Made by a program: the position numbers and the translations under genes. DNA of 64,000 nucleotides. It comes from Obrimoposthia wandeli (lineage: Eukaryota). Under the pieces are notes generated by a model. It was not told where the DNA came from. It saw only the letters and a list, made by a program, of their open reading frames with translations, and did not search any database. Where the stretch lies: NCBI GenBank assembly GCA_977020255.1, contig CDROCS010006891.1, forward strand, positions 1-64,000. Direction: 5' to 3'. Position 1 is the stretch's first letter; every line of letters starts with the position of its first letter. Below are positions 1 through 64,000 of this stretch, piece by piece.

Positions 1-2
1 TG

Positions 3-149
3 CCATGCATTGCTAAAGATTCAAAAGTAATTGTGGCTATCAATAAAGATGAAGAAGCTCCCATTTTCGGAGTGGCAGACTATGGCCTAACAGCTGACTT
101 GTTTGAAGCTTTACCCGAATTACATCAGCAGTTATCTGCACGTGATTAA
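3..149 (+). CDS. etfA: Electron transfer flavoprotein alpha subunit, C-terminal fragment (5' end outside window)
   Basis: Frame 3 reads [36 protein letters not shown], the canonical EtfA/FixB C-terminus; TAA at 147-149. Confidence 0.88.
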
Positions 150-153
150 GGAA

Positions 154-1043
154 ATGAAATCCTCAATGAATGATCAAAAAGACGCCCGCGTGGTGACCTC
201 TACAAAATCGAGCTACCGCATAGTGTTTGATTGCCCAGACCGTATCGGTATCGTCACCAAAGTCGGTGAAATTATTGCACGCAATGGTGGCTGGATTAGT
301 GAAGCCGCTCAACATTCGGATGAAGATAATTGCTGGTTTTTTGCACGCTTTGAAATTCAAGCAGCTTCCCTTTCCATTAGCAAAGAAGCGCTCCATGCGC
401 AATTTTTACCGATTATAGCAGAATTTAAGCTTAATTTGCGCATTGAAGACAGCCGCCAAAAGAAGCAAGTGGTGCTGATGGCTAGCAAAGGCAGTCATTG
501 TCTTTCAGATTTGTTAGATAGATGGAAGAGTGGTGATCTTGAATGTGATATTGCCTGTGTTATTTCAAATCATGATGATTTACGTGGGTTAGTGGAACAC
601 TATCAGATTCCCTACCATAAAGTGGTTATCGAAAAAGACAATAAAACCCCGGGCTTTATCGAAGTAGAAGCATTAGTTGAGCAATATAATGCTGATTGTG
701 TGGTGCTAGCACGCTACATGCAAATTTTACCTGAATCACTTTGCGAAAAATTAAAGTACCAAGTAATCAATATACATCATAGCTTTTTGCCCGCGTTTAT
801 TGGTGCGAAGCCTTATCATCAAGCTAGTAATCGAGGGGTGAAGCATCAGCCACGCCATGTAATGCGACGGATGAAGGGCCTATTATTGAGCAAGATGTGG
901 TGCGTGTAACCCATAATGAGCAAGTGACAGATTTGGTACGTTTGGGTAAAGATGTTGAAAAAACGGTGCTTGCAAGGGGATTACGCGCGCACTTAGAAGA
1001 TCGAATTTTGGTGCACGGTAATAAAACCGTGGTGTTTAATTAG
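154..1043 (+). CDS. purU: Formyltetrahydrofolate deformylase, with indels at about 845-870 (probably sequence error)
   Basis: ACT-like N-terminus (CPDRIGIV), [36 protein letters not shown]. The C-terminus [10 protein letters not shown]...[17 protein letters not shown] continues in another frame to TAG at 1041-1043. Confidence 0.93.
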
Positions 1044-1068
1044 CATCGTTAATTATGGTGCCAGGTAA

Positions 1069-3555
1069 ATGCATACTAAAAAAACATATTATAATAATTT
1101 TGCAATCTGCAAAATTGAGAGGAAAGAATCAGATTGGCTGCACGCTCTATCATTTAACTAAATTAGGCTTCACCGATGTTGTTTTTATTTTCAGAGCGTC
1201 GTGCCAGCTCAAGCAGTGGCAATGTAACATGGCATGCTGCGGGCTTAGTCCCAACATTACGTGCCAACTATAATATGTCGATGCTGGCTAAATACAGCGC
1301 CAACTTATATGAGCAGTTAGAAGCTGAAACAGGCCAGGCCACAGGTTTCACGCGCAACGGTTCTTTAACCATCGCGACTAACAAAGAGCGTTTAGCTGAA
1401 ATAAAACGTGGCGCATCAATGGCAAAAGTTGCAGGCTTTCCTTGTGATGTTATTAATCCACAACAAGCGCGTGATCTTTGGCCGCTACTTAACAATACTG
1501 ACGTGATGTTTTAGGGTGCTGCGGCAATTTGCCAATTTTGGATGGCACAGTCAATCCAGTAGACGTTACTTCCAAGCATTTCAGCAAAAAGGTGCCCGTT
1601 TAGGTGGTGCCTAAATTTTATGACGTTAAAGTTCTTGATAGCGAAGATTAAAGATGGCAAAGTGGCAGGTAAGTTATTACCGAACAAGGTGATATAGCTG
1701 CAGAATACAGTTAACTGCGCTGCATGTGGGCAATGAGAATTCCTTGGTAAAAAAAGCGGGGGTTAACGTGCCTTTGCACGCGGCTGAACACTTTTATGTG
1801 GTTACCGAAAATATGCCTAATCTGCAGGCAGGGTTACCCACGCTACGCGATATGGATGGCTATTGTTACTACAAAGAAGATGCCGGTAAGCTGTTAGTTG
1901 GCATGTTTGAGCCAGGCGCAAAACCTTGGGGTATGGATGGTATTCCTGAAGATTTTTTCTTCGATGAACTACCAGAAGATTTCGATCATTTAGAACTCCA
2001 TTTGAAGCTGCGTATTTTTAATCGTGCCTGAGTTAGAGCGCACGGGCTTGGCGTTTTCAACGGGCCTGAATCATTTACCCCAGATGATCGCTATCACTTG
2101 GGTGAATCACCAGAGCTGGGCAATTATTTTGTAGCCGCTGGTTTTAACTCAGTGGGAATCCAATCAGCTGGTGGCGCAGGTAAAATGCTGGCCGAATGGA
2201 TCAAAAAAGGCCATGCACCACAAGATTTGTGGGATGTAGATATTCGCCGCAACATGCCATATCAAGGTACTCAGGCCTTTTTGCAAGAGCGTACGACTGA
2301 AACCTTAGGCTTATTGTATGAAACGCATTATCCATTTAAGCAGTTTACAACTGCTCGTGGTGTTCGTCGCTCGGTATTGCATGATCAGTTAAAGCAGCAA
2401 GGTGCTGTTTTTGGGTCAGAAAATGGTTGGGAGCGCGCTAACTGGTTTGCCAACGAAGGGCAAGAAAGAGAGTATAAGTACTCTTTTGGCAGACAAAACT
2501 GGTTTGATAACAACGCTCAAGAGCACGCAGCCGTGCGTAACGCCGTGGGTGTTATTGATCAAAGCTCGTTTTCAAAATATCAGCTAGAAGGACCCGATAC
2601 CGAGCAGTTCTTGAATCGCGTTTGCTCTAACAACATCTCAGTAGCGATCGGTAAGATGGTTTATACGCAGTGGCTAAATGATCGTGGAGGAATTGAAGCG
2701 GATGTAACGGTGACGCGCTTAGCTGATGATCGTTTCTTAGTTGTATCAGGTGTTGCTTGTCAAAATCGTGATGTTGATTGGCTAAAGCGTAATAAAGCGG
2801 CTTCAGAAACAGTCATTATTACCGATGTAACTTCAGCTTACGCAGTGATTACTGTGATGGGGCCGCGCTCAAGAGAAACACTGGCTAAGCTGACTTGTGC
2901 TGATATGAGTAATGAAGCATTTCCTTTTGGTAGCTCACAAGAAATCGATATGCATTACGCAATGGTGCGCGCATCGCGCATTACCTATGTAGGCGAGTTG
3001 GGCTGGGAGCTGTATGTTGCAACTGAGTACGCTCCAAGTGTGTACGATGCAGTAATGCAAGCAGGTGAAGAGTTTGGTATCCGCCCTTATGGCTATCACA
3101 CTATGAACTCATTGCGCATGGAAAAATGCTATCGCCATTGGGGTCACGATATTACCGATGCCGACACTGCATTAGAAGCAGGCCTAGGTTTTGCTTCTGA
3201 TTTTAACAAAGAGCCTGGATTTACAGGCCGAGAAGCTTTACTTGAGCAAAAAGCAGCCGGGCCACTTAAACGTCGCTTTGTCGCCTTCTTATTCGAAGAT
3301 CCAGAGCCACTTTGTTATCACGAAGAGCCTATTTACGCCAACGGTGTAATAGTCGGGCGCACCATCAAGGGTGCGGCGCTTGCTCAGCGACTTTAGGTGC
3401 GCACTATTGCGATGGGCTTATGCCGAGTTCAATTTCAAGGGGTCACTAAAGATTGCTGTGACAGCGCGCTGAAATTGAAGTGGAGTGCCAACGCTATAAA
3501 GTCACCCTTCATTGGTGTTCTTCTATGATCTCAAGAGTGGAAAAAGAAGCGTTAA
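1069..3555 (+). pseudogene. FAD-dependent oxidoreductase/GcvT-family protein (sarcosine/dimethylglycine dehydrogenase type), split by many frameshifts; may be intact in vivo
   Basis: Consecutive ORF pieces TWHAAGL, PLHAAEHFY, NGPESFTPD, AAGFNSVGIQSAGGAG, ENGWERANWF, RITYVGELGWELY, SLRMEKCYRHWGHDI. Confidence 0.88.
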
Positions 3556-3578
3556 AAAATGCTTTAGTTTGAAGATCG

Positions 3579-3616
3579 ATAGAGCAAGATAAATGAATGT
3601 TTTTATCTTGCTCTAT
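3579..3616 (+). terminator. Long hairpin, probable terminator after the GcvT-family gene
   Basis: Perfect 15-bp stem ATAGAGCAAGATAAA / TTTATCTTGCTCTAT with an 8-nt loop. Confidence 0.7.
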
Positions 3617-3831
3617 TTGAATAGCGAAAAAATATCGATTGACTGTATCCATCCCCATATCCCTTTAATAACAATTTCTTAAATAGCTTATTTAATTCAA
3701 ATCCTAAGCACAGTTCAGTCCGGAATACGCTTTCCATTCAAATCATTGCGAATAAAATATCACCTAGACTAGCTTGTGTCTCAAAACTAGTTCAAGCTGT
3801 GCGAAATTGAATTTAAAGAGCTTGTAGAAAA

Positions 3832-4797
3832 ATGAATAACAATGATTTTAATTTCAAACTCGGTTTGATCTTTGCCCTGACTAAAGTGCTTGGGGGCATG
3901 CTAAATGATAGCGTTAAAAAAGTTATTCGCTGGATTTCATTGATCCGCAATCTCTTTACTTGGTTTAGGTTTTTCTATTGCTTTCCTAGTGAGCATTGTT
4001 TTACAGCAAACTATCGGGAAAACTCACTCAAATTCAAGACATTAGTCAAGCGAGATTGGTTCAAGCTGACTTCGGCTGCTGCTTGCCTTTAGAAAACTAT
4101 ATTTCATTTGTTTGCATTGTCTTGATTATTTAAAAACTGGGTCCTGTACAGCTCTAATTTTCAAACAGCTCCTTTGGCCTTTGTGCGCAGGATATTCTTT
4201 AAAGAACCAAGTTTGAGGTGGCTACAAAATGACCTGTTTTGCGACTTTTAGCGCTTCGGTATGTTGTTATTTTTCATCCCATTTAGCACCTACCTGGAAG
4301 CGGAGAGGTAAACTGTGCTCGATTGGTATTTTATTAGTGCAATTTCGGCGCTTTCTTGGGTTTGTTATGCTCTGATTCAAAAGGTACACTAGTAAGCTGA
4401 GCTCCGGCAATGCTGTTATATATTTATGGTTCGGGCCTATATGATGGCACCTTTTAGTGATTTTGAATATTTGATGCAAATGCAGGGTACACAATGGGCG
4501 GTTGCTCTATTTTGCGCTTTTAATACCATCGTTGCCTATGGCTGTTTTGGGCAGGCAATGAAGTATTGGCCAACTGCCCAGGTTGGCGCCATGGTTGCTT
4601 TAGCGCCTGTTTTTAGCTTTGCATTTACCGCCTTAGTCGTGTCTTTAGGTTGGTGGAGCGAGTTAATCACCGCTAATGAAATTACTTTTTATGCCGCTTT
4701 GGGTATTTTCTTAATAGTCGCATCTGTGTTTGCAGTACAATTATTTCCACTATTAAAAAGAAAAGCGAAGCAGTTAAAAATGAGTACTAAATCTTAA
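3832..4797 (+). pseudogene. EamA/DMT family transporter, frameshifted
   Basis: Hydrophobic ORF pieces 3832-4092 and 4426-4797; DMT-like ..AYGCFGQAMKYWPTAQVGAMVALAPVFSF. Confidence 0.72.
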
Positions 4798-5219
4798 TTA
4801 TCTAGCTTTTCTCATGTATCAAATAAGTTTGTTTTTTATCGATAGCGTGTTATTTGTCTGCCTAAAAAAGCTGAGTCACTTCTGGATTTAAACAAAGGCG
4901 ACCATCAAAGCGGGGTGGTTTAGCGCTATGTAATAGTTCCTGAAAGTGGCAGTAGCTTGGTAATATTATTAACGTGTTTAGAAGATAACAGCACTACTAC
5001 TTGATAGTGCGTTACCTAAGTCATTCATGTGATATGGTGTGCTTTAATTGAATGCTATCAACCTAATGAGGTAACTATGAATGGCGCTATATACGATCAT
5101 GAAGGTCAATTTATAAACATGTGAGTCAGCTACGTAGAGCTTAAATTCAATTAATAATTATCAAATACTAGAATTAAGTTTAGCTTAAAATTAATCAATA
5201 ACACGGAAACGGAGATTAC

Positions 5220-5830
5220 TATCTATACCTTATATTGGGATAAAGGTGGCGCTATTTACGCCATGCAGTACTCTAGCCTTAGGTATAGAATATAAGCTGA
5301 AGCTGAAATAGACTTAAGTAAAGTGAACAAAATCCGCTAGCTATTTCGGAAGCGACAACTCAAAATGGAAAGGTGCCCACGTTAGGTGCACGATAAGCAT
5401 GTGATTTATGAATCGGCGGCGATTTTACTTTACCCGTTAGATCAACATCCAGAATCTGTGCCCAGCGCCTCATCCAAAGCGCCAGACGCGGCCATTATTA
5501 TCATGTTTTGGATGTCGAGCACTCTACAGGAGGCAAGCGAATCGTTGGGCATCCTTGAATTTCTATCTGGTTGAGGTATTCGCTGAACATCAGGCAAATC
5601 ATGCAGGGACATGGGCAATCGAGTCTCTGATTTACCTTGCTGAAAAGCAACCTGCTTACCGCGTTGCTGGGGAGTTTCAGGAGGCAGACTCGCCAGAAAT
5701 GGAATCTTGGCTTTGGGTGATTCAATAAGTGGTGCGGATTATCACCTATTTATGCTGAATCTATTGAGTCGATACGGCAGCCGAGCCTCCAAGATTTTCC
5801 TCATTTAAAACGCGCAGCATATCAAGGCTG
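5220..5830 (+). pseudogene. Glutathione S-transferase family, heavily frameshifted; boundaries approximate
   Basis: Fragments YTLYWDKG, NGKVPTL, VIYESAAILLY, LGDSISGADYHLFML in changing frames. Confidence 0.65.
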
Positions 5831-6003
5831 CGCTAAGCCTTGAACTTCAATCTCTGCTTAAATGATGATGAACAAGAAGCTAAGCAGTTTGATCTTTAAA
5901 GGGCCGATTCTACCAACTGTTTTTGTATTTCAACAAACCTTAATCAACGCATTCATAGCCTAGTCGGCAATATTTTTCACCAAAACCTATGCGAAAATAG
6001 TTT

Positions 6004-7062
6004 TCATACTCTGCAATACCTACAAATGGTAAAGCAGTAAGTTGGTTTTATCGAAATACCTTCTTTCGCCAGCTTGTCGCCAAGCGCTAGTGAGGTGAGA
6101 GGGCCCTTGAATTTAACAAATGCAACAGTGCCGGCGGTCGGTCGCACCCATTCAAATAGATCGCTGTATCGTCCGATAAACTGCTCAAGTAGCTGAATAT
6201 TTGTTTGAATAATCTCTAAATTTCGCTTTAAAATAATATCACTGGCTCGCAGAGTCATTATTGCTTGTATTTCACTCGCTCTGCTTGGGCATGCTGTTCC
6301 AAAATATTGCACATCAACCAGTTTTTGTTTGAGTTCTAAATTTTGTATTGCAAGCCAACCGATTGAAATACCACAGCCGCCCCAAGGTTTCGAAATGGCA
6401 CCTGCACTGATACCGTTTTCATATAATTCTGCCATGGCAGGCAGTCTGTCGTCTTTGCTGTGTTCTAGTAATCGATAAGCTTCATCAGATAATATTGTGA
6501 TGTTGTGTTTGCGCGCTATTGCTACTAATGCTCGCTGGACGCTAGATTTCATTACCGTGCCACCAGGGCTATAAGGTTCGTTGAGTACGATATAGCAGGT
6601 ATTGCTCTTGATTGCTTTTTCAACTTCAAGCGGGTCAATTTGCCATTGGTTTTTGGCATACAATTTGATTTTGGTTGTTTCGCTAAGCGCGTGTTCTGGT
6701 GCTTGCTGAACGGATTGATAGCCTGGGGTGAAAACGATGCTATGGCTATCACTATCAAGCAGAGCATAAGCTGCTGTTTGCAAAGCAGCTTGGCAACCTG
6801 CAAATATCAGTATGTTCTCAGCTCTTATCTGCGTGCCATAAAGGTTAGCCACTGCTTCACGAAGATCTAAGCTGCCACCGTTGGGTGTGTAATCCAGCGC
6901 ATGGTTGTAGTATTCATCAACTATCTGCTCATCACCTCTTGCCAATGCATAGCCGATTAACTCTTTGGTGGTGAGAGGTTCGGTAAAGGAGTTGGAGAAA
7001 CTGTATTGCACACTATGCATGTCTTTTTTGTGTTTCTTCGACCACGGCTCTTTATACATCAT
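6004..7062 (-). CDS. PLP-dependent aminotransferase class I/II; true C-terminus probably continues to about 5900 after an indel
   Basis: LDYTPNGGSLDLREAVA, ILSDEAYRLLE, SKPWGGCGISIGW; ENYFRIGFG is readable in another frame near 5975-6010. Confidence 0.85.
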   Translation of the reverse strand: MMYKEPWSKKHKKDMHSVQYSFSNSFTEPLTTKELIGYALARGDEQIVDEYYNHALDYTPNGGSLDLREAVANLYGTQIRAENILIFAGCQAALQTAAYALLDSDSHSIVFTPGYQSVQQAPEHALSETTKIKLYAKNQWQIDPLEVEKAIKSNTCYIVLNEPYSPGGTVMKSSVQRALVAIARKHNITILSDEAYRLLEHSKDDRLPAMAELYENGISAGAISKPWGGCGISIGWLAIQNLELKQKLVDVQYFGTACPSRASEIQAIMTLRASDIILKRNLEIIQTNIQLLEQFIGRYSDLFEWVRPTAGTVAFVKFKGPLTSLALGDKLAKEGISIKPTYCFTICRYCRV

Positions 7063-7395
7063 TTAAGTGTTACTCGCTGTTAAGTATTTAGACCCGGTAC
7101 TTTTGAGGGGAAAATAAGGCTTACCCAATCCTTGTCATATTAATGCAGATGAGCGCTAATGGCATTCAATGGCGAAACTTATGGTCGGCACGAAAATCTT
7201 AGTTTTTTGCGCCATTAACAAAGTAGTTTCATGCCTGCTTCTCTATCTATAAAATAACGTTTTAGCGCTGATATTGTCAACTCAACAGGCTTGGATTCAC
7301 TGTGCTATTTATAGTTTAGCACTCAAAGTGTTAATCAATTAAATTAATAGTTGGGATCATTGCCGTTCAGTTTTATTCTTGTTTTTCGGTAAATC

Positions 7396-7836
7396 ATGAA
7401 TGTAGCTAACACAGAGCATAAAACCGTTATTAGTTTGCAAGATGCTGACAAGTATTTTGATGAGCTTCACACTTTAAGAAAAATAAATCTAAGGGTCGAT
7501 AAAGGTAAACGTATTGTTATTTTCGAATCCACAGGTTCCGGGAAATCAACGCTGATTCGCTGTATCAATCGTTTGAAAGATCATAACAGTGGCAAAATTA
7601 TCGTTGATGGGCACGAGTTAACGGATCAAGTTAAAGTTATTAATGTGGTACGCCGCGAAGTGGGCATGACAATGATCTGTGTTACCCATGAGATGGGCTT
7701 CGCCCGTTCAGTGGCTGATACCGTAGTGTTTATGGATGCAGGTGAAATAGTTGAACGCAATACTCCTGAAGAGTTCTTTAAGAACCCGCAAGAAGAGCGC
7801 ACCCGAAAGTTTCTCAAGCAAATATTATCTCATTAA
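7396..7836 (+). pseudogene. Polar amino-acid ABC transporter ATP-binding subunit (GlnQ/AapP type) with a large in-frame internal deletion
   Basis: GSGKSTLIRCINRL ... RREVGM joined directly to TMICVTHEMGFARSVAD; Q-loop, LSGGQ signature and Walker B absent; no permease or binding-protein gene adjacent. Confidence 0.85.
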
Positions 7837-7895
7837 TGTTGCAATAACTGTTGAATGGTTCTGCCAATAAAGAGCATATTACATAAGTTGTTTAG

Positions 7896-7919
7896 GGCGG
7901 CATACTAGAGTATGCCGCC
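7896..7919. terminator. Bidirectional terminator hairpin between convergent genes
   Basis: GGCGGCATAC-TAGA-GTATGCCGCC. Confidence 0.7.
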
Positions 7920-7941
7920 TATCGGTATGATGAAAATATGG

Positions 7942-8955
7942 CTATGTCATGCTAACAACAATACGACCGGTAATATCACCTTGTTGCATATCACTAAAGA
8001 TCTCGTTGATATCTTGTAGTGATTTTACTTCTACCGTTGCTTGTACTTTTCCAGTTGCTGCAAACTCAAGGCATTCAATTAAATCTTTGCGGGTGCCGAC
8101 AATTGAGCCAACTAACTTAACACCGTTCAGCACTGTATCGAAGATCGGTAATGGCATGTCTTCTGGAGGTAACCCAACTAAGGCAAATGTGCCGCCTCTT
8201 CGCAATGAGTAATAAGCTTCTGTAAAAGCTTGTTTTGAGACAGCAGTACAAATCACTCCATGGGTACCGCCCACTAGCGCTTGAATCTTTGTTGAAGGTT
8301 TATCTTTTAAATAATCAACGCAGTGCTCAGCGCCGAGGGCTTTGGCTAAGGCCATTTTCTTAGCGCCGGTATCAACCGCGATCACTCGTATACCCATGGC
8401 AATTGCATATTGAATCGCTAAATGGCCTAAACCGCCTACGCCTACAATGGTGACCCATTGGCCAGGTTTAACTTCACTTACTTTGAGCGCTTTATAAGTG
8501 GTGACACCTGCACAAAATAACGGTGCCGCATCTACATAGCTTATTGCATCGGGGATTTTTACCACATATTCCCCATGTGCAAGGCAATACTCAGCAAACG
8601 AACCGTCCATTGAATAGCCGGTATTTTGTTGTTCAAGGCACAGCGTTTCTTGCCCATCCAAGCAATACTCACATTGGCCACAAGCGGAGTACAGCCAAGG
8701 GATACCAACTCTGTCGCCAATTGCTAGATGATGAATTTCAGAGCCTAAGCTAACAATTTCACCGACGCCTTCATGGCCAGGTACTAGGGGTAGTTTAGGT
8801 TTTACAGGCCAGTCTCCATGACAAGCATGTAAATCGGTATGGCATACGCCGCAGGCGTGAATCTTGACTAGTACATCTTTCGGGCCAACTTTAGGTATCG
8901 GTAACTCTTGTATAGTTAGTTCACTTTTGAATTGATTGACCACTGCTGCTTTCAT
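7942..8955 (-). CDS. adhP: Zn-dependent alcohol dehydrogenase
   Basis: [31 protein letters not shown] structural Zn site, [16 protein letters not shown]. Confidence 0.95.
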
Positions 8956-9016
8956 TTTGTTTCTCCAATTAACATGTTTTCTAAGTTAATAATGCGCTTA
9001 TTCGGTTACTAAGATA

Positions 9017-9030
9017 TTGCGTTAAATCAA
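9017..9030 (-). promoter_or_regulatory. Putative FNR box upstream of adhP
   Basis: Minus strand TTGAT-TTAA-CGCAA vs TTGAT-N4-ATCAA (8/10), 62-75 bp upstream of the adhP start. Confidence 0.5.
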
Positions 9031-9467
9031 ATAATTGAATGTTTGGAAGGATGGTATTGAAAGGTTTTTTGGCGGCTTGCTACAAAGCTATTTATAAATG
9101 GTCGCTATTGATAAGTGCATAATATAAAGCAGAAAATAAAATAGAAATAATGACTGGGTTATCGGTAATTAACAGATAATAAATTAAAATGAAAAGAGGT
9201 CTACAAAAAGATAGAAGTTGTGGCGATGAAGACTGGGAGCTAGTTTGGCTCATCATCTATTACCGCATAAACATCAGTGCTATACTGCGCGTCATTTTTA
9301 TCAACTAGAGAGTTCATAATAACGACTGCGCTCAATAATACGGCATTAAAAAAAGGCTAAATACCCAAGAAGCGGGCGTACTGATACCGCTATTTCAAGA
9401 TTTTTATCCTTGCCTTATTATCCCTTGCTACGTTATGCAGAGATCTCAACTAATTATCTGAGCTTCT

Positions 9468-10685
9468 ATGTCACTGTCAAGCATGTCATTTTCAAAATTA
9501 GGGTTGTCCGATCCTATTTTACAAGCCATTGAAGAGCAAGGTTATTCTGAACCTACCCCTATTCAGAAACAAGCTATTCCGATTGTTCTCTCTGGTAAGG
9601 ATTTGATTGCTACCGCGCAAACAGGTACCGGTAAAACCGCCGCTTTTGTATTGCCTATTTTGGAAAAATTTAATAAAGATCGCAAGCTTCGCGGTAAACG
9701 TATACGCGCACTCATTATCACGCCAACGCGAGAGTTAGCGGTGCAAATTGCCACGAACGTGGCTGCATTAAGTAAACATTTAAACTTAAGCTCTATGGCG
9801 GTTTATGGCGGTGTTGATACACAAGAACAAAAACAGCGTTTAATTGAAGGCGCTGATATTTTAGTGGCCACTCCCGGCAGATTGCTAGATTTGGCGCATC
9901 AGCGTGCATTGCATTTCGATGAACTTGAAGTGCTGATACTAGATGAAGCTGACAGAATGGTCGATATGGGGTTTATCGAAGATGTAGATAATATTATTGA
10001 TCGTTTACCCAAGGCGCGCCAGAACTTGTTATTCTCGGCAACCATGAGTGATTACGTGCGTGTGTTGGCTGATCGTTTTGCTGAGAGCAAAATGGGTGAT
10101 GCACCCACTGAGATAGCAATCTCGGTAGATGCAAAGAAAGCACCTGCGATTAAACAATGGTTAATTACCGTCGATAAAGACACTAAATCTGCGCTGCTAA
10201 GCCACTTAATTAATGAGCAAAAATGGGATCAAGCGCTGATCTTTATCGAAAAAAAACACGGTGCAGCCAAGCTTGTTAGTCAGTTAGAAAAACGCGGTAT
10301 TAAAGCAGATTGCATTCATGGCGATAGAAGCCAAGCGATGCGCGATAAAGCACTGGCCGATTTTAAGTCGGGTGAGCTTAAGTTTTTAGTCGCCACCGGT
10401 GTCGCGGCGCGCGGCATCGATATCGGAAAGCTGAGTCGTGTAGTTAATTACGATTTACCTTTTAAGCCTGAAGAATACATCCATCGTATTGGACGAACAG
10501 GGCGAGCAGGGGAAACAGGCGAGGCTATTTCTTTTGTGGCAATGGGTGATTTTAAAAATTTATGTGCTATTGAAAGTCGCTTAAACAAGTTAATTGATCG
10601 ACAAGAGATTGACGGTTTTCCTGTTAGAAAAACAGTGCCTATTTCAATTTTGAATTTTGTGCCTAAAAGCAAAACCAGAACATAA
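9468..10685 (+). CDS. DEAD-box ATP-dependent RNA helicase (RhlE-like)
   Basis: Q motif PTPIQ, AQTGTGKT, PTRELA, TPGRL, DEAD, SAT, ARGID, HRIGRTGRAG. Confidence 0.95.
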   Translation: MSLSSMSFSKLGLSDPILQAIEEQGYSEPTPIQKQAIPIVLSGKDLIATAQTGTGKTAAFVLPILEKFNKDRKLRGKRIRALIITPTRELAVQIATNVAALSKHLNLSSMAVYGGVDTQEQKQRLIEGADILVATPGRLLDLAHQRALHFDELEVLILDEADRMVDMGFIEDVDNIIDRLPKARQNLLFSATMSDYVRVLADRFAESKMGDAPTEIAISVDAKKAPAIKQWLITVDKDTKSALLSHLINEQKWDQALIFIEKKHGAAKLVSQLEKRGIKADCIHGDRSQAMRDKALADFKSGELKFLVATGVAARGIDIGKLSRVVNYDLPFKPEEYIHRIGRTGRAGETGEAISFVAMGDFKNLCAIESRLNKLIDRQEIDGFPVRKTVPISILNFVPKSKTRT

Positions 10686-10702
10686 AACGCTAATAAAATT
10701 AA

Positions 10703-10726
10703 GCAGGTTGGCTTGAGCCGACCTGC
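10703..10726 (+). terminator. GC-rich hairpin downstream of the helicase
   Basis: GCAGGTTGGCT-TG-AGCCGACCTGC. Confidence 0.5.
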
Positions 10727-10940
10727 GACACTGCTTATCCCTTAATGCCTCCTCGTTTCCCACTTGTGAACGCTCACAGCATAATTTAATTGTGAAGCTG
10801 ACTGAATACCGACTTATCATTTCTAATATGGTTGCTAATAGCATTGACAGTTATAGTCTGGCGGTGCGAAATACAGATAGTTAGTGTAAAAACCCCCGTT
10901 TTATGGAGGGCATTTTTAACACTCTAGTCAGTTCTCTAAC

Positions 10941-12473
10941 TTATTCTTCTGCCATTTTATACAGCACTAAATTTTTGAGGAAGTCGATTAAAGCATTTTG
11001 CTCGCTTTTAGCTAAAGCTTGGTATTTTTCGCGTGAGGCTGCACTTTCACCACCGTGAAATTCAATTGCTTCAGCTAACGTTGTCGCGCGTCCGTCATGT
11101 AGATAAGGGGCTGTTGAGCCTACTCCCCAAAGCTCTTTAGTGAGGAAGGTTGCCGCTCCCGTACCGCCCTCATCAATCGCTTCAGCCAGTGCTGGTCCCA
11201 TATCATGGCGTTTTAAATCTCCGTATAAATAAACGATAGCTGCACCGCTGTCATCTGTTTCAAAGTTACCAAAGCTTGTTTTGCTGCCGTCGCTGGCAGT
11301 GATGATGTTATCGGGTAAGTCTTTAGTTAAATCAAAGCGAATTGGTTGGTTTGGGTTAACACCTTGTTGGAGAGGGTCTTGACCTGCTGGGAATTTTAGG
11401 TCGCGATACAATGGGTGCTGGCTAGGTTCGGTGAACATTGCTGAATTAAGGGTGAGACTAGGTTGATGGCAAGCACTGCAAGCGGCTTTATTAAATGCCG
11501 TTTCTCCCTGCTTTATTTGATTTAGCATTTTTTGCGATAGAGCTGGGATTATGCCAAGTTTGGCTAATTCAATATTGGTGGTGGGCCTTGGCTGCGCCGC
11601 TTGGTATATAACCATGGCAGTGATGTCGCCAACACTGAGTTCATTGACAATACCATCGCCGTCGCCATCAACATCGTCGCCTGCGATTTCAGTGGCTTGC
11701 ATGCCTAGCTCATTGTGGCTTGCATCGCGTACAAAAGAGCGAATATTAGCCGTAATGCCTTTCCATTCTATTGGTTTTATTAATAAATCGGCATCCAAAC
11801 CCTTGATAGCCGCTGTATTTAAGGTTTGGTTTGAGTGAGCGGTTAAGCTGCCAAAATTAATGCCTTTGCTCGTCAGTGGTAAAGTGACTGATTGGCCACT
11901 GTTTTGCGCTTGAACCAGTGCCTGTTGTTTAATATTTGCTAAATCAGTGGTCATTTCCTGTGCCAGTAACTGCAGAGCACCAATGCCGAATATATGAGGA
12001 GCTTGGCGGTTGATAAATTGACTTATATCACCGCTGTGCATGGGGTCACGTATATTGTTCATCACCACCTTTCCCGCGCCATCGCCAAAGGGCGTACTGT
12101 GGCAAACATCGCAGCTTTGTGCATTGGGGCCAGTAACGCGTTTGGGAGTGTGGTTAGCCCATTGCTGACCCTTATCCAGATCTGCTCTGGGGACTAGGCT
12201 AAAGCGCTGTCCATTCCCAACATTTGCACCAACGCCTTCAGCTGCTAAAAACTGATGCTCGAATAATTCGTCTCCAACTTTAAAAGCCATGTCAAAGGCA
12301 TGAAAGTCACTTTTAGTTGTTACAATATTGTTTAATAACTGCTGGCTAATATGCAGTGGGGTCGTTTCTGTATTTTGCTCGGCATAGAGGTTGTGATTAA
12401 ACAAAATAGCAATGCTGATAGCACCTAACCAACAGGGCAGAAGCATGGTTTTAGGGAGGTTAATTTTAGTCAT
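10941..12473 (-). CDS. Secreted di-haem oxidoreductase (DHOR/thiol oxidoreductase-like) family protein
   Basis: Signal peptide, two CxxCH motifs (CDVCH, CSACH), RQAPHIFGIG, LYGDLKRHDMG, LWGVGSTAPYLHDGRATTLAEAIEFHGGE. Confidence 0.87.
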   Translation of the reverse strand: MTKINLPKTMLLPCWLGAISIAILFNHNLYAEQNTETTPLHISQQLLNNIVTTKSDFHAFDMAFKVGDELFEHQFLAAEGVGANVGNGQRFSLVPRADLDKGQQWANHTPKRVTGPNAQSCDVCHSTPFGDGAGKVVMNNIRDPMHSGDISQFINRQAPHIFGIGALQLLAQEMTTDLANIKQQALVQAQNSGQSVTLPLTSKGINFGSLTAHSNQTLNTAAIKGLDADLLIKPIEWKGITANIRSFVRDASHNELGMQATEIAGDDVDGDGDGIVNELSVGDITAMVIYQAAQPRPTTNIELAKLGIIPALSQKMLNQIKQGETAFNKAACSACHQPSLTLNSAMFTEPSQHPLYRDLKFPAGQDPLQQGVNPNQPIRFDLTKDLPDNIITASDGSKTSFGNFETDDSGAAIVYLYGDLKRHDMGPALAEAIDEGGTGAATFLTKELWGVGSTAPYLHDGRATTLAEAIEFHGGESAASREKYQALAKSEQNALIDFLKNLVLYKMAEE

Positions 12474-12626
12474 TTTTTGTTACCTCATTGAATAATTAAT
12501 GCTGTCATATAAGTTTTTAAGCTGAGGCAGATTGCAGTCGATGTCTGTTTCGCAATGGGAGCTAGGTAATGCTTTGCTTTAAATACAGCCTCAGTGGCAG
12601 TTTATAGCTTAGCTAGGCCGACAATG

Positions 12627-12643
12627 TGTGGAGAATGTGAAGA
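12627..12643 (-). promoter_or_regulatory. Direct repeat resembling a BaeR/OmpR-family operator upstream of the DHOR gene
   Basis: Minus strand TCTTCACAT-TCTCCACA, about 155-170 bp upstream of the start; resembles the TCTNCANAA BaeR repeat. Confidence 0.45.
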
Positions 12644-12751
12644 TTGAATTCAGCTCACAGCGCTAACAAATAAGCGCTTTAATGTAAGTAGAATATTTAA
12701 GTCACTTGGTGACGAAGGAGGGGGTAAAGTTTTCAATGAAGCTATGAGCTT

Positions 12752-13480
12752 TTAGTTAGAATCAGCGCAAGCGTGCGTAAGTTGATATTTATATCCCACA
12801 CCATAAACTGATTGAATAACGTCATGTTCTGGAAAATATGTTTGCAATTTTTTGCGCACATTTTTGATATGGCTATCGATAGTGCGATCTGATACGAGGC
12901 GATAATCATCATAGATGACATTTAACAGCTCATTGCGACTAAAAATGACTTGGGGGTTATCGAGCATATGATTTAGTAACCTGAACTCAACAGCGGTAAG
13001 GTTTAATTGATGACCGCGAATACTAATGCTCATTCTGGCAAGTTCCACACAAAAAAGCTCGCCGCTATGCTCTTCTTCGGTATTATTAATTGCTAGCAAA
13101 CTAGCGCGGCGCAGAATTACTTTTACTCGAGCAACCATCTCTCTTAGACTAAAAGGTTTGCAAATATAATCATCGGCACCAATTTCGAAGCCTTTTAGAC
13201 GATCGTCTTCTTGTACGCGCGCGGTTACCATAATTATGGGCACATCGCTGCTACTACGTATTTGTTGGCATAAGGTAATGCCGTCGGTTCCCGGTAACAT
13301 TAAATCCAAAATCAGGAGGCTGATATCACTATGACTACTTCCACCGTTGAGAAAGGGCAGCACTTCGTCGCCGTTATGCAAAGTGCTGACAATATAACCC
13401 GCCTGCTCTAAATATTCTTTGAGTACTAATGCTAGTTTGACTTCATCTTCAACGATGAGAATTTTTTGCAAAATAGTCAA
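12752..13480 (-). CDS. OmpR-family response regulator (BaeR-like)
   Basis: LIVEDE, LDLMLPGTDG, GADDYICKPFS, wHTH RTIDSHIKNVRKKL...VYGVGY. Confidence 0.93.
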   Translation of the reverse strand: MTILQKILIVEDEVKLALVLKEYLEQAGYIVSTLHNGDEVLPFLNGGSSHSDISLLILDLMLPGTDGITLCQQIRSSSDVPIIMVTARVQEDDRLKGFEIGADDYICKPFSLREMVARVKVILRRASLLAINNTEEEHSGELFCVELARMSISIRGHQLNLTAVEFRLLNHMLDNPQVIFSRNELLNVIYDDYRLVSDRTIDSHIKNVRKKLQTYFPEHDVIQSVYGVGYKYQLTHACADSN

Positions 13481-13530
13481 AAAAGTTGCTCCTTACTGTG
13501 TTGCTCGCTTATAAAAACAATTGAGTATGA

Positions 13531-15030
13531 TTATTGAGTAATATTATAGTGCAGCGGCAAAAGGACCGTTACTTTTAAACCACCATCAGCATTGTTTTGC
13601 GCCGAGATATCACCATTATGAGCGCTTATTATGTTTTTACAGATAGATAAGCCTAACCCAGACCCACCTACCAAGCGGCTACGAGATTTGTCGACCCTAT
13701 GCAGGCGTTCAAATATTAGTGCTAACTGATCTTGTGGTACTCCTGGCGCCGTATCAATAAATTCAATCTTTAATTGGTTATTATCATGATTTAGTGCAAT
13801 TTTACTGGCGCCACCACTATCTGTGTAGCGTAAACTATTCTCCAATAAGTTATTCAATAGTTGATTAATTCTTTGCTTATCAGCAAAGCAATAGATATCG
13901 CTGAGACTAGCAGATTCAAAATGGCAGCTGATATTTTTTTCTTGCATACGCGGGGCAAATTTAATAAGCAAAGTGTTGATTACTGCCGTGAGATTAATCT
14001 TAGTTTTATGCAGTTCTAAATTATTTTGATCAGATAATGAAAGTTGGTGTAAGTCATCAACTAACTGACTTAGCGAGCCTATCTCACTGTAGAGTGAGCT
14101 AATATGTTGCTGTGTTGGCTGGCGAATGCCGTCGAGTAGCGCTTCAGTTTCAGCACTAATTACCGCAATGGGGGTACGTAATTCATGGGATATATCTGAA
14201 ATCCATTGTTTTCGTAGCTGCTCGTTATGCTGTAAGGTTTGCGTCATTTGATTGAAATCTTCACTTAGTTCAGCTAGCTCATCATTACCTTTAACAAGAA
14301 TGCGGGTGCTATAATTACCAGCAGCGACCTGTTTTGAACCTTGTGCTAAACGATGAATTGGCTGTAAAAACTGCCTGCCCAAAACAGCTGCCACACATAG
14401 CGAGAGCAGCAATACCGCAACCGTAATGTACAAATAGTTTTGTTGCTGCTGGGCAATAAAATCGATTGCCAATTGATCGGTTTGCATGGTCGTCGCTTCT
14501 AAGCCGAGCCAACCAAAGGTTTGCTGCCCGTTTTTAATGGCCACCCAATAATCTATCTCTGTGCTTCTTACACGGCCAAAAACTGGTTTGCGCTGTGCAT
14601 CAAACAGCGAAATACGTCGCGCCAATGAGGTAGACGCAATAGTAGGGTTTACGCTATAAATATCAGGTCTTATTGGCGCATTATTCAAGTGTCTAGGAGG
14701 CGGGCGGGCATCGTTTTTAGGTCTTGGTGGTGCTCGATCAGCTCTTTGGGTTGGCGGCGGTGGTGCCATTCTGATTCGTGCTAATTCCAATGTGTCGCGC
14801 CAATTTCTGCGATTGTGTTGCATAAAATCCCAGCTTTGCTGTTCTTTATACTGCGAGGAAAAGAACTCGGCAACGGATGCTACTCGGTTCAACTCGCCCT
14901 GTTGCAAGTAATTGCTAAAGCCTTGTTGAAATGACCAGTTAACAATAATAAACATCATCACAACGATGCTCGCCAAGGTGAACAACAGTGTTAGTAATAG
15001 TTTAATAAAAATTTTAGAACGCAATGGCAA
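13531..15030 (-). CDS. Sensor histidine kinase (BaeS-like) with Pro-rich periplasmic segment and HAMP
   Basis: Two TM helices, HAMP (DELAELSEDFNQM), DISHELRTP, NLLENSLRY, DTAPG, GGSGLGL. Confidence 0.93.
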   Translation of the reverse strand: MPLRSKIFIKLLLTLLFTLASIVVMMFIIVNWSFQQGFSNYLQQGELNRVASVAEFFSSQYKEQQSWDFMQHNRRNWRDTLELARIRMAPPPPTQRADRAPPRPKNDARPPPRHLNNAPIRPDIYSVNPTIASTSLARRISLFDAQRKPVFGRVRSTEIDYWVAIKNGQQTFGWLGLEATTMQTDQLAIDFIAQQQQNYLYITVAVLLLSLCVAAVLGRQFLQPIHRLAQGSKQVAAGNYSTRILVKGNDELAELSEDFNQMTQTLQHNEQLRKQWISDISHELRTPIAVISAETEALLDGIRQPTQQHISSLYSEIGSLSQLVDDLHQLSLSDQNNLELHKTKINLTAVINTLLIKFAPRMQEKNISCHFESASLSDIYCFADKQRINQLLNNLLENSLRYTDSGGASKIALNHDNNQLKIEFIDTAPGVPQDQLALIFERLHRVDKSRSRLVGGSGLGLSICKNIISAHNGDISAQNNADGGLKVTVLLPLHYNITQ

Positions 15031-15659
15031 CGCCTTTTTTATGACTTGGAGGTACTTTTAATTACAGTAATTAAAGCCACTTAACATTAGCTTTACATGA
15101 ATTTCACATAAGTTATATATTGTTATTATATAAGCACAATATGGTGCAAATATGAATTTTTTAAGTTATGACTGAATGCTAGTGTAAAGCTAAGTTTAAT
15201 CCATAGATGAAAATTATTCCTTATATTCTAATTTGCGTGTTATCTCAAATGTTTGCCAAGGGTTAAAAAGTTGATAATCAACCAAGAAAAAATATGGGTA
15301 TCTGTAAGTTAACAAACTTTTATACAAAGTTAGCTACTGGCTGTGACTCTACTATATCAAGGCATGTAAAAGAGTAGTTATTTAGCTGGTTTTTGTTAGG
15401 CAGCTGTATTAGGTAACTAACTGCTGCACAAATTTGGGCCGCTATTGGTTAACAAAGGCTAATTGCCGAGCCGTAACGTATTGTTACTGTGGTGATAGCG
15501 TTTATTCAAACTGAGTTACATGAGAGTATTTCACTGCTAAACTCAGTTAATAGTTTCAGGTACAGCAAATTATTATGTTGTTTATCAATAGAGTGCGAAA
15601 TTGATAACGGTATAGGTATGCTTTGAAATGTATAAACAGCAGGGAAGCGGTGATTAGTA

Positions 15660-16214
15660 ATGAAGTTTTTCTATAGCAAATACTGGAGAGAAGTATTTGA
15701 TCCGGCAATGATTGTAAAAACAACGTTGCAAACTATTATTGGTTCAGTACTGATAGGCGCTTTTTTCATGGTCAGTGCTGATTACATATTCACGCCAATC
15801 GATATGAATGGTCGTTGGAATTTAATGCTAATACCTAACGAGGCTAGCAGTAAAAAAAACCGCTGCGTTAATATTACTTATAGTGTGTTATTTGTACAAA
15901 ATGGTTTAAAGATAGTGGGAGGTGGTGAGAAGTCCCGTGATGAAAAATCACTTGATTCGGCTTGTAAAGATCAAGTTATATTTGAAAGAACAATAGCGCT
16001 AGGAAAAGGGCAAAGAATTGATATTGCTGGCTTTATAGAAAATAATTATATAGCAAAAGATTTCATTTCATTTTCTTACCAGGAAGGTGAAAGTAGTAAT
16101 TTAAGGTTTACCATGGGTGTTTTAAGCGTAACAGATAATGATGAAATACGTGGCTGGTATAAATCTAATATTAGCCGGGCCAAAGGCGATATTTTACTGT
16201 CTAGGCAACCATGA
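15660..16214 (+). CDS. Hypothetical protein: N-terminal TM helix followed by a beta-rich (lipocalin/Cap15-like barrel?) domain
   Basis: 184-aa ORF with a GGGAAG RBS-like sequence upstream, one hydrophobic helix, then alternating beta-strand pattern. Confidence 0.7.
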   Translation: MKFFYSKYWREVFDPAMIVKTTLQTIIGSVLIGAFFMVSADYIFTPIDMNGRWNLMLIPNEASSKKNRCVNITYSVLFVQNGLKIVGGGEKSRDEKSLDSACKDQVIFERTIALGKGQRIDIAGFIENNYIAKDFISFSYQEGESSNLRFTMGVLSVTDNDEIRGWYKSNISRAKGDILLSRQP

Positions 16215-16501
16215 TTATTGATTCTATCGCGCTAGCAAAACCTTAGTGTATTATTCATTCATTCATTAATAAGCTGCTAGTAATGATATTGTGCGACCCA
16301 TCACCTATCCAAGCCTCAGCATAATAATTTAAGGTTTCTGCTTTCAGTTCATCGCTATCAGAGCTATGTAAGCAATTTTAGATTAACACTAAATAAATTC
16401 CAATCCACTTTACACTGAATTCATCTATTTATTTTGTACAAATCCTATTAATATTGGTCATTACTAACAGTGGGAACTCAACTTTTTAGCAAAGGTAGCT
16501 T

Positions 16502-17107
16502 ATGTCGATCGAGTTTAGTCAGTTTAAGTCAGTGTTAAAACAGCAATTACAACAGAGCAGCGATCTTTGTGAAAAAGGGCACAGTGCTGCTTTAAATATA
16601 AGTGCCAAGCTCGATACACCTCCGATGATGTCTTCTAGTTTGCAAGAGCCGAACTTAAGTGTAACTAACTTAGCAAAAAAACTGATTAAGGGTGCAATTT
16701 TTGAAACACACGCCGTCAGTGATTACCCTTGTGCTCGTCGAGTTCTCGCCAACTATGTCTTACAACTTGCCGATCAATTAAATTGGTACCAAAGATGTGA
16801 TGAAAATAATTTAGCGTTTAACAAAGGGCATGCTAATGCGCAAATCATCGGCCCAGCGGGGGTTTTTTACGATTCACAGGTAATGGTTGGAGTAACGGTT
16901 ATGCAACCAAAACTGCGCTATCCTAATCATAACCATCCGCCTGAGGAAGTGTATGTTATTTTAAGTGAAGGAATGTGGTGGCAAGAGGGGGGGAATTGGT
17001 ATTCGCCGGGAGTGCAAGGTTATGTTTACAACCCGGTTGGAATATCGCATGCGATGCAAGCGTCGGAAAAACCTCTACTCGCACTGTGGTGTTTGAACTT
17101 GCAATGA
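16502..17107 (+). CDS. Cupin of the DMSP-lyase (DddQ-like) family
   Basis: HANAQIIGPAG, YPNHNHPPEEVYVILSEG (cupin motif 1), HAMQ (motif 2), PLLALW. Confidence 0.75.
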   Translation: MSIEFSQFKSVLKQQLQQSSDLCEKGHSAALNISAKLDTPPMMSSSLQEPNLSVTNLAKKLIKGAIFETHAVSDYPCARRVLANYVLQLADQLNWYQRCDENNLAFNKGHANAQIIGPAGVFYDSQVMVGVTVMQPKLRYPNHNHPPEEVYVILSEGMWWQEGGNWYSPGVQGYVYNPVGISHAMQASEKPLLALWCLNLQ

Positions 17108-17171
17108 AAAGCATCTCTTTACTTGTCAATAAAGCTCTGTAAAGAATTGCAGCTCGGGAAGTATTTGACTC

Positions 17172-18110
17172 TCATATCCTATCAGGGTTTGAAGGGGCGC
17201 AGTTGGCGCCCTGCGCATCTTTTATAAACACCTCTTTTAGCAAGCTAATTACCCATTTATGAATCGCACTATGGCTAGAACGGCTATGCCACGCTGCGAT
17301 GACGTCAAAAGAGGGAAGTGTTACGTTTAGCGCTAAGGGCTTCACTTTATCGTTTGGTAATAACCTTGAGGGGAGGAACGCAATAATACCAGCGGCCGCT
17401 ATAATATCAGGCGCTGCAGAGAAACTCGGCACAGACATTACAATATTTCTTTTTAGACCTTGTTCGGCAAACCAGGTATCGTGAGAACCTCTTAAATTGG
17501 CCTGAGAGGGAGTGATGATCAATTGCGGCAATGCAGCTATTTCGGTAATACTTAACGAGCGTTGGAGTAGGGGTGAATCAATGGCAGCGACACATACATG
17601 ATGCTCATGAAAGAGTAGTAATGAAGGGTATGACTTTGGGATAAAAGTGGGGAAAGTTAAGGCTAAATCTAACTCACCTGATTCCATCAATTGCTGAAAT
17701 TTTTCTGTTTCAAAGTGGTGAACAACAAGTTTTAACTCAGGAGCTAGCAAGCGAATTTTTTTTAGCAAGCAAGGCAGTACCGCTTTAATAGCATAGTCGG
17801 TTGCGCTAATGTTAAAAACACCTTTATATCTCGCTGGGTCAAAACTGGGCTCAACTAATAGGCTTTCAATATCACGTAATATCTGCTTAATTTTATCCCC
17901 CATGGCTAGTGCTAATGGGGTTGGAATAACACCATTATTACTGCGTACAAATAAAGGATCATCAAATAAGTCACGCAGTTTGCGTAATTGTTCACTAACC
18001 GCTTGCTGTGTAATGCCCATTTTGTTGGCCACACGTGATAGATTTCTTTCAACTAACAAGTCACGTAACACTCGAAGCTGTTTAATGTCTAGACGGTTGA
18101 TGCCATTCAT
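17172..18110 (-). CDS. LysR-family transcriptional regulator
   Basis: HTH ERNLSRVANKMGITQQAVSEQLRKLRDLFDDPLFVR; LysR substrate-binding domain. Confidence 0.93.
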   Translation of the reverse strand: MNGINRLDIKQLRVLRDLLVERNLSRVANKMGITQQAVSEQLRKLRDLFDDPLFVRSNNGVIPTPLALAMGDKIKQILRDIESLLVEPSFDPARYKGVFNISATDYAIKAVLPCLLKKIRLLAPELKLVVHHFETEKFQQLMESGELDLALTFPTFIPKSYPSLLLFHEHHVCVAAIDSPLLQRSLSITEIAALPQLIITPSQANLRGSHDTWFAEQGLKRNIVMSVPSFSAAPDIIAAAGIIAFLPSRLLPNDKVKPLALNVTLPSFDVIAAWHSRSSHSAIHKWVISLLKEVFIKDAQGANCAPSNPDRI

Positions 18111-18283
18111 ATTTAACCATTTATAATTGAAATATTAATAGATGAACTAATAATAGATCTATTCATTAATAGAGTAACAATTAAAAATTGTAACCGTTAC
18201 ATAATATATTTGTTTTTAATTGTAACAAGCGCTCTTTATAATAACCATCATTCAATTCATCCATTTAGTTATGAGTCAGCGAT

Positions 18284-19630
18284 ATGATAGAAACATTAAA
18301 CTCTTATGATCCAAGTAATAACCAATTACTCGGAACAGTATCCGTTACAACACCGAACAAACTAGCAACAATGGTAAGACAGGCAGAAATAGCAACTAAG
18401 CAATGGCGTAAGCTAAACCTAGCAGACAGAAAGCAGCAGATAGAGTTGGCTTTTGCTAGCATTGAGCCACATCAACGTGAGTTGGCGTATTTGCTAAGCC
18501 AGGAAATGGGTAAGGATTTACGAAGGTCAACGGGAGAGGTTAGTGGTGCTATCTATAGTGCCAGCTATATTGGCCACTATGCCCAAGCTGCGTTGAGTAA
18601 CGAAAACTTAGGTAATGGGAGTGAGCTTCAATACAAGCCGCTAGGAGTTGTCGCAGTAATCTCTCCTTGGAATTACCCACTGGCCATGGCCTGCAATTTA
18701 ATAGTACCCGCGTTGATGGCAGGTAATAGTGTTATTTTTAAACCCTCAGAAGAAACGCCTTTGATCGCTCAAGCGTTTGTTGAGTTATTAAATAAAATAT
18801 TACCTGAGCATTTACTGCAAATAGCGCATGGAGATAGTGAAGTTGGCAAAACGTTAGTCGACTCAGCAGTGGATCTTATTGCCTTTACAGGATCGCGTGC
18901 AGCAGGCAAAGATATTATGCGTCGCGCAGCTAGTGGTTTAAAACGCTTAGTTATGGAGTTGGGCGGCAATGATCCTATGATAGTGATGAGTAATGCACAT
19001 CTTGAGTCAGCCGCGCAATTTGCCGTTGCTAGCAGTTTAGAAAATGCTGGGCAAATGTGCACTTCAACAGAGCGAATTTATGTTGATGCATGCATTGCTG
19101 ACAAATTTGAAGCACGTGTGATCGAACTCGCCTCAAGTTATAGTGTAGGTGCCTGGGATGTGCCGAATGTGCAAATCGGGCCAATTATAAATGCCAAGCA
19201 ACACCAACAGATAAATGCACATATTAATGATGCCCTAAACAAAGGAGCTACACTGCGCTACGGACAACAAAACCAAGTGCCGCCTTATATCCGCCCCACT
19301 GTTATTAGCGGCATAACACCAGATATGCAAATGGAGCAAGAGGAGACTTTTGGCCCTGTTATTGCACTGAGTCGCTTTGATAATATAGAAGAGGCAATAG
19401 TGCGCGCAAATGATTCACAACTTGGTTTAGGCGCTGTCGTGTTTGGTAGCCAAGGTGCTAAGCATGTGGCTGACCAGTTAGAAGCTGGAATGGTTGCTAT
19501 TAATCAAAGCGTGGGAGGCAATGGTGACAGCCCTTGGATTGGTGCGAAGCTCAAAAGCAGCCACGGAGTCAGCAGCAGGGCATCGACAACTACGGTCACT
19601 GCTGCAGTAGGAAGAATATCAGTGAATTGC
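18284..19630 (+). CDS. NAD(P)-dependent aldehyde dehydrogenase; last ~25 codons garbled by indels, so the listed ORF to 19702 has a spurious tail
   Basis: ISPWNYP, KPSEETP, FTGS, MELGGND, GQMCTS, EETFGPV; HG-SAAGHRQ is still readable out of frame at about 19562-19590. Confidence 0.88.
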
Positions 19631-19639
19631 GTATTACCA

Positions 19640-20481
19640 AGCGAAGATTTTATGTTAAGTTGCCAGAGAAGCAGGTGCACAAAACCCTTCTTTGCAACAT
19701 GAGTGGCAAACACGCCTTCTTATCGTCTTGCCAACTGTTTCATCTTAAAGTGCAATTCATTTATCGATATGATGATGTACGACGTGTTGATATACCAGAA
19801 GTGCCAGGTGCTTTTCAGCTTTTAAATGTGCTAACAAAAGATGAATGTGAGCGTTTTATAAAGCTGAATAGAAAAGCCAAAGAGCTATACGTTCCTGAAG
19901 AAACACTTATGCTTGCCGCGGAGATGAGCACAATGATAATGTCCACTAACATATGCTGCTTTAAATGTCGATAACACTATTAGTGATTTAATATGGCAGC
20001 GATCTCGCGCTTCATTAAACGGTATTGAAAGTTTATATAACGCTAAAAAACCTGTCGGAATAAATGGAAGGTTCCGTTTCTATCGTTACCAAAAAGATGA
20101 TTTCTTTAAACCACATACTGATGGGGATATCATTTGGAAGCAGTATTTCGATAAAACCCTGGTGTTTACACGCTAATGCCACCCTGATCGCTGGATAGAC
20201 TTTAATATTGCTAAGTGATGAGTTTTCGGGTGGAAGTACACAGTTTTGGGTAGATAAAGATAACCCGGCTACCCCGCACGTACTGATTCTCGTTAAGAGA
20301 AGAAAAAAGTGTTCGCAAATACTCTGTGGGACAAACAGAAATATTAGCTTTTTGGCAGTGCTATGATGCAAAATGAAGTTCCTCTCACGGACAGCATCCA
20401 ATGCATTGTTTACATAGCTCAGAAAGTATAACTCAAGGTGTAAAGTATATTATTCGTACAGACTTACTATTCGAACTGTAA
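19640..20481 (+). pseudogene. 2OG-Fe(II) oxygenase (prolyl-4-hydroxylase-like), multiply frameshifted; 5' boundary approximate
   Basis: Fragments VPGAFQLLNVLTKDECERFI, PVGINGRFRFYRYQKDDFFKPHTDG, LSDEFSGGSTQF, HPMHCLHSSESITQGVKYIIRTDLLFEL*. Confidence 0.78.
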
Positions 20482-20805
20482 AAACAATCAAAGCGTTTGC
20501 TATCGTTTTGATTATGGGTGGTGCCACATAAACCTATTTAAACTAGTAGGTAAATAGTTAGTTACCTCATAATAGGTAGATTATAAACTACTCCTTAGCT
20601 GCAGTGCCTAATAGGCTAATTCTTATTAGGGACATGCTTTCAAAGAAACTTAAATAAGCATTAAATAAGGGTTACTGTAGCTAAAAACACTTAATTGTAT
20701 GCTGAATAAAAGAGCCTTGGGAAGCGAGAAGAAAAGGAAAAGACCCTCTGAAAACCCTGTGATATTTGATGTGTTATTTGAACTTTACTTTTTAGGACTC
20801 TGTGT

Positions 20806-23139
20806 TTACGAGAGTGAAAAATCAACAGATTCGGGGGGAGTATCAGTGATGACCGAGACTTTGTCTCTGCCCGTTTGTTTCGAGATATAGAGGGCTTTAT
20901 CTACCTGTATTAAGGTTTTATTAGTACTCAATGAAGCAAGCATGCCTGAAACCCCTGCACTGGCAGTCAGTTTTCCTATTATCTCGAAGGAATGCGTCCG
21001 TATTAAATTAAGCAATTTTTCAGCTAAATTGGCCGCCTCGGTTGTAGAGGTATGAGGACAGATGAGAATAAACTCTTCGCCACCCCAACGGCCCACGTAG
21101 TCTACATCGCGGCAATTATTTTGGAGAATACCAGCAAACTCCACCAACACTGCATCGCCGACGATATGCCCATAGGTGTCGTTCACTTTTTTAAAAAAGT
21201 CGATATCTAATAAAACGATGGCAACATCTGTATTATAACGATTATTTTCTGCTTTCTTATCAGCGAGCACTTCGTCAATTTTAACGCGGTTATATAGGCC
21301 TGTTAATTTGTCCGTTATTGAAAGCGCAGTGAGATATCGGTTTAGTTTTCGAAGGTGATAATAGTGGTAAATGAAACCGATAGATAACAGGGATAGCCCA
21401 CCGGCTAATTGCCACATTAAAGTATAATTAAAAGCGGTATCATGTTTGACTGATACCCACTGATTGTAAACAGCTTGTTTATCCTCGATAGTGATGCTTT
21501 GTACTAGCTTATCAAAAACTTCCTGTAGTAGTGGTTCATCATTACGTGTTGCTATAGACAAGTGCAGGTCATCGTCTAAGCGCGAAGATATTTTTAAAGT
21601 GCCATTGAAATCCTTTTGTATAGAACTGCCAATCGACATAAGATTATCAATATAGCCATACAAAAGGCCGTTTTCTACTTGCTTTAAGCCATCGCTGATA
21701 GAATCTACTTCAACAATCTTAATTCCTGGTATCGCTTTACGTAAATTTTCCACCTTTGCGTAGCCCTTTACGACGCCAAATTTTTGATCTAGGATGCGTG
21801 ATAAGCCACTGATAAAACCTTTGTCATTCGTCGTCGCCATGACGATAGGTACCGTCAGGTATGGGGTGGTGAAATCCATATAGGTTGCTCGTTTTGGTGC
21901 GCTGGCGACTAATGATAAAATATCACATTGGCGTTGTTCAGCTTTTTCCATTGATTCATGCCAGCTTTTTGTCTCGACTAGCTGTATGGGAATAGGTAGT
22001 AGTGAGCCGAACGTTGAAATAATATCAGCAGCAATGCCTATATGCTTACCGTTATGAAGGCTTTCTAATGGCATCCAGTCGGGGTCAATACACATTTTGA
22101 TCGCATTTTTGTTTTTTAAATAGCGTTTTTGCTCTTCATTAAAAGTAACAATATGATCATTTTTATGTAGGAATTCGTCAAATGTAAATGCTTTCAGCTC
22201 TAGATGTTCTGGAAATAAGCCATTGTATTGTAGTTGCTTAATCACACGTGAAGTTAAATCTTGGTTTATGGCGCCTATCTTGAAAAGATCTAGTAGCATC
22301 ATCTTTTTGGTTATGGCAGCTTCATGGGTTAGTGCCGCCACGGATTTTCTTTTAGAGTATTTACTATATATAACAGCAATGGTTTCTTGCGGGTTATCTA
22401 ATGCATAGCGCCAGCCCTGGTTAGACGCCTCAATAAATTTTTGCGTTCTATTGGGGTGCTGTGACGCTTCATTTTGCGAGGTGAAGAGATTAACAGCACT
22501 CATCAAAAAACCAAAATTGGTAGGATCAATAATATTATAGTCAATATTTAGCCGGTCAAGTTCAAAAAGTTGGTTAGTTCTAAAAGCGCTCATCGCATCA
22601 ACTTTACGCTGTATGAAATCATTTACACTATAGGTGTGTTCAACAAATTTAGTGTTTTCAGAAGTAGCATTAAAACGGTCCAACAAAAAGGCTAATGAGC
22701 TGTATGTAAGCTCATTTTTTGTTCCCATAATTGTTTTTCCAACCAAGTCATTTGGCGTTTTTATCGCTTTAGTAGTGACAAACACAAGTGGTGATTGTTG
22801 GAAGTAGGTCGCCATTAGAACAATAGGTGTAAATTTTCCTTCATCAATAATCACACTCGAATTATGAATACCGTAGTTGCTAGTCTGAGCGAGGACATTT
22901 TTAACGACATTGGTTCCTGGTTGATATTCTATTAATTCAACATCTAAACCAGATTTGTTATAAAAACCTTTTTCTTTTGCCATAATGAACCCAGCAAATT
23001 CGAATTGATATTTCCAGTCGAGTTGTAATGATACTTTTTCTAACACAGAGGCTCTAACCGCTAAAGGCGAGTAGAGAAGAAGAGACGTAATGCAAATGAA
23101 GAGGAGACGCTTTACATGACCTGAAAGGTAAGTGCACAT
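20806..23139 (-). CDS. Diguanylate cyclase with periplasmic NMT1/THI5-like and family-3 PBP sensor domains
   Basis: LQLDWKYQFEFAGFIMAKEKGFY (NMT1-like), CIDPDWMPLE (PBPb), TM, then GGEEF with RxxD I-site (RDVD). Confidence 0.9.
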   Translation of the reverse strand: MCTYLSGHVKRLLFICITSLLLYSPLAVRASVLEKVSLQLDWKYQFEFAGFIMAKEKGFYNKSGLDVELIEYQPGTNVVKNVLAQTSNYGIHNSSVIIDEGKFTPIVLMATYFQQSPLVFVTTKAIKTPNDLVGKTIMGTKNELTYSSLAFLLDRFNATSENTKFVEHTYSVNDFIQRKVDAMSAFRTNQLFELDRLNIDYNIIDPTNFGFLMSAVNLFTSQNEASQHPNRTQKFIEASNQGWRYALDNPQETIAVIYSKYSKRKSVAALTHEAAITKKMMLLDLFKIGAINQDLTSRVIKQLQYNGLFPEHLELKAFTFDEFLHKNDHIVTFNEEQKRYLKNKNAIKMCIDPDWMPLESLHNGKHIGIAADIISTFGSLLPIPIQLVETKSWHESMEKAEQRQCDILSLVASAPKRATYMDFTTPYLTVPIVMATTNDKGFISGLSRILDQKFGVVKGYAKVENLRKAIPGIKIVEVDSISDGLKQVENGLLYGYIDNLMSIGSSIQKDFNGTLKISSRLDDDLHLSIATRNDEPLLQEVFDKLVQSITIEDKQAVYNQWVSVKHDTAFNYTLMWQLAGGLSLLSIGFIYHYYHLRKLNRYLTALSITDKLTGLYNRVKIDEVLADKKAENNRYNTDVAIVLLDIDFFKKVNDTYGHIVGDAVLVEFAGILQNNCRDVDYVGRWGGEEFILICPHTSTTEAANLAEKLLNLIRTHSFEIIGKLTASAGVSGMLASLSTNKTLIQVDKALYISKQTGRDKVSVITDTPPESVDFSLS

Positions 23140-23372
23140 AAGTCGATTATACCCAGAATTTGAAGTTCAACAAAGTTGCTTTAGTCAAAATATGTTTATT
23201 ATTCATATAATAATAGCCTACAGTAGCATTTATGTCTATGTGCATAACCCAAAGCTTTACGCTGAGAAAAATACTGAAAGTGATAAAGTAGTTCTGGGAA
23301 ACAATCGCCAACCTCCTGTTTTATGTTTACCTTTTCCCTAGCTATCTTCATAGTATTTAAATCCTGCTATTT

Positions 23373-23387
23373 AAATAATTATCATTA
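23373..23387. promoter_or_regulatory. Putative Fur box (weaker)
   Basis: Minus strand TAATGATAATTATTT. Confidence 0.45.
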
Positions 23388-23401
23388 CCAATCAAGAGTT
23401 A

Positions 23402-23415
23402 CTGATCTACATCAA
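23402..23415. promoter_or_regulatory. Putative FNR box upstream of feoA
   Basis: CTGAT-CTAC-ATCAA vs TTGAT-N4-ATCAA (9/10). Confidence 0.6.
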
Positions 23416-23452
23416 TAAATAAAATATTTATCGTAGTAGGATTACACTCAAA

Positions 23453-23467
23453 TGATAATAAGTATCA
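23453..23467. promoter_or_regulatory. Putative Fur box upstream of feoA
   Basis: TGATAAT-A-AGTATCA vs 7-1-7 consensus TGATAAT-N-ATTATCA (one mismatch). Confidence 0.7.
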
Positions 23468-23535
23468 CTTAGTCTTACTTTGAGATTAAATTAAATATAT
23501 AAACAAGGGCTGAGAATGCCGTATTTGGATGAATA

Positions 23536-23823
23536 ATGATGATCCGTTCAATATTCAATAACTCAAAGGCATTATCATCTGAAGACTCAGTTATGCCGCC
23601 AGTCGCAGTTAGCAACTTATCACAAGCAAAAATCGGTGTAGGTTATATTATCACGGGAGTGATTCCTGGCGATGCTGACATTGCTAATTTCCTATTCACA
23701 CTAGGTTGCTTTCAAGGTGAAACGATCACATTGATCTCGATACTCTCTGACAGTTACGTGATTAGCATTAAAGATGCGAGATATAGCATTGGAAGTGATT
23801 TAGCTGAAGCAGTGCTTATCTAA
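23536..23823 (+). CDS. feoA: Ferrous iron transport protein A
   Basis: SH3-like FeoA pattern (FLFTLGCFQGETITL...IKDARYSIG) directly upstream of feoB. Confidence 0.85.
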   Translation: MMIRSIFNNSKALSSEDSVMPPVAVSNLSQAKIGVGYIITGVIPGDADIANFLFTLGCFQGETITLISILSDSYVISIKDARYSIGSDLAEAVLI

Positions 23824-23943
23824 CCTTATTTAAACCTTTCATATAATCAAAGCATATTAAGGCGGCAATCCATCTGTAGCGGGTTTTACGCAAATAACGT
23901 TAATGATTATTGATTTTATTATTATTATGCCAGGAAGTTTATT

Positions 23944-25947
23944 TTGAAAATTGCATTAGCTGGTAATCCTAATAGTGGAAAAACTACCTTATTCAACGCG
24001 TTAACGGGTAAAGCTGCGCATGTAGGAAACTGGGCAGGCGTCACAGTCGATAAAAAAGAAGGGCAAGTAAAGGCAAGTTTCAATAAAACCAATACAGATA
24101 TAATGGCAATTGATCTACCCGGTGCTTACTCAATGTCTCCTTTTTCATCAGAGGAGGCAATAACACGAGATTTTGTGAAAAATGAAAAACCAGATGTAAT
24201 TCTTAATATTATTGATGCAACAAACCTAAGTCGTAGTCTATTTCTCACTACACAGCTGTTAGAGCTTAATATTCCGCTTGTCATTGCACTGAACAAAAGT
24301 GATTTAACCAAAAGTAAAAACATAGTAATTGATATTAAGAAATTAAGTGAATTGCTTGGGTGTCCAATCGTTGAAACGACATCCACAAATAGCTTCAAAA
24401 ATGGTTTGTCTAATGTTATTTCTGTTGCCGTAGAGCGAGTAGGTAAACAACAAAGAGCCGCTTTTGTTAAAGGTGACGTAGCGTTAAGCGACGAAAAGTT
24501 AGTTAAAGCTTCAGGCATTAAACGTTTTAAATTTGCAAACTACATCGTAGAAAAAGTAGAACAAAAACAAGTTAAAAATAGTGCACATTCATTACAAGAT
24601 ACTGTGGATAGAGTTGTCGCAAATAAATGGCTAGGTTTACCTGTTTTTGCACTAATCATGTGGACTGTATTTTCTATATCACAAACCTACTTAGGGCCGC
24701 TTTTAGCTGATTTTTTGGTCGGTTGGATTGATGCGTTTTATGGTTTGGTTGCAGGATTATTAGGTGATGATGTTTCTCCAGTATTAGGTGCGTTATTGCT
24801 AGACGGGATAATCGGTGGTGTTGGCGCAGTAATCGGCTTTCTACCGTTGATCATGGTATTGTTTTTCTTGCTCGCATTACTTGAAGATTGTGGTTATATG
24901 GCCCGTGTTGCCGTCATTATGGATCGCTTTTTTAAACACCTTGGTTTATCTGGTAAATCAATTATCCCAATGGTTATTGGTACAGGGTGTGCTATCCCAG
25001 GCATCATGGCGACAAGAACAATACAAAACGAACGACAAAGAAGAACTACAGCGATGTTAACGCCATTTATGCCTTGCGGAGCGAAACTTCCGGTGATTGC
25101 ATTATTTGCAGGTGTTTTCTTTAATGATGCAGCATGGGTTGGAACCTCTATGTACTTCTTAGGTATTGCAATCATCACTATTGGAGCATTAATTGTGGTG
25201 CGCATTACTGGTGAAAAAAATGCACGGTCATTCTTTATTATGGAATTACCTGAGTATCGATTCCCAAGTATAAAACGTGCGATTACCTCTACTCTTTCGA
25301 GAGCAAAATCATTCATTATTAAAGCTGCTACTATTATTTTGTTATGCAATGCTGTCGTGCAAGTCATGCAAACCTTTAACTGGCAATTAGATGTTGTCGG
25401 CGAAGGTGCTGCTGGTACAAGCATTCTGGCGAGTGTTGCATCACCATTTGCATTATTGCTCGTTCCACTTGGGTTTGGTGTATGGCAATTGGCAGCGGCT
25501 GCAATCACCGGTTTTATTGCAAAAGAAAATGTGGTGGGGACATTAGCCGTTGTTTATGGCATTACTAACTTTATTGATACACAAGAGCTGACATTAATTG
25601 CGGGTGGTTCTAATGTAGCAAGCGTAATGGGATTATCTTCAGTGGCTGCATTATCGTACTTGATATTTAACCTTTTTACACCGCCATGTTTTGCGGCTTT
25701 AGGGGCAATGAACTCAGAAATGGAAGATAAAAAATGGTTATGCGGGGGAGTCGCATTCCAATTTGGCATGGGTTATGTGGTTGCATTTATTACTTACCAA
25801 GTGGGAACATTAATCACAACGGGCGCTTTTGGCCAAGGCTTTATATACGGTCTAGTGGTTGCTTTAGTATTGATAGGCACTTTGCTCTTTTTCATGTCCA
25901 AAGGTGAAGATATAGCTCAACAAAAGTTAAATACGTATAACACATAG
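23944..25947 (+). CDS. feoB: Ferrous iron transport protein B
   Basis: GNPNSGKTT, VGNWAGVT, DLPG, NKSD G-motifs; EDCGYMAR, PFMPCGAKLP, PPCFAA. Confidence 0.96.
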   Translation: MKIALAGNPNSGKTTLFNALTGKAAHVGNWAGVTVDKKEGQVKASFNKTNTDIMAIDLPGAYSMSPFSSEEAITRDFVKNEKPDVILNIIDATNLSRSLFLTTQLLELNIPLVIALNKSDLTKSKNIVIDIKKLSELLGCPIVETTSTNSFKNGLSNVISVAVERVGKQQRAAFVKGDVALSDEKLVKASGIKRFKFANYIVEKVEQKQVKNSAHSLQDTVDRVVANKWLGLPVFALIMWTVFSISQTYLGPLLADFLVGWIDAFYGLVAGLLGDDVSPVLGALLLDGIIGGVGAVIGFLPLIMVLFFLLALLEDCGYMARVAVIMDRFFKHLGLSGKSIIPMVIGTGCAIPGIMATRTIQNERQRRTTAMLTPFMPCGAKLPVIALFAGVFFNDAAWVGTSMYFLGIAIITIGALIVVRITGEKNARSFFIMELPEYRFPSIKRAITSTLSRAKSFIIKAATIILLCNAVVQVMQTFNWQLDVVGEGAAGTSILASVASPFALLLVPLGFGVWQLAAAAITGFIAKENVVGTLAVVYGITNFIDTQELTLIAGGSNVASVMGLSSVAALSYLIFNLFTPPCFAALGAMNSEMEDKKWLCGGVAFQFGMGYVVAFITYQVGTLITTGAFGQGFIYGLVVALVLIGTLLFFMSKGEDIAQQKLNTYNT

Positions 25948-25954
25948 TAGATTA

Positions 25955-26146
25955 GTGATGACAAATATAATGGTATTAAGCGTGATCATATTGATCATAT
26001 CGCTCTCTATATTAAAGATAATTAGTGAGAAGCGTAAAGGCTCAACATGTATTGGATGTTCTGAAAGTGGTAAATGTAGCTCATATAAATCAACGAAACA
26101 AACGGCTTTTATTAGTCAAAATATAGAAATAAAACAAATCTTGTAG
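25955..26146 (+). CDS. FeoB-associated Cys-rich membrane protein
   Basis: One TM helix then KGSTCIGCSESGKC, 7 bp after the feoB stop. Confidence 0.82.
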   Translation: MMTNIMVLSVIILIISLSILKIISEKRKGSTCIGCSESGKCSSYKSTKQTAFISQNIEIKQIL

Positions 26147-26339
26147 CGGTGAAGTGCATTATAAATTCTGTTGATTGATAGCTTTCAAGTTCACATCCAT
26201 TGTGAATGCTATTGGCCCAATATTGATTAGATGTAATGAGGTAATCTATCTTGAAGAGCAGTGAACATTCCGCAACTCTCTTTACACTAAGAAACCTTTG
26301 ACTGGACTATTTAGCTCATGCCTAAAACGAAGATCGCTA

Positions 26340-26437
26340 GGTTACGTTGATTAATACTTAATATCCGAATTCTTGAAGATCTCATTGAAATGATTAACCT
26401 CAAAGGTAAGCATTATCCGCAGCACATTATCCTTGCC
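26340..26437 (+). mobile_element. Truncated IS6-family 5' end (terminal IR plus first 16 transposase codons)
   Basis: GGTTACGTTGATTAAT IR-like end; ATG at 26390 gives MINLKGKHYPQHIILA, similar to MISFKGTHYPKEIILY of the IS6 copy at 49864. Confidence 0.65.
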
Positions 26438-26462
26438 ACAGAACAAATTTTGTTTCTAAACA

Positions 26463-27488
26463 TCAGTTTTCCGCTGTTGCTTTTATCCAGTTGGCGATAT
26501 GGACAAGGGATTGCGGAGCAAAAGCATCTCGGCCCAAACTCATAAACACGTACTGGAGATACCAGGGCCAATCAGACGAGATTTGGTAGTTAAACCAATC
26601 CGTACGCAGCAAGCCGTGAGTTGCTTTTGGAACCAAAACAACGTTTCTATCTTGGGTAAGCGGCTTTAACTGTTCTTGGAAGATCACTGAGTCTGAATGA
26701 GCGTCAACATTTAGGTCATCCTCACCCCAAATTGCGAGCACTGGGCCCTTCATGTCAGAGATTATGCCTGAAGAGTCTTCCCAATATGCACCAGCAACAA
26801 ATCTAAATCGTGCAGGGGCCATCCCTGTGTTTGGTGTGGGTGCTGCAGTTGCTGCAAATAGCGCATCGTATCTGAGACTTCGATCTGTCAAATGCTGTTC
26901 AATTACCATTAAATCAACCCCCTGTGTTTCCATTCTCACACGGCTATAGTATCTACCTTGATCCCGCCACGATACGGCTCCTCCGACGATAACCGTGAAT
27001 GCAGGCTCAATTCGATTTGCAACACGTGGAAGTACCCAACCCGCCTGAGAGAATCCCAAGAAACCGATCTGATCGGTTTCTATATCGGCTTGGGCAGAAA
27101 TGGCCTGTAATGCAGCCAACGCCTCATCAGCTCGATCATCCATGGTTTGGTTTAACCAGTTGCCTGTACTCTCCCCGATACCAGCTTTGTCCCAAGAGAA
27201 TACCCCAATACCGGCATCCACCAAGGTGTTAATAAGAGGAAGGTACCCACCACCGGAAAATCGATCCTGCGCGCCATCGCCGTGGATGATAAGGGCGATA
27301 GAAGGGCTTATGGCGTCCATGGGCATCACCAACGTTCCTGACAACAAAATATCATCCAGTTCAAACGAGACTTCTCTGATGCTATGTTCTGTGAGATCAA
27401 AGTCGGATAGGCCACTGATCACCCAAAATGCGGCTCCGCTAGCTGTTATGAGCATCACGGATATCAGTGAGAGTAAAATTTTTTTCAT
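26463..27488 (-). CDS. Membrane-anchored/secreted alpha/beta hydrolase
   Basis: IHGDG, WDKAGIGES, GFSQAG nucleophile elbow, DLNV, HGL. Confidence 0.85.
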   Translation of the reverse strand: MKKILLSLISVMLITASGAAFWVISGLSDFDLTEHSIREVSFELDDILLSGTLVMPMDAISPSIALIIHGDGAQDRFSGGGYLPLINTLVDAGIGVFSWDKAGIGESTGNWLNQTMDDRADEALAALQAISAQADIETDQIGFLGFSQAGWVLPRVANRIEPAFTVIVGGAVSWRDQGRYYSRVRMETQGVDLMVIEQHLTDRSLRYDALFAATAAPTPNTGMAPARFRFVAGAYWEDSSGIISDMKGPVLAIWGEDDLNVDAHSDSVIFQEQLKPLTQDRNVVLVPKATHGLLRTDWFNYQISSDWPWYLQYVFMSLGRDAFAPQSLVHIANWIKATAEN

Positions 27489-27616
27489 GTCAGTTGACTC
27501 GATTTTTGATCAGTTATGGATTTGAAATAACTTGGCAGCGATGACAATCTGCCCAAGTTAATCTGCAAGTGCTCATCCATCAAGTAGACAGTGTGTTACG
27601 TGCAACTACTTGGAGC

Positions 27617-28138
27617 TCAGTCCTCATAAAAGATGTGCACATTTACGGGACCAGGGTATACCGAGGCCTGTAAGAAGTCGGGCTCAGATTCAAGACGAGA
27701 TGCCCCGGTTGCTCCAACTCCTTCCAACAGGTGATTATCATGGAAGTTTAAATCTTCATCACTATTTTCATCGTGAAACACGAACACTGCATATGGCCCA
27801 GCATCCAGTTCCGGGAAGGAATGAGTTAAACGATTGGCCTTGGCAGGAAGTTCTACAACTGCGATAGCACTGTTGATCTGTAGGTTTTCAAATGCATTTT
27901 TTTCGTCAAATACCACAACAACGACATTACCAACTTCATTTCGAATATTATCTACTGTCAGACTCACTCCTTGTGAAAGGGCCGGGATGGCAACGCTTAC
28001 AAGTGAAAGAAGTAAGGAAATGTGTAAAAAACTACGTTTCATTGAATTTATCCTGTTTTGGTTCCTCCAGCGGGAAGAGTTTTGGTTTAGGTTTTTATGC
28101 TTTGAAGTTAACTCAAGGTTCAGCGTGCGAGGATCCAA
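27617..28138 (-). CDS. DUF2141 family protein; true start may be the internal Met of MKRSFLH
   Basis: Signal peptide; V.NIRNEVGNVVVVVF...GPYAVFVFHDENSDEDL...EGVG pattern. Confidence 0.75.
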   Translation of the reverse strand: MDPRTLNLELTSKHKNLNQNSSRWRNQNRINSMKRSFLHISLLLSLVSVAIPALSQGVSLTVDNIRNEVGNVVVVVFDEKNAFENLQINSAIAVVELPAKANRLTHSFPELDAGPYAVFVFHDENSDEDLNFHDNHLLEGVGATGASRLESEPDFLQASVYPGPVNVHIFYED

Positions 28139-29166
28139 GCGGTTACTGTCGTCAAAGCCTCTTCATCAACGGTCGTTTCGATCCATGGGTAGTCGTCGAT
28201 ACTGCCTGTTTGTGAAGGCTGAAAAAGGTGATTTAAGCCATTTAGCACAACAACATTCGAATTAGAATGCCGTAATATCAGCAGCGCTTCGGGCGCATTG
28301 TCTTTTGCAGATACTTGCAAATCGGTGCTGCCAAAAACAGCAAGCACAGGACCATCAAAGGCACGTAATGCAGGACGGGGATCGTAGGCGGCAGCGGAAA
28401 CACCCCATGGAGTCGCCCACAAATCCAACAATACTTTTCGATCCTTAGCAGTCGTATCTTCTTCGATCAGATAAGTATCAAGCTGCGTACGTATATCTGC
28501 GACTGAACTATTCCCTTGGAGAATCTCTGTGAGTTTTGCCACTTGGCGGCGGGCTTGTGAAATTACCGACGCATCAGCGCCGGTTGACTTTAGAATATCG
28601 GTATATTGTGTTGTCATAACATCTGGCAGCAATGGTTTCACGGGGCCGGCCAACAGCACCATAAAGGCAACAGGAGCGTCTTGGGCTGCTGCGGGCGCGA
28701 TGTAGCCACCTTCTGAATGGCCTATGATGCCTATGTTATCTGATGAAATGTCAGGTAGCGCTGTCAGCCACCGCACAGCCCCAGCGGTATCTGCTGCAAA
28801 GTCTTGAATGGTTGCCGATGCGTAGTCGCCCGTGCTTTTGCCAACACCCCGGTCATCATATCGCAGCACAGCGAAACCAGCACGCGTCAAATAATCCGAC
28901 CACACCAAAAACGGGCGGTGACCGACGACTTCCTCATTGCGATTTTGCGGGCCTGATCCAGATACCAGTACTATAGTCTTGAACGGTCCTCCTGTATTTG
29001 GCATCGTTAACTCTCCCGCAAGGGTGACGCCCGAGCCACCCGTGAATTTTATTTGTTCGATTTGATAGGGCCTATCTTTTGGATCTTGCGGTCGGCCCAT
29101 AAGGTTCACTATGGCGGCGCAACTAGACAGCATGGACAAAAGGGCTAAGAGTGATAGGTATTTCAT
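28120..29166 (-). CDS. Lipoprotein alpha/beta hydrolase
   Basis: Lipobox LSSC, SGSGPQNR, RYDDRGVGKS, GHSEGG, DLQV, GLNHLFQ. Confidence 0.88.
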   Translation of the reverse strand: MKYLSLLALLSMLSSCAAIVNLMGRPQDPKDRPYQIEQIKFTGGSGVTLAGELTMPNTGGPFKTIVLVSGSGPQNRNEEVVGHRPFLVWSDYLTRAGFAVLRYDDRGVGKSTGDYASATIQDFAADTAGAVRWLTALPDISSDNIGIIGHSEGGYIAPAAAQDAPVAFMVLLAGPVKPLLPDVMTTQYTDILKSTGADASVISQARRQVAKLTEILQGNSSVADIRTQLDTYLIEEDTTAKDRKVLLDLWATPWGVSAAAYDPRPALRAFDGPVLAVFGSTDLQVSAKDNAPEALLILRHSNSNVVVLNGLNHLFQPSQTGSIDDYPWIETTVDEEALTTVTAWILAR

Positions 29167-29186
29167 TGTTTGGGTTCCGTTAATTT

Positions 29187-30050
29187 TTATTTTTTGCCTG
29201 GTGGGCGAAATGACAATCCGCCGAAGATAATTCGCAAGCGATCACCTATCGTTCGGTATTTCTTCACATCTCGCCAGATGTTGCCAAACTCTATAAAGGT
29301 GATCTTGACTGGGTTGTTGGTATTGATGTTACGTGTCAGCCCATAGATCACCTTTTCTTCTTCACGCGCGAAGGTTCTGAAAAGTTTGTCCCAAATAATC
29401 AGAATTCCTCCGTAATTCTTGTCGAGGTATTGTCGATTTGCCCCATGGTGAACGCGATGAACAGACGGCGTGTTGAAAATTTCATCCAACCAACCCAGTT
29501 TCGTGATCCGTTGTGTATGTATCCAGTGTTGGTACTGCGCGACGAGTACCAACCCGACGATGGCTTGAAATGGATTGAAGCCGATCAGGATCATCGGGAT
29601 TAGGAATACCCACTCAAAAAAACCTTCCAGTACGCTCAATCGGAGGCCGACAGTAAGATTGTAATCCTTTGAACTGTGATGGACGCTATGGCTAGCCCAA
29701 AGGATGCGGTGTTCATGTTCAAGGCGGTGCATCCAATAGTAGGTGAAGTCCGCAACCAGTAATGCCAGAAGCCATGTCCACGCTGTCATAGGAATGGCAA
29801 GTGCTGTAAAATAATAAAATGGCAACAACGCTACGAACCCAAGCGAAGCTAATGCGGTTCTTTCAATAATTTGATGGGCGACAAAGATGACTAAATTCGC
29901 CATTGTATCCTTCCAACGCCGTTCCTTTGAGGTGATCAAATCCAACAGAATTTCGATGCCAGTGATGGTGAGGTTGATGATGAACAGTGCAGCGACGAAC
30001 CACATGATCTGGTGTGACTCAAAAAAAGCCACTAGGGTGTCTATTGTCAT
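29187..30050 (-). CDS. Sterol desaturase/fatty-acid hydroxylase family (alkylglycerol monooxygenase-like)
   Basis: His boxes YWMHRLEH, HSVHH, HWIH, HRVHH; DKNYGGILIIWDKLF. Confidence 0.9.
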   Translation of the reverse strand: MTIDTLVAFFESHQIMWFVAALFIINLTITGIEILLDLITSKERRWKDTMANLVIFVAHQIIERTALASLGFVALLPFYYFTALAIPMTAWTWLLALLVADFTYYWMHRLEHEHRILWASHSVHHSSKDYNLTVGLRLSVLEGFFEWVFLIPMILIGFNPFQAIVGLVLVAQYQHWIHTQRITKLGWLDEIFNTPSVHRVHHGANRQYLDKNYGGILIIWDKLFRTFAREEEKVIYGLTRNINTNNPVKITFIEFGNIWRDVKKYRTIGDRLRIIFGGLSFRPPGKK

Positions 30051-30089
30051 GGGAAATCCTTCCTTACAAATATTTTTATTATTATGAGC

Positions 30090-30101
30090 GAACGATCGTT
30101 C
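30090..30101. promoter_or_regulatory. Perfect palindrome in the divergent promoter, probable TetR operator
   Basis: GAACGATCGTTC in the 85-bp gap between the desaturase and TetR genes. Confidence 0.55.
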
Positions 30102-30135
30102 ATTGTCCAGATATCAAATTCAGGATCGTTAAACC

Positions 30136-30720
30136 ATGTCCAATGAAGTCAAGTCTATACATCCGCGCAAGATTAAAATTTTGGAAGCAGCGGTTAGCTG
30201 TTTTCTTGAGAAAGGTTACCACCAGACTGGTGTGCGCGACATTGTAGGTCAAGCGGGTATCAGCCTTGGGAATCTCTACAACCACTTCAAAGGCAAAGAA
30301 GCGATATTGGTATTCATTGCCGAAATTGAAGGGCAGGAATTGTCAGGCTTTGTTGATCGGCTGTCAGGCAATGATGACCCACGCATCAGGCTGGAATGGT
30401 TTGTTAAAAAATACGCCGCATACGTATCACTCCCAGAGAATGCTCTGCTTGGTGTAGAGGTTTTGACGGAAGCATTGCGCAACCCAACTATTGCTGATGT
30501 GTTTGGTCGCAATCGCGACCAGTTGATTGCAGCCCTAGCTGATTGTCTCACGCAAGGGGGAAAATCAGGTGTGTTTGCCCCCCAAGCGGCCCCTAAAGTA
30601 GTTGCTTGTATTATCCTCGATGCATTGGAAGGTCATGGCTTGCGCAGCTTATCGTTGCCTTCAGGGGGCCACGAAAAGGATGCCATTGCAACCTTCATTT
30701 TGAATGGCTTGAAGCCGTGA
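30136..30720 (+). CDS. TetR/AcrR-family regulator
   Basis: ILEAAVSCFLEKGYHQTGVRDIVGQAGISLGNLYNHFKGKE. Confidence 0.93.
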   Translation: MSNEVKSIHPRKIKILEAAVSCFLEKGYHQTGVRDIVGQAGISLGNLYNHFKGKEAILVFIAEIEGQELSGFVDRLSGNDDPRIRLEWFVKKYAAYVSLPENALLGVEVLTEALRNPTIADVFGRNRDQLIAALADCLTQGGKSGVFAPQAAPKVVACIILDALEGHGLRSLSLPSGGHEKDAIATFILNGLKP

Positions 30721-30775
30721 TGCTTGAAGTTCGCTCGTTGAGAAACAGGAGTTCACTAAATTTGGGGATAAACGT

Positions 30776-31402
30776 ATGATTAAAAATAAGCTATCGAGAC
30801 GTTCTTTCATCTCTCGATGTATTACGGTAGTTGGAGGAGGTCTAGGGATCGCAAAGGCCAATGCCGCCACTTCTACACCCCCTGCTACAGAGGGACCGTT
30901 TTACCCCAAACAATCGATGCGTTTTAAAGATGTTGATAATGACCTTGTGAAAATTGACGGTAGAGTAAATGAAGCTGGTGGGGAAATACTTCATTTAAGC
31001 GGTGTTGTATCTGATAATAGTGGGAAACCATACCCAAGGTTACGTATCGAATTGTGGCAATGTGATATGAATGGCAAGTATCTTCACACTGGAGATGGTC
31101 GCAATGTTAGCTATGACAATGGTTTTCAAGGCTTTGGCCACGATATAACAAATGAGTCTGGGGCTTATCGATTTAGGACCATTGTCCCCACAATATATCC
31201 AGGTAGGACTCCTCATATACACGTTAAAATTTTGCAAGGGGGAGAAGCGCTTCTTACTACTCAATTCTATATTAAAGATCACTCGGGTAATATATCAGAT
31301 AGCCTTTTTAGGAAGATGTCCCCAGAGAAATCGTCATTGGTTTCAATGAATATCACCAGCGGGAACAAAGGCTTGGAAGCGATAGTGAATGTCATTATTT
31401 AA
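30776..31402 (+). CDS. Intradiol ring-cleavage dioxygenase (PcaH-like) with a Tat signal peptide
   Basis: SRRSFI twin-Arg motif, TEGPFYP, IELWQCDMNGKY, FRTIVPTIYPGRTPHIHVKI. Confidence 0.87.
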   Translation: MIKNKLSRRSFISRCITVVGGGLGIAKANAATSTPPATEGPFYPKQSMRFKDVDNDLVKIDGRVNEAGGEILHLSGVVSDNSGKPYPRLRIELWQCDMNGKYLHTGDGRNVSYDNGFQGFGHDITNESGAYRFRTIVPTIYPGRTPHIHVKILQGGEALLTTQFYIKDHSGNISDSLFRKMSPEKSSLVSMNITSGNKGLEAIVNVII

Positions 31403-31463
31403 GAGTACAGCACAATTAAACATTGAATTTTGAAGCTCTATTGTTTTGACTATTTTGATTTTA

Positions 31464-32288
31464 TCAAGCAAACATTGCAGCTATTATGGCTTCAGGTGCA
31501 TCTTCTTGCATTAAATGACCTGAATTGAGAACAGTAGTTAGTTTTCCGTTGGTCAGTAAGTTAGCAAGCCTTCTACCTTGTTCGATTGGTATCCATTCAT
31601 CTTTTTCTCCCCATAGTATATGCACAGGGTTTTCCATTGGAGCATACTTCTGTTGTATTTGATCTGTATACTTTTGATCCATTTGAGCAATTTGACGATA
31701 GAAAGCAGCCTGGCCTGTGTTTCCTTGCCAAGGCTTCATATAAATTTGCATCGCTTCCTCACTAAGAGATGAGTTTGCAGAACTCTGCAAATACACACGC
31801 AGTAATGCATCATGAGCATATTCAGGTAGGCCTGAAAACGCTTTTTGATATTCTTTAACGTGAGAGACAAATGGCGAACCCCAAGGAGCTAATGCGACAG
31901 GATCAATTATCGTTAATTTAGAGAAACGCACCCCATTTAAATAATAAGCACGAAGTGCAGTAGCACCGCCAAAGTCGTGGCAAAGAATCTCAGGTTTTTG
32001 GAGTGCCCATTCTTTAAGTAAAGCAGCAAACATATTATTTTGTACATCGAGAGAAACGTCCTGTAGCTCCTTCATTTCAGATAGACCATACCCAAGTAAA
32101 TCAAAGTAATAGACCTTCCAATGTTTTGATAGCAATGGTGCAATTTTTCGCCATACTTGAGAAGAAAAGGGTGTCCCATGAATCAACACGAGTGGGTTTC
32201 CCTCTCCCATACTTCCCCAGGCAACAGTTTGGCCTTCAAAATTAAATTTATTTGGTAAAGTCAGCATAAATCCTCCATAAGTAACCAT
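31464..32288 (-). CDS. Alpha/beta fold hydrolase
   Basis: LIHGTPFSS, DLLGYGLS, CHDFGG, WGEKDEWIP, GHLMQED. Confidence 0.9.
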   Translation of the reverse strand: MVTYGGFMLTLPNKFNFEGQTVAWGSMGEGNPLVLIHGTPFSSQVWRKIAPLLSKHWKVYYFDLLGYGLSEMKELQDVSLDVQNNMFAALLKEWALQKPEILCHDFGGATALRAYYLNGVRFSKLTIIDPVALAPWGSPFVSHVKEYQKAFSGLPEYAHDALLRVYLQSSANSSLSEEAMQIYMKPWQGNTGQAAFYRQIAQMDQKYTDQIQQKYAPMENPVHILWGEKDEWIPIEQGRRLANLLTNGKLTTVLNSGHLMQEDAPEAIIAAMFA

Positions 32289-32362
32289 TAAATTTCATTT
32301 ATAGGATACAATATACAAGCATAGAAAAAACTGTTAATTTAAAATAATAGGTTACTTTTAAG

Positions 32363-32944
32363 ATGTTAGATAATTATTTATTGATCGGTGGGCATCCAAC
32401 GCTTGATTTCATTAATACGGTGGATAACCAAGACAAGCATAGGACGATGAATAGCATTGCTAGCTGGTCAAACTTTATAAACTGGTGTCAAGCATCGTCA
32501 ATGTTCAATAGTGAGCAATTGTTTGTTTTGAAAAATAATGTTTCAAGGTCTGAAGGTGCCACCTTATTGATTGAAATTCTTGAAATTAGAGAGCTTTTTT
32601 TTCATGCTTTGAAATCTTTGATGAACGAAAATATATCTCAAAATTGGTCTATGGAAAAATTAGAGACTCTTATAAAAAAAGCGATAAATAATTCATCGCT
32701 AATAAAGAGAGAAGGAAGAGTAGAGTGGGTAACAAATACAAATACCTCAGATTGGATTGTCGATTTACTGATTTTGTCTATGGAAAATTTGTTGTGTCAC
32801 GAAGACCTTACCAGGCTTCGTCAATGTAAACGTTGTACATGGTTGTTTCTAAATAGTGGCAGAGGAAGAGGACGTCAATGGTGTAGTATGAAGACCTGTG
32901 GTAACAGAGCAAAATCTGCAGCTTTTCGAGATAAAAATCATTGA
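32363..32944 (+). CDS. ABATE/CGNR zinc-finger domain protein (probable regulator)
   Basis: LDFINT N-terminus; CKRCTWLF...WCSMKTCGNRAK. Confidence 0.9.
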   Translation: MLDNYLLIGGHPTLDFINTVDNQDKHRTMNSIASWSNFINWCQASSMFNSEQLFVLKNNVSRSEGATLLIEILEIRELFFHALKSLMNENISQNWSMEKLETLIKKAINNSSLIKREGRVEWVTNTNTSDWIVDLLILSMENLLCHEDLTRLRQCKRCTWLFLNSGRGRGRQWCSMKTCGNRAKSAAFRDKNH

Positions 32945-33268
32945 GTTGATTGACTACTAACAATAATAATTTTTTAAACTATCGGTTTTTTACTTCCTAG
33001 TAGGTAAACTTTATTGTTATAGAAGATTGATAAAGGCGAAATTCAGTTAAGACATTTGCAGAGTACTAAAAGCTTGAGGGTTTTATTTCTCTAGAGAGAA
33101 ACACTATTGTCCTTTTGCTATTTTAACGGGCAAACTTAGCCTTGATGAAAAATTTTATTACATTTACCCGTACATTTACCCGCACATAAGGCACCCCCAT
33201 GATAAAGCCATTACCTCTAAATCCGAGACCCCTCTGCAAGTGTAGCGACGCTTGACGATCTATCAACC

Positions 33269-34948
33269 TTGGCTGATTACTCGCTGATGGATACACTCAA
33301 TTGTGATCCAGATGCGAACAAAAAAGGAGCCGAACACTCACCGCGACAAGTTTTTAGTGGGCACTATGTCCCAGTCACTCCCACACCTATTCAGAATCCA
33401 GAGTACGTGGCTCACAGTAAAAGCTTTTTCCAGGAGCTTGGCTTCGCTGACAGCCTGGCACAGTCCGCTGATTTTGTGCGGATGTTTTCTGGCGATTTAG
33501 CTCAGCTACCTGCGCCGTTGCGCACCATGGGCTGGGCGAGTGGCTATGCACTTTCAATCTATGGTAATGAATATTACCAACAGTGCCCATTTGGCACTGG
33601 CAACGGTTACGGAGATGGCCGCGCTCTTTCGGTCTTTGAAGCGGTTATCAAGGGGCAGCGCTGGGAAATGCAGTTAAAAGGGGCTGGCCGCACACCTTAT
33701 TGTCGTGGTGCAGATGGCCGTGCCGTTTTGCGTTCTAGTATCCGAGAGTTTTTGGCGCAAGAACATATGCAAGCGCTGGGAGTACCTACAACTCGCTCGC
33801 TGAGTTTGTATGTTTCCAAAACGGAAAAGGTTGACAGACAGTGGTACTCAGAGGGCACGCGCTCGATGAATCCAGATAAGTATATCTCTGAGCCCGTTGC
33901 TATCTCGACACGTGTTGCACCCTCATTCATAAGGGTTGGTCAATTGGAACTCTTTGGGCGCCGTGCTCGCAAAGAAGAGCATCCCAAAGCGATGGATGAG
34001 CTTGAGATGCTGGTGTTGCACTTAATTGATCGCGAGTACGCTGACGTTATCGACAACAGGTTAGAGATTGCCGAGAAGGTACTGCTACTAGCACGGGAGT
34101 TTCGCAGCCGATTGAGTTCGCTGGTGGTGAATTGGCTTCGTGTAGGTTATTGCCAAGGTAACTTCAACAGTGATAACTGCGCCGCGGGAGGCTTTACACT
34201 CGATTACGGTCCTTTTGGTTTTTGTGAACTATTCAGCCCGCAATATCAGCCCTGGACCGGTGGTGGGTTACACTTTTCATTTTTTAACCAACCCTTGGCA
34301 GCGGAACGTAATTTCCAGATGTTTTGCAGCGCGCTAAAGCCGCTGCTTACTTCTTGTAAAGATGCCTCACATAAAGAGGCTCTGCAACAGTTAGATGAGA
34401 TTCAAGCTGGCTTTGCCCAAACTTTACAACTGCAAAAAGAAGAGATGTGGGCGAGCAAGCTGGGCCTTGACAGTTTTGATGGGGTGCTATTTAGTGAATT
34501 GGAAACACTCATGCTAGAAACGGCAGTGGACTACACTATTTTCTTTCGTGAACTCTCAAGTGTCCCTGAAGGTATTGAACCACTCAAAAAGAGTTTCTAT
34601 AGAGGACCTAGTTATAGAGCGGATCCAAATGCAATGGATCAGCGTTGGTCGAAGTGGCTCACAAAATGGAGATCGCTGATCGAGGAAAATGCTCAGCCTT
34701 ACCACAAAGAGGCTCTGTCTACGCAGATGAAGTTAGTCAACCCAAAATATAGTTGGCGGGAGTGGTTTGTGGTACCTGCCTATCAGCAAGCGAACAGCGG
34801 TAACTATGAACTAGTGCGAGAGCTACAAGAAGTATTGACGCAGCCATACGCTGAGCAGTCACAGGAGGTAGAGGATAAATACTATCGACTGAAACCGTTT
34901 GAGTTTTTTGAAGTAGGTGGTTTTTCGCATTACAGCTGTTCATCGTGA
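33269..34948 (+). CDS. selO: SelO/YdiU-family protein adenylyltransferase; start uncertain
   Basis: [49 protein letters not shown]-terminal SCSS. Confidence 0.92.
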
Positions 34949-35309
34949 TTTTTTGAACATTATAATCTAACAGTTGCTATGTGAATAGCTTCGTTTTAAT
35001 AATACATCGAGGCCTTTGCATGATGTATCAGCGAACGCAGTAATCGTGTAAACCTCTTATATTAGAGTGTTACTTTGACTTATAAAGCCTAAGTATACAA
35101 AAGAATTAATCGATGCAATCGAAGCAGCACTACAACCCTTCGAATTTTGATCATCGTGTAAGGTGCGGGGCACATCTTTCTTTTACCTCTTGCTCAAATA
35201 ATAGAAGAAAAACCTAAGTTATTTATACAAATTATCTTTCCTTACGGGCGAACTCCATTGTAATTTTGGCACCTTCAAAGCCAAATTCTATCGTCACAGA
35301 ACAATAATT

Positions 35310-35580
35310 AAGTATCCCTGGCTTGGTTTAACATCGCAACAATATGCGTCAGGAAGCACTTCTTGTATGGGAAGCGTAACCACGCTACTTCAGTAAGCAA
35401 CCGACACACCGTGCTAGAACAACTGTTTGTGATGCTGAAAATAAAAAGGCAATTTAAATCAATGGTATAAAACCATTATGGGGAAGAAAAGATTTATTAA
35501 AGCAGTTGTTACAATGGCGCAACGCCTAGCAAAATTTATTGGCATATTACTTCAGCGCCAAGAAGAATAAAGACCTCTGA
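35310..35580 (+). mobile_element. IS110-family transposase relic (C-terminal part)
   Basis: WLGLTSQQYASGSTSCMGSVT, then out-of-frame RYFSKQPTHRART and KAVVTMAQRLAKFI, matching the IS110 WLGLTP.QYASG....G.ITKRG..YLR..LIHGAR..KA.VA.A.KLARI pattern. Confidence 0.65.
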
Positions 35581-36053
35581 ATGCATCTCTATTACTAGGC
35601 ATTGCTCGATATGAAAAGCTTCGTTTTGTTACCCATATTTTGCGTAAATCTGGATGGGGCAAAAGCATAAAGCATGAGTGGGTGTTGTGGATGGAAACGT
35701 TCTGGGTAACTCTTTACGACTACCGACTAAAGCTAGTGAAATATTGATGAATAGAGGTTTAGCCTACTTAGTTAAAACTAGCTGAGGGCAGGATTAATTA
35801 ATCCACACGGGTGTTAACGGTTATTAGTTACGGAGCTCATTAGAGGCTAGGAATTATTAAGCTATTCTTGGAAATAAAGCCTGAAAATAGGTCAGTACTG
35901 CTAACTTTTAGATCCAAATCATTTAATACTTATCTGCTTAAAATGAGCAAGTGAATTATTATGCTTACCGCTAGAATGACAAAAAAGTTAGACTATTAGC
36001 TTAGCATCAAAGGGGTGTCCGTATATGTCCCACTTAATAATTAAAATATTACT

Positions 36054-36100
36054 TTCAACTTCAACTTCAACTTCAACTTCAACTTCAACTTCAACTTCAA
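36054..36100. repeat. Hexanucleotide microsatellite (TTCAAC)x7.8
   Basis: Perfect tandem array read directly from the sequence. Confidence 0.97.
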
Positions 36101-36162
36101 TCTATAGTACACATCCTCATTTGTGTCTAAAAATTATATTGCAGGAAAGTATTGCGTAAAAT

Positions 36163-36181
36163 AATGTTATATTATAACATT
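36163..36181. promoter_or_regulatory. Zur box
   Basis: Perfect 9-1-9 inverted repeat AATGTTATA-T-TATAACATT upstream of a Zn ABC operon. Confidence 0.88.
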
Positions 36182-36310
36182 ACATTTGATGTATTTAAGG
36201 ATTGATAGTTCATGTACTTTTTTTATCTTTGCATAACTAAAAGGGTGGTTATAACCATCTCTTTTTTAGTTTTACTTCTGTTTATATTATTAGAATTGGT
36301 TTAAATCGAG

Positions 36311-37006
36311 ATGATTGAATTAAATAAAGTCAGCCTAAATAGATCCGAACGGCGCTTATTAAGCCACTGTCAGCTAAGTATTAAACGCGGTGGTTTTTAT
36401 GCCTTGACGGGTGATAATGGCAGTGGCAAAAGCACATTACTCCAAGCTATTATTGGTGACTTTCCTATTGCTTCAGGACACATCGTTCGACGTTTCAAAC
36501 AAGGGGAATATTCATATCTGCCGCAAACAAAGACACTTGATATACAGTTTCCCATCAGTGTTGAACAAGCGGTTATGGCTGGGCTTTGGCTGCACTTCGG
36601 TGCTTTTAAAAATGTAAAGAACAGTCATTTTTATCAAATTGATGAGGCCTTAGAAAAGGTCGGTATTGCACACTTAAGAACATCTTCAGTAAACCAATTG
36701 TCCGGTGGTGAGCTTCAAAGAGTGCTCTTTGCAAGGATGTTGGTGCAAAAAGCACCACTATTATTGTTGGATGAGCCTTTGGCAGCGATCGATCAAAATG
36801 CACAAAATATGTTGCTAGAAATACTTAACGCAAAGCATCAACAAGGTGCAACCATCATTATTACCTTACATGATGCTGGATTAGTTAAACAATATGCAAC
36901 AGATCAATTACATATTCGCGAGCAGAAAATACACTTATGTAATGCTGCATATGAACATTCGCTTTCGTGTTGCACACTGCCATTATCTATGGTGACAGAA
37001 TGCTGA
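36311..37006 (+). CDS. Zn/Mn ABC transporter ATP-binding subunit (ZnuC/AztA type)
   Basis: GDNGSGKST, YLPQ, LSGGELQR, LLDEP. Confidence 0.9.
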   Translation: MIELNKVSLNRSERRLLSHCQLSIKRGGFYALTGDNGSGKSTLLQAIIGDFPIASGHIVRRFKQGEYSYLPQTKTLDIQFPISVEQAVMAGLWLHFGAFKNVKNSHFYQIDEALEKVGIAHLRTSSVNQLSGGELQRVLFARMLVQKAPLLLLDEPLAAIDQNAQNMLLEILNAKHQQGATIIITLHDAGLVKQYATDQLHIREQKIHLCNAAYEHSLSCCTLPLSMVTEC

Positions 37007-37881
37007 TAGATATTATTATCTCTCCTTTTGCTGAATTTGAATTCATGCAACGGGCACTTTTTGGCTGTTTTTTGTTAAGCCTTAACGGTAGTTTGATAGG
37101 TGTTTTTTTATTGCTTAAACGAATGAGTTTAAGCGGTGATGCAATGGCGCATGCTATTTTGCCCGGAGCAGCAGTAGGTTATTTTGTGGCGGGATTAAAT
37201 GTACTTGCTATGACTATCGGCGGTTTGTTCGCAGGGTTATTAGTCGCTTTTCTGTCAGGATTCACCGCAAGAAAAACTAAGAGTAATGAAGAGAGTACTT
37301 TAGCGGCTTATTATTTGTGTTCTCTTGCGTTGGGCGTATTGATTATCTCAATGAAGGGAGGCAGCGTTGACCTACTGCATGTCCTTTTTGGTTCAATTCT
37401 AGCTCTTAATAACGACACATTGTACTTATTATATTTCAATACGGTTGTATGTTTATTAGGCTTTTGCTGTTTTTATAGGCTATTAGTCATGGATTGTAGT
37501 GACAGCGAATTTTTCAAAAGCATGAGCAAGTTTGGAGGTTATAGTCATTATATATTTTTATTATTGTTAATTATTAATTTGGTGACAGGCTTTCATGCAC
37601 TAGGGACTTTGATGGCAGTGGGCATGACCGTTCTCCCTGCTGCCACAGCACGTTATTGGAGTAATCGTATTGAATTAATGGTGTTGATCTCTTTCGTTTT
37701 GGGTTTCTTCGCTTCGATTTTGGGCTTACTTTGTTCTTACTATTTGCGTATGCCTAGCAGCTCTGCAATTGTCCTATGGCTAGGTATATTCTTTTTACTC
37801 TCCGTTTTAATTGGCCAAAATGGCGGCGTGTTCCGCAAGGTTGGCTTTTACAGTAAAAATAATCTAATAAAGGAAGTTTGA
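37000..37881 (+). CDS. Zn/Mn ABC permease (ZnuB/AztB type); ATG at 37000 overlaps the upstream stop
   Basis: FMQRAL, GDAMAHAILPG, DLLHVLFGSIL, LPAATAR. Confidence 0.9.
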   Translation: MLIDIIISPFAEFEFMQRALFGCFLLSLNGSLIGVFLLLKRMSLSGDAMAHAILPGAAVGYFVAGLNVLAMTIGGLFAGLLVAFLSGFTARKTKSNEESTLAAYYLCSLALGVLIISMKGGSVDLLHVLFGSILALNNDTLYLLYFNTVVCLLGFCCFYRLLVMDCSDSEFFKSMSKFGGYSHYIFLLLLIINLVTGFHALGTLMAVGMTVLPAATARYWSNRIELMVLISFVLGFFASILGLLCSYYLRMPSSSAIVLWLGIFFLLSVLIGQNGGVFRKVGFYSKNNLIKEV

Positions 37882-38831
37882 TGAAGGTTCACAGTAAATT
37901 GATCTGTTTGATTTTATTATCGATTTTATCTCAAGTATCCATTGCGGTAGAAAAGCTCCATGTAGTGGCTAGCTTTAGTATTTTGGGGGACATTACGCAA
38001 CAATTAGGGGGAGATAGAATAGAGTTAACCACACTTGTTGGGCCCAATAAAGATAGTCATGCCTATAAACCGACGCCTTATGATGCTCAGAAACTAGCCG
38101 TTGCAGATATTCTTGTAATTAATGGACTTTCTTTCGAAGGTTGGATATCTCGTTTAGAGGAAGCTTCAGGGTTCAAAGGCAAGCGGGTTATTGCCAGTGA
38201 TGGTGCAGATATAATTACGCATGAAGAACATGAAGAACATGAAGAACATGAAGAACATGATAGCGCTCATCAAGAAGAGACGACTCAGGACGAACATGAT
38301 CATGGAGATAAAGACCCTCATGCTTGGCACAGTTTAGCGAATATTCGTATCTATGTTAGTAATATCAGTGAGGCTCTGGTAGCAGTGGATCCTAACTATC
38401 GGTCGTATTATGCAGAAAACAAGCTGCGTTACCTTACACAAATAGATGCACTACAAAAACGTTTAGACCTTAAAGTGAGTTCATTACCTGTTAGTGCACG
38501 CCAAGTTATAACATCCCATGATGCCTTTGGTTATGTCGCTAGAGAGTATGGCTTTAGTTTTTATGCTCCCATTGGCCTTAGTACACAAGCGCAAGCTTCG
38601 GCAGCAGATGTGGCAAAATTAATAAGGCAAGTGAAGCAGCATAATATAAAAGCGTTGTTCGTTGAAAATGTTTCAGATGAACGTTTAATTAAACAAATTG
38701 GTCGTGAAAGCAACGCCAAAATAGGCGGTAAACTCTATTCTGATGCGTTATCAAATCATGGTGATCAAGCTAGCACATACTTGAAAATGATGGAACATAA
38801 TATAGATACACTCGTTAATGCATTACGTTAA
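37878..38831 (+). CDS. Zn ABC substrate-binding protein (ZnuA/AztC, cluster A-I) with His-rich loop
   Basis: ASFSILGD, DSHAY, DPHAW, SHDAFGY, LYSDAL. Confidence 0.92.
   Translation: MMKVHSKLICLILLSILSQVSIAVEKLHVVASFSILGDITQQLGGDRIELTTLVGPNKDSHAYKPTPYDAQKLAVADILVINGLSFEGWISRLEEASGFKGKRVIASDGADIITHEEHEEHEEHEEHDSAHQEETTQDEHDHGDKDPHAWHSLANIRIYVSNISEALVAVDPNYRSYYAENKLRYLTQIDALQKRLDLKVSSLPVSARQVITSHDAFGYVAREYGFSFYAPIGLSTQAQASAADVAKLIRQVKQHNIKALFVENVSDERLIKQIGRESNAKIGGKLYSDALSNHGDQASTYLKMMEHNIDTLVNALR
38220..38260 (+). repeat. Coding 9-bp tandem repeat (CATGAAGAA)x4.5 encoding (HEE)n
   Basis: Read directly; forms the His/Glu-rich loop of the Zn-binding protein. Confidence 0.95.
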
Positions 38832-39468
38832 ATTACTGGTGAAAAAAGCTGTGTTGTGCACAGCTTTAATGTGCGCAACACAGCTCGCTAGTCATCCTCA
38901 CAATTGGATTGATTTATCCACTGAGTTTAGTATCAGTGACCAAGGGCTTTTGACAGGTTTTAGCCAGCAATGGCAGTTCGACCAATTTTTTTCAATGATA
39001 AGTTATGCAGACTTGATGAATGAATATAATGATGAGTCAATCGGTTTAGCGAGTACTGCTATGAAGATGGTAGCAAATGTTGGGCCCGATCAGTACCTTT
39101 CAAAATTGAAAGTGGCAGGGGTCAATGTTGCGCTACCTGTCCCTACGCTATACAGCCTTGAAACGAAAGAAGTTAATGGCATCCCGATTCTGATCTTGAA
39201 AATGAAATTCGTTTTGAAGGATCAACCTTTGGTCAAGAATAAGACGTTTACTTTGAAAACTTACGAACCTACTTTTTTTATTGCAATGAACTACCCAAGT
39301 ACTGCAAGTATTAGCATCACTGGTAATCACAATGATTGTAAAGCGCAATTAATCCAAGCCAAACCTAGTGAGGAAAGGCGCTCGTATGCAACTGGTTTGG
39401 ATAGAAATATGCGTGATACAGATGGTTTAGGTGATGACTTCGCCGAACAAATAAACGTTCAATGTTAA
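38818..39468 (+). CDS. DUF1007 family periplasmic protein (ZevA-like)
   Basis: Signal peptide followed by HPHNWID; WQFDQFFS; YEPTFF. Confidence 0.85.
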   Translation: MHYVKLLVKKAVLCTALMCATQLASHPHNWIDLSTEFSISDQGLLTGFSQQWQFDQFFSMISYADLMNEYNDESIGLASTAMKMVANVGPDQYLSKLKVAGVNVALPVPTLYSLETKEVNGIPILILKMKFVLKDQPLVKNKTFTLKTYEPTFFIAMNYPSTASISITGNHNDCKAQLIQAKPSEERRSYATGLDRNMRDTDGLGDDFAEQINVQC

Positions 39469-39477
39469 AGGTGAATT

Positions 39478-40380
39478 TTGAAGAAATATAAGCTCTATTT
39501 TCTGTTTATACTGCTAGTTAGTCTATCCTTTATATTGCTCTATGATAGTGGTACATGGAATGCGTTAGTGAATTTCATCGTCAGAACTCAGTTGCAGTTT
39601 CATAAACTGTTGAATGCGCAAATTTTGTTAATAGCACAAACACCTAATGTATATGGGTTGAGTCTCATTGGCATCAGTTTTACTTACGGAGTGTTTCATG
39701 CACTAGGGCCAGGTCATGGTAAATTAATAATAGTTAGCTATTTGGCAAGCAACCCGCAAAGCAAAAAGAATAGCTGTTTACTTGCCTTAGCGGCCGCTTT
39801 TTTACAAGCGTTATCGGCAATATTGCTAGTCACAATTTTGAGCCTAATACTAAAATATAAGTTTATACAGCTTGAAATTAGCGCAAACCAACTCAGCTTA
39901 ATAGGGTATGGTTTATTGTTATGTCTGGGTTCATTCATAGCGATGAGGAGCATAATAGGCCTACGTAAGTTTACAGCGGGGAATATTGGATGCAGTAGTT
40001 GTTGTAGTAACGTAAAAGTTGATACGAAAGCAAAGAGTGTCTATCAACTTTTTTTGATCGCGCTCGCTATCGGTATTAGACCTTGTTCCGGTGCACTGAT
40101 CATATTAGTGACTTCTTCAATGTTAGGTATTTATAATTACGGGATATTGGGCACCTTAGCTATGGGTTTGGGTACCGCCGTGTGTACTTGTGTCATTGCA
40201 CTGGCAAGTTTGTATGCCCGAAATTTTCTCAATCAACTGGTTACAGTCTACACCAAAGGTCATGAACAAAAACCTTACGCCATGTATATCCAGTTCGTGG
40301 GTAGCGTTGTAATTATTTGCTTAGCACTGTCCTTAATCAATGCTAATAATCTATTGATCAATCCATTATTGACTCGCTAG
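39478..40380 (+). CDS. NicO/RcnA-family metal transporter (ZevB-like)
   Basis: SFTYGVFHALGPGHGK, GIRPCSGA, AMGLGTA. Confidence 0.88.
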   Translation: MKKYKLYFLFILLVSLSFILLYDSGTWNALVNFIVRTQLQFHKLLNAQILLIAQTPNVYGLSLIGISFTYGVFHALGPGHGKLIIVSYLASNPQSKKNSCLLALAAAFLQALSAILLVTILSLILKYKFIQLEISANQLSLIGYGLLLCLGSFIAMRSIIGLRKFTAGNIGCSSCCSNVKVDTKAKSVYQLFLIALAIGIRPCSGALIILVTSSMLGIYNYGILGTLAMGLGTAVCTCVIALASLYARNFLNQLVTVYTKGHEQKPYAMYIQFVGSVVIICLALSLINANNLLINPLLTR

Positions 40381-40457
40381 AAGGGCGGTCATCGCTTAAA
40401 AAAATGCAATTGGAGTTGTTTGAAGCACATGGATGTTAGGCAGCCAACAAGAAATAA

Positions 40458-40476
40458 AATGTTATGTTATATCGTA
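40458..40476. promoter_or_regulatory. Probable Zur box upstream of the Zn-free ribosomal paralogues
   Basis: AATGTTATG-T-TATATCGTA, a degenerate copy of the 36163 box. Confidence 0.6.
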
Positions 40477-40530
40477 TTAAAAATTTAGAACTATTTTGTT
40501 TATAAAACTAAGCTTGAGGATGAGCGCAAT

Positions 40531-40785
40531 ATGAAAAAAAATATTCACCCTGTATCTCGTGAAGTTGTCTTTCATGATACGAATGTCGATAAGAAAATGA
40601 TTATTAAGTCGACCCTAAAAACCAATAGAACCATTCTTTTAGATGGTAAGGAGTACCCGTATATGTCGTTAGATGTGTCATCATTTTCGCATCCGTTTTA
40701 TACCGGTAAACAGATGGTGTCAAGCAGCGAAGGGCGCGTAGCAAACTTTAATCGTAAATTTTCTAATTTTAAAGGGACATCATAG
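40531..40785 (+). CDS. rpmE2: 50S ribosomal protein L31 type B (Zn-independent)
   Basis: MKKNIHP...VVFHD...[14 protein letters not shown]...[10 protein letters not shown]; no CxxC. Confidence 0.95.
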
Positions 40786-40910
40786 TGAAAGTGCTCAGTT
40801 CTTTGAAAAGCGCTAAAAAAAGGCACAAAGATTGCAAGATTGTAAAGCGTAGAGGGCGCACATTTGTTATTTGCAAGTCAAACCCAAGGTTTAAAGCAGT
40901 ACAAAAATAA
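40785..40910 (+). CDS. rpmJ2: 50S ribosomal protein L36 type B (YkgO); missing from the ORF track
   Basis: GTG overlapping the rpmE2 TAG: [41 protein letters not shown] (41 aa). Confidence 0.93.
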
Positions 40911-41109
40911 ACAAGGGAGTACAGATAACTCAAAATAGCTCACTGCTCTAAGCTGTCGTTAGAAAAGCAGGGCAGGTGAGCATAAATGTAGCTGGTCGCG
41001 CAAAGCGAATCAGTGATATTTTAATATTCGTTTATATAATAAATTCAACGGCTTATTTGATGAACCAATGAAGCCGTTAATCGCTAGAATAGTGTTCTAT
41101 ATTGTCAAC

Positions 41110-41310
41110 TAGGCTCTGTTGAAAAGTATATTGCTTGTACCAAAGAAATTGTTGAAAAATAGAGCATCAGCTAGGCAGCTATTTTGGTACTTATTTTGGT
41201 ATCTCTTTTGTATCAAAGACTTAATTTCTTTATCGAATGTAATATTAAAAGTTTGTGGCACTATAGTTCACTACCTATTTTCTAGATTCAATCATATCAA
41301 CAGAAGGCCT
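41110..41310. mobile_element. ~200-bp MITE-like element with imperfect terminal inverted repeats
   Basis: Left TAGGCTCTGTTGA; right end reverse-complement AGGCCTTCTGTTGA; AT-rich interior with no transposase-like ORF. Confidence 0.5.
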
Positions 41311-41316
41311 CGATAA

Positions 41317-42354
41317 ATGGCGTTAAATGTTAATGAGCAGTTACCCACAAATATTATTACAGGTTTTTTAGGTGTCGGTAAAACCACAGCTATTATGCAT
41401 TTGCTCGCTCACAAGCCTACAGGTGAGCGATGGGCAGTACTTGTCAATGAGTTTGGTGAAGTTGGGATAGACGGAAAATTTTATTCCAGAGATCATCAAG
41501 AACAAACAGGGGTGTATATAACAGAGGTTGCTGGCGGTTGTATGTGTTGCACGGCGGGCTTATCAATGCAGATTTCCCTAAATATGTTGCTGGCGCGCGC
41601 TAAACCGGATCGCTTGTTTATTGAGCCTACAGGTCTTGGCCATCCTAAAGAAATATTAGCGGCACTCTCGGCCGGTTACTACACTAAGGCATTAGAGTTG
41701 CGTGCTACGATCACTCTAGTTGATGCAAGAAAAATAAGAGACGTGCGTTATACTGGCCATGACATATTTAATCAACAACTGGAAATAGCCGATATTATTG
41801 TGGCTAATAAAGCAGATGCCTATGAAGAGTCTGATTTACCAGAGCTATTTAAATATTTGTCTGCAAAGCAGTTGTTGGTAGATAAACACTTTTATTCAAC
41901 AATCTATGGGAAAATAGCGCCTGAGTGGTTGAACGAAAAGTCATCAGTGGAGCTTGAGACTAATGTGATCCAAAAAACAACTGACATATCAATAGAGGAA
42001 GATGAAAATGCTGTGAGCATACCTGAATGTGGTTACTTAAAAATTGAAAATAAAGGCGAGGGCTTTAACAGTAGCGGTTGGTTATTTCTGCCCAGTTATG
42101 TGTTTGATAAAGAGAAGCTGTTCCAAGTGTTGCATAGTATTAATGCTGAACGATTAAAGGCTATATTTTCTACTAGTCAAGGGGTGTGCGGTTACAACAA
42201 AGCCGATGGTATACTCACAGAGGTGTTATTAGACGGAGTAGCTGATAATCGCATAGAAATTATATTTAGCAGTAATGAGCAGTTTGAAGAATTACCTTTG
42301 CACATTACTCAGTGCTGCGTAAACCAGACGACTAAAGCGGGCTTAAAAACATAG
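41317..42354 (+). CDS. COG0523/CobW-family G3E GTPase (Zn metallochaperone, YeiR-like)
   Basis: ITGFLGVGKTT, VNEFGEVGID, GGCMCC, IEPTGLGHP, NKAD. Confidence 0.93.
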   Translation: MALNVNEQLPTNIITGFLGVGKTTAIMHLLAHKPTGERWAVLVNEFGEVGIDGKFYSRDHQEQTGVYITEVAGGCMCCTAGLSMQISLNMLLARAKPDRLFIEPTGLGHPKEILAALSAGYYTKALELRATITLVDARKIRDVRYTGHDIFNQQLEIADIIVANKADAYEESDLPELFKYLSAKQLLVDKHFYSTIYGKIAPEWLNEKSSVELETNVIQKTTDISIEEDENAVSIPECGYLKIENKGEGFNSSGWLFLPSYVFDKEKLFQVLHSINAERLKAIFSTSQGVCGYNKADGILTEVLLDGVADNRIEIIFSSNEQFEELPLHITQCCVNQTTKAGLKT

Positions 42355-42371
42355 CGTGTCTATGCACAAAC

Positions 42372-42399
42372 TATTACCTGTTTAATAAAACAGGTAATA
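42372..42399. terminator. Bidirectional terminator at the convergence point of the Zn island
   Basis: TATTACCTGTTT-AATA-AAACAGGTAATA, perfect 12-bp stem. Confidence 0.7.
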
Positions 42400-42436
42400 A
42401 AATACATTGTATAAATAGATTAATTTATTTGTGACT

Positions 42437-43345
42437 TCAACGCTTTTTTATTGGTGTTAATTTTCGTAATGACCATAATTGGCTACCTTCAAAAAACACA
42501 GCGAGTGCCGCTAAAATAATAAACAAAGATGACAAATAAAAGTGCCATTGCGGAATTACCTGGAAAAAAGCGAAATCAAGAATGACAGCAAAACCTAGCA
42601 TTAAATACTCAAACGTCGCTAGTTTTGATGCTTCAGAGTATTGAAAACTCAAAGTCATCATTATATGTGCAACCCCTCCTGCAAGGCCTGAACTTACTAA
42701 TAGCACAAGCTGGTATGGGCTAGGGTTAATCCAACCCAAAGGTATAGTTAACAAGCCTGCTATAGTGCAGATGAGGGCAAAGTAGAAAGCTATAGCCCCC
42801 GCATTTTCTGTTTTCGCTAAATGGCGAATTTGAATTTTAGCGAGTGCTGTGCAGAAAGCCATAATTAAACCTAAACAGACACCGAGCAAATAATCGCTGC
42901 TTAGCTCTAAGCTATTGAGTTGTGGCCCAATCAACACCAGCATGCCAATGAAACCAAAGATTACGCCAAACCAGCGCGCATTGGTCACTACTTCAGATAG
43001 AAAAAGACGAGCCAGCAACACAGTCATAATGGGTGCCAAGAAGCCAATGACAGTGGCATCTGCCATAGGTAAATACTGCAATGATGCGAATGATGCAAAC
43101 ATGGCAACGCAGCCAAAAAGGCAGCGGCTTAAGTGTCCAATGGGCCTTTTGGTTTTTAAACCGCAAGGAAATTCACGGCTTATGATTAAAAATACAATCA
43201 ATGGAATGAGTGCAATAGCGCTGCGATAGAAGACAATTTGCCCGAGAGGCACTGCAGCTGCGAGTAACTTGATAAATAAAACCATAATCGCGAAAAACAA
43301 TGTCGCGCCAATGCGTAAATTTATACCCTTTAGATCTGCGGTCAT
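42437..43345 (-). CDS. EamA/DMT transporter (10 TM)
   Basis: GQIVFYRS, LPMADATVIGFLAP, AIAFYF, EASKLATFEYL. Confidence 0.88.
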   Translation of the reverse strand: MTADLKGINLRIGATLFFAIMVLFIKLLAAAVPLGQIVFYRSAIALIPLIVFLIISREFPCGLKTKRPIGHLSRCLFGCVAMFASFASLQYLPMADATVIGFLAPIMTVLLARLFLSEVVTNARWFGVIFGFIGMLVLIGPQLNSLELSSDYLLGVCLGLIMAFCTALAKIQIRHLAKTENAGAIAFYFALICTIAGLLTIPLGWINPSPYQLVLLVSSGLAGGVAHIMMTLSFQYSEASKLATFEYLMLGFAVILDFAFFQVIPQWHFYLSSLFIILAALAVFFEGSQLWSLRKLTPIKKR

Positions 43346-43517
43346 TTATAGCCTATGTGATTGAGTTTGTGTGAATTAACTGCTTAGCATAAAACAGAAG
43401 TAGTTATTATGCTTACGCGAAGTGTTTCCTTTAGGCTAGTAATTATTGTGCAAACAATTGATAAGTACTCAATTGGCAGGCACATAAACTAATGATGTAT
43501 TTGTCAATCTGAGTCAC

Positions 43518-44480
43518 TTATAAATTCGCAGAACTATTATCTGGTTGTTGTAATTTATCGTGTACATAATCTCCATAAATGTTAATAATCAATACGGTGA
43601 TAAGAATGGCTAATCCTGGGAAGATCATGATATGTGGTGCCGTTTGAAAATAGGCTTTACCATCGAGTAGCATCGCTCCCCATTCTGCATTGGGGGGTTG
43701 AACGCCAAAACCTAGAAAGCTCAACCCCGATATAGCTAAAATTGTTCGCGACCAGCTATTCGTCCATAACACGAATACCTGTAAGCGCAGATTAGGTAGA
43801 ATATGACGCCACAAAATGTACCATATGGGCAGTCTATTTAAGCGCGCTTGCACGATGAAGTCTTCTTGGCTGATTTCTAATGTCAGGCTGCGTACTAAAC
43901 GGCAGTATTTCATCCAGCTGAGCAAGGTAAGAGCCAGCACCATGTTAGTGGTACTGGCCCCTAACAAACCAGAAATTGCCACAGCAGCAACCAACTCAGG
44001 AAAAGCAAAAAAACTATCGGTTATACGCATCATCCACTGATCGATAAAGCGTGTTGGGATCAACGTTTTCAAGTTGCCTGGTACACTGCGGCTATATTGC
44101 GCTAAAAACCCACATGTTAAGCCGATCACTATGCCAATAACGGCGCCGCTGCTAGCAATTAAGAATGCTAAACCTACCGACCAGAGTGCTCCATATGAAA
44201 TACGTGTAGCAATATCTCTGCCTAAATGATCAGTGCCAAACCAATGCAAGAGACTTGGTGTGGCTAAACGATCAGTAAAATCAGTTTGGTTAGGGCCGAA
44301 AGGTGTTAACCAAAAAGATAATAAATACAGTGTAGTAAGAATGAAAATTAATGTTGCACATAATATGTTTGGTTTCAGGAAGTATGAATCTCTTGAATGG
44401 ATGTTTAGATCTTTACTGGCAGTTAAAGTCGTTTTAAAATTCGATCTATAAAACTTGCTTAATGTGCTTGTCACTGACAT
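43518..44480 (-). CDS. Opp/Nik ABC permease (C subunit)
   Basis: HWFGTDHLGRDI, MRITDSFFAFP, HILPN, LSFLGFGVQPPNAEWGAML. Confidence 0.92.
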   Translation of the reverse strand: MSVTSTLSKFYRSNFKTTLTASKDLNIHSRDSYFLKPNILCATLIFILTTLYLLSFWLTPFGPNQTDFTDRLATPSLLHWFGTDHLGRDIATRISYGALWSVGLAFLIASSGAVIGIVIGLTCGFLAQYSRSVPGNLKTLIPTRFIDQWMMRITDSFFAFPELVAAVAISGLLGASTTNMVLALTLLSWMKYCRLVRSLTLEISQEDFIVQARLNRLPIWYILWRHILPNLRLQVFVLWTNSWSRTILAISGLSFLGFGVQPPNAEWGAMLLDGKAYFQTAPHIMIFPGLAILITVLIINIYGDYVHDKLQQPDNSSANL

Positions 44481-44488
44481 ATAATTAA

Positions 44489-45469
44489 TTACCCTTTAAC
44501 GCGCGCTGGCTGATATCTTGGATCTAGGTATTGCTGACTAAGTTCAAGGAGCATATTAATGCTTAAATAACAGAACGCGGAAAACATCACTAAGAATAAT
44601 ATGACCGGATAGTCACGGCTCATAACCGAAGACACCAATAAAGAGCCGATACCTGATCGTGCAAAAATAATTTCCACAATCACTGCGCCTTCCATTAAAA
44701 AAGCGAGCTCTAAAGCGATCATTGTCATTGCGGGTAACAGTGCATGACGAAGTATATGGCGAGTGAATATTTCCACTTCGCCTACACCTCGCAATCTGAG
44801 ATTTTCAATAAAGGGTGCAGCCATAGCCTTGAAGAAAAAGCTACGTAGCAAGCGTGTTTGTGATGCACATACCCAAACGGATAAGGTAAAACTAGGTAAG
44901 ATTAAATGCTGCCAAGTACCAGAGCCATAGGCGGGTAAAATATTTAGGGTGGCAGCAAAAATTAAGATCAATATTAAACCAAGCCAATAAGAGGGTATGG
45001 CTGCACCCACGCAAGAAAGGCTAATAACTAACCTATCAAGCCAGCTCCCTTGATTGTAAAGACTGATTAAGCTAAACAGAAGTGCCAGGCATAAACCTAA
45101 GCCCAATGCAGCTAAGGTAAGTGACAGCGTATCGTGTATATTCGCCAGAAAAATGCCCAACACTTGGTCACCAGAGACAAAAGATAGACCAAAGTCACCT
45201 TGTATTATTTGCCCAAGCCAATGGCTAAATTGCCAGAAAAAAGATTGATCTAAATGGAACTCATAGGTTATTTGATTAATGACCGCCTCAGGTATACCGC
45301 TTTCATCCGCATAGCGGGCTCTGGCAATAGCCATCGCTTTATCTCCTGGTGCTAAATAGTACAAACCAAAAGTGAGTAAACTGACCTTGGATAGCACCAG
45401 CAAAAAAACACCGATAGTTTTGAGGGTTTGGAACAAAAACCGATTATTTATGATCACTTTGCTATCCAT
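44489..45469 (-). CDS. Opp/Nik ABC permease (B subunit)
   Basis: GDFGLSF, IPSYWLG, RHILRHAL, VEIIFARSGIG, RDYPVI. Confidence 0.92.
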   Translation of the reverse strand: MDSKVIINNRFLFQTLKTIGVFLLVLSKVSLLTFGLYYLAPGDKAMAIARARYADESGIPEAVINQITYEFHLDQSFFWQFSHWLGQIIQGDFGLSFVSGDQVLGIFLANIHDTLSLTLAALGLGLCLALLFSLISLYNQGSWLDRLVISLSCVGAAIPSYWLGLILILIFAATLNILPAYGSGTWQHLILPSFTLSVWVCASQTRLLRSFFFKAMAAPFIENLRLRGVGEVEIFTRHILRHALLPAMTMIALELAFLMEGAVIVEIIFARSGIGSLLVSSVMSRDYPVILFLVMFSAFCYLSINMLLELSQQYLDPRYQPARVKG

Positions 45470-46364
45470 TAGTCCCCGATTTCGCTATTAATTGATGAGT
45501 TGATGCTAACCAGTCACTATTTTCTTTAGCTGCATTAGCAGCGCCCAAGTTGTGTATCTTATTTACTTGAGCAGGTATGACGCTAGGAACCTTCTGGTCG
45601 CCGCGCGTCGCTAGCGCTCCTAAAGTAGTTGATGCATGAATTAACGCAGCTGCATATTCACTGTCAGGAGAGGTAAAGAATTGCGCTGCGCTCTGGTAGG
45701 ATTGGACACTACCCTCTCGTAATAGCAGTACATCATCAGCGTAGGCACTTGCATAACCTAAATCGTGAGTAACAACGATGTAACTCAGTTGATGCCGGCT
45801 CTTGATATGATGCATTGTATGGGCGACTTGCTTTTGAATTATGGCATCCAATGAAGTTAGCGGTTCGTCAAAAAGAATAATCGCCGGGCGTGAAATTAAC
45901 GCACGTGCTAGGCAAACTCTTTGTGCTTGGCCTATGGAGAGCTGGTGAGGGTAACGAGTAGCAATATCCATAGACAACTTAACCTCGTCTAACACACTTA
46001 TCAGTCGGATTTTTAGTTGTTCTTTAGTCATCTTTTCATGATAAATACTTTCCACAATAGCAGGGCCAACTTGCTGCTTAGGGTTTAACGCCGCTAATGG
46101 ATTTTGCATTACCCACTGGGCTCCCTTTAAACCATGCCAGTTATTACCCACTTGATAGATTGTCGTGTGGTTGGTTGCGTTTCGAAATTTTATCTTTCCT
46201 GATTGCATAGGGATTAGCCCTTGTAAGGCTTTCATCAAGGTTGACTTACCGGCGCCGCTTTCACCGATAATGCACAGTGTTTTTCCTTTTGCTAGAGAGA
46301 AATTAATCTTGTGCAAAAGATATTGCCCGCCAATACTGATCGATAAATCTTCAACCGTCAGCAT
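45462..46364 (-). CDS. Opp/Nik ABC ATP-binding subunit
   Basis: GESGAGKST, YPHQLSIGQAQR, FDEPLTSLD. Confidence 0.9.
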   Translation of the reverse strand: MLTVEDLSISIGGQYLLHKINFSLAKGKTLCIIGESGAGKSTLMKALQGLIPMQSGKIKFRNATNHTTIYQVGNNWHGLKGAQWVMQNPLAALNPKQQVGPAIVESIYHEKMTKEQLKIRLISVLDEVKLSMDIATRYPHQLSIGQAQRVCLARALISRPAIILFDEPLTSLDAIIQKQVAHTMHHIKSRHQLSYIVVTHDLGYASAYADDVLLLREGSVQSYQSAAQFFTSPDSEYAAALIHASTTLGALATRGDQKVPSVIPAQVNKIHNLGAANAAKENSDWLASTHQLIAKSGTNG

Positions 46365-47166
46365 GAGTATTCTCCTTATGCCAATAGCGCTGCTCGATCA
46401 AGTGCTTTGCATACAGTGACTTAGGAGCGTCTAACACAGATTGGCTCGGCCCGGCTTCGACAATCTCACCTTTGTCTAATATAGCTATCTGTTGTGAAAA
46501 GTTGGCGGCCATCGACAAATTATGCGTTACCATTAGCACGCTGATATTATTCACTTTGGCATATCTCATAACTTCTGTGATTACTTGTGCACCAACGAGT
46601 GGATCCAGTGCTGAGGTGGGTTCATCAAGTATTAAAACTTGAGGTTTGCTCAATAGAGCAAAGGCCAATAGTAACCTTTGCTGCATACCTAAGCTCCATT
46701 GGTGTGGATAGTCCACAGCGAAATCTTTAAGTGAAAATGCTGTCAATATAGCTGCAGTTTCTATTGCGTTACGATCATTGTTTTGTGCACAGCGCTGCGC
46801 TTGACGCCACTGCCACGCGAGTTTCTTTAGTGGATCTAATCCATATTTTGGGTTTTGCGGGACATAAGAAAAACACGTGTGTGTGTTAATCGCACTCTTT
46901 ACCCTAGAGAAATCAAATATCTTATCAATGATTCTCAATTGACCTGTTATAGGCACGATAGGTTGACGAAAGCCCATTAAACACCGCAGTACTGTTGATT
47001 TTCCCGCACCTGATCCACCCACTAGGGCAACGGATTCTCCTCGAGCAATATGCAAATCTACATTGTTTAGAATTCGCTTAGAGCCGATAGTCGCGGTTAA
47101 TCCTGTTAATTGAAGCAAGAGGGTTCCCCTTAGTCGTTGAGCAAAGAGTAGCTTAGAGCTGCTCAC
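46351..47166 (-). CDS. Opp/Nik ABC ATP-binding subunit
   Basis: GGSGAGKST, YPHQWSLGMQQR, LDEPTSALD. Confidence 0.9.
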   Translation of the reverse strand: MSSSKLLFAQRLRGTLLLQLTGLTATIGSKRILNNVDLHIARGESVALVGGSGAGKSTVLRCLMGFRQPIVPITGQLRIIDKIFDFSRVKSAINTHTCFSYVPQNPKYGLDPLKKLAWQWRQAQRCAQNNDRNAIETAAILTAFSLKDFAVDYPHQWSLGMQQRLLLAFALLSKPQVLILDEPTSALDPLVGAQVITEVMRYAKVNNISVLMVTHNLSMAANFSQQIAILDKGEIVEAGPSQSVLDAPKSLYAKHLIEQRYWHKENTHADG

Positions 47167-47180
47167 AAAATGTTGCTTTT

Positions 47181-48740
47181 TTATTCAAGATCTAAATCGA
47201 TTGTCGCCATGTAAGTTTCAGCAGGATGAATACGATAGCCTGTAACTTTTCCATTACCGACAGATAACTGGTTTTTGTGGAACAGTGGAATAATAGGTAA
47301 TTCTTGATTGATAATCTGCTGTACTTGATCGTAGTAGGTTTTGCGTTTGTTATCGTCAAATTCCGCTCGACCTTTGCTCAATAAAGCATCTAAAACTGGG
47401 TTGCTGTAACCTGAAAAATTGGCATTTGCATTAGTGCGTAACAATGTATTAGGGAAATAATCAGGATCACCTTGTGGCGCGGTTCCCCATGCTTGCAAAT
47501 GCATTTGGATTTCGCCACTTTTCAATGCACTACTATTAGCTTCGTATTCTCCGATTGAAATATCGGCTTTGATGCCAATTTTTCCTAACATTGCTTGCGT
47601 TATTTCTAAAGTAGGGCGAAGTGCAGCACGCCCCTCATATGAGCGAAGTTTAATGACAATGTCTTTACCGGCAATTTCGCGTACGCCATTGCCGTCAGTA
47701 TCTTTGATGCCTTGCGCATCTAAGAGGGATTTCGCTTGTTCAGCGTTATATGGCAATGTTGCCGTATTATCTAGCCATGCGTGCATATTACTAGCAAAGA
47801 TACTATTGGCAGCAGTACCACCAACACCTGCCAAGGCAGCATCTACTAGAAGCTGACGATTTAAACCTAGTGAAATAGCTTGACGTAGAGTCTGATTCTT
47901 TAAGGTTCCATCAGCAGTACGAACTTGATAGAAAAATAATCGTGTGGTGGCGTTACTGAAAAGCTGCCCTTTATTATTTTTTAGCAGTTCAGCAAAATCT
48001 GGTTCGGGATAGTTTGTCACCAAATCAACATTATTTGCCTGCAACGCAAGTACTGCAACTGATGGATCAGATATAGTATCTAACTGTATACCTTTGAGTT
48101 TGGCTTTGCCCTGCCAGTAATCATTAAATCGCTTGGTAGTGTAATGTTTGTTCACTTGTGCAGAAACAAAGACAAAAGGACCTGTCGCTATAATTGGTAG
48201 TGTTTTTGTCCCAGGTTTGATGACGGCAGCCGAAGGTTCCGTCAATGACCACAAAAACGCCGCATTTGGTTGTAGGGTGTTAAATATCAGTGTGTAATCA
48301 TCAATAATTTGGATCTGCTCTATATCCAGTAGTGCAGTTAAACGTGGATTGTAGGCGGTACTGCCTTTATCGCTAAGCAAATTAAAAGAAGCTTTTACAT
48401 CAGCAGCTTTCATCGGGCTTCCATCATGAAAAAGAACATCTTGACGTAACTTTATTTGCCATTTTCTAGGCCCTATATTTACAAAACTACTAGCTAAGCG
48501 TGGCGTTTTTTGCATTTTTTCATTTAAGCCCACTAGAGTTTCTGATACTCCTGCTCGATTACTTAGCCAACCATTTTGACGGGTGCGCGGATCAGGTATT
48601 GTGCTGTTAGGGCCAAATGGAACTGCGATACGTATTATTTTATCATCGGCATGAGTTTGTATGCTGGTTGCTGTGAGTAAACATAACGAGAGAGTAACGC
48701 TTGCTGTACGGATATAGGTGTTTCTTAGGCTTTTTAGCAT
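47181..48740 (-). CDS. Family-5 substrate-binding protein (NikA/CntA-like metal-chelate binder)
   Basis: Sec signal, GVSETLV, LRQDVLFHDGSPMKAADV, ATGPF, RFNDYWQGK, QELPIIPL. Confidence 0.88.
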   Translation of the reverse strand: MLKSLRNTYIRTASVTLSLCLLTATSIQTHADDKIIRIAVPFGPNSTIPDPRTRQNGWLSNRAGVSETLVGLNEKMQKTPRLASSFVNIGPRKWQIKLRQDVLFHDGSPMKAADVKASFNLLSDKGSTAYNPRLTALLDIEQIQIIDDYTLIFNTLQPNAAFLWSLTEPSAAVIKPGTKTLPIIATGPFVFVSAQVNKHYTTKRFNDYWQGKAKLKGIQLDTISDPSVAVLALQANNVDLVTNYPEPDFAELLKNNKGQLFSNATTRLFFYQVRTADGTLKNQTLRQAISLGLNRQLLVDAALAGVGGTAANSIFASNMHAWLDNTATLPYNAEQAKSLLDAQGIKDTDGNGVREIAGKDIVIKLRSYEGRAALRPTLEITQAMLGKIGIKADISIGEYEANSSALKSGEIQMHLQAWGTAPQGDPDYFPNTLLRTNANANFSGYSNPVLDALLSKGRAEFDDNKRKTYYDQVQQIINQELPIIPLFHKNQLSVGNGKVTGYRIHPAETYMATIDLDLE

Positions 48741-48789
48741 AAAAGTTCCTCTAAATTATCAAATGAATTATGCGCGGTAATATAAATTA

Positions 48790-48808
48790 AATGTTATAAC
48801 ATAACAAT
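48790..48808. promoter_or_regulatory. Zur box upstream of the Opp/Nik operon
   Basis: AATGTTATA-A-CATAACAAT, 50 bp upstream of the SBP start; two mismatches to the perfect palindrome. Confidence 0.75.
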
Positions 48809-49132
48809 AAAAAATTGGTATACATTAAAACTCATAACGAATTTATGTTTTACTAATCTAAATCCCGGCTTTGATTCTGTGGTGTAAAGATTGCAAAAAT
48901 GAATACATATAAGAATAGAAATTGCATTTTAGTTCTTCGCCCTAAGTAGTATGAAAGAGAGGTGATTTTAATCTTAAGAAACTCACAGGGTGCTTGTTGT
49001 GTAACATTAGAGTGCAGGAACGGCAACTTAACCAATTAATTAACGAGGTAGTAAACATCAATTTCTATCCGTGCTAAAAAATATCAGTGCTCTGCACCGT
49101 TCTCAAAGTTTAGAACTAATATCAGTTTTTAT

Positions 49133-49927
49133 GGTTGTATCGCAAAGTTTAAAAATAGGAAACCGTACTATTCTATAAGCACAATTATGTGCGAGTTCTA
49201 AAAATTGTTGGCTAGTAGATGTTTTATTACTTGGGAACTGCTTCTTTCTAATCATGTAAGCAAATTCAATACCAGCGAGTGCTACATTGGCGGAATGAAA
49301 GGCTTTAAAATTCATCATTAGTTTTATTGTTTTATTGTTTTCTTGATGAAAATGCGGTTTTGCTCGATGATATTATTCAAATATTTTACTTGTAGTATAT
49401 CTACCCAGCTGGAGAGCCGAAGAAAAATAACATCATATTGATGTTCATTAAACTCGCATAATCGGCACCTCTTTTATCAATGACAATTTTTACAGGCCGT
49501 TATTATCAATAGACTGCTTGAAAAACCTTGTACATGCTGTTTCGTCACAGTTCTTGGATAGCATTACACCTAAATTAGCACCACATTTGTCAACGGCTCG
49601 AAAGTAATAACACCATATACCTTTAACTTTGATATAAGTTCATCAATTCGCGATCAAGGATAAGTTACTTTTGTTTGTGCTTTGCTATTTCTGTGATAAA
49701 GGGTGTGTATTTCACGGCCCATCGATTGAGGTCGCGTGATCAACTATTAATGGCTCGTTCCAGTATTATTCTTTTAGAGCATGATAAGCAACGTTATAAC
49801 TGACGTAGAAGTCCACATAAAGGATAATCTCTTTTGGATAATGGGTACCTTTAAAACTGATCATTTATGATATACACCAAGAAAATGAGATATTATCGAG
49901 TAATCAAGTTAACTTTGTGAAACAACT
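49133..49927 (-). mobile_element. Degenerate full-length IS6-family element (795 bp)
   Basis: TIRs GGTTGTATCGCAAAGTT and AGTTGTTTCACAAAGTT (14/17); transposase relic MISFKGTHYPKEIILY (ATG 49864) ... FKAFHSANVALAGIEFAYMIRKKQF with stops and frameshifts. Confidence 0.85.
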
Positions 49928-50011
49928 GATTTCTCGTGCACTACGCTAGTGAAAACTATGCACTTTAGCGCAAGGCTTTAGCTGCGACACACTTATTGAT
50001 ATCCTAGTGTG

Positions 50012-50444
50012 ATGGTAAAACAAAAACGAAGTGGGCATTCAGTAAGTAGTTTAACAGTGCATATAGTTTGGGTTACTAATTATAAATACCCAGTTCTAGG
50101 GGTTATTCAAGAGCGATGTAGAGAATTATTGATCACAAGTGTGTAACGCATAAGATGCTCGCATATTGAAAGGAGTGGGCAGTAAGGATCATGTGCATAT
50201 ACTTGTTGAATATCCCTGGAGGCTATCAATAAGTGATTTAGTGAAGCGCTTGAAAGGTAGGAGTTCAAGAAGGTTGCAAGATGAATTCCCAGCTTTAAAA
50301 AAGAGATACTGGGTTCGGCATTTTTGAGCAATAGGTTACGGGGCTTGGTCAACTGGTCATATTACAAATGAAATGGTTCAAGAGTATTTAGAGCATCATC
50401 GAAACCCATCAAACGGGGATACAGGGAATATGATACTAGAGTAA
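50012..50444 (+). mobile_element. tnpA: IS200/IS605-family tnpA (Y1 HUH transposase) pseudogene
   Basis: LTVHIVWVTNYKYPVL, SKDHVHILVEYP, LKGRSSRRLQDEFP, HF*AIGYGAWSTG, EYLEHH; TGA at 50325 plus frameshift. Confidence 0.88.
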
Positions 50445-50477
50445 GGAGTAAGACAGGACATTAATCCGCATAGCAAC

Positions 50478-50498
50478 CTATGGACTTTCAGTCCATAG
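50478..50498. repeat. IS200-type subterminal hairpin (right end)
   Basis: CTATGGAC-TTTCA-GTCCATAG just downstream of tnpA. Confidence 0.7.
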
Positions 50499-50972
50499 TT
50501 GTTGAACTCCTTGATTTCACATTTTAAGCGACTGCTATAAACTTGAATTAAATCATATGCTTATTTATTATCAGTTCCCGCTTAAACTCTATGCCTGTAT
50601 TTTAGCACTCAAATTATATGCCATTCACAATGCCATAAACGTGCGATAACTTTCTAAATCTAATCATGGTATTTTTCTTAATTAGTGAGGGGGCAACCAA
50701 TTCTGTTAATATCATGGATAGAGTCTACAGGCAGAGCCTTTCGACGATGGGCACGTTCTTAGGACGTGGTTTTAAATTCTTAACAAAGAAATGTATTCTG
50801 CTGTTTTTTTGGCTAGTGAATTTTAGAGGAGCTTTAATAGATCTAAACCCCTGATTTAAAAGGCACTAGTCCCAGATGAAATAAAAACCCAAGCAAAAGT
50901 TGATTGTTCTGACTGTTATATCCCTTTTAGAAACAGGCTCAATGTCAGAAAAGCCAATGAGTTCATTGTCAT

Positions 50973-51557
50973 TCAGTAAAAATCTGCTGATTTTTTTGAG
51001 TTAAAAGAGGTTAAAATAAAAAAAGCCAATCCGAGCATACCTATGATGCTGATTGATTTTTCATCAGAAACGAACATCGAAATAGAGAAGGGGACTATAA
51101 TAACAAAAGAGTAAATGATCGCTGTTGTTTTATGCGCAGCTAAAACAGTTGCGGCCCCTCCTGCCATTGAAGAGACAATAATAATAATAAATGTGAGTTC
51201 TAGCAGTTCGACCTGATTAACGATAAAGACACAATAAAGCGCCCATAATATACCCGTAGAAAGGATACTAATGATGGAACGATAAATAGCGGTTTCATTA
51301 TTATAATCAGACGTTCTAGCCTGATTCCTCCAAATAAGAGTATCTATTAATCTAGCGATGAGGATAGCCACAAAAACCAACCACCAAATTAATTTGACCT
51401 GAACAGTTAGCGCATTATCAAAGGTAAAAACTATTCCGGTTGCCGCTAGAAAATTTATGATGATACTGCCGAAACTATTACCATACAGTAATTCGACTAC
51501 ATCTTGTTTCGATTGTTTATCAAGTGCGCTTTGTGTATCCATTAAATACTCTTTCAT
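50973..51557 (-). pseudogene. Truncated multi-TM input domain of a GGDEF/EAL- or kinase-type sensor; catalytic part absent
   Basis: VELLY, 5-6 hydrophobic helices, SMAGGAATVLA; stops immediately after the last helix. Confidence 0.55.
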
Positions 51558-51940
51558 TTTTATTATATGAGTTGTTCATTGATCCAATGCTTATTCTGTC
51601 ACGGTACTAATTTTTTTATTACGGTTACTATATCTTTGACTTTAAACTTAACGTGAATAGTTGCTTAGATATTAGTAAAATTTAATATTAATGGTTGTTA
51701 TGCCAACTTTCAATATAATTGCAGGTAATTTCTACCCCAGCGCTTGAATCTGTATAGGTTTTTTTCAGTGATCACGAGCTCTATAGTCATGCAGCTCTAT
51801 AGGTCGTTCTTGAGTGGCTAATGAATGAACTCTTCTATCTCGCCAAAAAACTCGCGCACGATGTATTTTCCTTTTCCCAGATCTAAACCGGAAACTTTAA
51901 TAGAGATAAATTATGCGGAGCCTAAATCATCAAGGTCTAA

Positions 51941-52049
51941 TTCCCCGCCCTTTAGGGCGTGAACTTGTTAGCACCAATAGTCACTAGAAATACCCCGCTT
52001 CACGAAGTGAAGTCGAGCCTAAGCGAGATGGCTTGCCCCGGGGGGCATT
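51941..52049. repeat. REP/IS200-end-like palindromic element
   Basis: CGCCC-TTTA-GGGCG; AATACCCCG...CGGGGGGCATT enclosing CTTCAC-GAA-GTGAAG; GC-rich in AT-rich surroundings. Confidence 0.5.
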
Positions 52050-52675
52050 ATTGGTTGCTGCATCTACATATCGGCTATAAAAGTTATGCAGCATTTATTT
52101 CATCTGAGACATTGAATTGCATATATATTAGTAACTAACACTGTAATTAATATTAAGCTTTATACACATTATTACCTACAAACAGTGGTGTTCTTGATTA
52201 CTACCTAAAGGTACACATTATCGGCAACGTAAAGGTGCTGAAGCAGATGTTTGTTTAATTGCTGGATGAAGAGATCATTGATGACAACAGCGAGTAGGGT
52301 CATTGGGAGGCAATACTTTGTACAGTCAAAAAGGCCATTTTGTCACGTGTGTTGTCGGTGTTTCTAAAGCTTTTCTTATCTAAGTAGGCACAAGATTAAG
52401 TGATTTTACGGATACGCTACAAAAAGGGAATCAATACGCTGTGCTTTACCTAATAAGCCTAAACATTGCTTAGGTTTAGCTTAAAAAAGAGGGCGATATG
52501 CTGAGGTCTGAAAGTAATTAAAGTAATTAAAGTAAGAGGCCGGAAATGCACCACATTCAGTTCTGCGGTATAAAACTAGAGTACCTTGAAATGGTGGGCT
52601 TTAAACTCGAAACTAGGGCGTGTAAAGACTAGAACTAGCCTTCACGATCGCCGCTAATTGTCACATAGGATTATT

Positions 52676-53077
52676 CTAATTAGCTTCTAATTCGTGTAGT
52701 ACAATTTCACGATAACCTACTAGCCCTAAAACTAGTTCATTTTCGATAACAGGGGCGTTGGCGAGGCCAAATTTATCGAACAAACGCGCGCAATAGCGAA
52801 TGTCCATTTGCGGGGGCACCGAAATTATAGGTTTAGCCATAATTTCGTAAATGTTAACCCGTTCAGGAGCTCTGTCTTTTGCAAGTACATGCTTTGCGAT
52901 ATCTGCTAACACCAAAATACCGTAAGAATCGTGCTCGGTGCGTTTATTAACAATGACTACATCGGTATTTTTATCACGCATCGCATTAATGGCATCGCGA
53001 ATAGTGTTCATGCCATCGAGTACGACAAAGTTGCTAGACATTATATCGGCAGCTTTTATTAGTTTCGTTTTACTCAC
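52676..53077 (-). CDS. CBS-domain pair protein
   Basis: AADIMSS, YGILVLADI, YEIMAKPII, APVIENELVLGLV. Confidence 0.9.
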   Translation of the reverse strand: MSKTKLIKAADIMSSNFVVLDGMNTIRDAINAMRDKNTDVVIVNKRTEHDSYGILVLADIAKHVLAKDRAPERVNIYEIMAKPIISVPPQMDIRYCARLFDKFGLANAPVIENELVLGLVGYREIVLHELEAN

Positions 53078-53424
53078 AGTTCAGTCTCCACAGTGGGAAT
53101 TAAATGATCAATTTGGTGTTTGAAACCCACAGCATCTTCAACATCTATTTGAATCGCCATGCCAGTTCCCGGCTGTTCATCAAAATTACCGATAGTGTTG
53201 ATTGTCTCAAGAATATGACGGCTCATATGCTCTTCAACAACAAACAACAGTACATCTCGCTGGCTTTCTAGGGTCAGGCCAAAAAAAGTAGTGGGTTGCT
53301 TTAAACCTTCACCGCGCGCATTGTTAATAACGGTTGCACCAGTAGCTCCAGCTTTGCGTGCTGCAGCCATTATTTTGTCGGTTTTGTCATCTTGGTTAAA
53401 GCAAATAATTAATTTAAAATGCAT
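53074..53424 (-). CDS. PII-like protein (DUF1538-associated)
   Basis: KLIICF, ARKAGATGATVINNARGEG, GTGMAIQIDVEDAVG. Confidence 0.88.
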   Translation of the reverse strand: MHFKLIICFNQDDKTDKIMAAARKAGATGATVINNARGEGLKQPTTFFGLTLESQRDVLLFVVEEHMSRHILETINTIGNFDEQPGTGMAIQIDVEDAVGFKHQIDHLIPTVETEL

Positions 53425-53429
53425 ATGTT

Positions 53430-53603
53430 TTATCCATTAAAGTTGTTTCTATAAGATCTCAGCATAACGATTACGCCCAATAATACGGTGCTAAAAATCA
53501 GTTCAAAATTCTCAAATACAGCAGCAACACCCTTAAACAGGAATATGCTGACTGTGCTGTTTCGCCGATTTTCGCCTCGTCTTATTATCTCAAGTTGCGT
53601 CAT
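53430..53603 (-). CDS. Unannotated 57-aa small membrane protein inside the DUF1538 operon
   Basis: GGAG RBS; ATG overlaps the last codons of DUF1538; [57 protein letters not shown]; ends 5 bp before the PII ATG. Confidence 0.6.
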   Translation of the reverse strand: MTQLEIIRRGENRRNSTVSIFLFKGVAAVFENFELIFSTVLLGVIVMLRSYRNNFNG

Positions 53604-54402
53604 TAGAGTTCTCCCTATGATGTTTATGCGCTTTCTTGCTCAGCTTTTCGCTAATTTGTGCATACGCCATCACAGAAATGATTGGAAATAGGCTGGCAAA
53701 AGCGATCAAACCAAAGCCGTCGATTAAAGGGTTTCTACCTGGAACGGTTCCAGCAAGACCTAATCCTAGCGCGGCAACTAAAGGCACTGTAACAGTGGAG
53801 GTTGTTACGCCGCCCGAATCGTAGGCTAAGGGAATAATTAATTTAGGGGCAATTAACGTTTGAGCAACAACAATGGCATAACCTGCCATGATGTAATAAT
53901 GAATAGGATCACCCGCCACAATACGATAGCAGCCTAAAGAAATACCAACAGCAACTCCCAGCGCCACTGACAAACGTAGCCCCCATACGCCAATAGCGCC
54001 ACCAGATACTTCATTAGCTTTAATCGCTACTGCAATCAGCGAAGGCTCTGCTATCGTTGTGGCAAAGCCAATGAGAAAGGCGAATAGATACACCCAATAA
54101 TAATCTGCCCAAGTTAAGTTAATACCGGCAATAGGGTTATCTCCTGCTAAGAACACAGGGTCAGTTAATTGCTGAGCCATGAGCTTTCCAATGGGGAAAA
54201 GTGCCCATTCAAGGCCAATCAAAAACAGTGATAAGCCGATTAAAACCCAAAAAAAGCCAAGTACTACTCGTCCCAAATTAGGGATAGGTTTGCGAATTAC
54301 TGCAAACTGAAAACCGAATAAAATGGCAACAATAGGTAATACATCGGTGAAAGTAGTTATAGTTGTTTGGTAGATTTGATAAAAAATATCACTGCTTGTC
54401 AT
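53590..54402 (-). CDS. DUF1538 membrane protein
   Basis: [40 protein letters not shown]. Confidence 0.92.
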
Positions 54403-55136
54403 AGTATTATCATCCCGTAGCCCATTACAAAAATCATCGGCGTTAAAGAGGCGAGGGCGATTAAGCCAAAACCATCTGTCATTGGGTTTCTGCCTTTAAT
54501 AGAAGATGCAAGGCCTACCCCAAGCGCAGTTACAAGCGGCACGGTTATTGTTGAAGTGGTTACTCCGCCCGAATCATAGGCGATGCCAATGATTTCATCT
54601 GGGGCAAAGCCAGTCATTATTACCACTAGGATGTAGCCGCCGATAATAAACCATTGTACAGGCCAGCCTTTAATGATACGCAACACACCCAACAGTATCG
54701 CCAGGCCAACGCTTAAGGCAACGCTATAGCGTAGGCCGTTGGCATATTCTGACATTGCAGCGTTTGATTTGCCTATCATGTTCCCTTCAGCGGCGACTTT
54801 AGCAGCTTCTGCGGCAACAGCAATGAGTGCTGGTTCAGCCACTGTAGTACCAAACCCAAGTGCAAAGGCGAAAGTAAGTAGCCAGTAAACATTACCTTTG
54901 CGGGCAAATGCGTGGGCCATTGACTCTCCAATCGGAAACAACCCTTGCTCTAGACCATGGATGAAAAAAGTTAATCCTAGCAGTACAAAGACCACTCCTA
55001 GTATCAGCTGAGAAACATTGGGTAACGGTTGTTGCAACACAACCAGCTGGAAAAATAACACAACAATGATGATAGGTGCTAAATCTCGGATACTGCCAAT
55101 GAGTAAACTAAGCAATTTGAGTGCGGTTTTGTGCAA
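54399..55136 (-). CDS. DUF1538 membrane protein (paralogue)
   Basis: [40 protein letters not shown]. Confidence 0.92.
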
Positions 55137-55934
55137 AAAATACCTCCTTTTATAATACTGAAACTATAAATAATGATAACATTTTAGCTGAAAGTTAGGT
55201 GAGCTTAGTGATTGATTAATATCAAAGAAGGTGGATATAAAAGCCTTCATTGATGCTTTTAAAAACGACTATCACCCCTCTAGCTATCAAGGTTATAAAG
55301 TAAAAGGCGTTAGCTTAAGTCGCAAACTGTCTTATCTTTAAAGTATTGCCTTTAAAGTTTCGATCTAGAAACTAAGCACTATGTGATGTTTATACTACTC
55401 AAGCAGTAGCATTTTCAGCCTTACTCGTGAACAGTTAGGTTTAGTCAAATGATTAAATATTCGATTATGCACTAGCTTAATAATTACGTATATGATGGTT
55501 ATAAAATAGCACATGAAGCTTTTGTCATTGTTAGATTTATAATATTTTCGCCTAGCAGTATTTTTACTCTTTATTGCCTTCGATAGAAGGTTTAATTCAA
55601 ATTAGTTGCATTTTCACTAAAATAAGCTCTAAAACCTATAACTAGTTACAGGTGTTTAAGCTATTGTTTTATATTACAATATAGTTAGATAGTATGTGAA
55701 AATGTTGCGTTCACGATTTTAATGAGTACGTGATATCAATTTATAAACCTCTTTGATTATTGAAGGCAATAATTGTTGGGTGCCCATAGCGAAGCTCTCT
55801 GCAGCTTTTAAGGCGAAAGGGATCAGATCTTTATTATAATTTAAAAGTACGAAGTAAGACTTAGCCCCCGTTAATCCCTAAAGATCCTATGTTTTCAAAA
55901 CACATTACCTAAACTAAATGGAATTAGATGAATC

Positions 55935-57638
55935 ATGAAAATAAAGCAGAAAATATTAATCACATTAGCAATCAATTTCGTTTTGATTTGTAGTTCTTTA
56001 ATTAGCCAAAAAATTTCGATAATAGAAAACGATCTTCTATCAAAGGAGTCAGAGGGCCGCTTTAATTCAAATACAGTAGCCAAAGAGTTTTCCGACTCGT
56101 CTGCCAGTCTAACACGTCTTGCACGATCGTATGTTGCTACCGGGGAGGTTAAGTTTAAAGATAAATACTGGGAAATTGTTAAATGGCGTAATGGTGATAC
56201 CCCCAGACCCAGTTCTGTTTATAGTGGGTTACATATAGGCCAAAAAATCCCACTGACAGATATTATGAGAGAACTTAAATTTTCTACTGAAGAGTTATCA
56301 TTATTGGATGAAGCTGGAAAGCTATCAAATGATTTGATCGAGATAGAAACCCAAGCTATGGGTTCGATTGATGTGGGAAAAATAATTTCTGGACCTTATC
56401 AGTCTCAAAAAGATGAGTCGGTGCAGCAATTCACGATTAGGATTTTATTCGATGAAAAATATCATCAAGAAATAGAAAAGATTCAAGAGCCATTAAAAGA
56501 GTTTTTCCAAATTCTGGATACTCGTACTAGGTCCCAATTAGATAATGAAAAAGCTCTTGCTGGGTTTTGGATAGATACGGCGCTTTATTTACAAATACTG
56601 GCGATACTTTCACTGGCAGTACTTATTTATATCTCGATAAAATCCATTTTCAATCCACTTGATAAAGTTGTAATTACTATGTCTGATATTAGTGATGGCG
56701 AAGGAAGTATTAGTGGTCGTTTAGACGTTTTAGGTAATGATGAGCTTTCTCTCTTAGCCAGAGGGTTTAATTCTTTTGCTGAGAATATAGAAAAGGTTGT
56801 GACTAGTGTCAACTTAACAAGTAACAAAATTTCAAGTTCATCCACCGAACTAGCTGCAACTGTAAGCCGAACCGATATTGCAATTTCAGATCAAAAAAAT
56901 ACCATTAATAAAGTGTCATCTGCGGTCAATAATGCACTATTAACCATTCAAACCATCGCTAGCAATGCAATCGACGCAGCTACTGCCGCGGAACAATCTA
57001 ATAGTCAAGCAAATGAAGGGTTGAGTATCGTTGAAAAAATGTCGACGAGTATTAAAAACCTAACAAGTGAAATTGAGAAAGCGTCTAGTGCAATCAAAAA
57101 AGTAGAAGATGACAGTAATACAATAGCAACAGTATTAGATGTGATTCGAAGTATTGCTGAACAGACAAATTTATTAGCATTAAATGCTGCTATCGAGGCC
57201 GCAAGGGCCGGAGACCAAGGTCGTGGATTTGCTGTTGTAGCAGATGAAGTGCGTACTTTAGCTCAACGCACGCAGAATTCAACGACTGAAATTCAAACAA
57301 TGGTAGAGAGTTTACAAAGTAGTGCATTGTCAGCCGTTAGCGTAATGGAGAGTAGTCAGAATCAGTCGCTAGATTGTGTAGATCTAGCTAAGATAACAGC
57401 GACTGTAATAACGGAAATTTCAAAATCTATTTCCTCTATCAGTGAAATGAATACTAGTATATCTCATGGAAGTAGCGAACAAAGCGAAGTACTGAGTGAA
57501 ATAAACACCCAAATAATAGAAATTTTAAAAAAGACAGAAGAAGTTTCTTTAGCTTCACAACAAATCACTATCAACAGTGAAGATTCTAAGAATCTTTCAA
57601 TGAACCTTTCGACGGTGGTAAAAGAGTTTAAAGTTTAA
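55935..57638 (+). CDS. Methyl-accepting chemotaxis protein
   Basis: TM-periplasmic-TM-HAMP; [37 protein letters not shown]. Confidence 0.96.
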
Positions 57639-58411
57639 ACTAGCAAAGGTGCGAACATAGCTGGCAAAAAAAGAAGTGACCCATTTGAATTTTCCGGCTA
57701 AGTAGTAACGGGTATCCCTTGTGGTTTTTATTAAGAAGGCCAGCGCCTCTTTTCTACTTTAACCAATTCTGGCTTACAGGGTTGGCATTAATAAATAAGC
57801 ATCATTCATCTGAGTTTAGGGCCTGTAATCGAGCTATTTCTGGAGCGATTACGGCCTTAACTTATCGTATCAGCCATTATGTAGCTCAATATTAATCCAG
57901 TTCTAAGCAGGTAATCTGATTTTTTACCAGAGCTTACCATTTTGACAGCCCCTCTCTTAACTCATCATCTTAAGCACTTTTTACAAGTTAAGTTAACCAA
58001 ACCCCCTACTTACACAAAAGGTAATTGATTTAGGTATACGTAAAAAAAGACTTATATAAACTGCAACAGCAAGACTGTATGGCTGCATCTGTTTTACTTG
58101 CACTGAAGGCTGGAGATAATGATTAATGGATTTATTGCCTTAGAATCTTTTTATTACGACAGGGAATAAGAACTTTATTTACGATTTATTTGATTGATGT
58201 ATTGATTTTTTAAGAAAATCATATACCGCTGGTATACTGATAGTCTTATATATGTTATTTATAAACTAATAATAAGAAGCCTTATATTTCAATAGATTGT
58301 AGAGTTATCATCCATTCAGCTTCACTCATCTGATCGTAGAGTCACCAATTATGGATAAAAAGCATAAGGTTTATAAAAGCTTAAGTTTTTCGCAGAGCAT
58401 GGAAAATAGTG

Positions 58412-61400
58412 ATGATCGCCAATTATAAGGTACTTGAAGTTCTTAAATCTTGTAACAAAGCAAGTTTTGTTAGAGCTTGTGACGAACAAGGCAAAACTGC
58501 CTTAGTGAAATATAATAAAAACATGTCGTCTAATCGATATATGAGTGGTGGGCTCCAGTCAGAGTATGAGTTGATTAAATCAATTGACCAATCAAGAGTG
58601 TTATCGTTGCAGTCTTTTATTACACAAGATTATCACAGTGCAATAATTTACGATGATAGTGATGGGGAACTTTTAGGGGAGCGATTAAAGAAGCTCACAA
58701 ATCTTAGTCAAAAGCTACGTATTGCAATCCAAATATCTGAAGCCGTTCACTACTTACACACTATTGATTTATTGCATAGAAATATTAGCCCTAATGCATT
58801 TTGGGTAGTTCAAAATGATAGTGAACTATTGATAGTCGATTTGTCACTTGCCACCAAATTTCAGCAAGGTGAGATGTCATCTATTAATAACACCCTTATA
58901 GGCAGAGCTGCTTATATATCACCAGAGCAAACAGGCCGCTCAAACTTGCCGATAGATAATCGCAGTGATTTATATTCTTTAGGCGCAACATTGTATGAAG
59001 TATTTAGTGGTCAACAAATATATGCTGACGGTGAACAAGATCAGCTCTCTATAGTTTACAAACAGTTAACACAAAAAGTCACCCCTCTATCTGAGGTAGA
59101 TAGCAGCATTGCGCAAAAAATTTCCGAAATAGTTGATCGCTTGCTAGAAAAATCACCTAACAACCGTTATCAAAGTAGTTTCGGTTTGTTGCAGGATTTG
59201 AAGAGGATAGAAGTAGAGTGGCTGGAAAATAGCGAAATTTCAGATTTCAAAATAGCTTTAAAAGATTCACCTGAAACACTACAGTTATCGAAAAACTTAT
59301 ACGGACGAGAAAAACAGATTGCACAGCTGATGGCGGAGTTTAACAGTGTTATTTCAGGGAAAAATAGAATTATTCTCGTCAGTGGCTACTCGGGTGTAGG
59401 TAAATCAGCACTTATAAAAGAAGTAGAAAAGCCAATCAACCAAAAGAAAGGTTTGTTTGCGACAGGTAAGTGTGATCAATTTAGTACTGATCAGCCATAT
59501 TATGCTTTCTCACAAGCTTTACGCTTGTTACTACGACAAATTTTAAATTTACACCATGATGAACTAGCAAGGTGGAAAAGTATTTTTCAGGCCCAATTAG
59601 GTGAAAATTTTCCGCTATTAATAGAGTTAATTCCTGAATTACATGCATTTTCAGATAACAATATTACAACACCAAAAGAACTCAGTACGCTAGCAAATGA
59701 TCATCGATTTATGACGACATTTGTGCTATTTATTAATGCATTTACTGCACAAGAAACTCCTTTAACTATTGTTTTAGATGATTTGCAATGGGCTGATCCC
59801 GCATCGCTTAAATTGATTAAAGAATTACTAGACCAAAGCACTCACCTGATGCTTATCGGCACATACCGAGATAATGAAGTAGATCAGACACACTTGTTAG
59901 CGAGAACAATTCGGGATTTAAAATCAGAAAAACAATGTTTAACTGAAATATATTTGAAGCCACTTAGTTTAAGCGATATTAAACGGTTATTGGCCGATAG
60001 CTTATGGCTAACATTAGATAAAGTAGAGCAGCTAGCCACTGTGTGTATTGAGAAAACACAAGGAAACCCCTTTTACCTCAATCAGTTTATTAAGATGTTG
60101 AATGAAGAAAATTTAATAGTTTATTCCTATGAAAAAGGTGCTTGGCAGTGGGATCAATCGGCGATTGAAGTGGTGAATGTCACTTCAAATGTTGTAGACC
60201 TTATGCTTAAAAAGTTAAAGAAATTTCCAGCTGAAAATTTAGAGATTTTAAAGCTTGCAGCAAATCTAGGTAATCAATTTTCTTTGGAGAATTTGCAAAA
60301 AGTTGCCTGCTTGAGCTTACAAGAAGTTTATAAAAGATTATGGCCAATGATATCAGATGGTTATATTCTTCCTGAAAATGAAAGCAACAGGTTTTCTAGC
60401 AGTGAAGATTCTCTGTCTCAAGCAAGTTTCATCTTCCTCCACGATAAAGTACAACAAGCTGCTTTTCAATTAATACCAGAATCCGATGTGACTCAATTTA
60501 AATGGCAGTTTGGTATGAAATTGCTAGAAGGCACTCCTAAAGAAAATCTTGAAAGTAACTTGTTTCAAATAGTAGATCAGCTAAATGCGGGAAAAGACTA
60601 TGCCAGTGTAGATGAAAAAAAAATAGTGGTCGACCTTAACCTGTTAGCCGCTCAGAAGGCTAAAAGATCTTCCGCTTTTACATATGCGCAAACAAATATG
60701 CTGAATGCTTATTCCTTTGCAGAGGAACTTGAATACCGCGATCTAGAGGTCTTCAATACATTAGCGGAAGTAAGTTATTTAATAGGTGATTTTGAACGAG
60801 CTGAACAGTTATATATTAAAGCGATGAACGCGGCTGAAACGGCATTAGAAATCGTATCTGTCATTGCAATTCAAACTGCTCAGTATCAAATACAAGGGCG
60901 TTTTTCTGAATCTATCGCCCTTCAAAAGCGAGGGCTTAGTGTTTTAGGAATACAAATACCTGATAACGAAAAAGAGATTGAAGCTCAATACATAGAGGGT
61001 TTCAAGTCAATCGATACCTTTATTTTGACCAATAGTATAGATGGTTTAATAGACCATTATTCAATGGAAAACGACAAACAAAAAGCGGCGATGAAGTTGT
61101 TAATGGGGATGTGGTATGCCAGTTACCTTTGCGGTCAGACGCCTCTGAATTTATTATCGACCATCATTATGACACAACTGTCGTTGGAACATGGTCACGA
61201 TGATATATCACCGTTTGCATATGTTAACTATTCTTTGGCTATTATTAGTGTTCACAGTCGCTATAAGGAAGCGGATCAATTTGGCTTACTTGCAGTTAAA
61301 TTAGCTGATGTTAGAAATAATAAACAAATTAAAGCAAGTACATATTTCCTTTACGCTACCTTCACTCAGCATTGGAACCATTCATTACAAAAAACAGTGC

Positions 61401-64000
61401 CTTACTTAAATATAAGCTATGACCTAGCTTTACAATCTGGAGATCTAGCAACACTAGGCTACATTTGTGCTGTCAGAGGTAGTGATACTTTAGCACTAGG
61501 CACTAAACTTCAATCTGTACATACAACGTTAACAGATGATATCCAATTATTGAGTAAACATAAGCAGTTGGATATGAAGGATTGCGTTACAGTGGGTGCA
61601 CTACAGTCAGTAAAAGCACTATTGGGCTTGACCGATTGTATCGATAGTTTTGATGATGATAATTTTTGTGAAGACAATTTCCTTCAATGCTACGATAAAG
61701 CCCCCTTACATTTAGCTTATTTTTATAATGCTAAACTGCGTCATGCATATTTAACAAATGTTCCGGAAAAAATACAATTAGCATTATTGGAAAAAATAGA
61801 TTTAATTTCTGCATCTGTTCCAGGGCAAAACAAGATTCCAGAATCAACTTTTTTTGCGGCACTTATTGCTCTAAGATTTGCCAAAACGGCAAAAGATCCT
61901 TTGTTTATAATGGCCCAAAGCAAACTGATTATGTTTGAACAATGGTCAGAAGTTTGTCCGCATAATTATTTACATAAATATTTACTTTTAAAAGCAGAAT
62001 CAGCCAGAGTCAGCGGTAATGACACGCAAGTAGTTAATTTATACAGTAGTGCAATTGAAGAGGCCTCTAATAGCGGCTTTAATAATGTGCTCGCAATCGC
62101 AAATGAGTGTTTTGCTGATTATTGGTATCACCAAGATAAGTATGTGTTGGCTAAAACCTTCATCACCGCCTCATATCAAGAATACAAGCAATGGGGTGCT
62201 ATTGGGAAATTGCAGCAATTAAGAGAGTATTGGTCAAAGGTTAATTTCATTGATGATAAATCTTTTGATGGTGAAGATAAGCAGCAAGATCCTATAAACT
62301 TACAAACAGTTCAAGATATCAATCATTTGATATCTAGTGAAATACATTTAGATAGTTTACTTGAAAAGCTAATGTTAATCTTGTTGAGAAACGCCGGTGC
62401 CGTCTGGGGGGCGTTAATACAAACTAATGATAATTGCAAAGAATTATGGTTAGAAGCTGCCGGAGATAAAGAACATATCGGCGTACTATTACATCAATCT
62501 TTAGCTGATACGGCAACCCAACAAGAAGTTCCTGAAAGTATTGTACGACATGTAATAAACACCAAAGAACTCTGTATTATTAACAGACCTTTTGAACACC
62601 TTGAGTTTTCTCATGATATCTATTTTCAGCGAAAATTTCCTTTAACTGTAGCGGGGTTACCCGTTGTACATCAGGGGAAAATAATAGCCGTTGTATATTT
62701 AGAAAATGACTTAATCGAAAATGCTTTCAGTCAAGAGCATATTTCTTTGTTGAATGTAATTGCCTCCCAGGCCGCCATATCACTGTCACATGCTTTTCTA
62801 TATAAAAATTTAGAAGAGAGAGTAGTAGTGAGGACAAAAGCCCTAGCAGCTGCGAAATTAAAGGCAGAGGAATCGACCGTAGCTAAGTCAAATTTCTTGG
62901 CTAATATGAGTCATGAAATACGTACGCCAATGAATGCTGTTATAGGATTGAATAGTTTATTTAAAAGGACACCTTTGTCTCTAGAGCAACAAGATTATGT
63001 CAATAAAATAGCTGATGCATCTGAATCTTTATTAGGTTTGATCAATAATATTTTGGACTTTTCAAAAATTGAGGCGCAAAAATTATCTCTAGAGAAAATT
63101 AAGTTCAATTTAGAAGAGGTGTTGCAAAAAATAACCGCTATTTGCGGACAGAAGATACACGAGAAAGAATTAGAATTCATTATTGAAATTGATCGTAATG
63201 TGCCACTTGAGTTGGTTGGTGACCCTTTGAGGTTACAGCAAGTATTGACCAATTTAATTAATAATGCAGTTAAATTTACTGAACAAGGTTTCATTAAACT
63301 ATCAATACATTCTAGTTTAGAAATGAACAACAATTATGAACTTGTTTTTGATATAACCGATACGGGTATTGGAATAGGACAAGAAGAACAAAAACGATTA
63401 TTTACTTCTTTTTATCAAGTAGACGCTTCTATTACCAGAAAATATGGTGGTACTGGCTTAGGCCTTGCGATCAGTAAAGAAATAATCCAGTTAATGGGGG
63501 GCGACTTGCAAGTTGCAAGTGTTAAAGGTGAAGGTTCTTGCTTTACGTTTAATGCACAGTTTATGTCCGAAAACATAACGGCAAATAAAACAAAAAATAT
63601 TAATCAAGTATTGCTGAGTAACTTGAATGTATTAGTTGTAGATGATAATGAAATTGCGATGCAAGTGGCATTGGATGTACTCACATCATTCGGTATTTCA
63701 GCAAAAGGTGACACGAGCGGGTTTGCCGCTTTGAAGAGCGTTGAAAAAGCCAATAGCATTAGAAAACCGTTCGATCTAATTATTATGGATTGGAAAATGC
63801 CGAAGCTAGATGGGATAGAGTCTTGTAAGAAAATAGCGGAAAAATCTAAACAGGCAACACCTTTTATTCTTATGGTATCGGCTTTTCAAAAAAATGAAGC
63901 GATGACTTTAGCAAATGATACAAATATTAAGCATTTTATAGAAAAGCCGCTAACAGCATCTTCACTAATTGATAGCATTAATACATTGATGTCGGGAACT
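58412..64000 (+). CDS. Hybrid Ser/Thr kinase-like / AAA ATPase / TPR-like / GAF / histidine kinase / receiver protein, over 1860 aa, 3' end outside window; not in the ORF track
   Basis: Same frame at every spot checked: HRNISP, YISPEQTGR, SDLYSLG, GYSGVGKS, DDLQWAD, GNPFY, GAF, FLANMSHEIRTPMN, NLINNAVKF, GGTGLGL, VVDDN, MDWKMP. Confidence 0.92.
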   Translation, partial: MIANYKVLEVLKSCNKASFVRACDEQGKTALVKYNKNMSSNRYMSGGLQSEYELIKSIDQSRVLSLQSFITQDYHSAIIYDDSDGELLGERLKKLTNLSQKLRIAIQISEAVHYLHTIDLLHRNISPNAFWVVQNDSELLIVDLSLATKFQQGEMSSINNTLIGRAAYISPEQTGRSNLPIDNRSDLYSLGATLYEVFSGQQIYADGEQDQLSIVYKQLTQKVTPLSEVDSSIAQKISEIVDRLLEKSPNNRYQSSFGLLQDLKRIEVEWLENSEISDFKIALKDSPETLQLSKNLYGREKQIAQLMAEFNSVISGKNRIILVSGYSGVGKSALIKEVEKPINQKKGLFATGKCDQFSTDQPYYAFSQALRLLLRQILNLHHDELARWKSIFQAQLGENFPLLIELIPELHAFSDNNITTPKELSTLANDHRFMTTFVLFINAFTAQETPLTIVLDDLQWADPASLKLIKELLDQSTHLMLIGTYRDNEVDQTHLLARTIRDLKSEKQCLTEIYLKPLSLSDIKRLLADSLWLTLDKVEQLATVCIEKTQGNPFYLNQFIKMLNEENLIVYSYEKGAWQWDQSAIEVVNVTSNVVDLMLKKLKKFPAENLEILKLAANLGNQFSLENLQKVACLSLQEVYKRLWPMISDGYILPENESNRFSSSEDSLSQASFIFLHDKVQQAAFQLIPESDVTQFKWQFGMKLLEGTPKENLESNLFQIVDQLNAGKDYASVDEKKIVVDLNLLAAQKAKRSSAFTYAQTNMLNAYSFAEELEYRDLEVFNTLAEVSYLIGDFERAEQLYIKAMNAAETALEIVSVIAIQTAQYQIQGRFSESIALQKRGLSVLGIQIPDNEKEIEAQYIEGFKSIDTFILTNSIDGLIDHYSMENDKQKAAMKLLMGMWYASYLCGQTPLNLLSTIIMTQLSLEHGHDDISPFAYVNYSLAIISVHSRYKEADQFGLLAVKLADVRNNKQIKASTYFLYATFTQHWNHSLQKTVPYLNISYDLALQSGDLATLGYICAVRGSDTLALGTKLQSVHTTLTDDIQLLSKHKQLDMKDCVTVGALQSVKALLGLTDCIDSFDDDNFCEDNFLQCYDKAPLHLAYFYNAKLRHAYLTNVPEKIQLALLEKIDLISASVPGQNKIPESTFFAALIALRFAKTAKDPLFIMAQSKLIMFEQWSEVCPHNYLHKYLLLKAESARVSGNDTQVVNLYSSAIEEASNSGFNNVLAIANECFADYWYHQDKYVLAKTFITASYQEYKQWGAIGKLQQLREYWSKVNFIDDKSFDGEDKQQDPINLQTVQDINHLISSEIHLDSLLEKLMLILLRNAGAVWGALIQTNDNCKELWLEAAGDKEHIGVLLHQSLADTATQQEVPESIVRHVINTKELCIINRPFEHLEFSHDIYFQRKFPLTVAGLPVVHQGKIIAVVYLENDLIENAFSQEHISLLNVIASQAAISLSHAFLYKNLEERVVVRTKALAAAKLKAEESTVAKSNFLANMSHEIRTPMNAVIGLNSLFKRTPLSLEQQDYVNKIADASESLLGLINNILDFSKIEAQKLSLEKIKFNLEEVLQKITAICGQKIHEKELEFIIEIDRNVPLELVGDPLRLQQVLTNLINNAVKFTEQGFIKLSIHSSLEMNNNYELVFDITDTGIGIGQEEQKRLFTSFYQVDASITRKYGGTGLGLAISKEIIQLMGGDLQVASVKGEGSCFTFNAQFMSENITANKTKNINQVLLSNLNVLVVDDNEIAMQVALDVLTSFGISAKGDTSGFAALKSVEKANSIRKPFDLIIMDWKMPKLDGIESCKKIAEKSKQATPFILMVSAFQKNEAMTLANDTNIKHFIEKPLTASSLIDSINTLMSGT

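Follow-up and report, generated by a model that had tools for sequence, protein, structure and literature searches.

A conserved Zur-boxed cassette of a nickel-type ABC importer and an EamA transporter as a probable route for chelated-zinc uptake in marine bacteria

The window, which here denotes the whole stretch of 64,000 nucleotides that was analysed, carries on its minus strand (42437–48810) a Zur box followed by genes for an SBP_bac_5 binding protein, two ATPases, two permeases and an EamA transporter, as established from the list of open reading frames and from Pfam searches. About 60 marine bacteria have this cassette in the same form, in no case beside an enzyme for making a chelator, and it is therefore probably an undescribed route for the uptake of chelated zinc. 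The reading favoured here, with moderate confidence, is that of a self-contained, mobile, Zur-repressed six-gene cassette which brings in zinc, or a metal standing in for it, in the form of a small chelate, with the EamA protein supplying or recycling the ligand. The features of the region are listed below.

About 48788–48810, minus strand: Zur box, a 23-bp palindrome, with its core GTTATGTTATAAC exact at 48793–48805
47181–48740, minus strand: periplasmic binding protein, 519 aa, SBP_bac_5 (cluster C; Pfam), with a Sec-type signal peptide
46351–47166, minus strand: ABC ATPase 1, 271 aa (Pfam ABC_tran only)
45462–46364, minus strand: ABC ATPase 2, 300 aa (Pfam ABC_tran)
44489–45469, minus strand: permease 1, 326 aa, NikB-like (Pfam BPD_transp_1 and BPD_transp_1_N)
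43518–44480, minus strand: permease 2, 320 aa, NikC-like (Pfam BPD_transp_1)
42437–43345, minus strand: EamA/DMT transporter, 302 aa (Pfam EamA, two stretches)
42373–42398, no strand: AT-rich inverted repeat of 9 bp lying between the COG0523 and EamA genes, whose ends converge; found by eye
36163–42354, plus strand: rest of the zinc-starvation island (Pfam, sequence and box matches), with the features that follow
36166, island on the plus strand: Zur box ahead of the znuCBA operon
36311–40380, plus strand: znuC, znuB, znuA, DUF1007 and NicO-like genes
40461, island on the plus strand: Zur box ahead of the L31/L36 paralogue pair
40531–40785, plus strand: L31 paralogue
40785–40910, plus strand: L36 paralogue
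41317–42354, plus strand: COG0523 GTPase

The order of binding protein, ATPase, ATPase, permease and permease that had been described in the earlier note was recovered as six ORFs on the minus strand at the positions above, and the EamA gene said there to trail the importer in the same orientation does so, with both EamA repeats recognised by Pfam and with the gene kept as a member across loci. The cassette shares its regulator with the ZnuABC/COG0523 zinc-starvation loci and, in the window, lies in the same island as them. The inverted repeat between the two converging gene ends is possibly a two-way terminator; the terminator scan gave no call there. The contig is Oceanospirillaceae-like, its SelO being 88% identical to a protein of an Oceanospirillaceae MAG and 82% identical to the SelO of Aliamphritea hakodatensis, and the assembly holding the stretch looks mixed. 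Neither Rfam nor tRNA searches gave a match in the window.

A scan for promoter-like sites placed a candidate promoter ahead of the binding-protein gene with its −35 region at 48807–48802 and its −10 region at 48784–48779, the Zur box covering the −35 region and the spacer. With at most one mismatch allowed, the Zur pattern was matched nine times in the window where 2.4 matches are expected; 100 shuffles all gave fewer than nine. The znuCBA genes and the L31/L36 paralogue genes are classic Zur targets, and their boxes thus serve as internal positive controls. Of 61 genome loci with a relative of the binding protein, 49 have a strict Zur-type palindrome no more than 250 bp upstream of the gene for it, the background of such palindromes in 1.15 Mb of flanking sequence being 0.007–0.015 per kb. 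Looser boxes were found in four further loci and a box at the true start in two. In one locus (L058) a Zur box heads a zur-COG0523-DUF1826 run directly upstream of the cassette on the same strand, and in another (L054) COG0523-DUF1826 genes lie directly upstream. Counting the looser boxes and the upstream zur or COG0523-DUF1826 genes, about 58 of the 61 loci are tied to zinc starvation. Of seven strict boxes located elsewhere in the loci, five precede a COG0523, GTP cyclohydrolase I, FUR-family or ZrgA-family gene, which argues that the motif is truly a Zur box in those genomes. The Zur box noted previously ahead of the cassette is hence borne out at the level of sequence, overlapping a promoter-like site and being kept upstream of orthologues in two bacterial classes, and the cassette should be repressed by Zur and switched on by zinc starvation.

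The six genes occur in identical order in 55 of the 61 loci, and the same cassette was also present on three metagenome contigs with unrelated flanks. No recurrent neighbour was detected beyond the six genes, no other gene family being found in more than nine of the 61 loci. The cassette is thus conserved in content and order as a single co-inherited unit, and it is probably horizontally mobile. The carriers are mostly marine Alphaproteobacteria, among them Roseobacteraceae, Stappiaceae and Kiloniellaceae, with a few Oceanospirillaceae, some of which would have acquired the cassette by transfer. In a deep branch, zur-COG0523-DUF1826 genes precede the cassette and share its strand. An ORF of about 343 aa without a Pfam match, upstream of the cassette both in the window and in L054, was considered as a shared gene and rejected, the two ORFs being unrelated.

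Among the nearest parallels are the Cnt systems, namely those for staphylopine (CntABCDF/KLM/E), pseudopaline (CntOLMI) and yersinopine (CntPQRLMI). The cassette resembles them in Zur control (here judged from the DNA alone) and in an expected role in zinc-limited growth; it shares a PepT/Nik-family ABC importer with the staphylopine type, and its EamA/DMT partner may correspond to the CntI of the pseudopaline and yersinopine types. It differs in its gene order of binding protein, two ATPases and two permeases, in having no outer-membrane receptor gene and in its mostly marine alphaproteobacterial carriers. It could be argued that the cassette provides the transport part of an ordinary opine-metallophore system of the Cnt type with cntL and cntM elsewhere in the genome, as in known Cnt clusters CntL and CntM stand under Zur together with an Opp-type importer or an EamA exporter, and a few clusters join an Opp-type importer and an EamA gene (PMC7438024). 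This explanation is unlikely. No Pfam match to NAS (CntL, PF03059) or Staph_opine_DH (CntM, PF10100) was obtained in 33 ORFs of the window, these being the six cassette genes and 27 others that included every other listed window ORF of 200–570 aa, and the absence of cntL and cntM from the window reported earlier was thereby reproduced. The absence of an adjoining metallophore synthase likewise extends to the 61 genome loci, none of which has an adjoining CntL, CntM or CntK, and to the three metagenome contigs, whereas CntM genes are almost always located together with their own transporters (PMC7438024). In addition, the binding protein is not the equivalent of CntA, scoring 94.7 bits with the CntA model NF047575 against a cut-off of 800 and matching the CntA chains 5yh5 and 5yhe in the PDB at only E ~1e-18. 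Neither ‘Alphaproteobacteria’ nor ‘Rhodobacter’ occurs in the main text of the survey of such clusters (PMC7438024), and none of six carrier genera is named in its accessible supplementary files, which are short. A literature search found no paper on a Zur-controlled Opp/Nik importer with an EamA gene and without a synthase.

The closest sequence models for the importer are those of the nickel systems, E. coli NikABCDE and S. aureus NikA (Opp5A) with NikBCDE (Opp2), with nickel-type models scoring best for the binding protein, both permeases and ATPase 1, all below their cut-offs. The binding protein matched Pfam SBP_bac_5 with 246 bits; its best NCBIfam model was Opp5A_nikA (S. aureus NikA-type, NF045468; 241 bits against a cut-off of 600), and the cut-off of the NikA equivalog TIGR02294 was not reached (153 bits against 393). 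Permease 1 was closest to the Opp2B nickel permease (281 bits against 350), permease 2 to Opp2C (258 against 300) and nikC (246 against 358), and ATPase 1, a short form, to NikD (148 against 319), while ATPase 2 matched GsiA, CntD/F and NikD/E, each below its cut-off. By Pfam, neither ATPase has the oligopeptide-type C-terminal domain, and short ATPases are a trait that the cassette has in common with the nickel importers. The aspartate of DppA that holds the peptide N-terminus (D436, precursor numbering) aligns to an invariant proline (P422), which is proline in NikA as well. With nickel-type models scoring best, short ATPases and no peptide-anchoring aspartate, a Nik/Cnt-like rather than a peptide importer is supported; the description of the binding protein in the earlier note as NikA/CntA-like stands for the NikA-type part, which is the best model, but not for CntA, for which the match is weak. 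The cassette is nevertheless set apart from the nickel importers by scores well under the equivalog cut-offs, by a Zur box in the promoter in place of NikR control, by ATPase genes that precede the permease genes (in contrast to the E. coli order nikA-B-C-D-E) and by the attached EamA gene.

The binding protein has relatives of 43–67% identity in the 61 genome loci; its best relatives in the PDB are about 25% identical, and it appears to be the founding member of a distinct clade without a characterised member. The nickel-site residues of E. coli NikA are taken here to be Arg97, Arg137 and His416 (mature numbering). None is kept in the cassette protein: in the family, Arg97 falls opposite T/P/S and the other two opposite gaps, in an alignment that is approximate at 23–25% identity. 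The title of PDB entry 3qim confirms His416. S. aureus NikA, which binds a metal-(His)2 complex without a direct bond between protein and metal, is a plausible model for the cassette protein. It should also be noted that this protein belongs to cluster C (PepT), whereas ZnuA belongs to cluster A, and a transporter of cluster C points to a substrate that is chelated, not a free ion.

The opposite reading, that the binding protein takes free Zn2+ directly as NikZ takes nickel, with the EamA protein having a separate task, is regarded as quite improbable. Some cluster-C binding proteins do bind metal without a chelator, the NikZ-type direct nickel binders having a double-histidine prong near the C-terminus (bioRxiv 10.1101/2022.10.03.510666), and three histidines (H105, H488 and H505) are invariant across the present family. 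Yet no HH pair corresponding to this prong was found in the family alignment and no His-rich loop in the binding protein; H105 belongs to the FHDG motif common to the fold, and the positions of H488 and H505 are histidine in peptide binders too. When the last 80 residues served as the query, NikZ was not among the matches, and one peptide binder had histidine at the H505 position. Direct binding of free zinc would also give no account of why the EamA gene is so closely co-inherited.

The import of a non-metal nutrient, or of something that a zinc-dependent pathway makes, as a zinc-sparing response is similarly hard to credit. Zur regulons do include zinc-sparing genes, GTP cyclohydrolase I genes in cassette loci have Zur boxes ahead of them, and the nearest folds include glutathione and peptide binders. 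Against this stand the missing peptide-anchoring aspartate, the components closest to nickel-type models and the deep branch fused into zur-COG0523 operons. The fold itself was rejected as a guide to the ligand: an AF2 model of the binding protein has a pLDDT of 81, and Foldseek placed S. aureus NikA, GsiB, AppA, DppA and E. coli NikA nearly level, and nickel binders were not separable from peptide or glutathione binders.

That the cassette carries cobalt or nickel, replacing zinc in enzymes under zinc starvation, is highly unlikely. The nickel/cobalt type of the transporter and the precedent of P. aeruginosa, for which Zur control of operons that take up and export cobalt, and the rescue of zinc starvation by this metal, are reported (PMC13083405), are set against the absence of any NikR gene or NikR box, the broad spectrum of opine systems in any case, and the rejection as cassette control of the sole cobalamin riboswitches in the loci (L059), which precede an unrelated Rieske oxygenase gene and its reductase.

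An EamA gene follows permease 2 in 55 of the 61 loci, its product sharing 43–69% identity with that of the window, and the identities of the binding protein and of EamA are correlated across loci (r=0.91). The gap between the two genes is usually at most 50 bp in the Alphaproteobacteria. In the window the EamA gene begins 172 bp past permease 2, and co-transcription of the two is therefore not certain; this gap has neither a terminator-like site nor a Zur box. EamA-type DMT proteins have two EamA repeats and about ten membrane helices and can import as well as export. The hydrophobicity profile of the present protein shows many hydrophobic segments over the full length, in addition to the two repeats found by Pfam. 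Across 44 orthologues, conservation is 95% or higher at 121 positions, and C75, C79 and H227 are specific to the cassette. A full profile search, together with the gene contexts of three matches, placed the nearest relatives outside the cassette in generic settings (an EamA triplet, a hydantoinase and rplS/aroF-tyrA); a CntI-like genomic context was not among them, and the EamA protein would represent a clade without a characterised member.

Under the favoured reading, Zur would leave the promoter-overlapping box when zinc drops, and the operon would be transcribed. The periplasmic binding protein may then catch zinc as a small chelate complex, as opposed to a free peptide, and hand it to the Nik-type importer of two permeases and two ATPases. 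The EamA protein would handle the organic ligand, exporting a small metabolite made by the cell that binds zinc outside; alternatively, it may return the emptied ligand outward after zinc has been released in the cytoplasm. The ligand would not be produced by enzymes linked to the cassette. We infer that the substrate is a chelate, and likewise which metal it holds, which way EamA transports and where the ligand comes from. The proposals of the earlier note that the ligand is pirated or is histidine are speculative. As a more specific and only tentative version, a zinc shuttle without a synthase can be suggested, in which EamA, with its cassette-specific Cys75, Cys79 and His227, would release an ordinary metabolite, for example an amino acid or one of thiol type, and the Nik-like importer would retrieve the zinc complex. 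If so, marine Alphaproteobacteria and some Oceanospirillaceae have a zincophore strategy for which no biosynthetic pathway of its own is required.

In seawater, dissolved zinc is mostly complexed by organic ligands that have yet to be identified, and its uptake from such ligands by marine heterotrophs is poorly understood. As a conserved unit, probably Zur-controlled and mobile, with a chelate-type importer and an exporter-type protein but without a synthase, the cassette is thus a concrete and testable candidate for the uptake of ligand-bound zinc. It is present in abundant marine groups, and ligand fishing and genetics are feasible as several carriers are culturable, these including Roseibium (R. 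aggregatum, for example), Phaeobacter, Leisingera and Kiloniella. Complete genomes among the carriers include those of Shimia sp. MIT910701 (CP138953), Thalassobius sp. MITS945101 (CP138918), Roseibium sp. RCC3390 (CP134616) and Phaeobacter gallaeciensis.

The arrangement claimed in the earlier note, a Zur box followed by genes for a binding protein, two ATPases, two permeases and a co-oriented EamA protein, was confirmed by the ORF positions, the Pfam matches and a palindrome core identical to that of the Zur box:

about 48788–48810, Zur-type palindrome of 23 bp, with its core GTTATGTTATAAC at 48793–48805
47181–48740, minus strand, binding protein (SBP_bac_5)
46351–47166, minus strand, ABC ATPase 1
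45462–46364, minus strand, ABC ATPase 2
44489–45469, minus strand, permease 1 (BPD_transp_1)
43518–44480, minus strand, permease 2 (BPD_transp_1)
42437–43345, minus strand, EamA/DMT protein

The palindrome overlaps a candidate promoter (TTGTTA at 48807–48802, a spacer of 17 nt and TATATT at 48784–48779). With up to one mismatch the Zur pattern was matched nine times in the window against 2.4 expected, a number reached by none of the shuffles. The other strong boxes lie close by:

36166–36178, perfect Zur box, GTTATATTATAAC, heading the znuC-znuB-znuA-DUF1007-NicO operon (region 36163–40380)
40458–40910, L31/L36 paralogue pair preceded by a Zur box at 40461
40531–40785, cysteine-less L31 paralogue
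40785–40910, L36 paralogue with a GTG start, overlapping the stop codon of the L31 paralogue by one base
41317–42354, COG0523 GTPase gene, after the L31/L36 pair

As these boxes head the znu operon, which carries two added genes (DUF1007 and a NicO-like membrane gene), and the L31/L36 pair, with the COG0523 gene nearby, the cassette is seen as part of a zinc-starvation island, of which it forms one arm. The COG0523 protein gave no CobW_C match, and no strict Zur box was detected in the 406-bp gap ahead of its gene (region 40911–42354).

The binding protein forms a well-defined family in a word search, and with each species represented by a single genome, scanning gave 61 loci with relatives, carried mainly by marine Alphaproteobacteria (Kiloniella, Roseibium/Labrenzia and many Roseobacteraceae and Paracoccaceae). 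The six-gene order, EamA included, was identical in 55 of these. In 49 of the 61, the 250 bp ahead of the binding-protein gene contain a strict Zur-type palindrome, against a background of 0.007–0.015 per kb in 1.15 Mb of flanking DNA. Looser boxes were found in four further Roseibium-type loci, and in two others (L056 and L059) a box lies at the true start of the gene. In the deep branch, whose binding proteins are 43–45% identical to that of the window, other zinc-starvation genes precede the cassette in the same orientation. In an Inquilinaceae MAG (L058, 7373–15550) a perfect Zur box heads one co-oriented run of a FUR-family gene (probably zur), COG0523, DUF1826, the binding protein, both ATPases, both permeases and EamA; COG0523 and DUF1826 also precede the cassette in L054. 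Five of the seven strict boxes elsewhere in the loci precede a COG0523, GTP cyclohydrolase I (twice), FUR-family or ZrgA-family gene, which indicates that the motif is a Zur operator in those genomes too. By box or context, there is a link to zinc starvation in about 58 of the 61 loci, a non-strict count in which the context of L061 is taken from its likeness to L054.

It is moderately likely that this cassette is Zur-repressed and serves the import of zinc, or of a substitute metal, which would enter as a small chelate through the cassette importer, with the ligand supplied or recycled by the EamA protein. Within such chelate import, shuttling of an endogenous metabolite and uptake of an ambient or foreign chelate are about equally open.

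The earlier note had also stated that neither CntL nor CntM is encoded in the window, and this holds: no nicotianamine-synthase or opine-dehydrogenase domain was detected by Pfam in 33 ORFs, namely the six cassette genes and 27 more, among them all remaining listed ORFs of 200–570 aa. When all ORFs in the 10-kb flanks of the 61 loci were clustered, no family occurred in more than nine loci, leaving aside the cassette genes with their antisense shadow ORFs; the cassette thus has no biosynthetic partner that travels with it. That a cntLM system at another, unlinked site of the genome explains the cassette is unlikely; CntM is nearly always encoded beside its transporters (PMC7438024). The opine zincophore clusters that have been surveyed fall into two main types, one with a racemase, an MFS exporter and an Opp-type importer and the other with an EamA exporter and a FecCD-type importer (PMC7438024). 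The cassette differs from them in combining transport parts of both types, in having no synthase or equivalent of CntA, and in its gene order. No prior description of it was found in the literature searched.

In the description of the binding protein as NikA/CntA-like, the comparison with CntA is weak: the best model was the S. aureus NikA-type, below its cut-off (241 bits against 600), followed by Opp4A, E. coli-type NikA, GsiB and DppA, while the CntA model (cut-off 800) gave 95 bits. For the permeases, too, the top models were S. aureus nickel permeases (281 bits, cut-off 350, and 258 bits, cut-off 300), and for ATPase 1 the top model was NikD. The two ATPases are short, and in neither was the oligopeptide-type C-terminal domain found by Pfam. 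Solved relatives of the binding protein are about 25% identical to it, and its AF2 model (pLDDT 81) resembles binders of nickel, of peptides and of glutathione to about the same degree.

Residues were mapped through an alignment of the family to NikA and DppA of E. coli (23–26% identity). In this alignment D436 of DppA, the anchor of the peptide N-terminus, is replaced by an invariant proline, as in NikA, and the lid segment aligned with NikA Tyr22–Met27 is an invariant Arg/Trp/Asn-rich loop (DPR-x-RQNGW-x-SNRAG). The most economical reading is that the protein would hold a small anionic metal complex through arginine and aromatic side chains, like S. aureus NikA. Direct binding of free Zn2+ is improbable, and import of a non-metal nutrient as a zinc-sparing measure is equally so. 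The nickel-site residues of E. coli NikA (Arg97, Arg137 and His416) are not conserved in the aligned family, nor does it have a NikZ-type double-histidine prong (defined in bioRxiv 10.1101/2022.10.03.510666). Cobalt or nickel as the real cargo (cf. PMC13083405) is the least probable of these alternatives.

In Alphaproteobacteria the gap between the last permease gene and the start of the EamA gene is usually no more than 50 bp, and pairwise identities of the binding and EamA proteins are correlated over the loci (r=0.91). Conservation reaches 95% or more at 121 positions among 44 EamA orthologues. Most of the charged ones (R41, H71, R74, E118, R124, R174 and E180) are common to the wider subfamily, whereas C75, C79, H227, K170, K241 and D257 are distinctive of the cassette clade. 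Cys75, Cys79 and His227 are invariant in the 44 orthologues; 121 related EamA proteins have mostly Gly/Ser/Ala, Val/Ala/Thr and Gln there. By hydrophobicity profile the cassette-specific residues fall in hydrophobic segments, helices which may line the central cavity of the solved DMT fold, and the three residues may form a soft-ligand site in the transport path. The nearest non-cassette relatives (35–46% identity) lie in generic gene contexts and so give no clue to the substrate. Short EamA frames in Motiliproteus sp. MSK22-1 (L022, 187 aa) and a Roseibium MAG (L023, 172 aa) could be due to gene decay or assembly error.

The contig is Oceanospirillaceae-like, as its SelO (33269–34948) is 88% identical to an Oceanospirillaceae MAG protein and 82% to that of Aliamphritea hakodatensis; the assembly it comes from is probably a mixture of organisms. 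Two of the 61 loci (L004 and L022) are from Oceanospirillaceae. The closest binding proteins (74–81% identical) are on three metagenome contigs, where all six genes are again together but the flanks are unrelated. When a tree was rooted on the deep alphaproteobacterial branch, the window clade and both Oceanospirillaceae sequences grouped among Kiloniella, Cohaesibacter and Curvivirga, which fits a transfer of the cassette from Alphaproteobacteria to Gammaproteobacteria. A broken frame on the minus strand just upstream of the cassette (~49200–49900), read by eye, resembles an IS6-family transposase remnant; together with the tree it is consistent with acquisition by transfer.

It should also be noted that feoB (23944–25947; region 23642–25947) is preceded by an AT-rich palindrome, GTTATATTATCAC, which is likelier to be a Fur than a Zur site. 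A protein with a cupin-type DMSP lyase domain (PF16867; 16502–17107) is encoded beside LysR regulator and aldehyde dehydrogenase genes. Locus L059 has two cobalamin riboswitches pointing apart (59–643), the plus-strand one ahead of a Rieske ring-hydroxylating oxygenase and its reductase; such a target is unusual for a B12 riboswitch.
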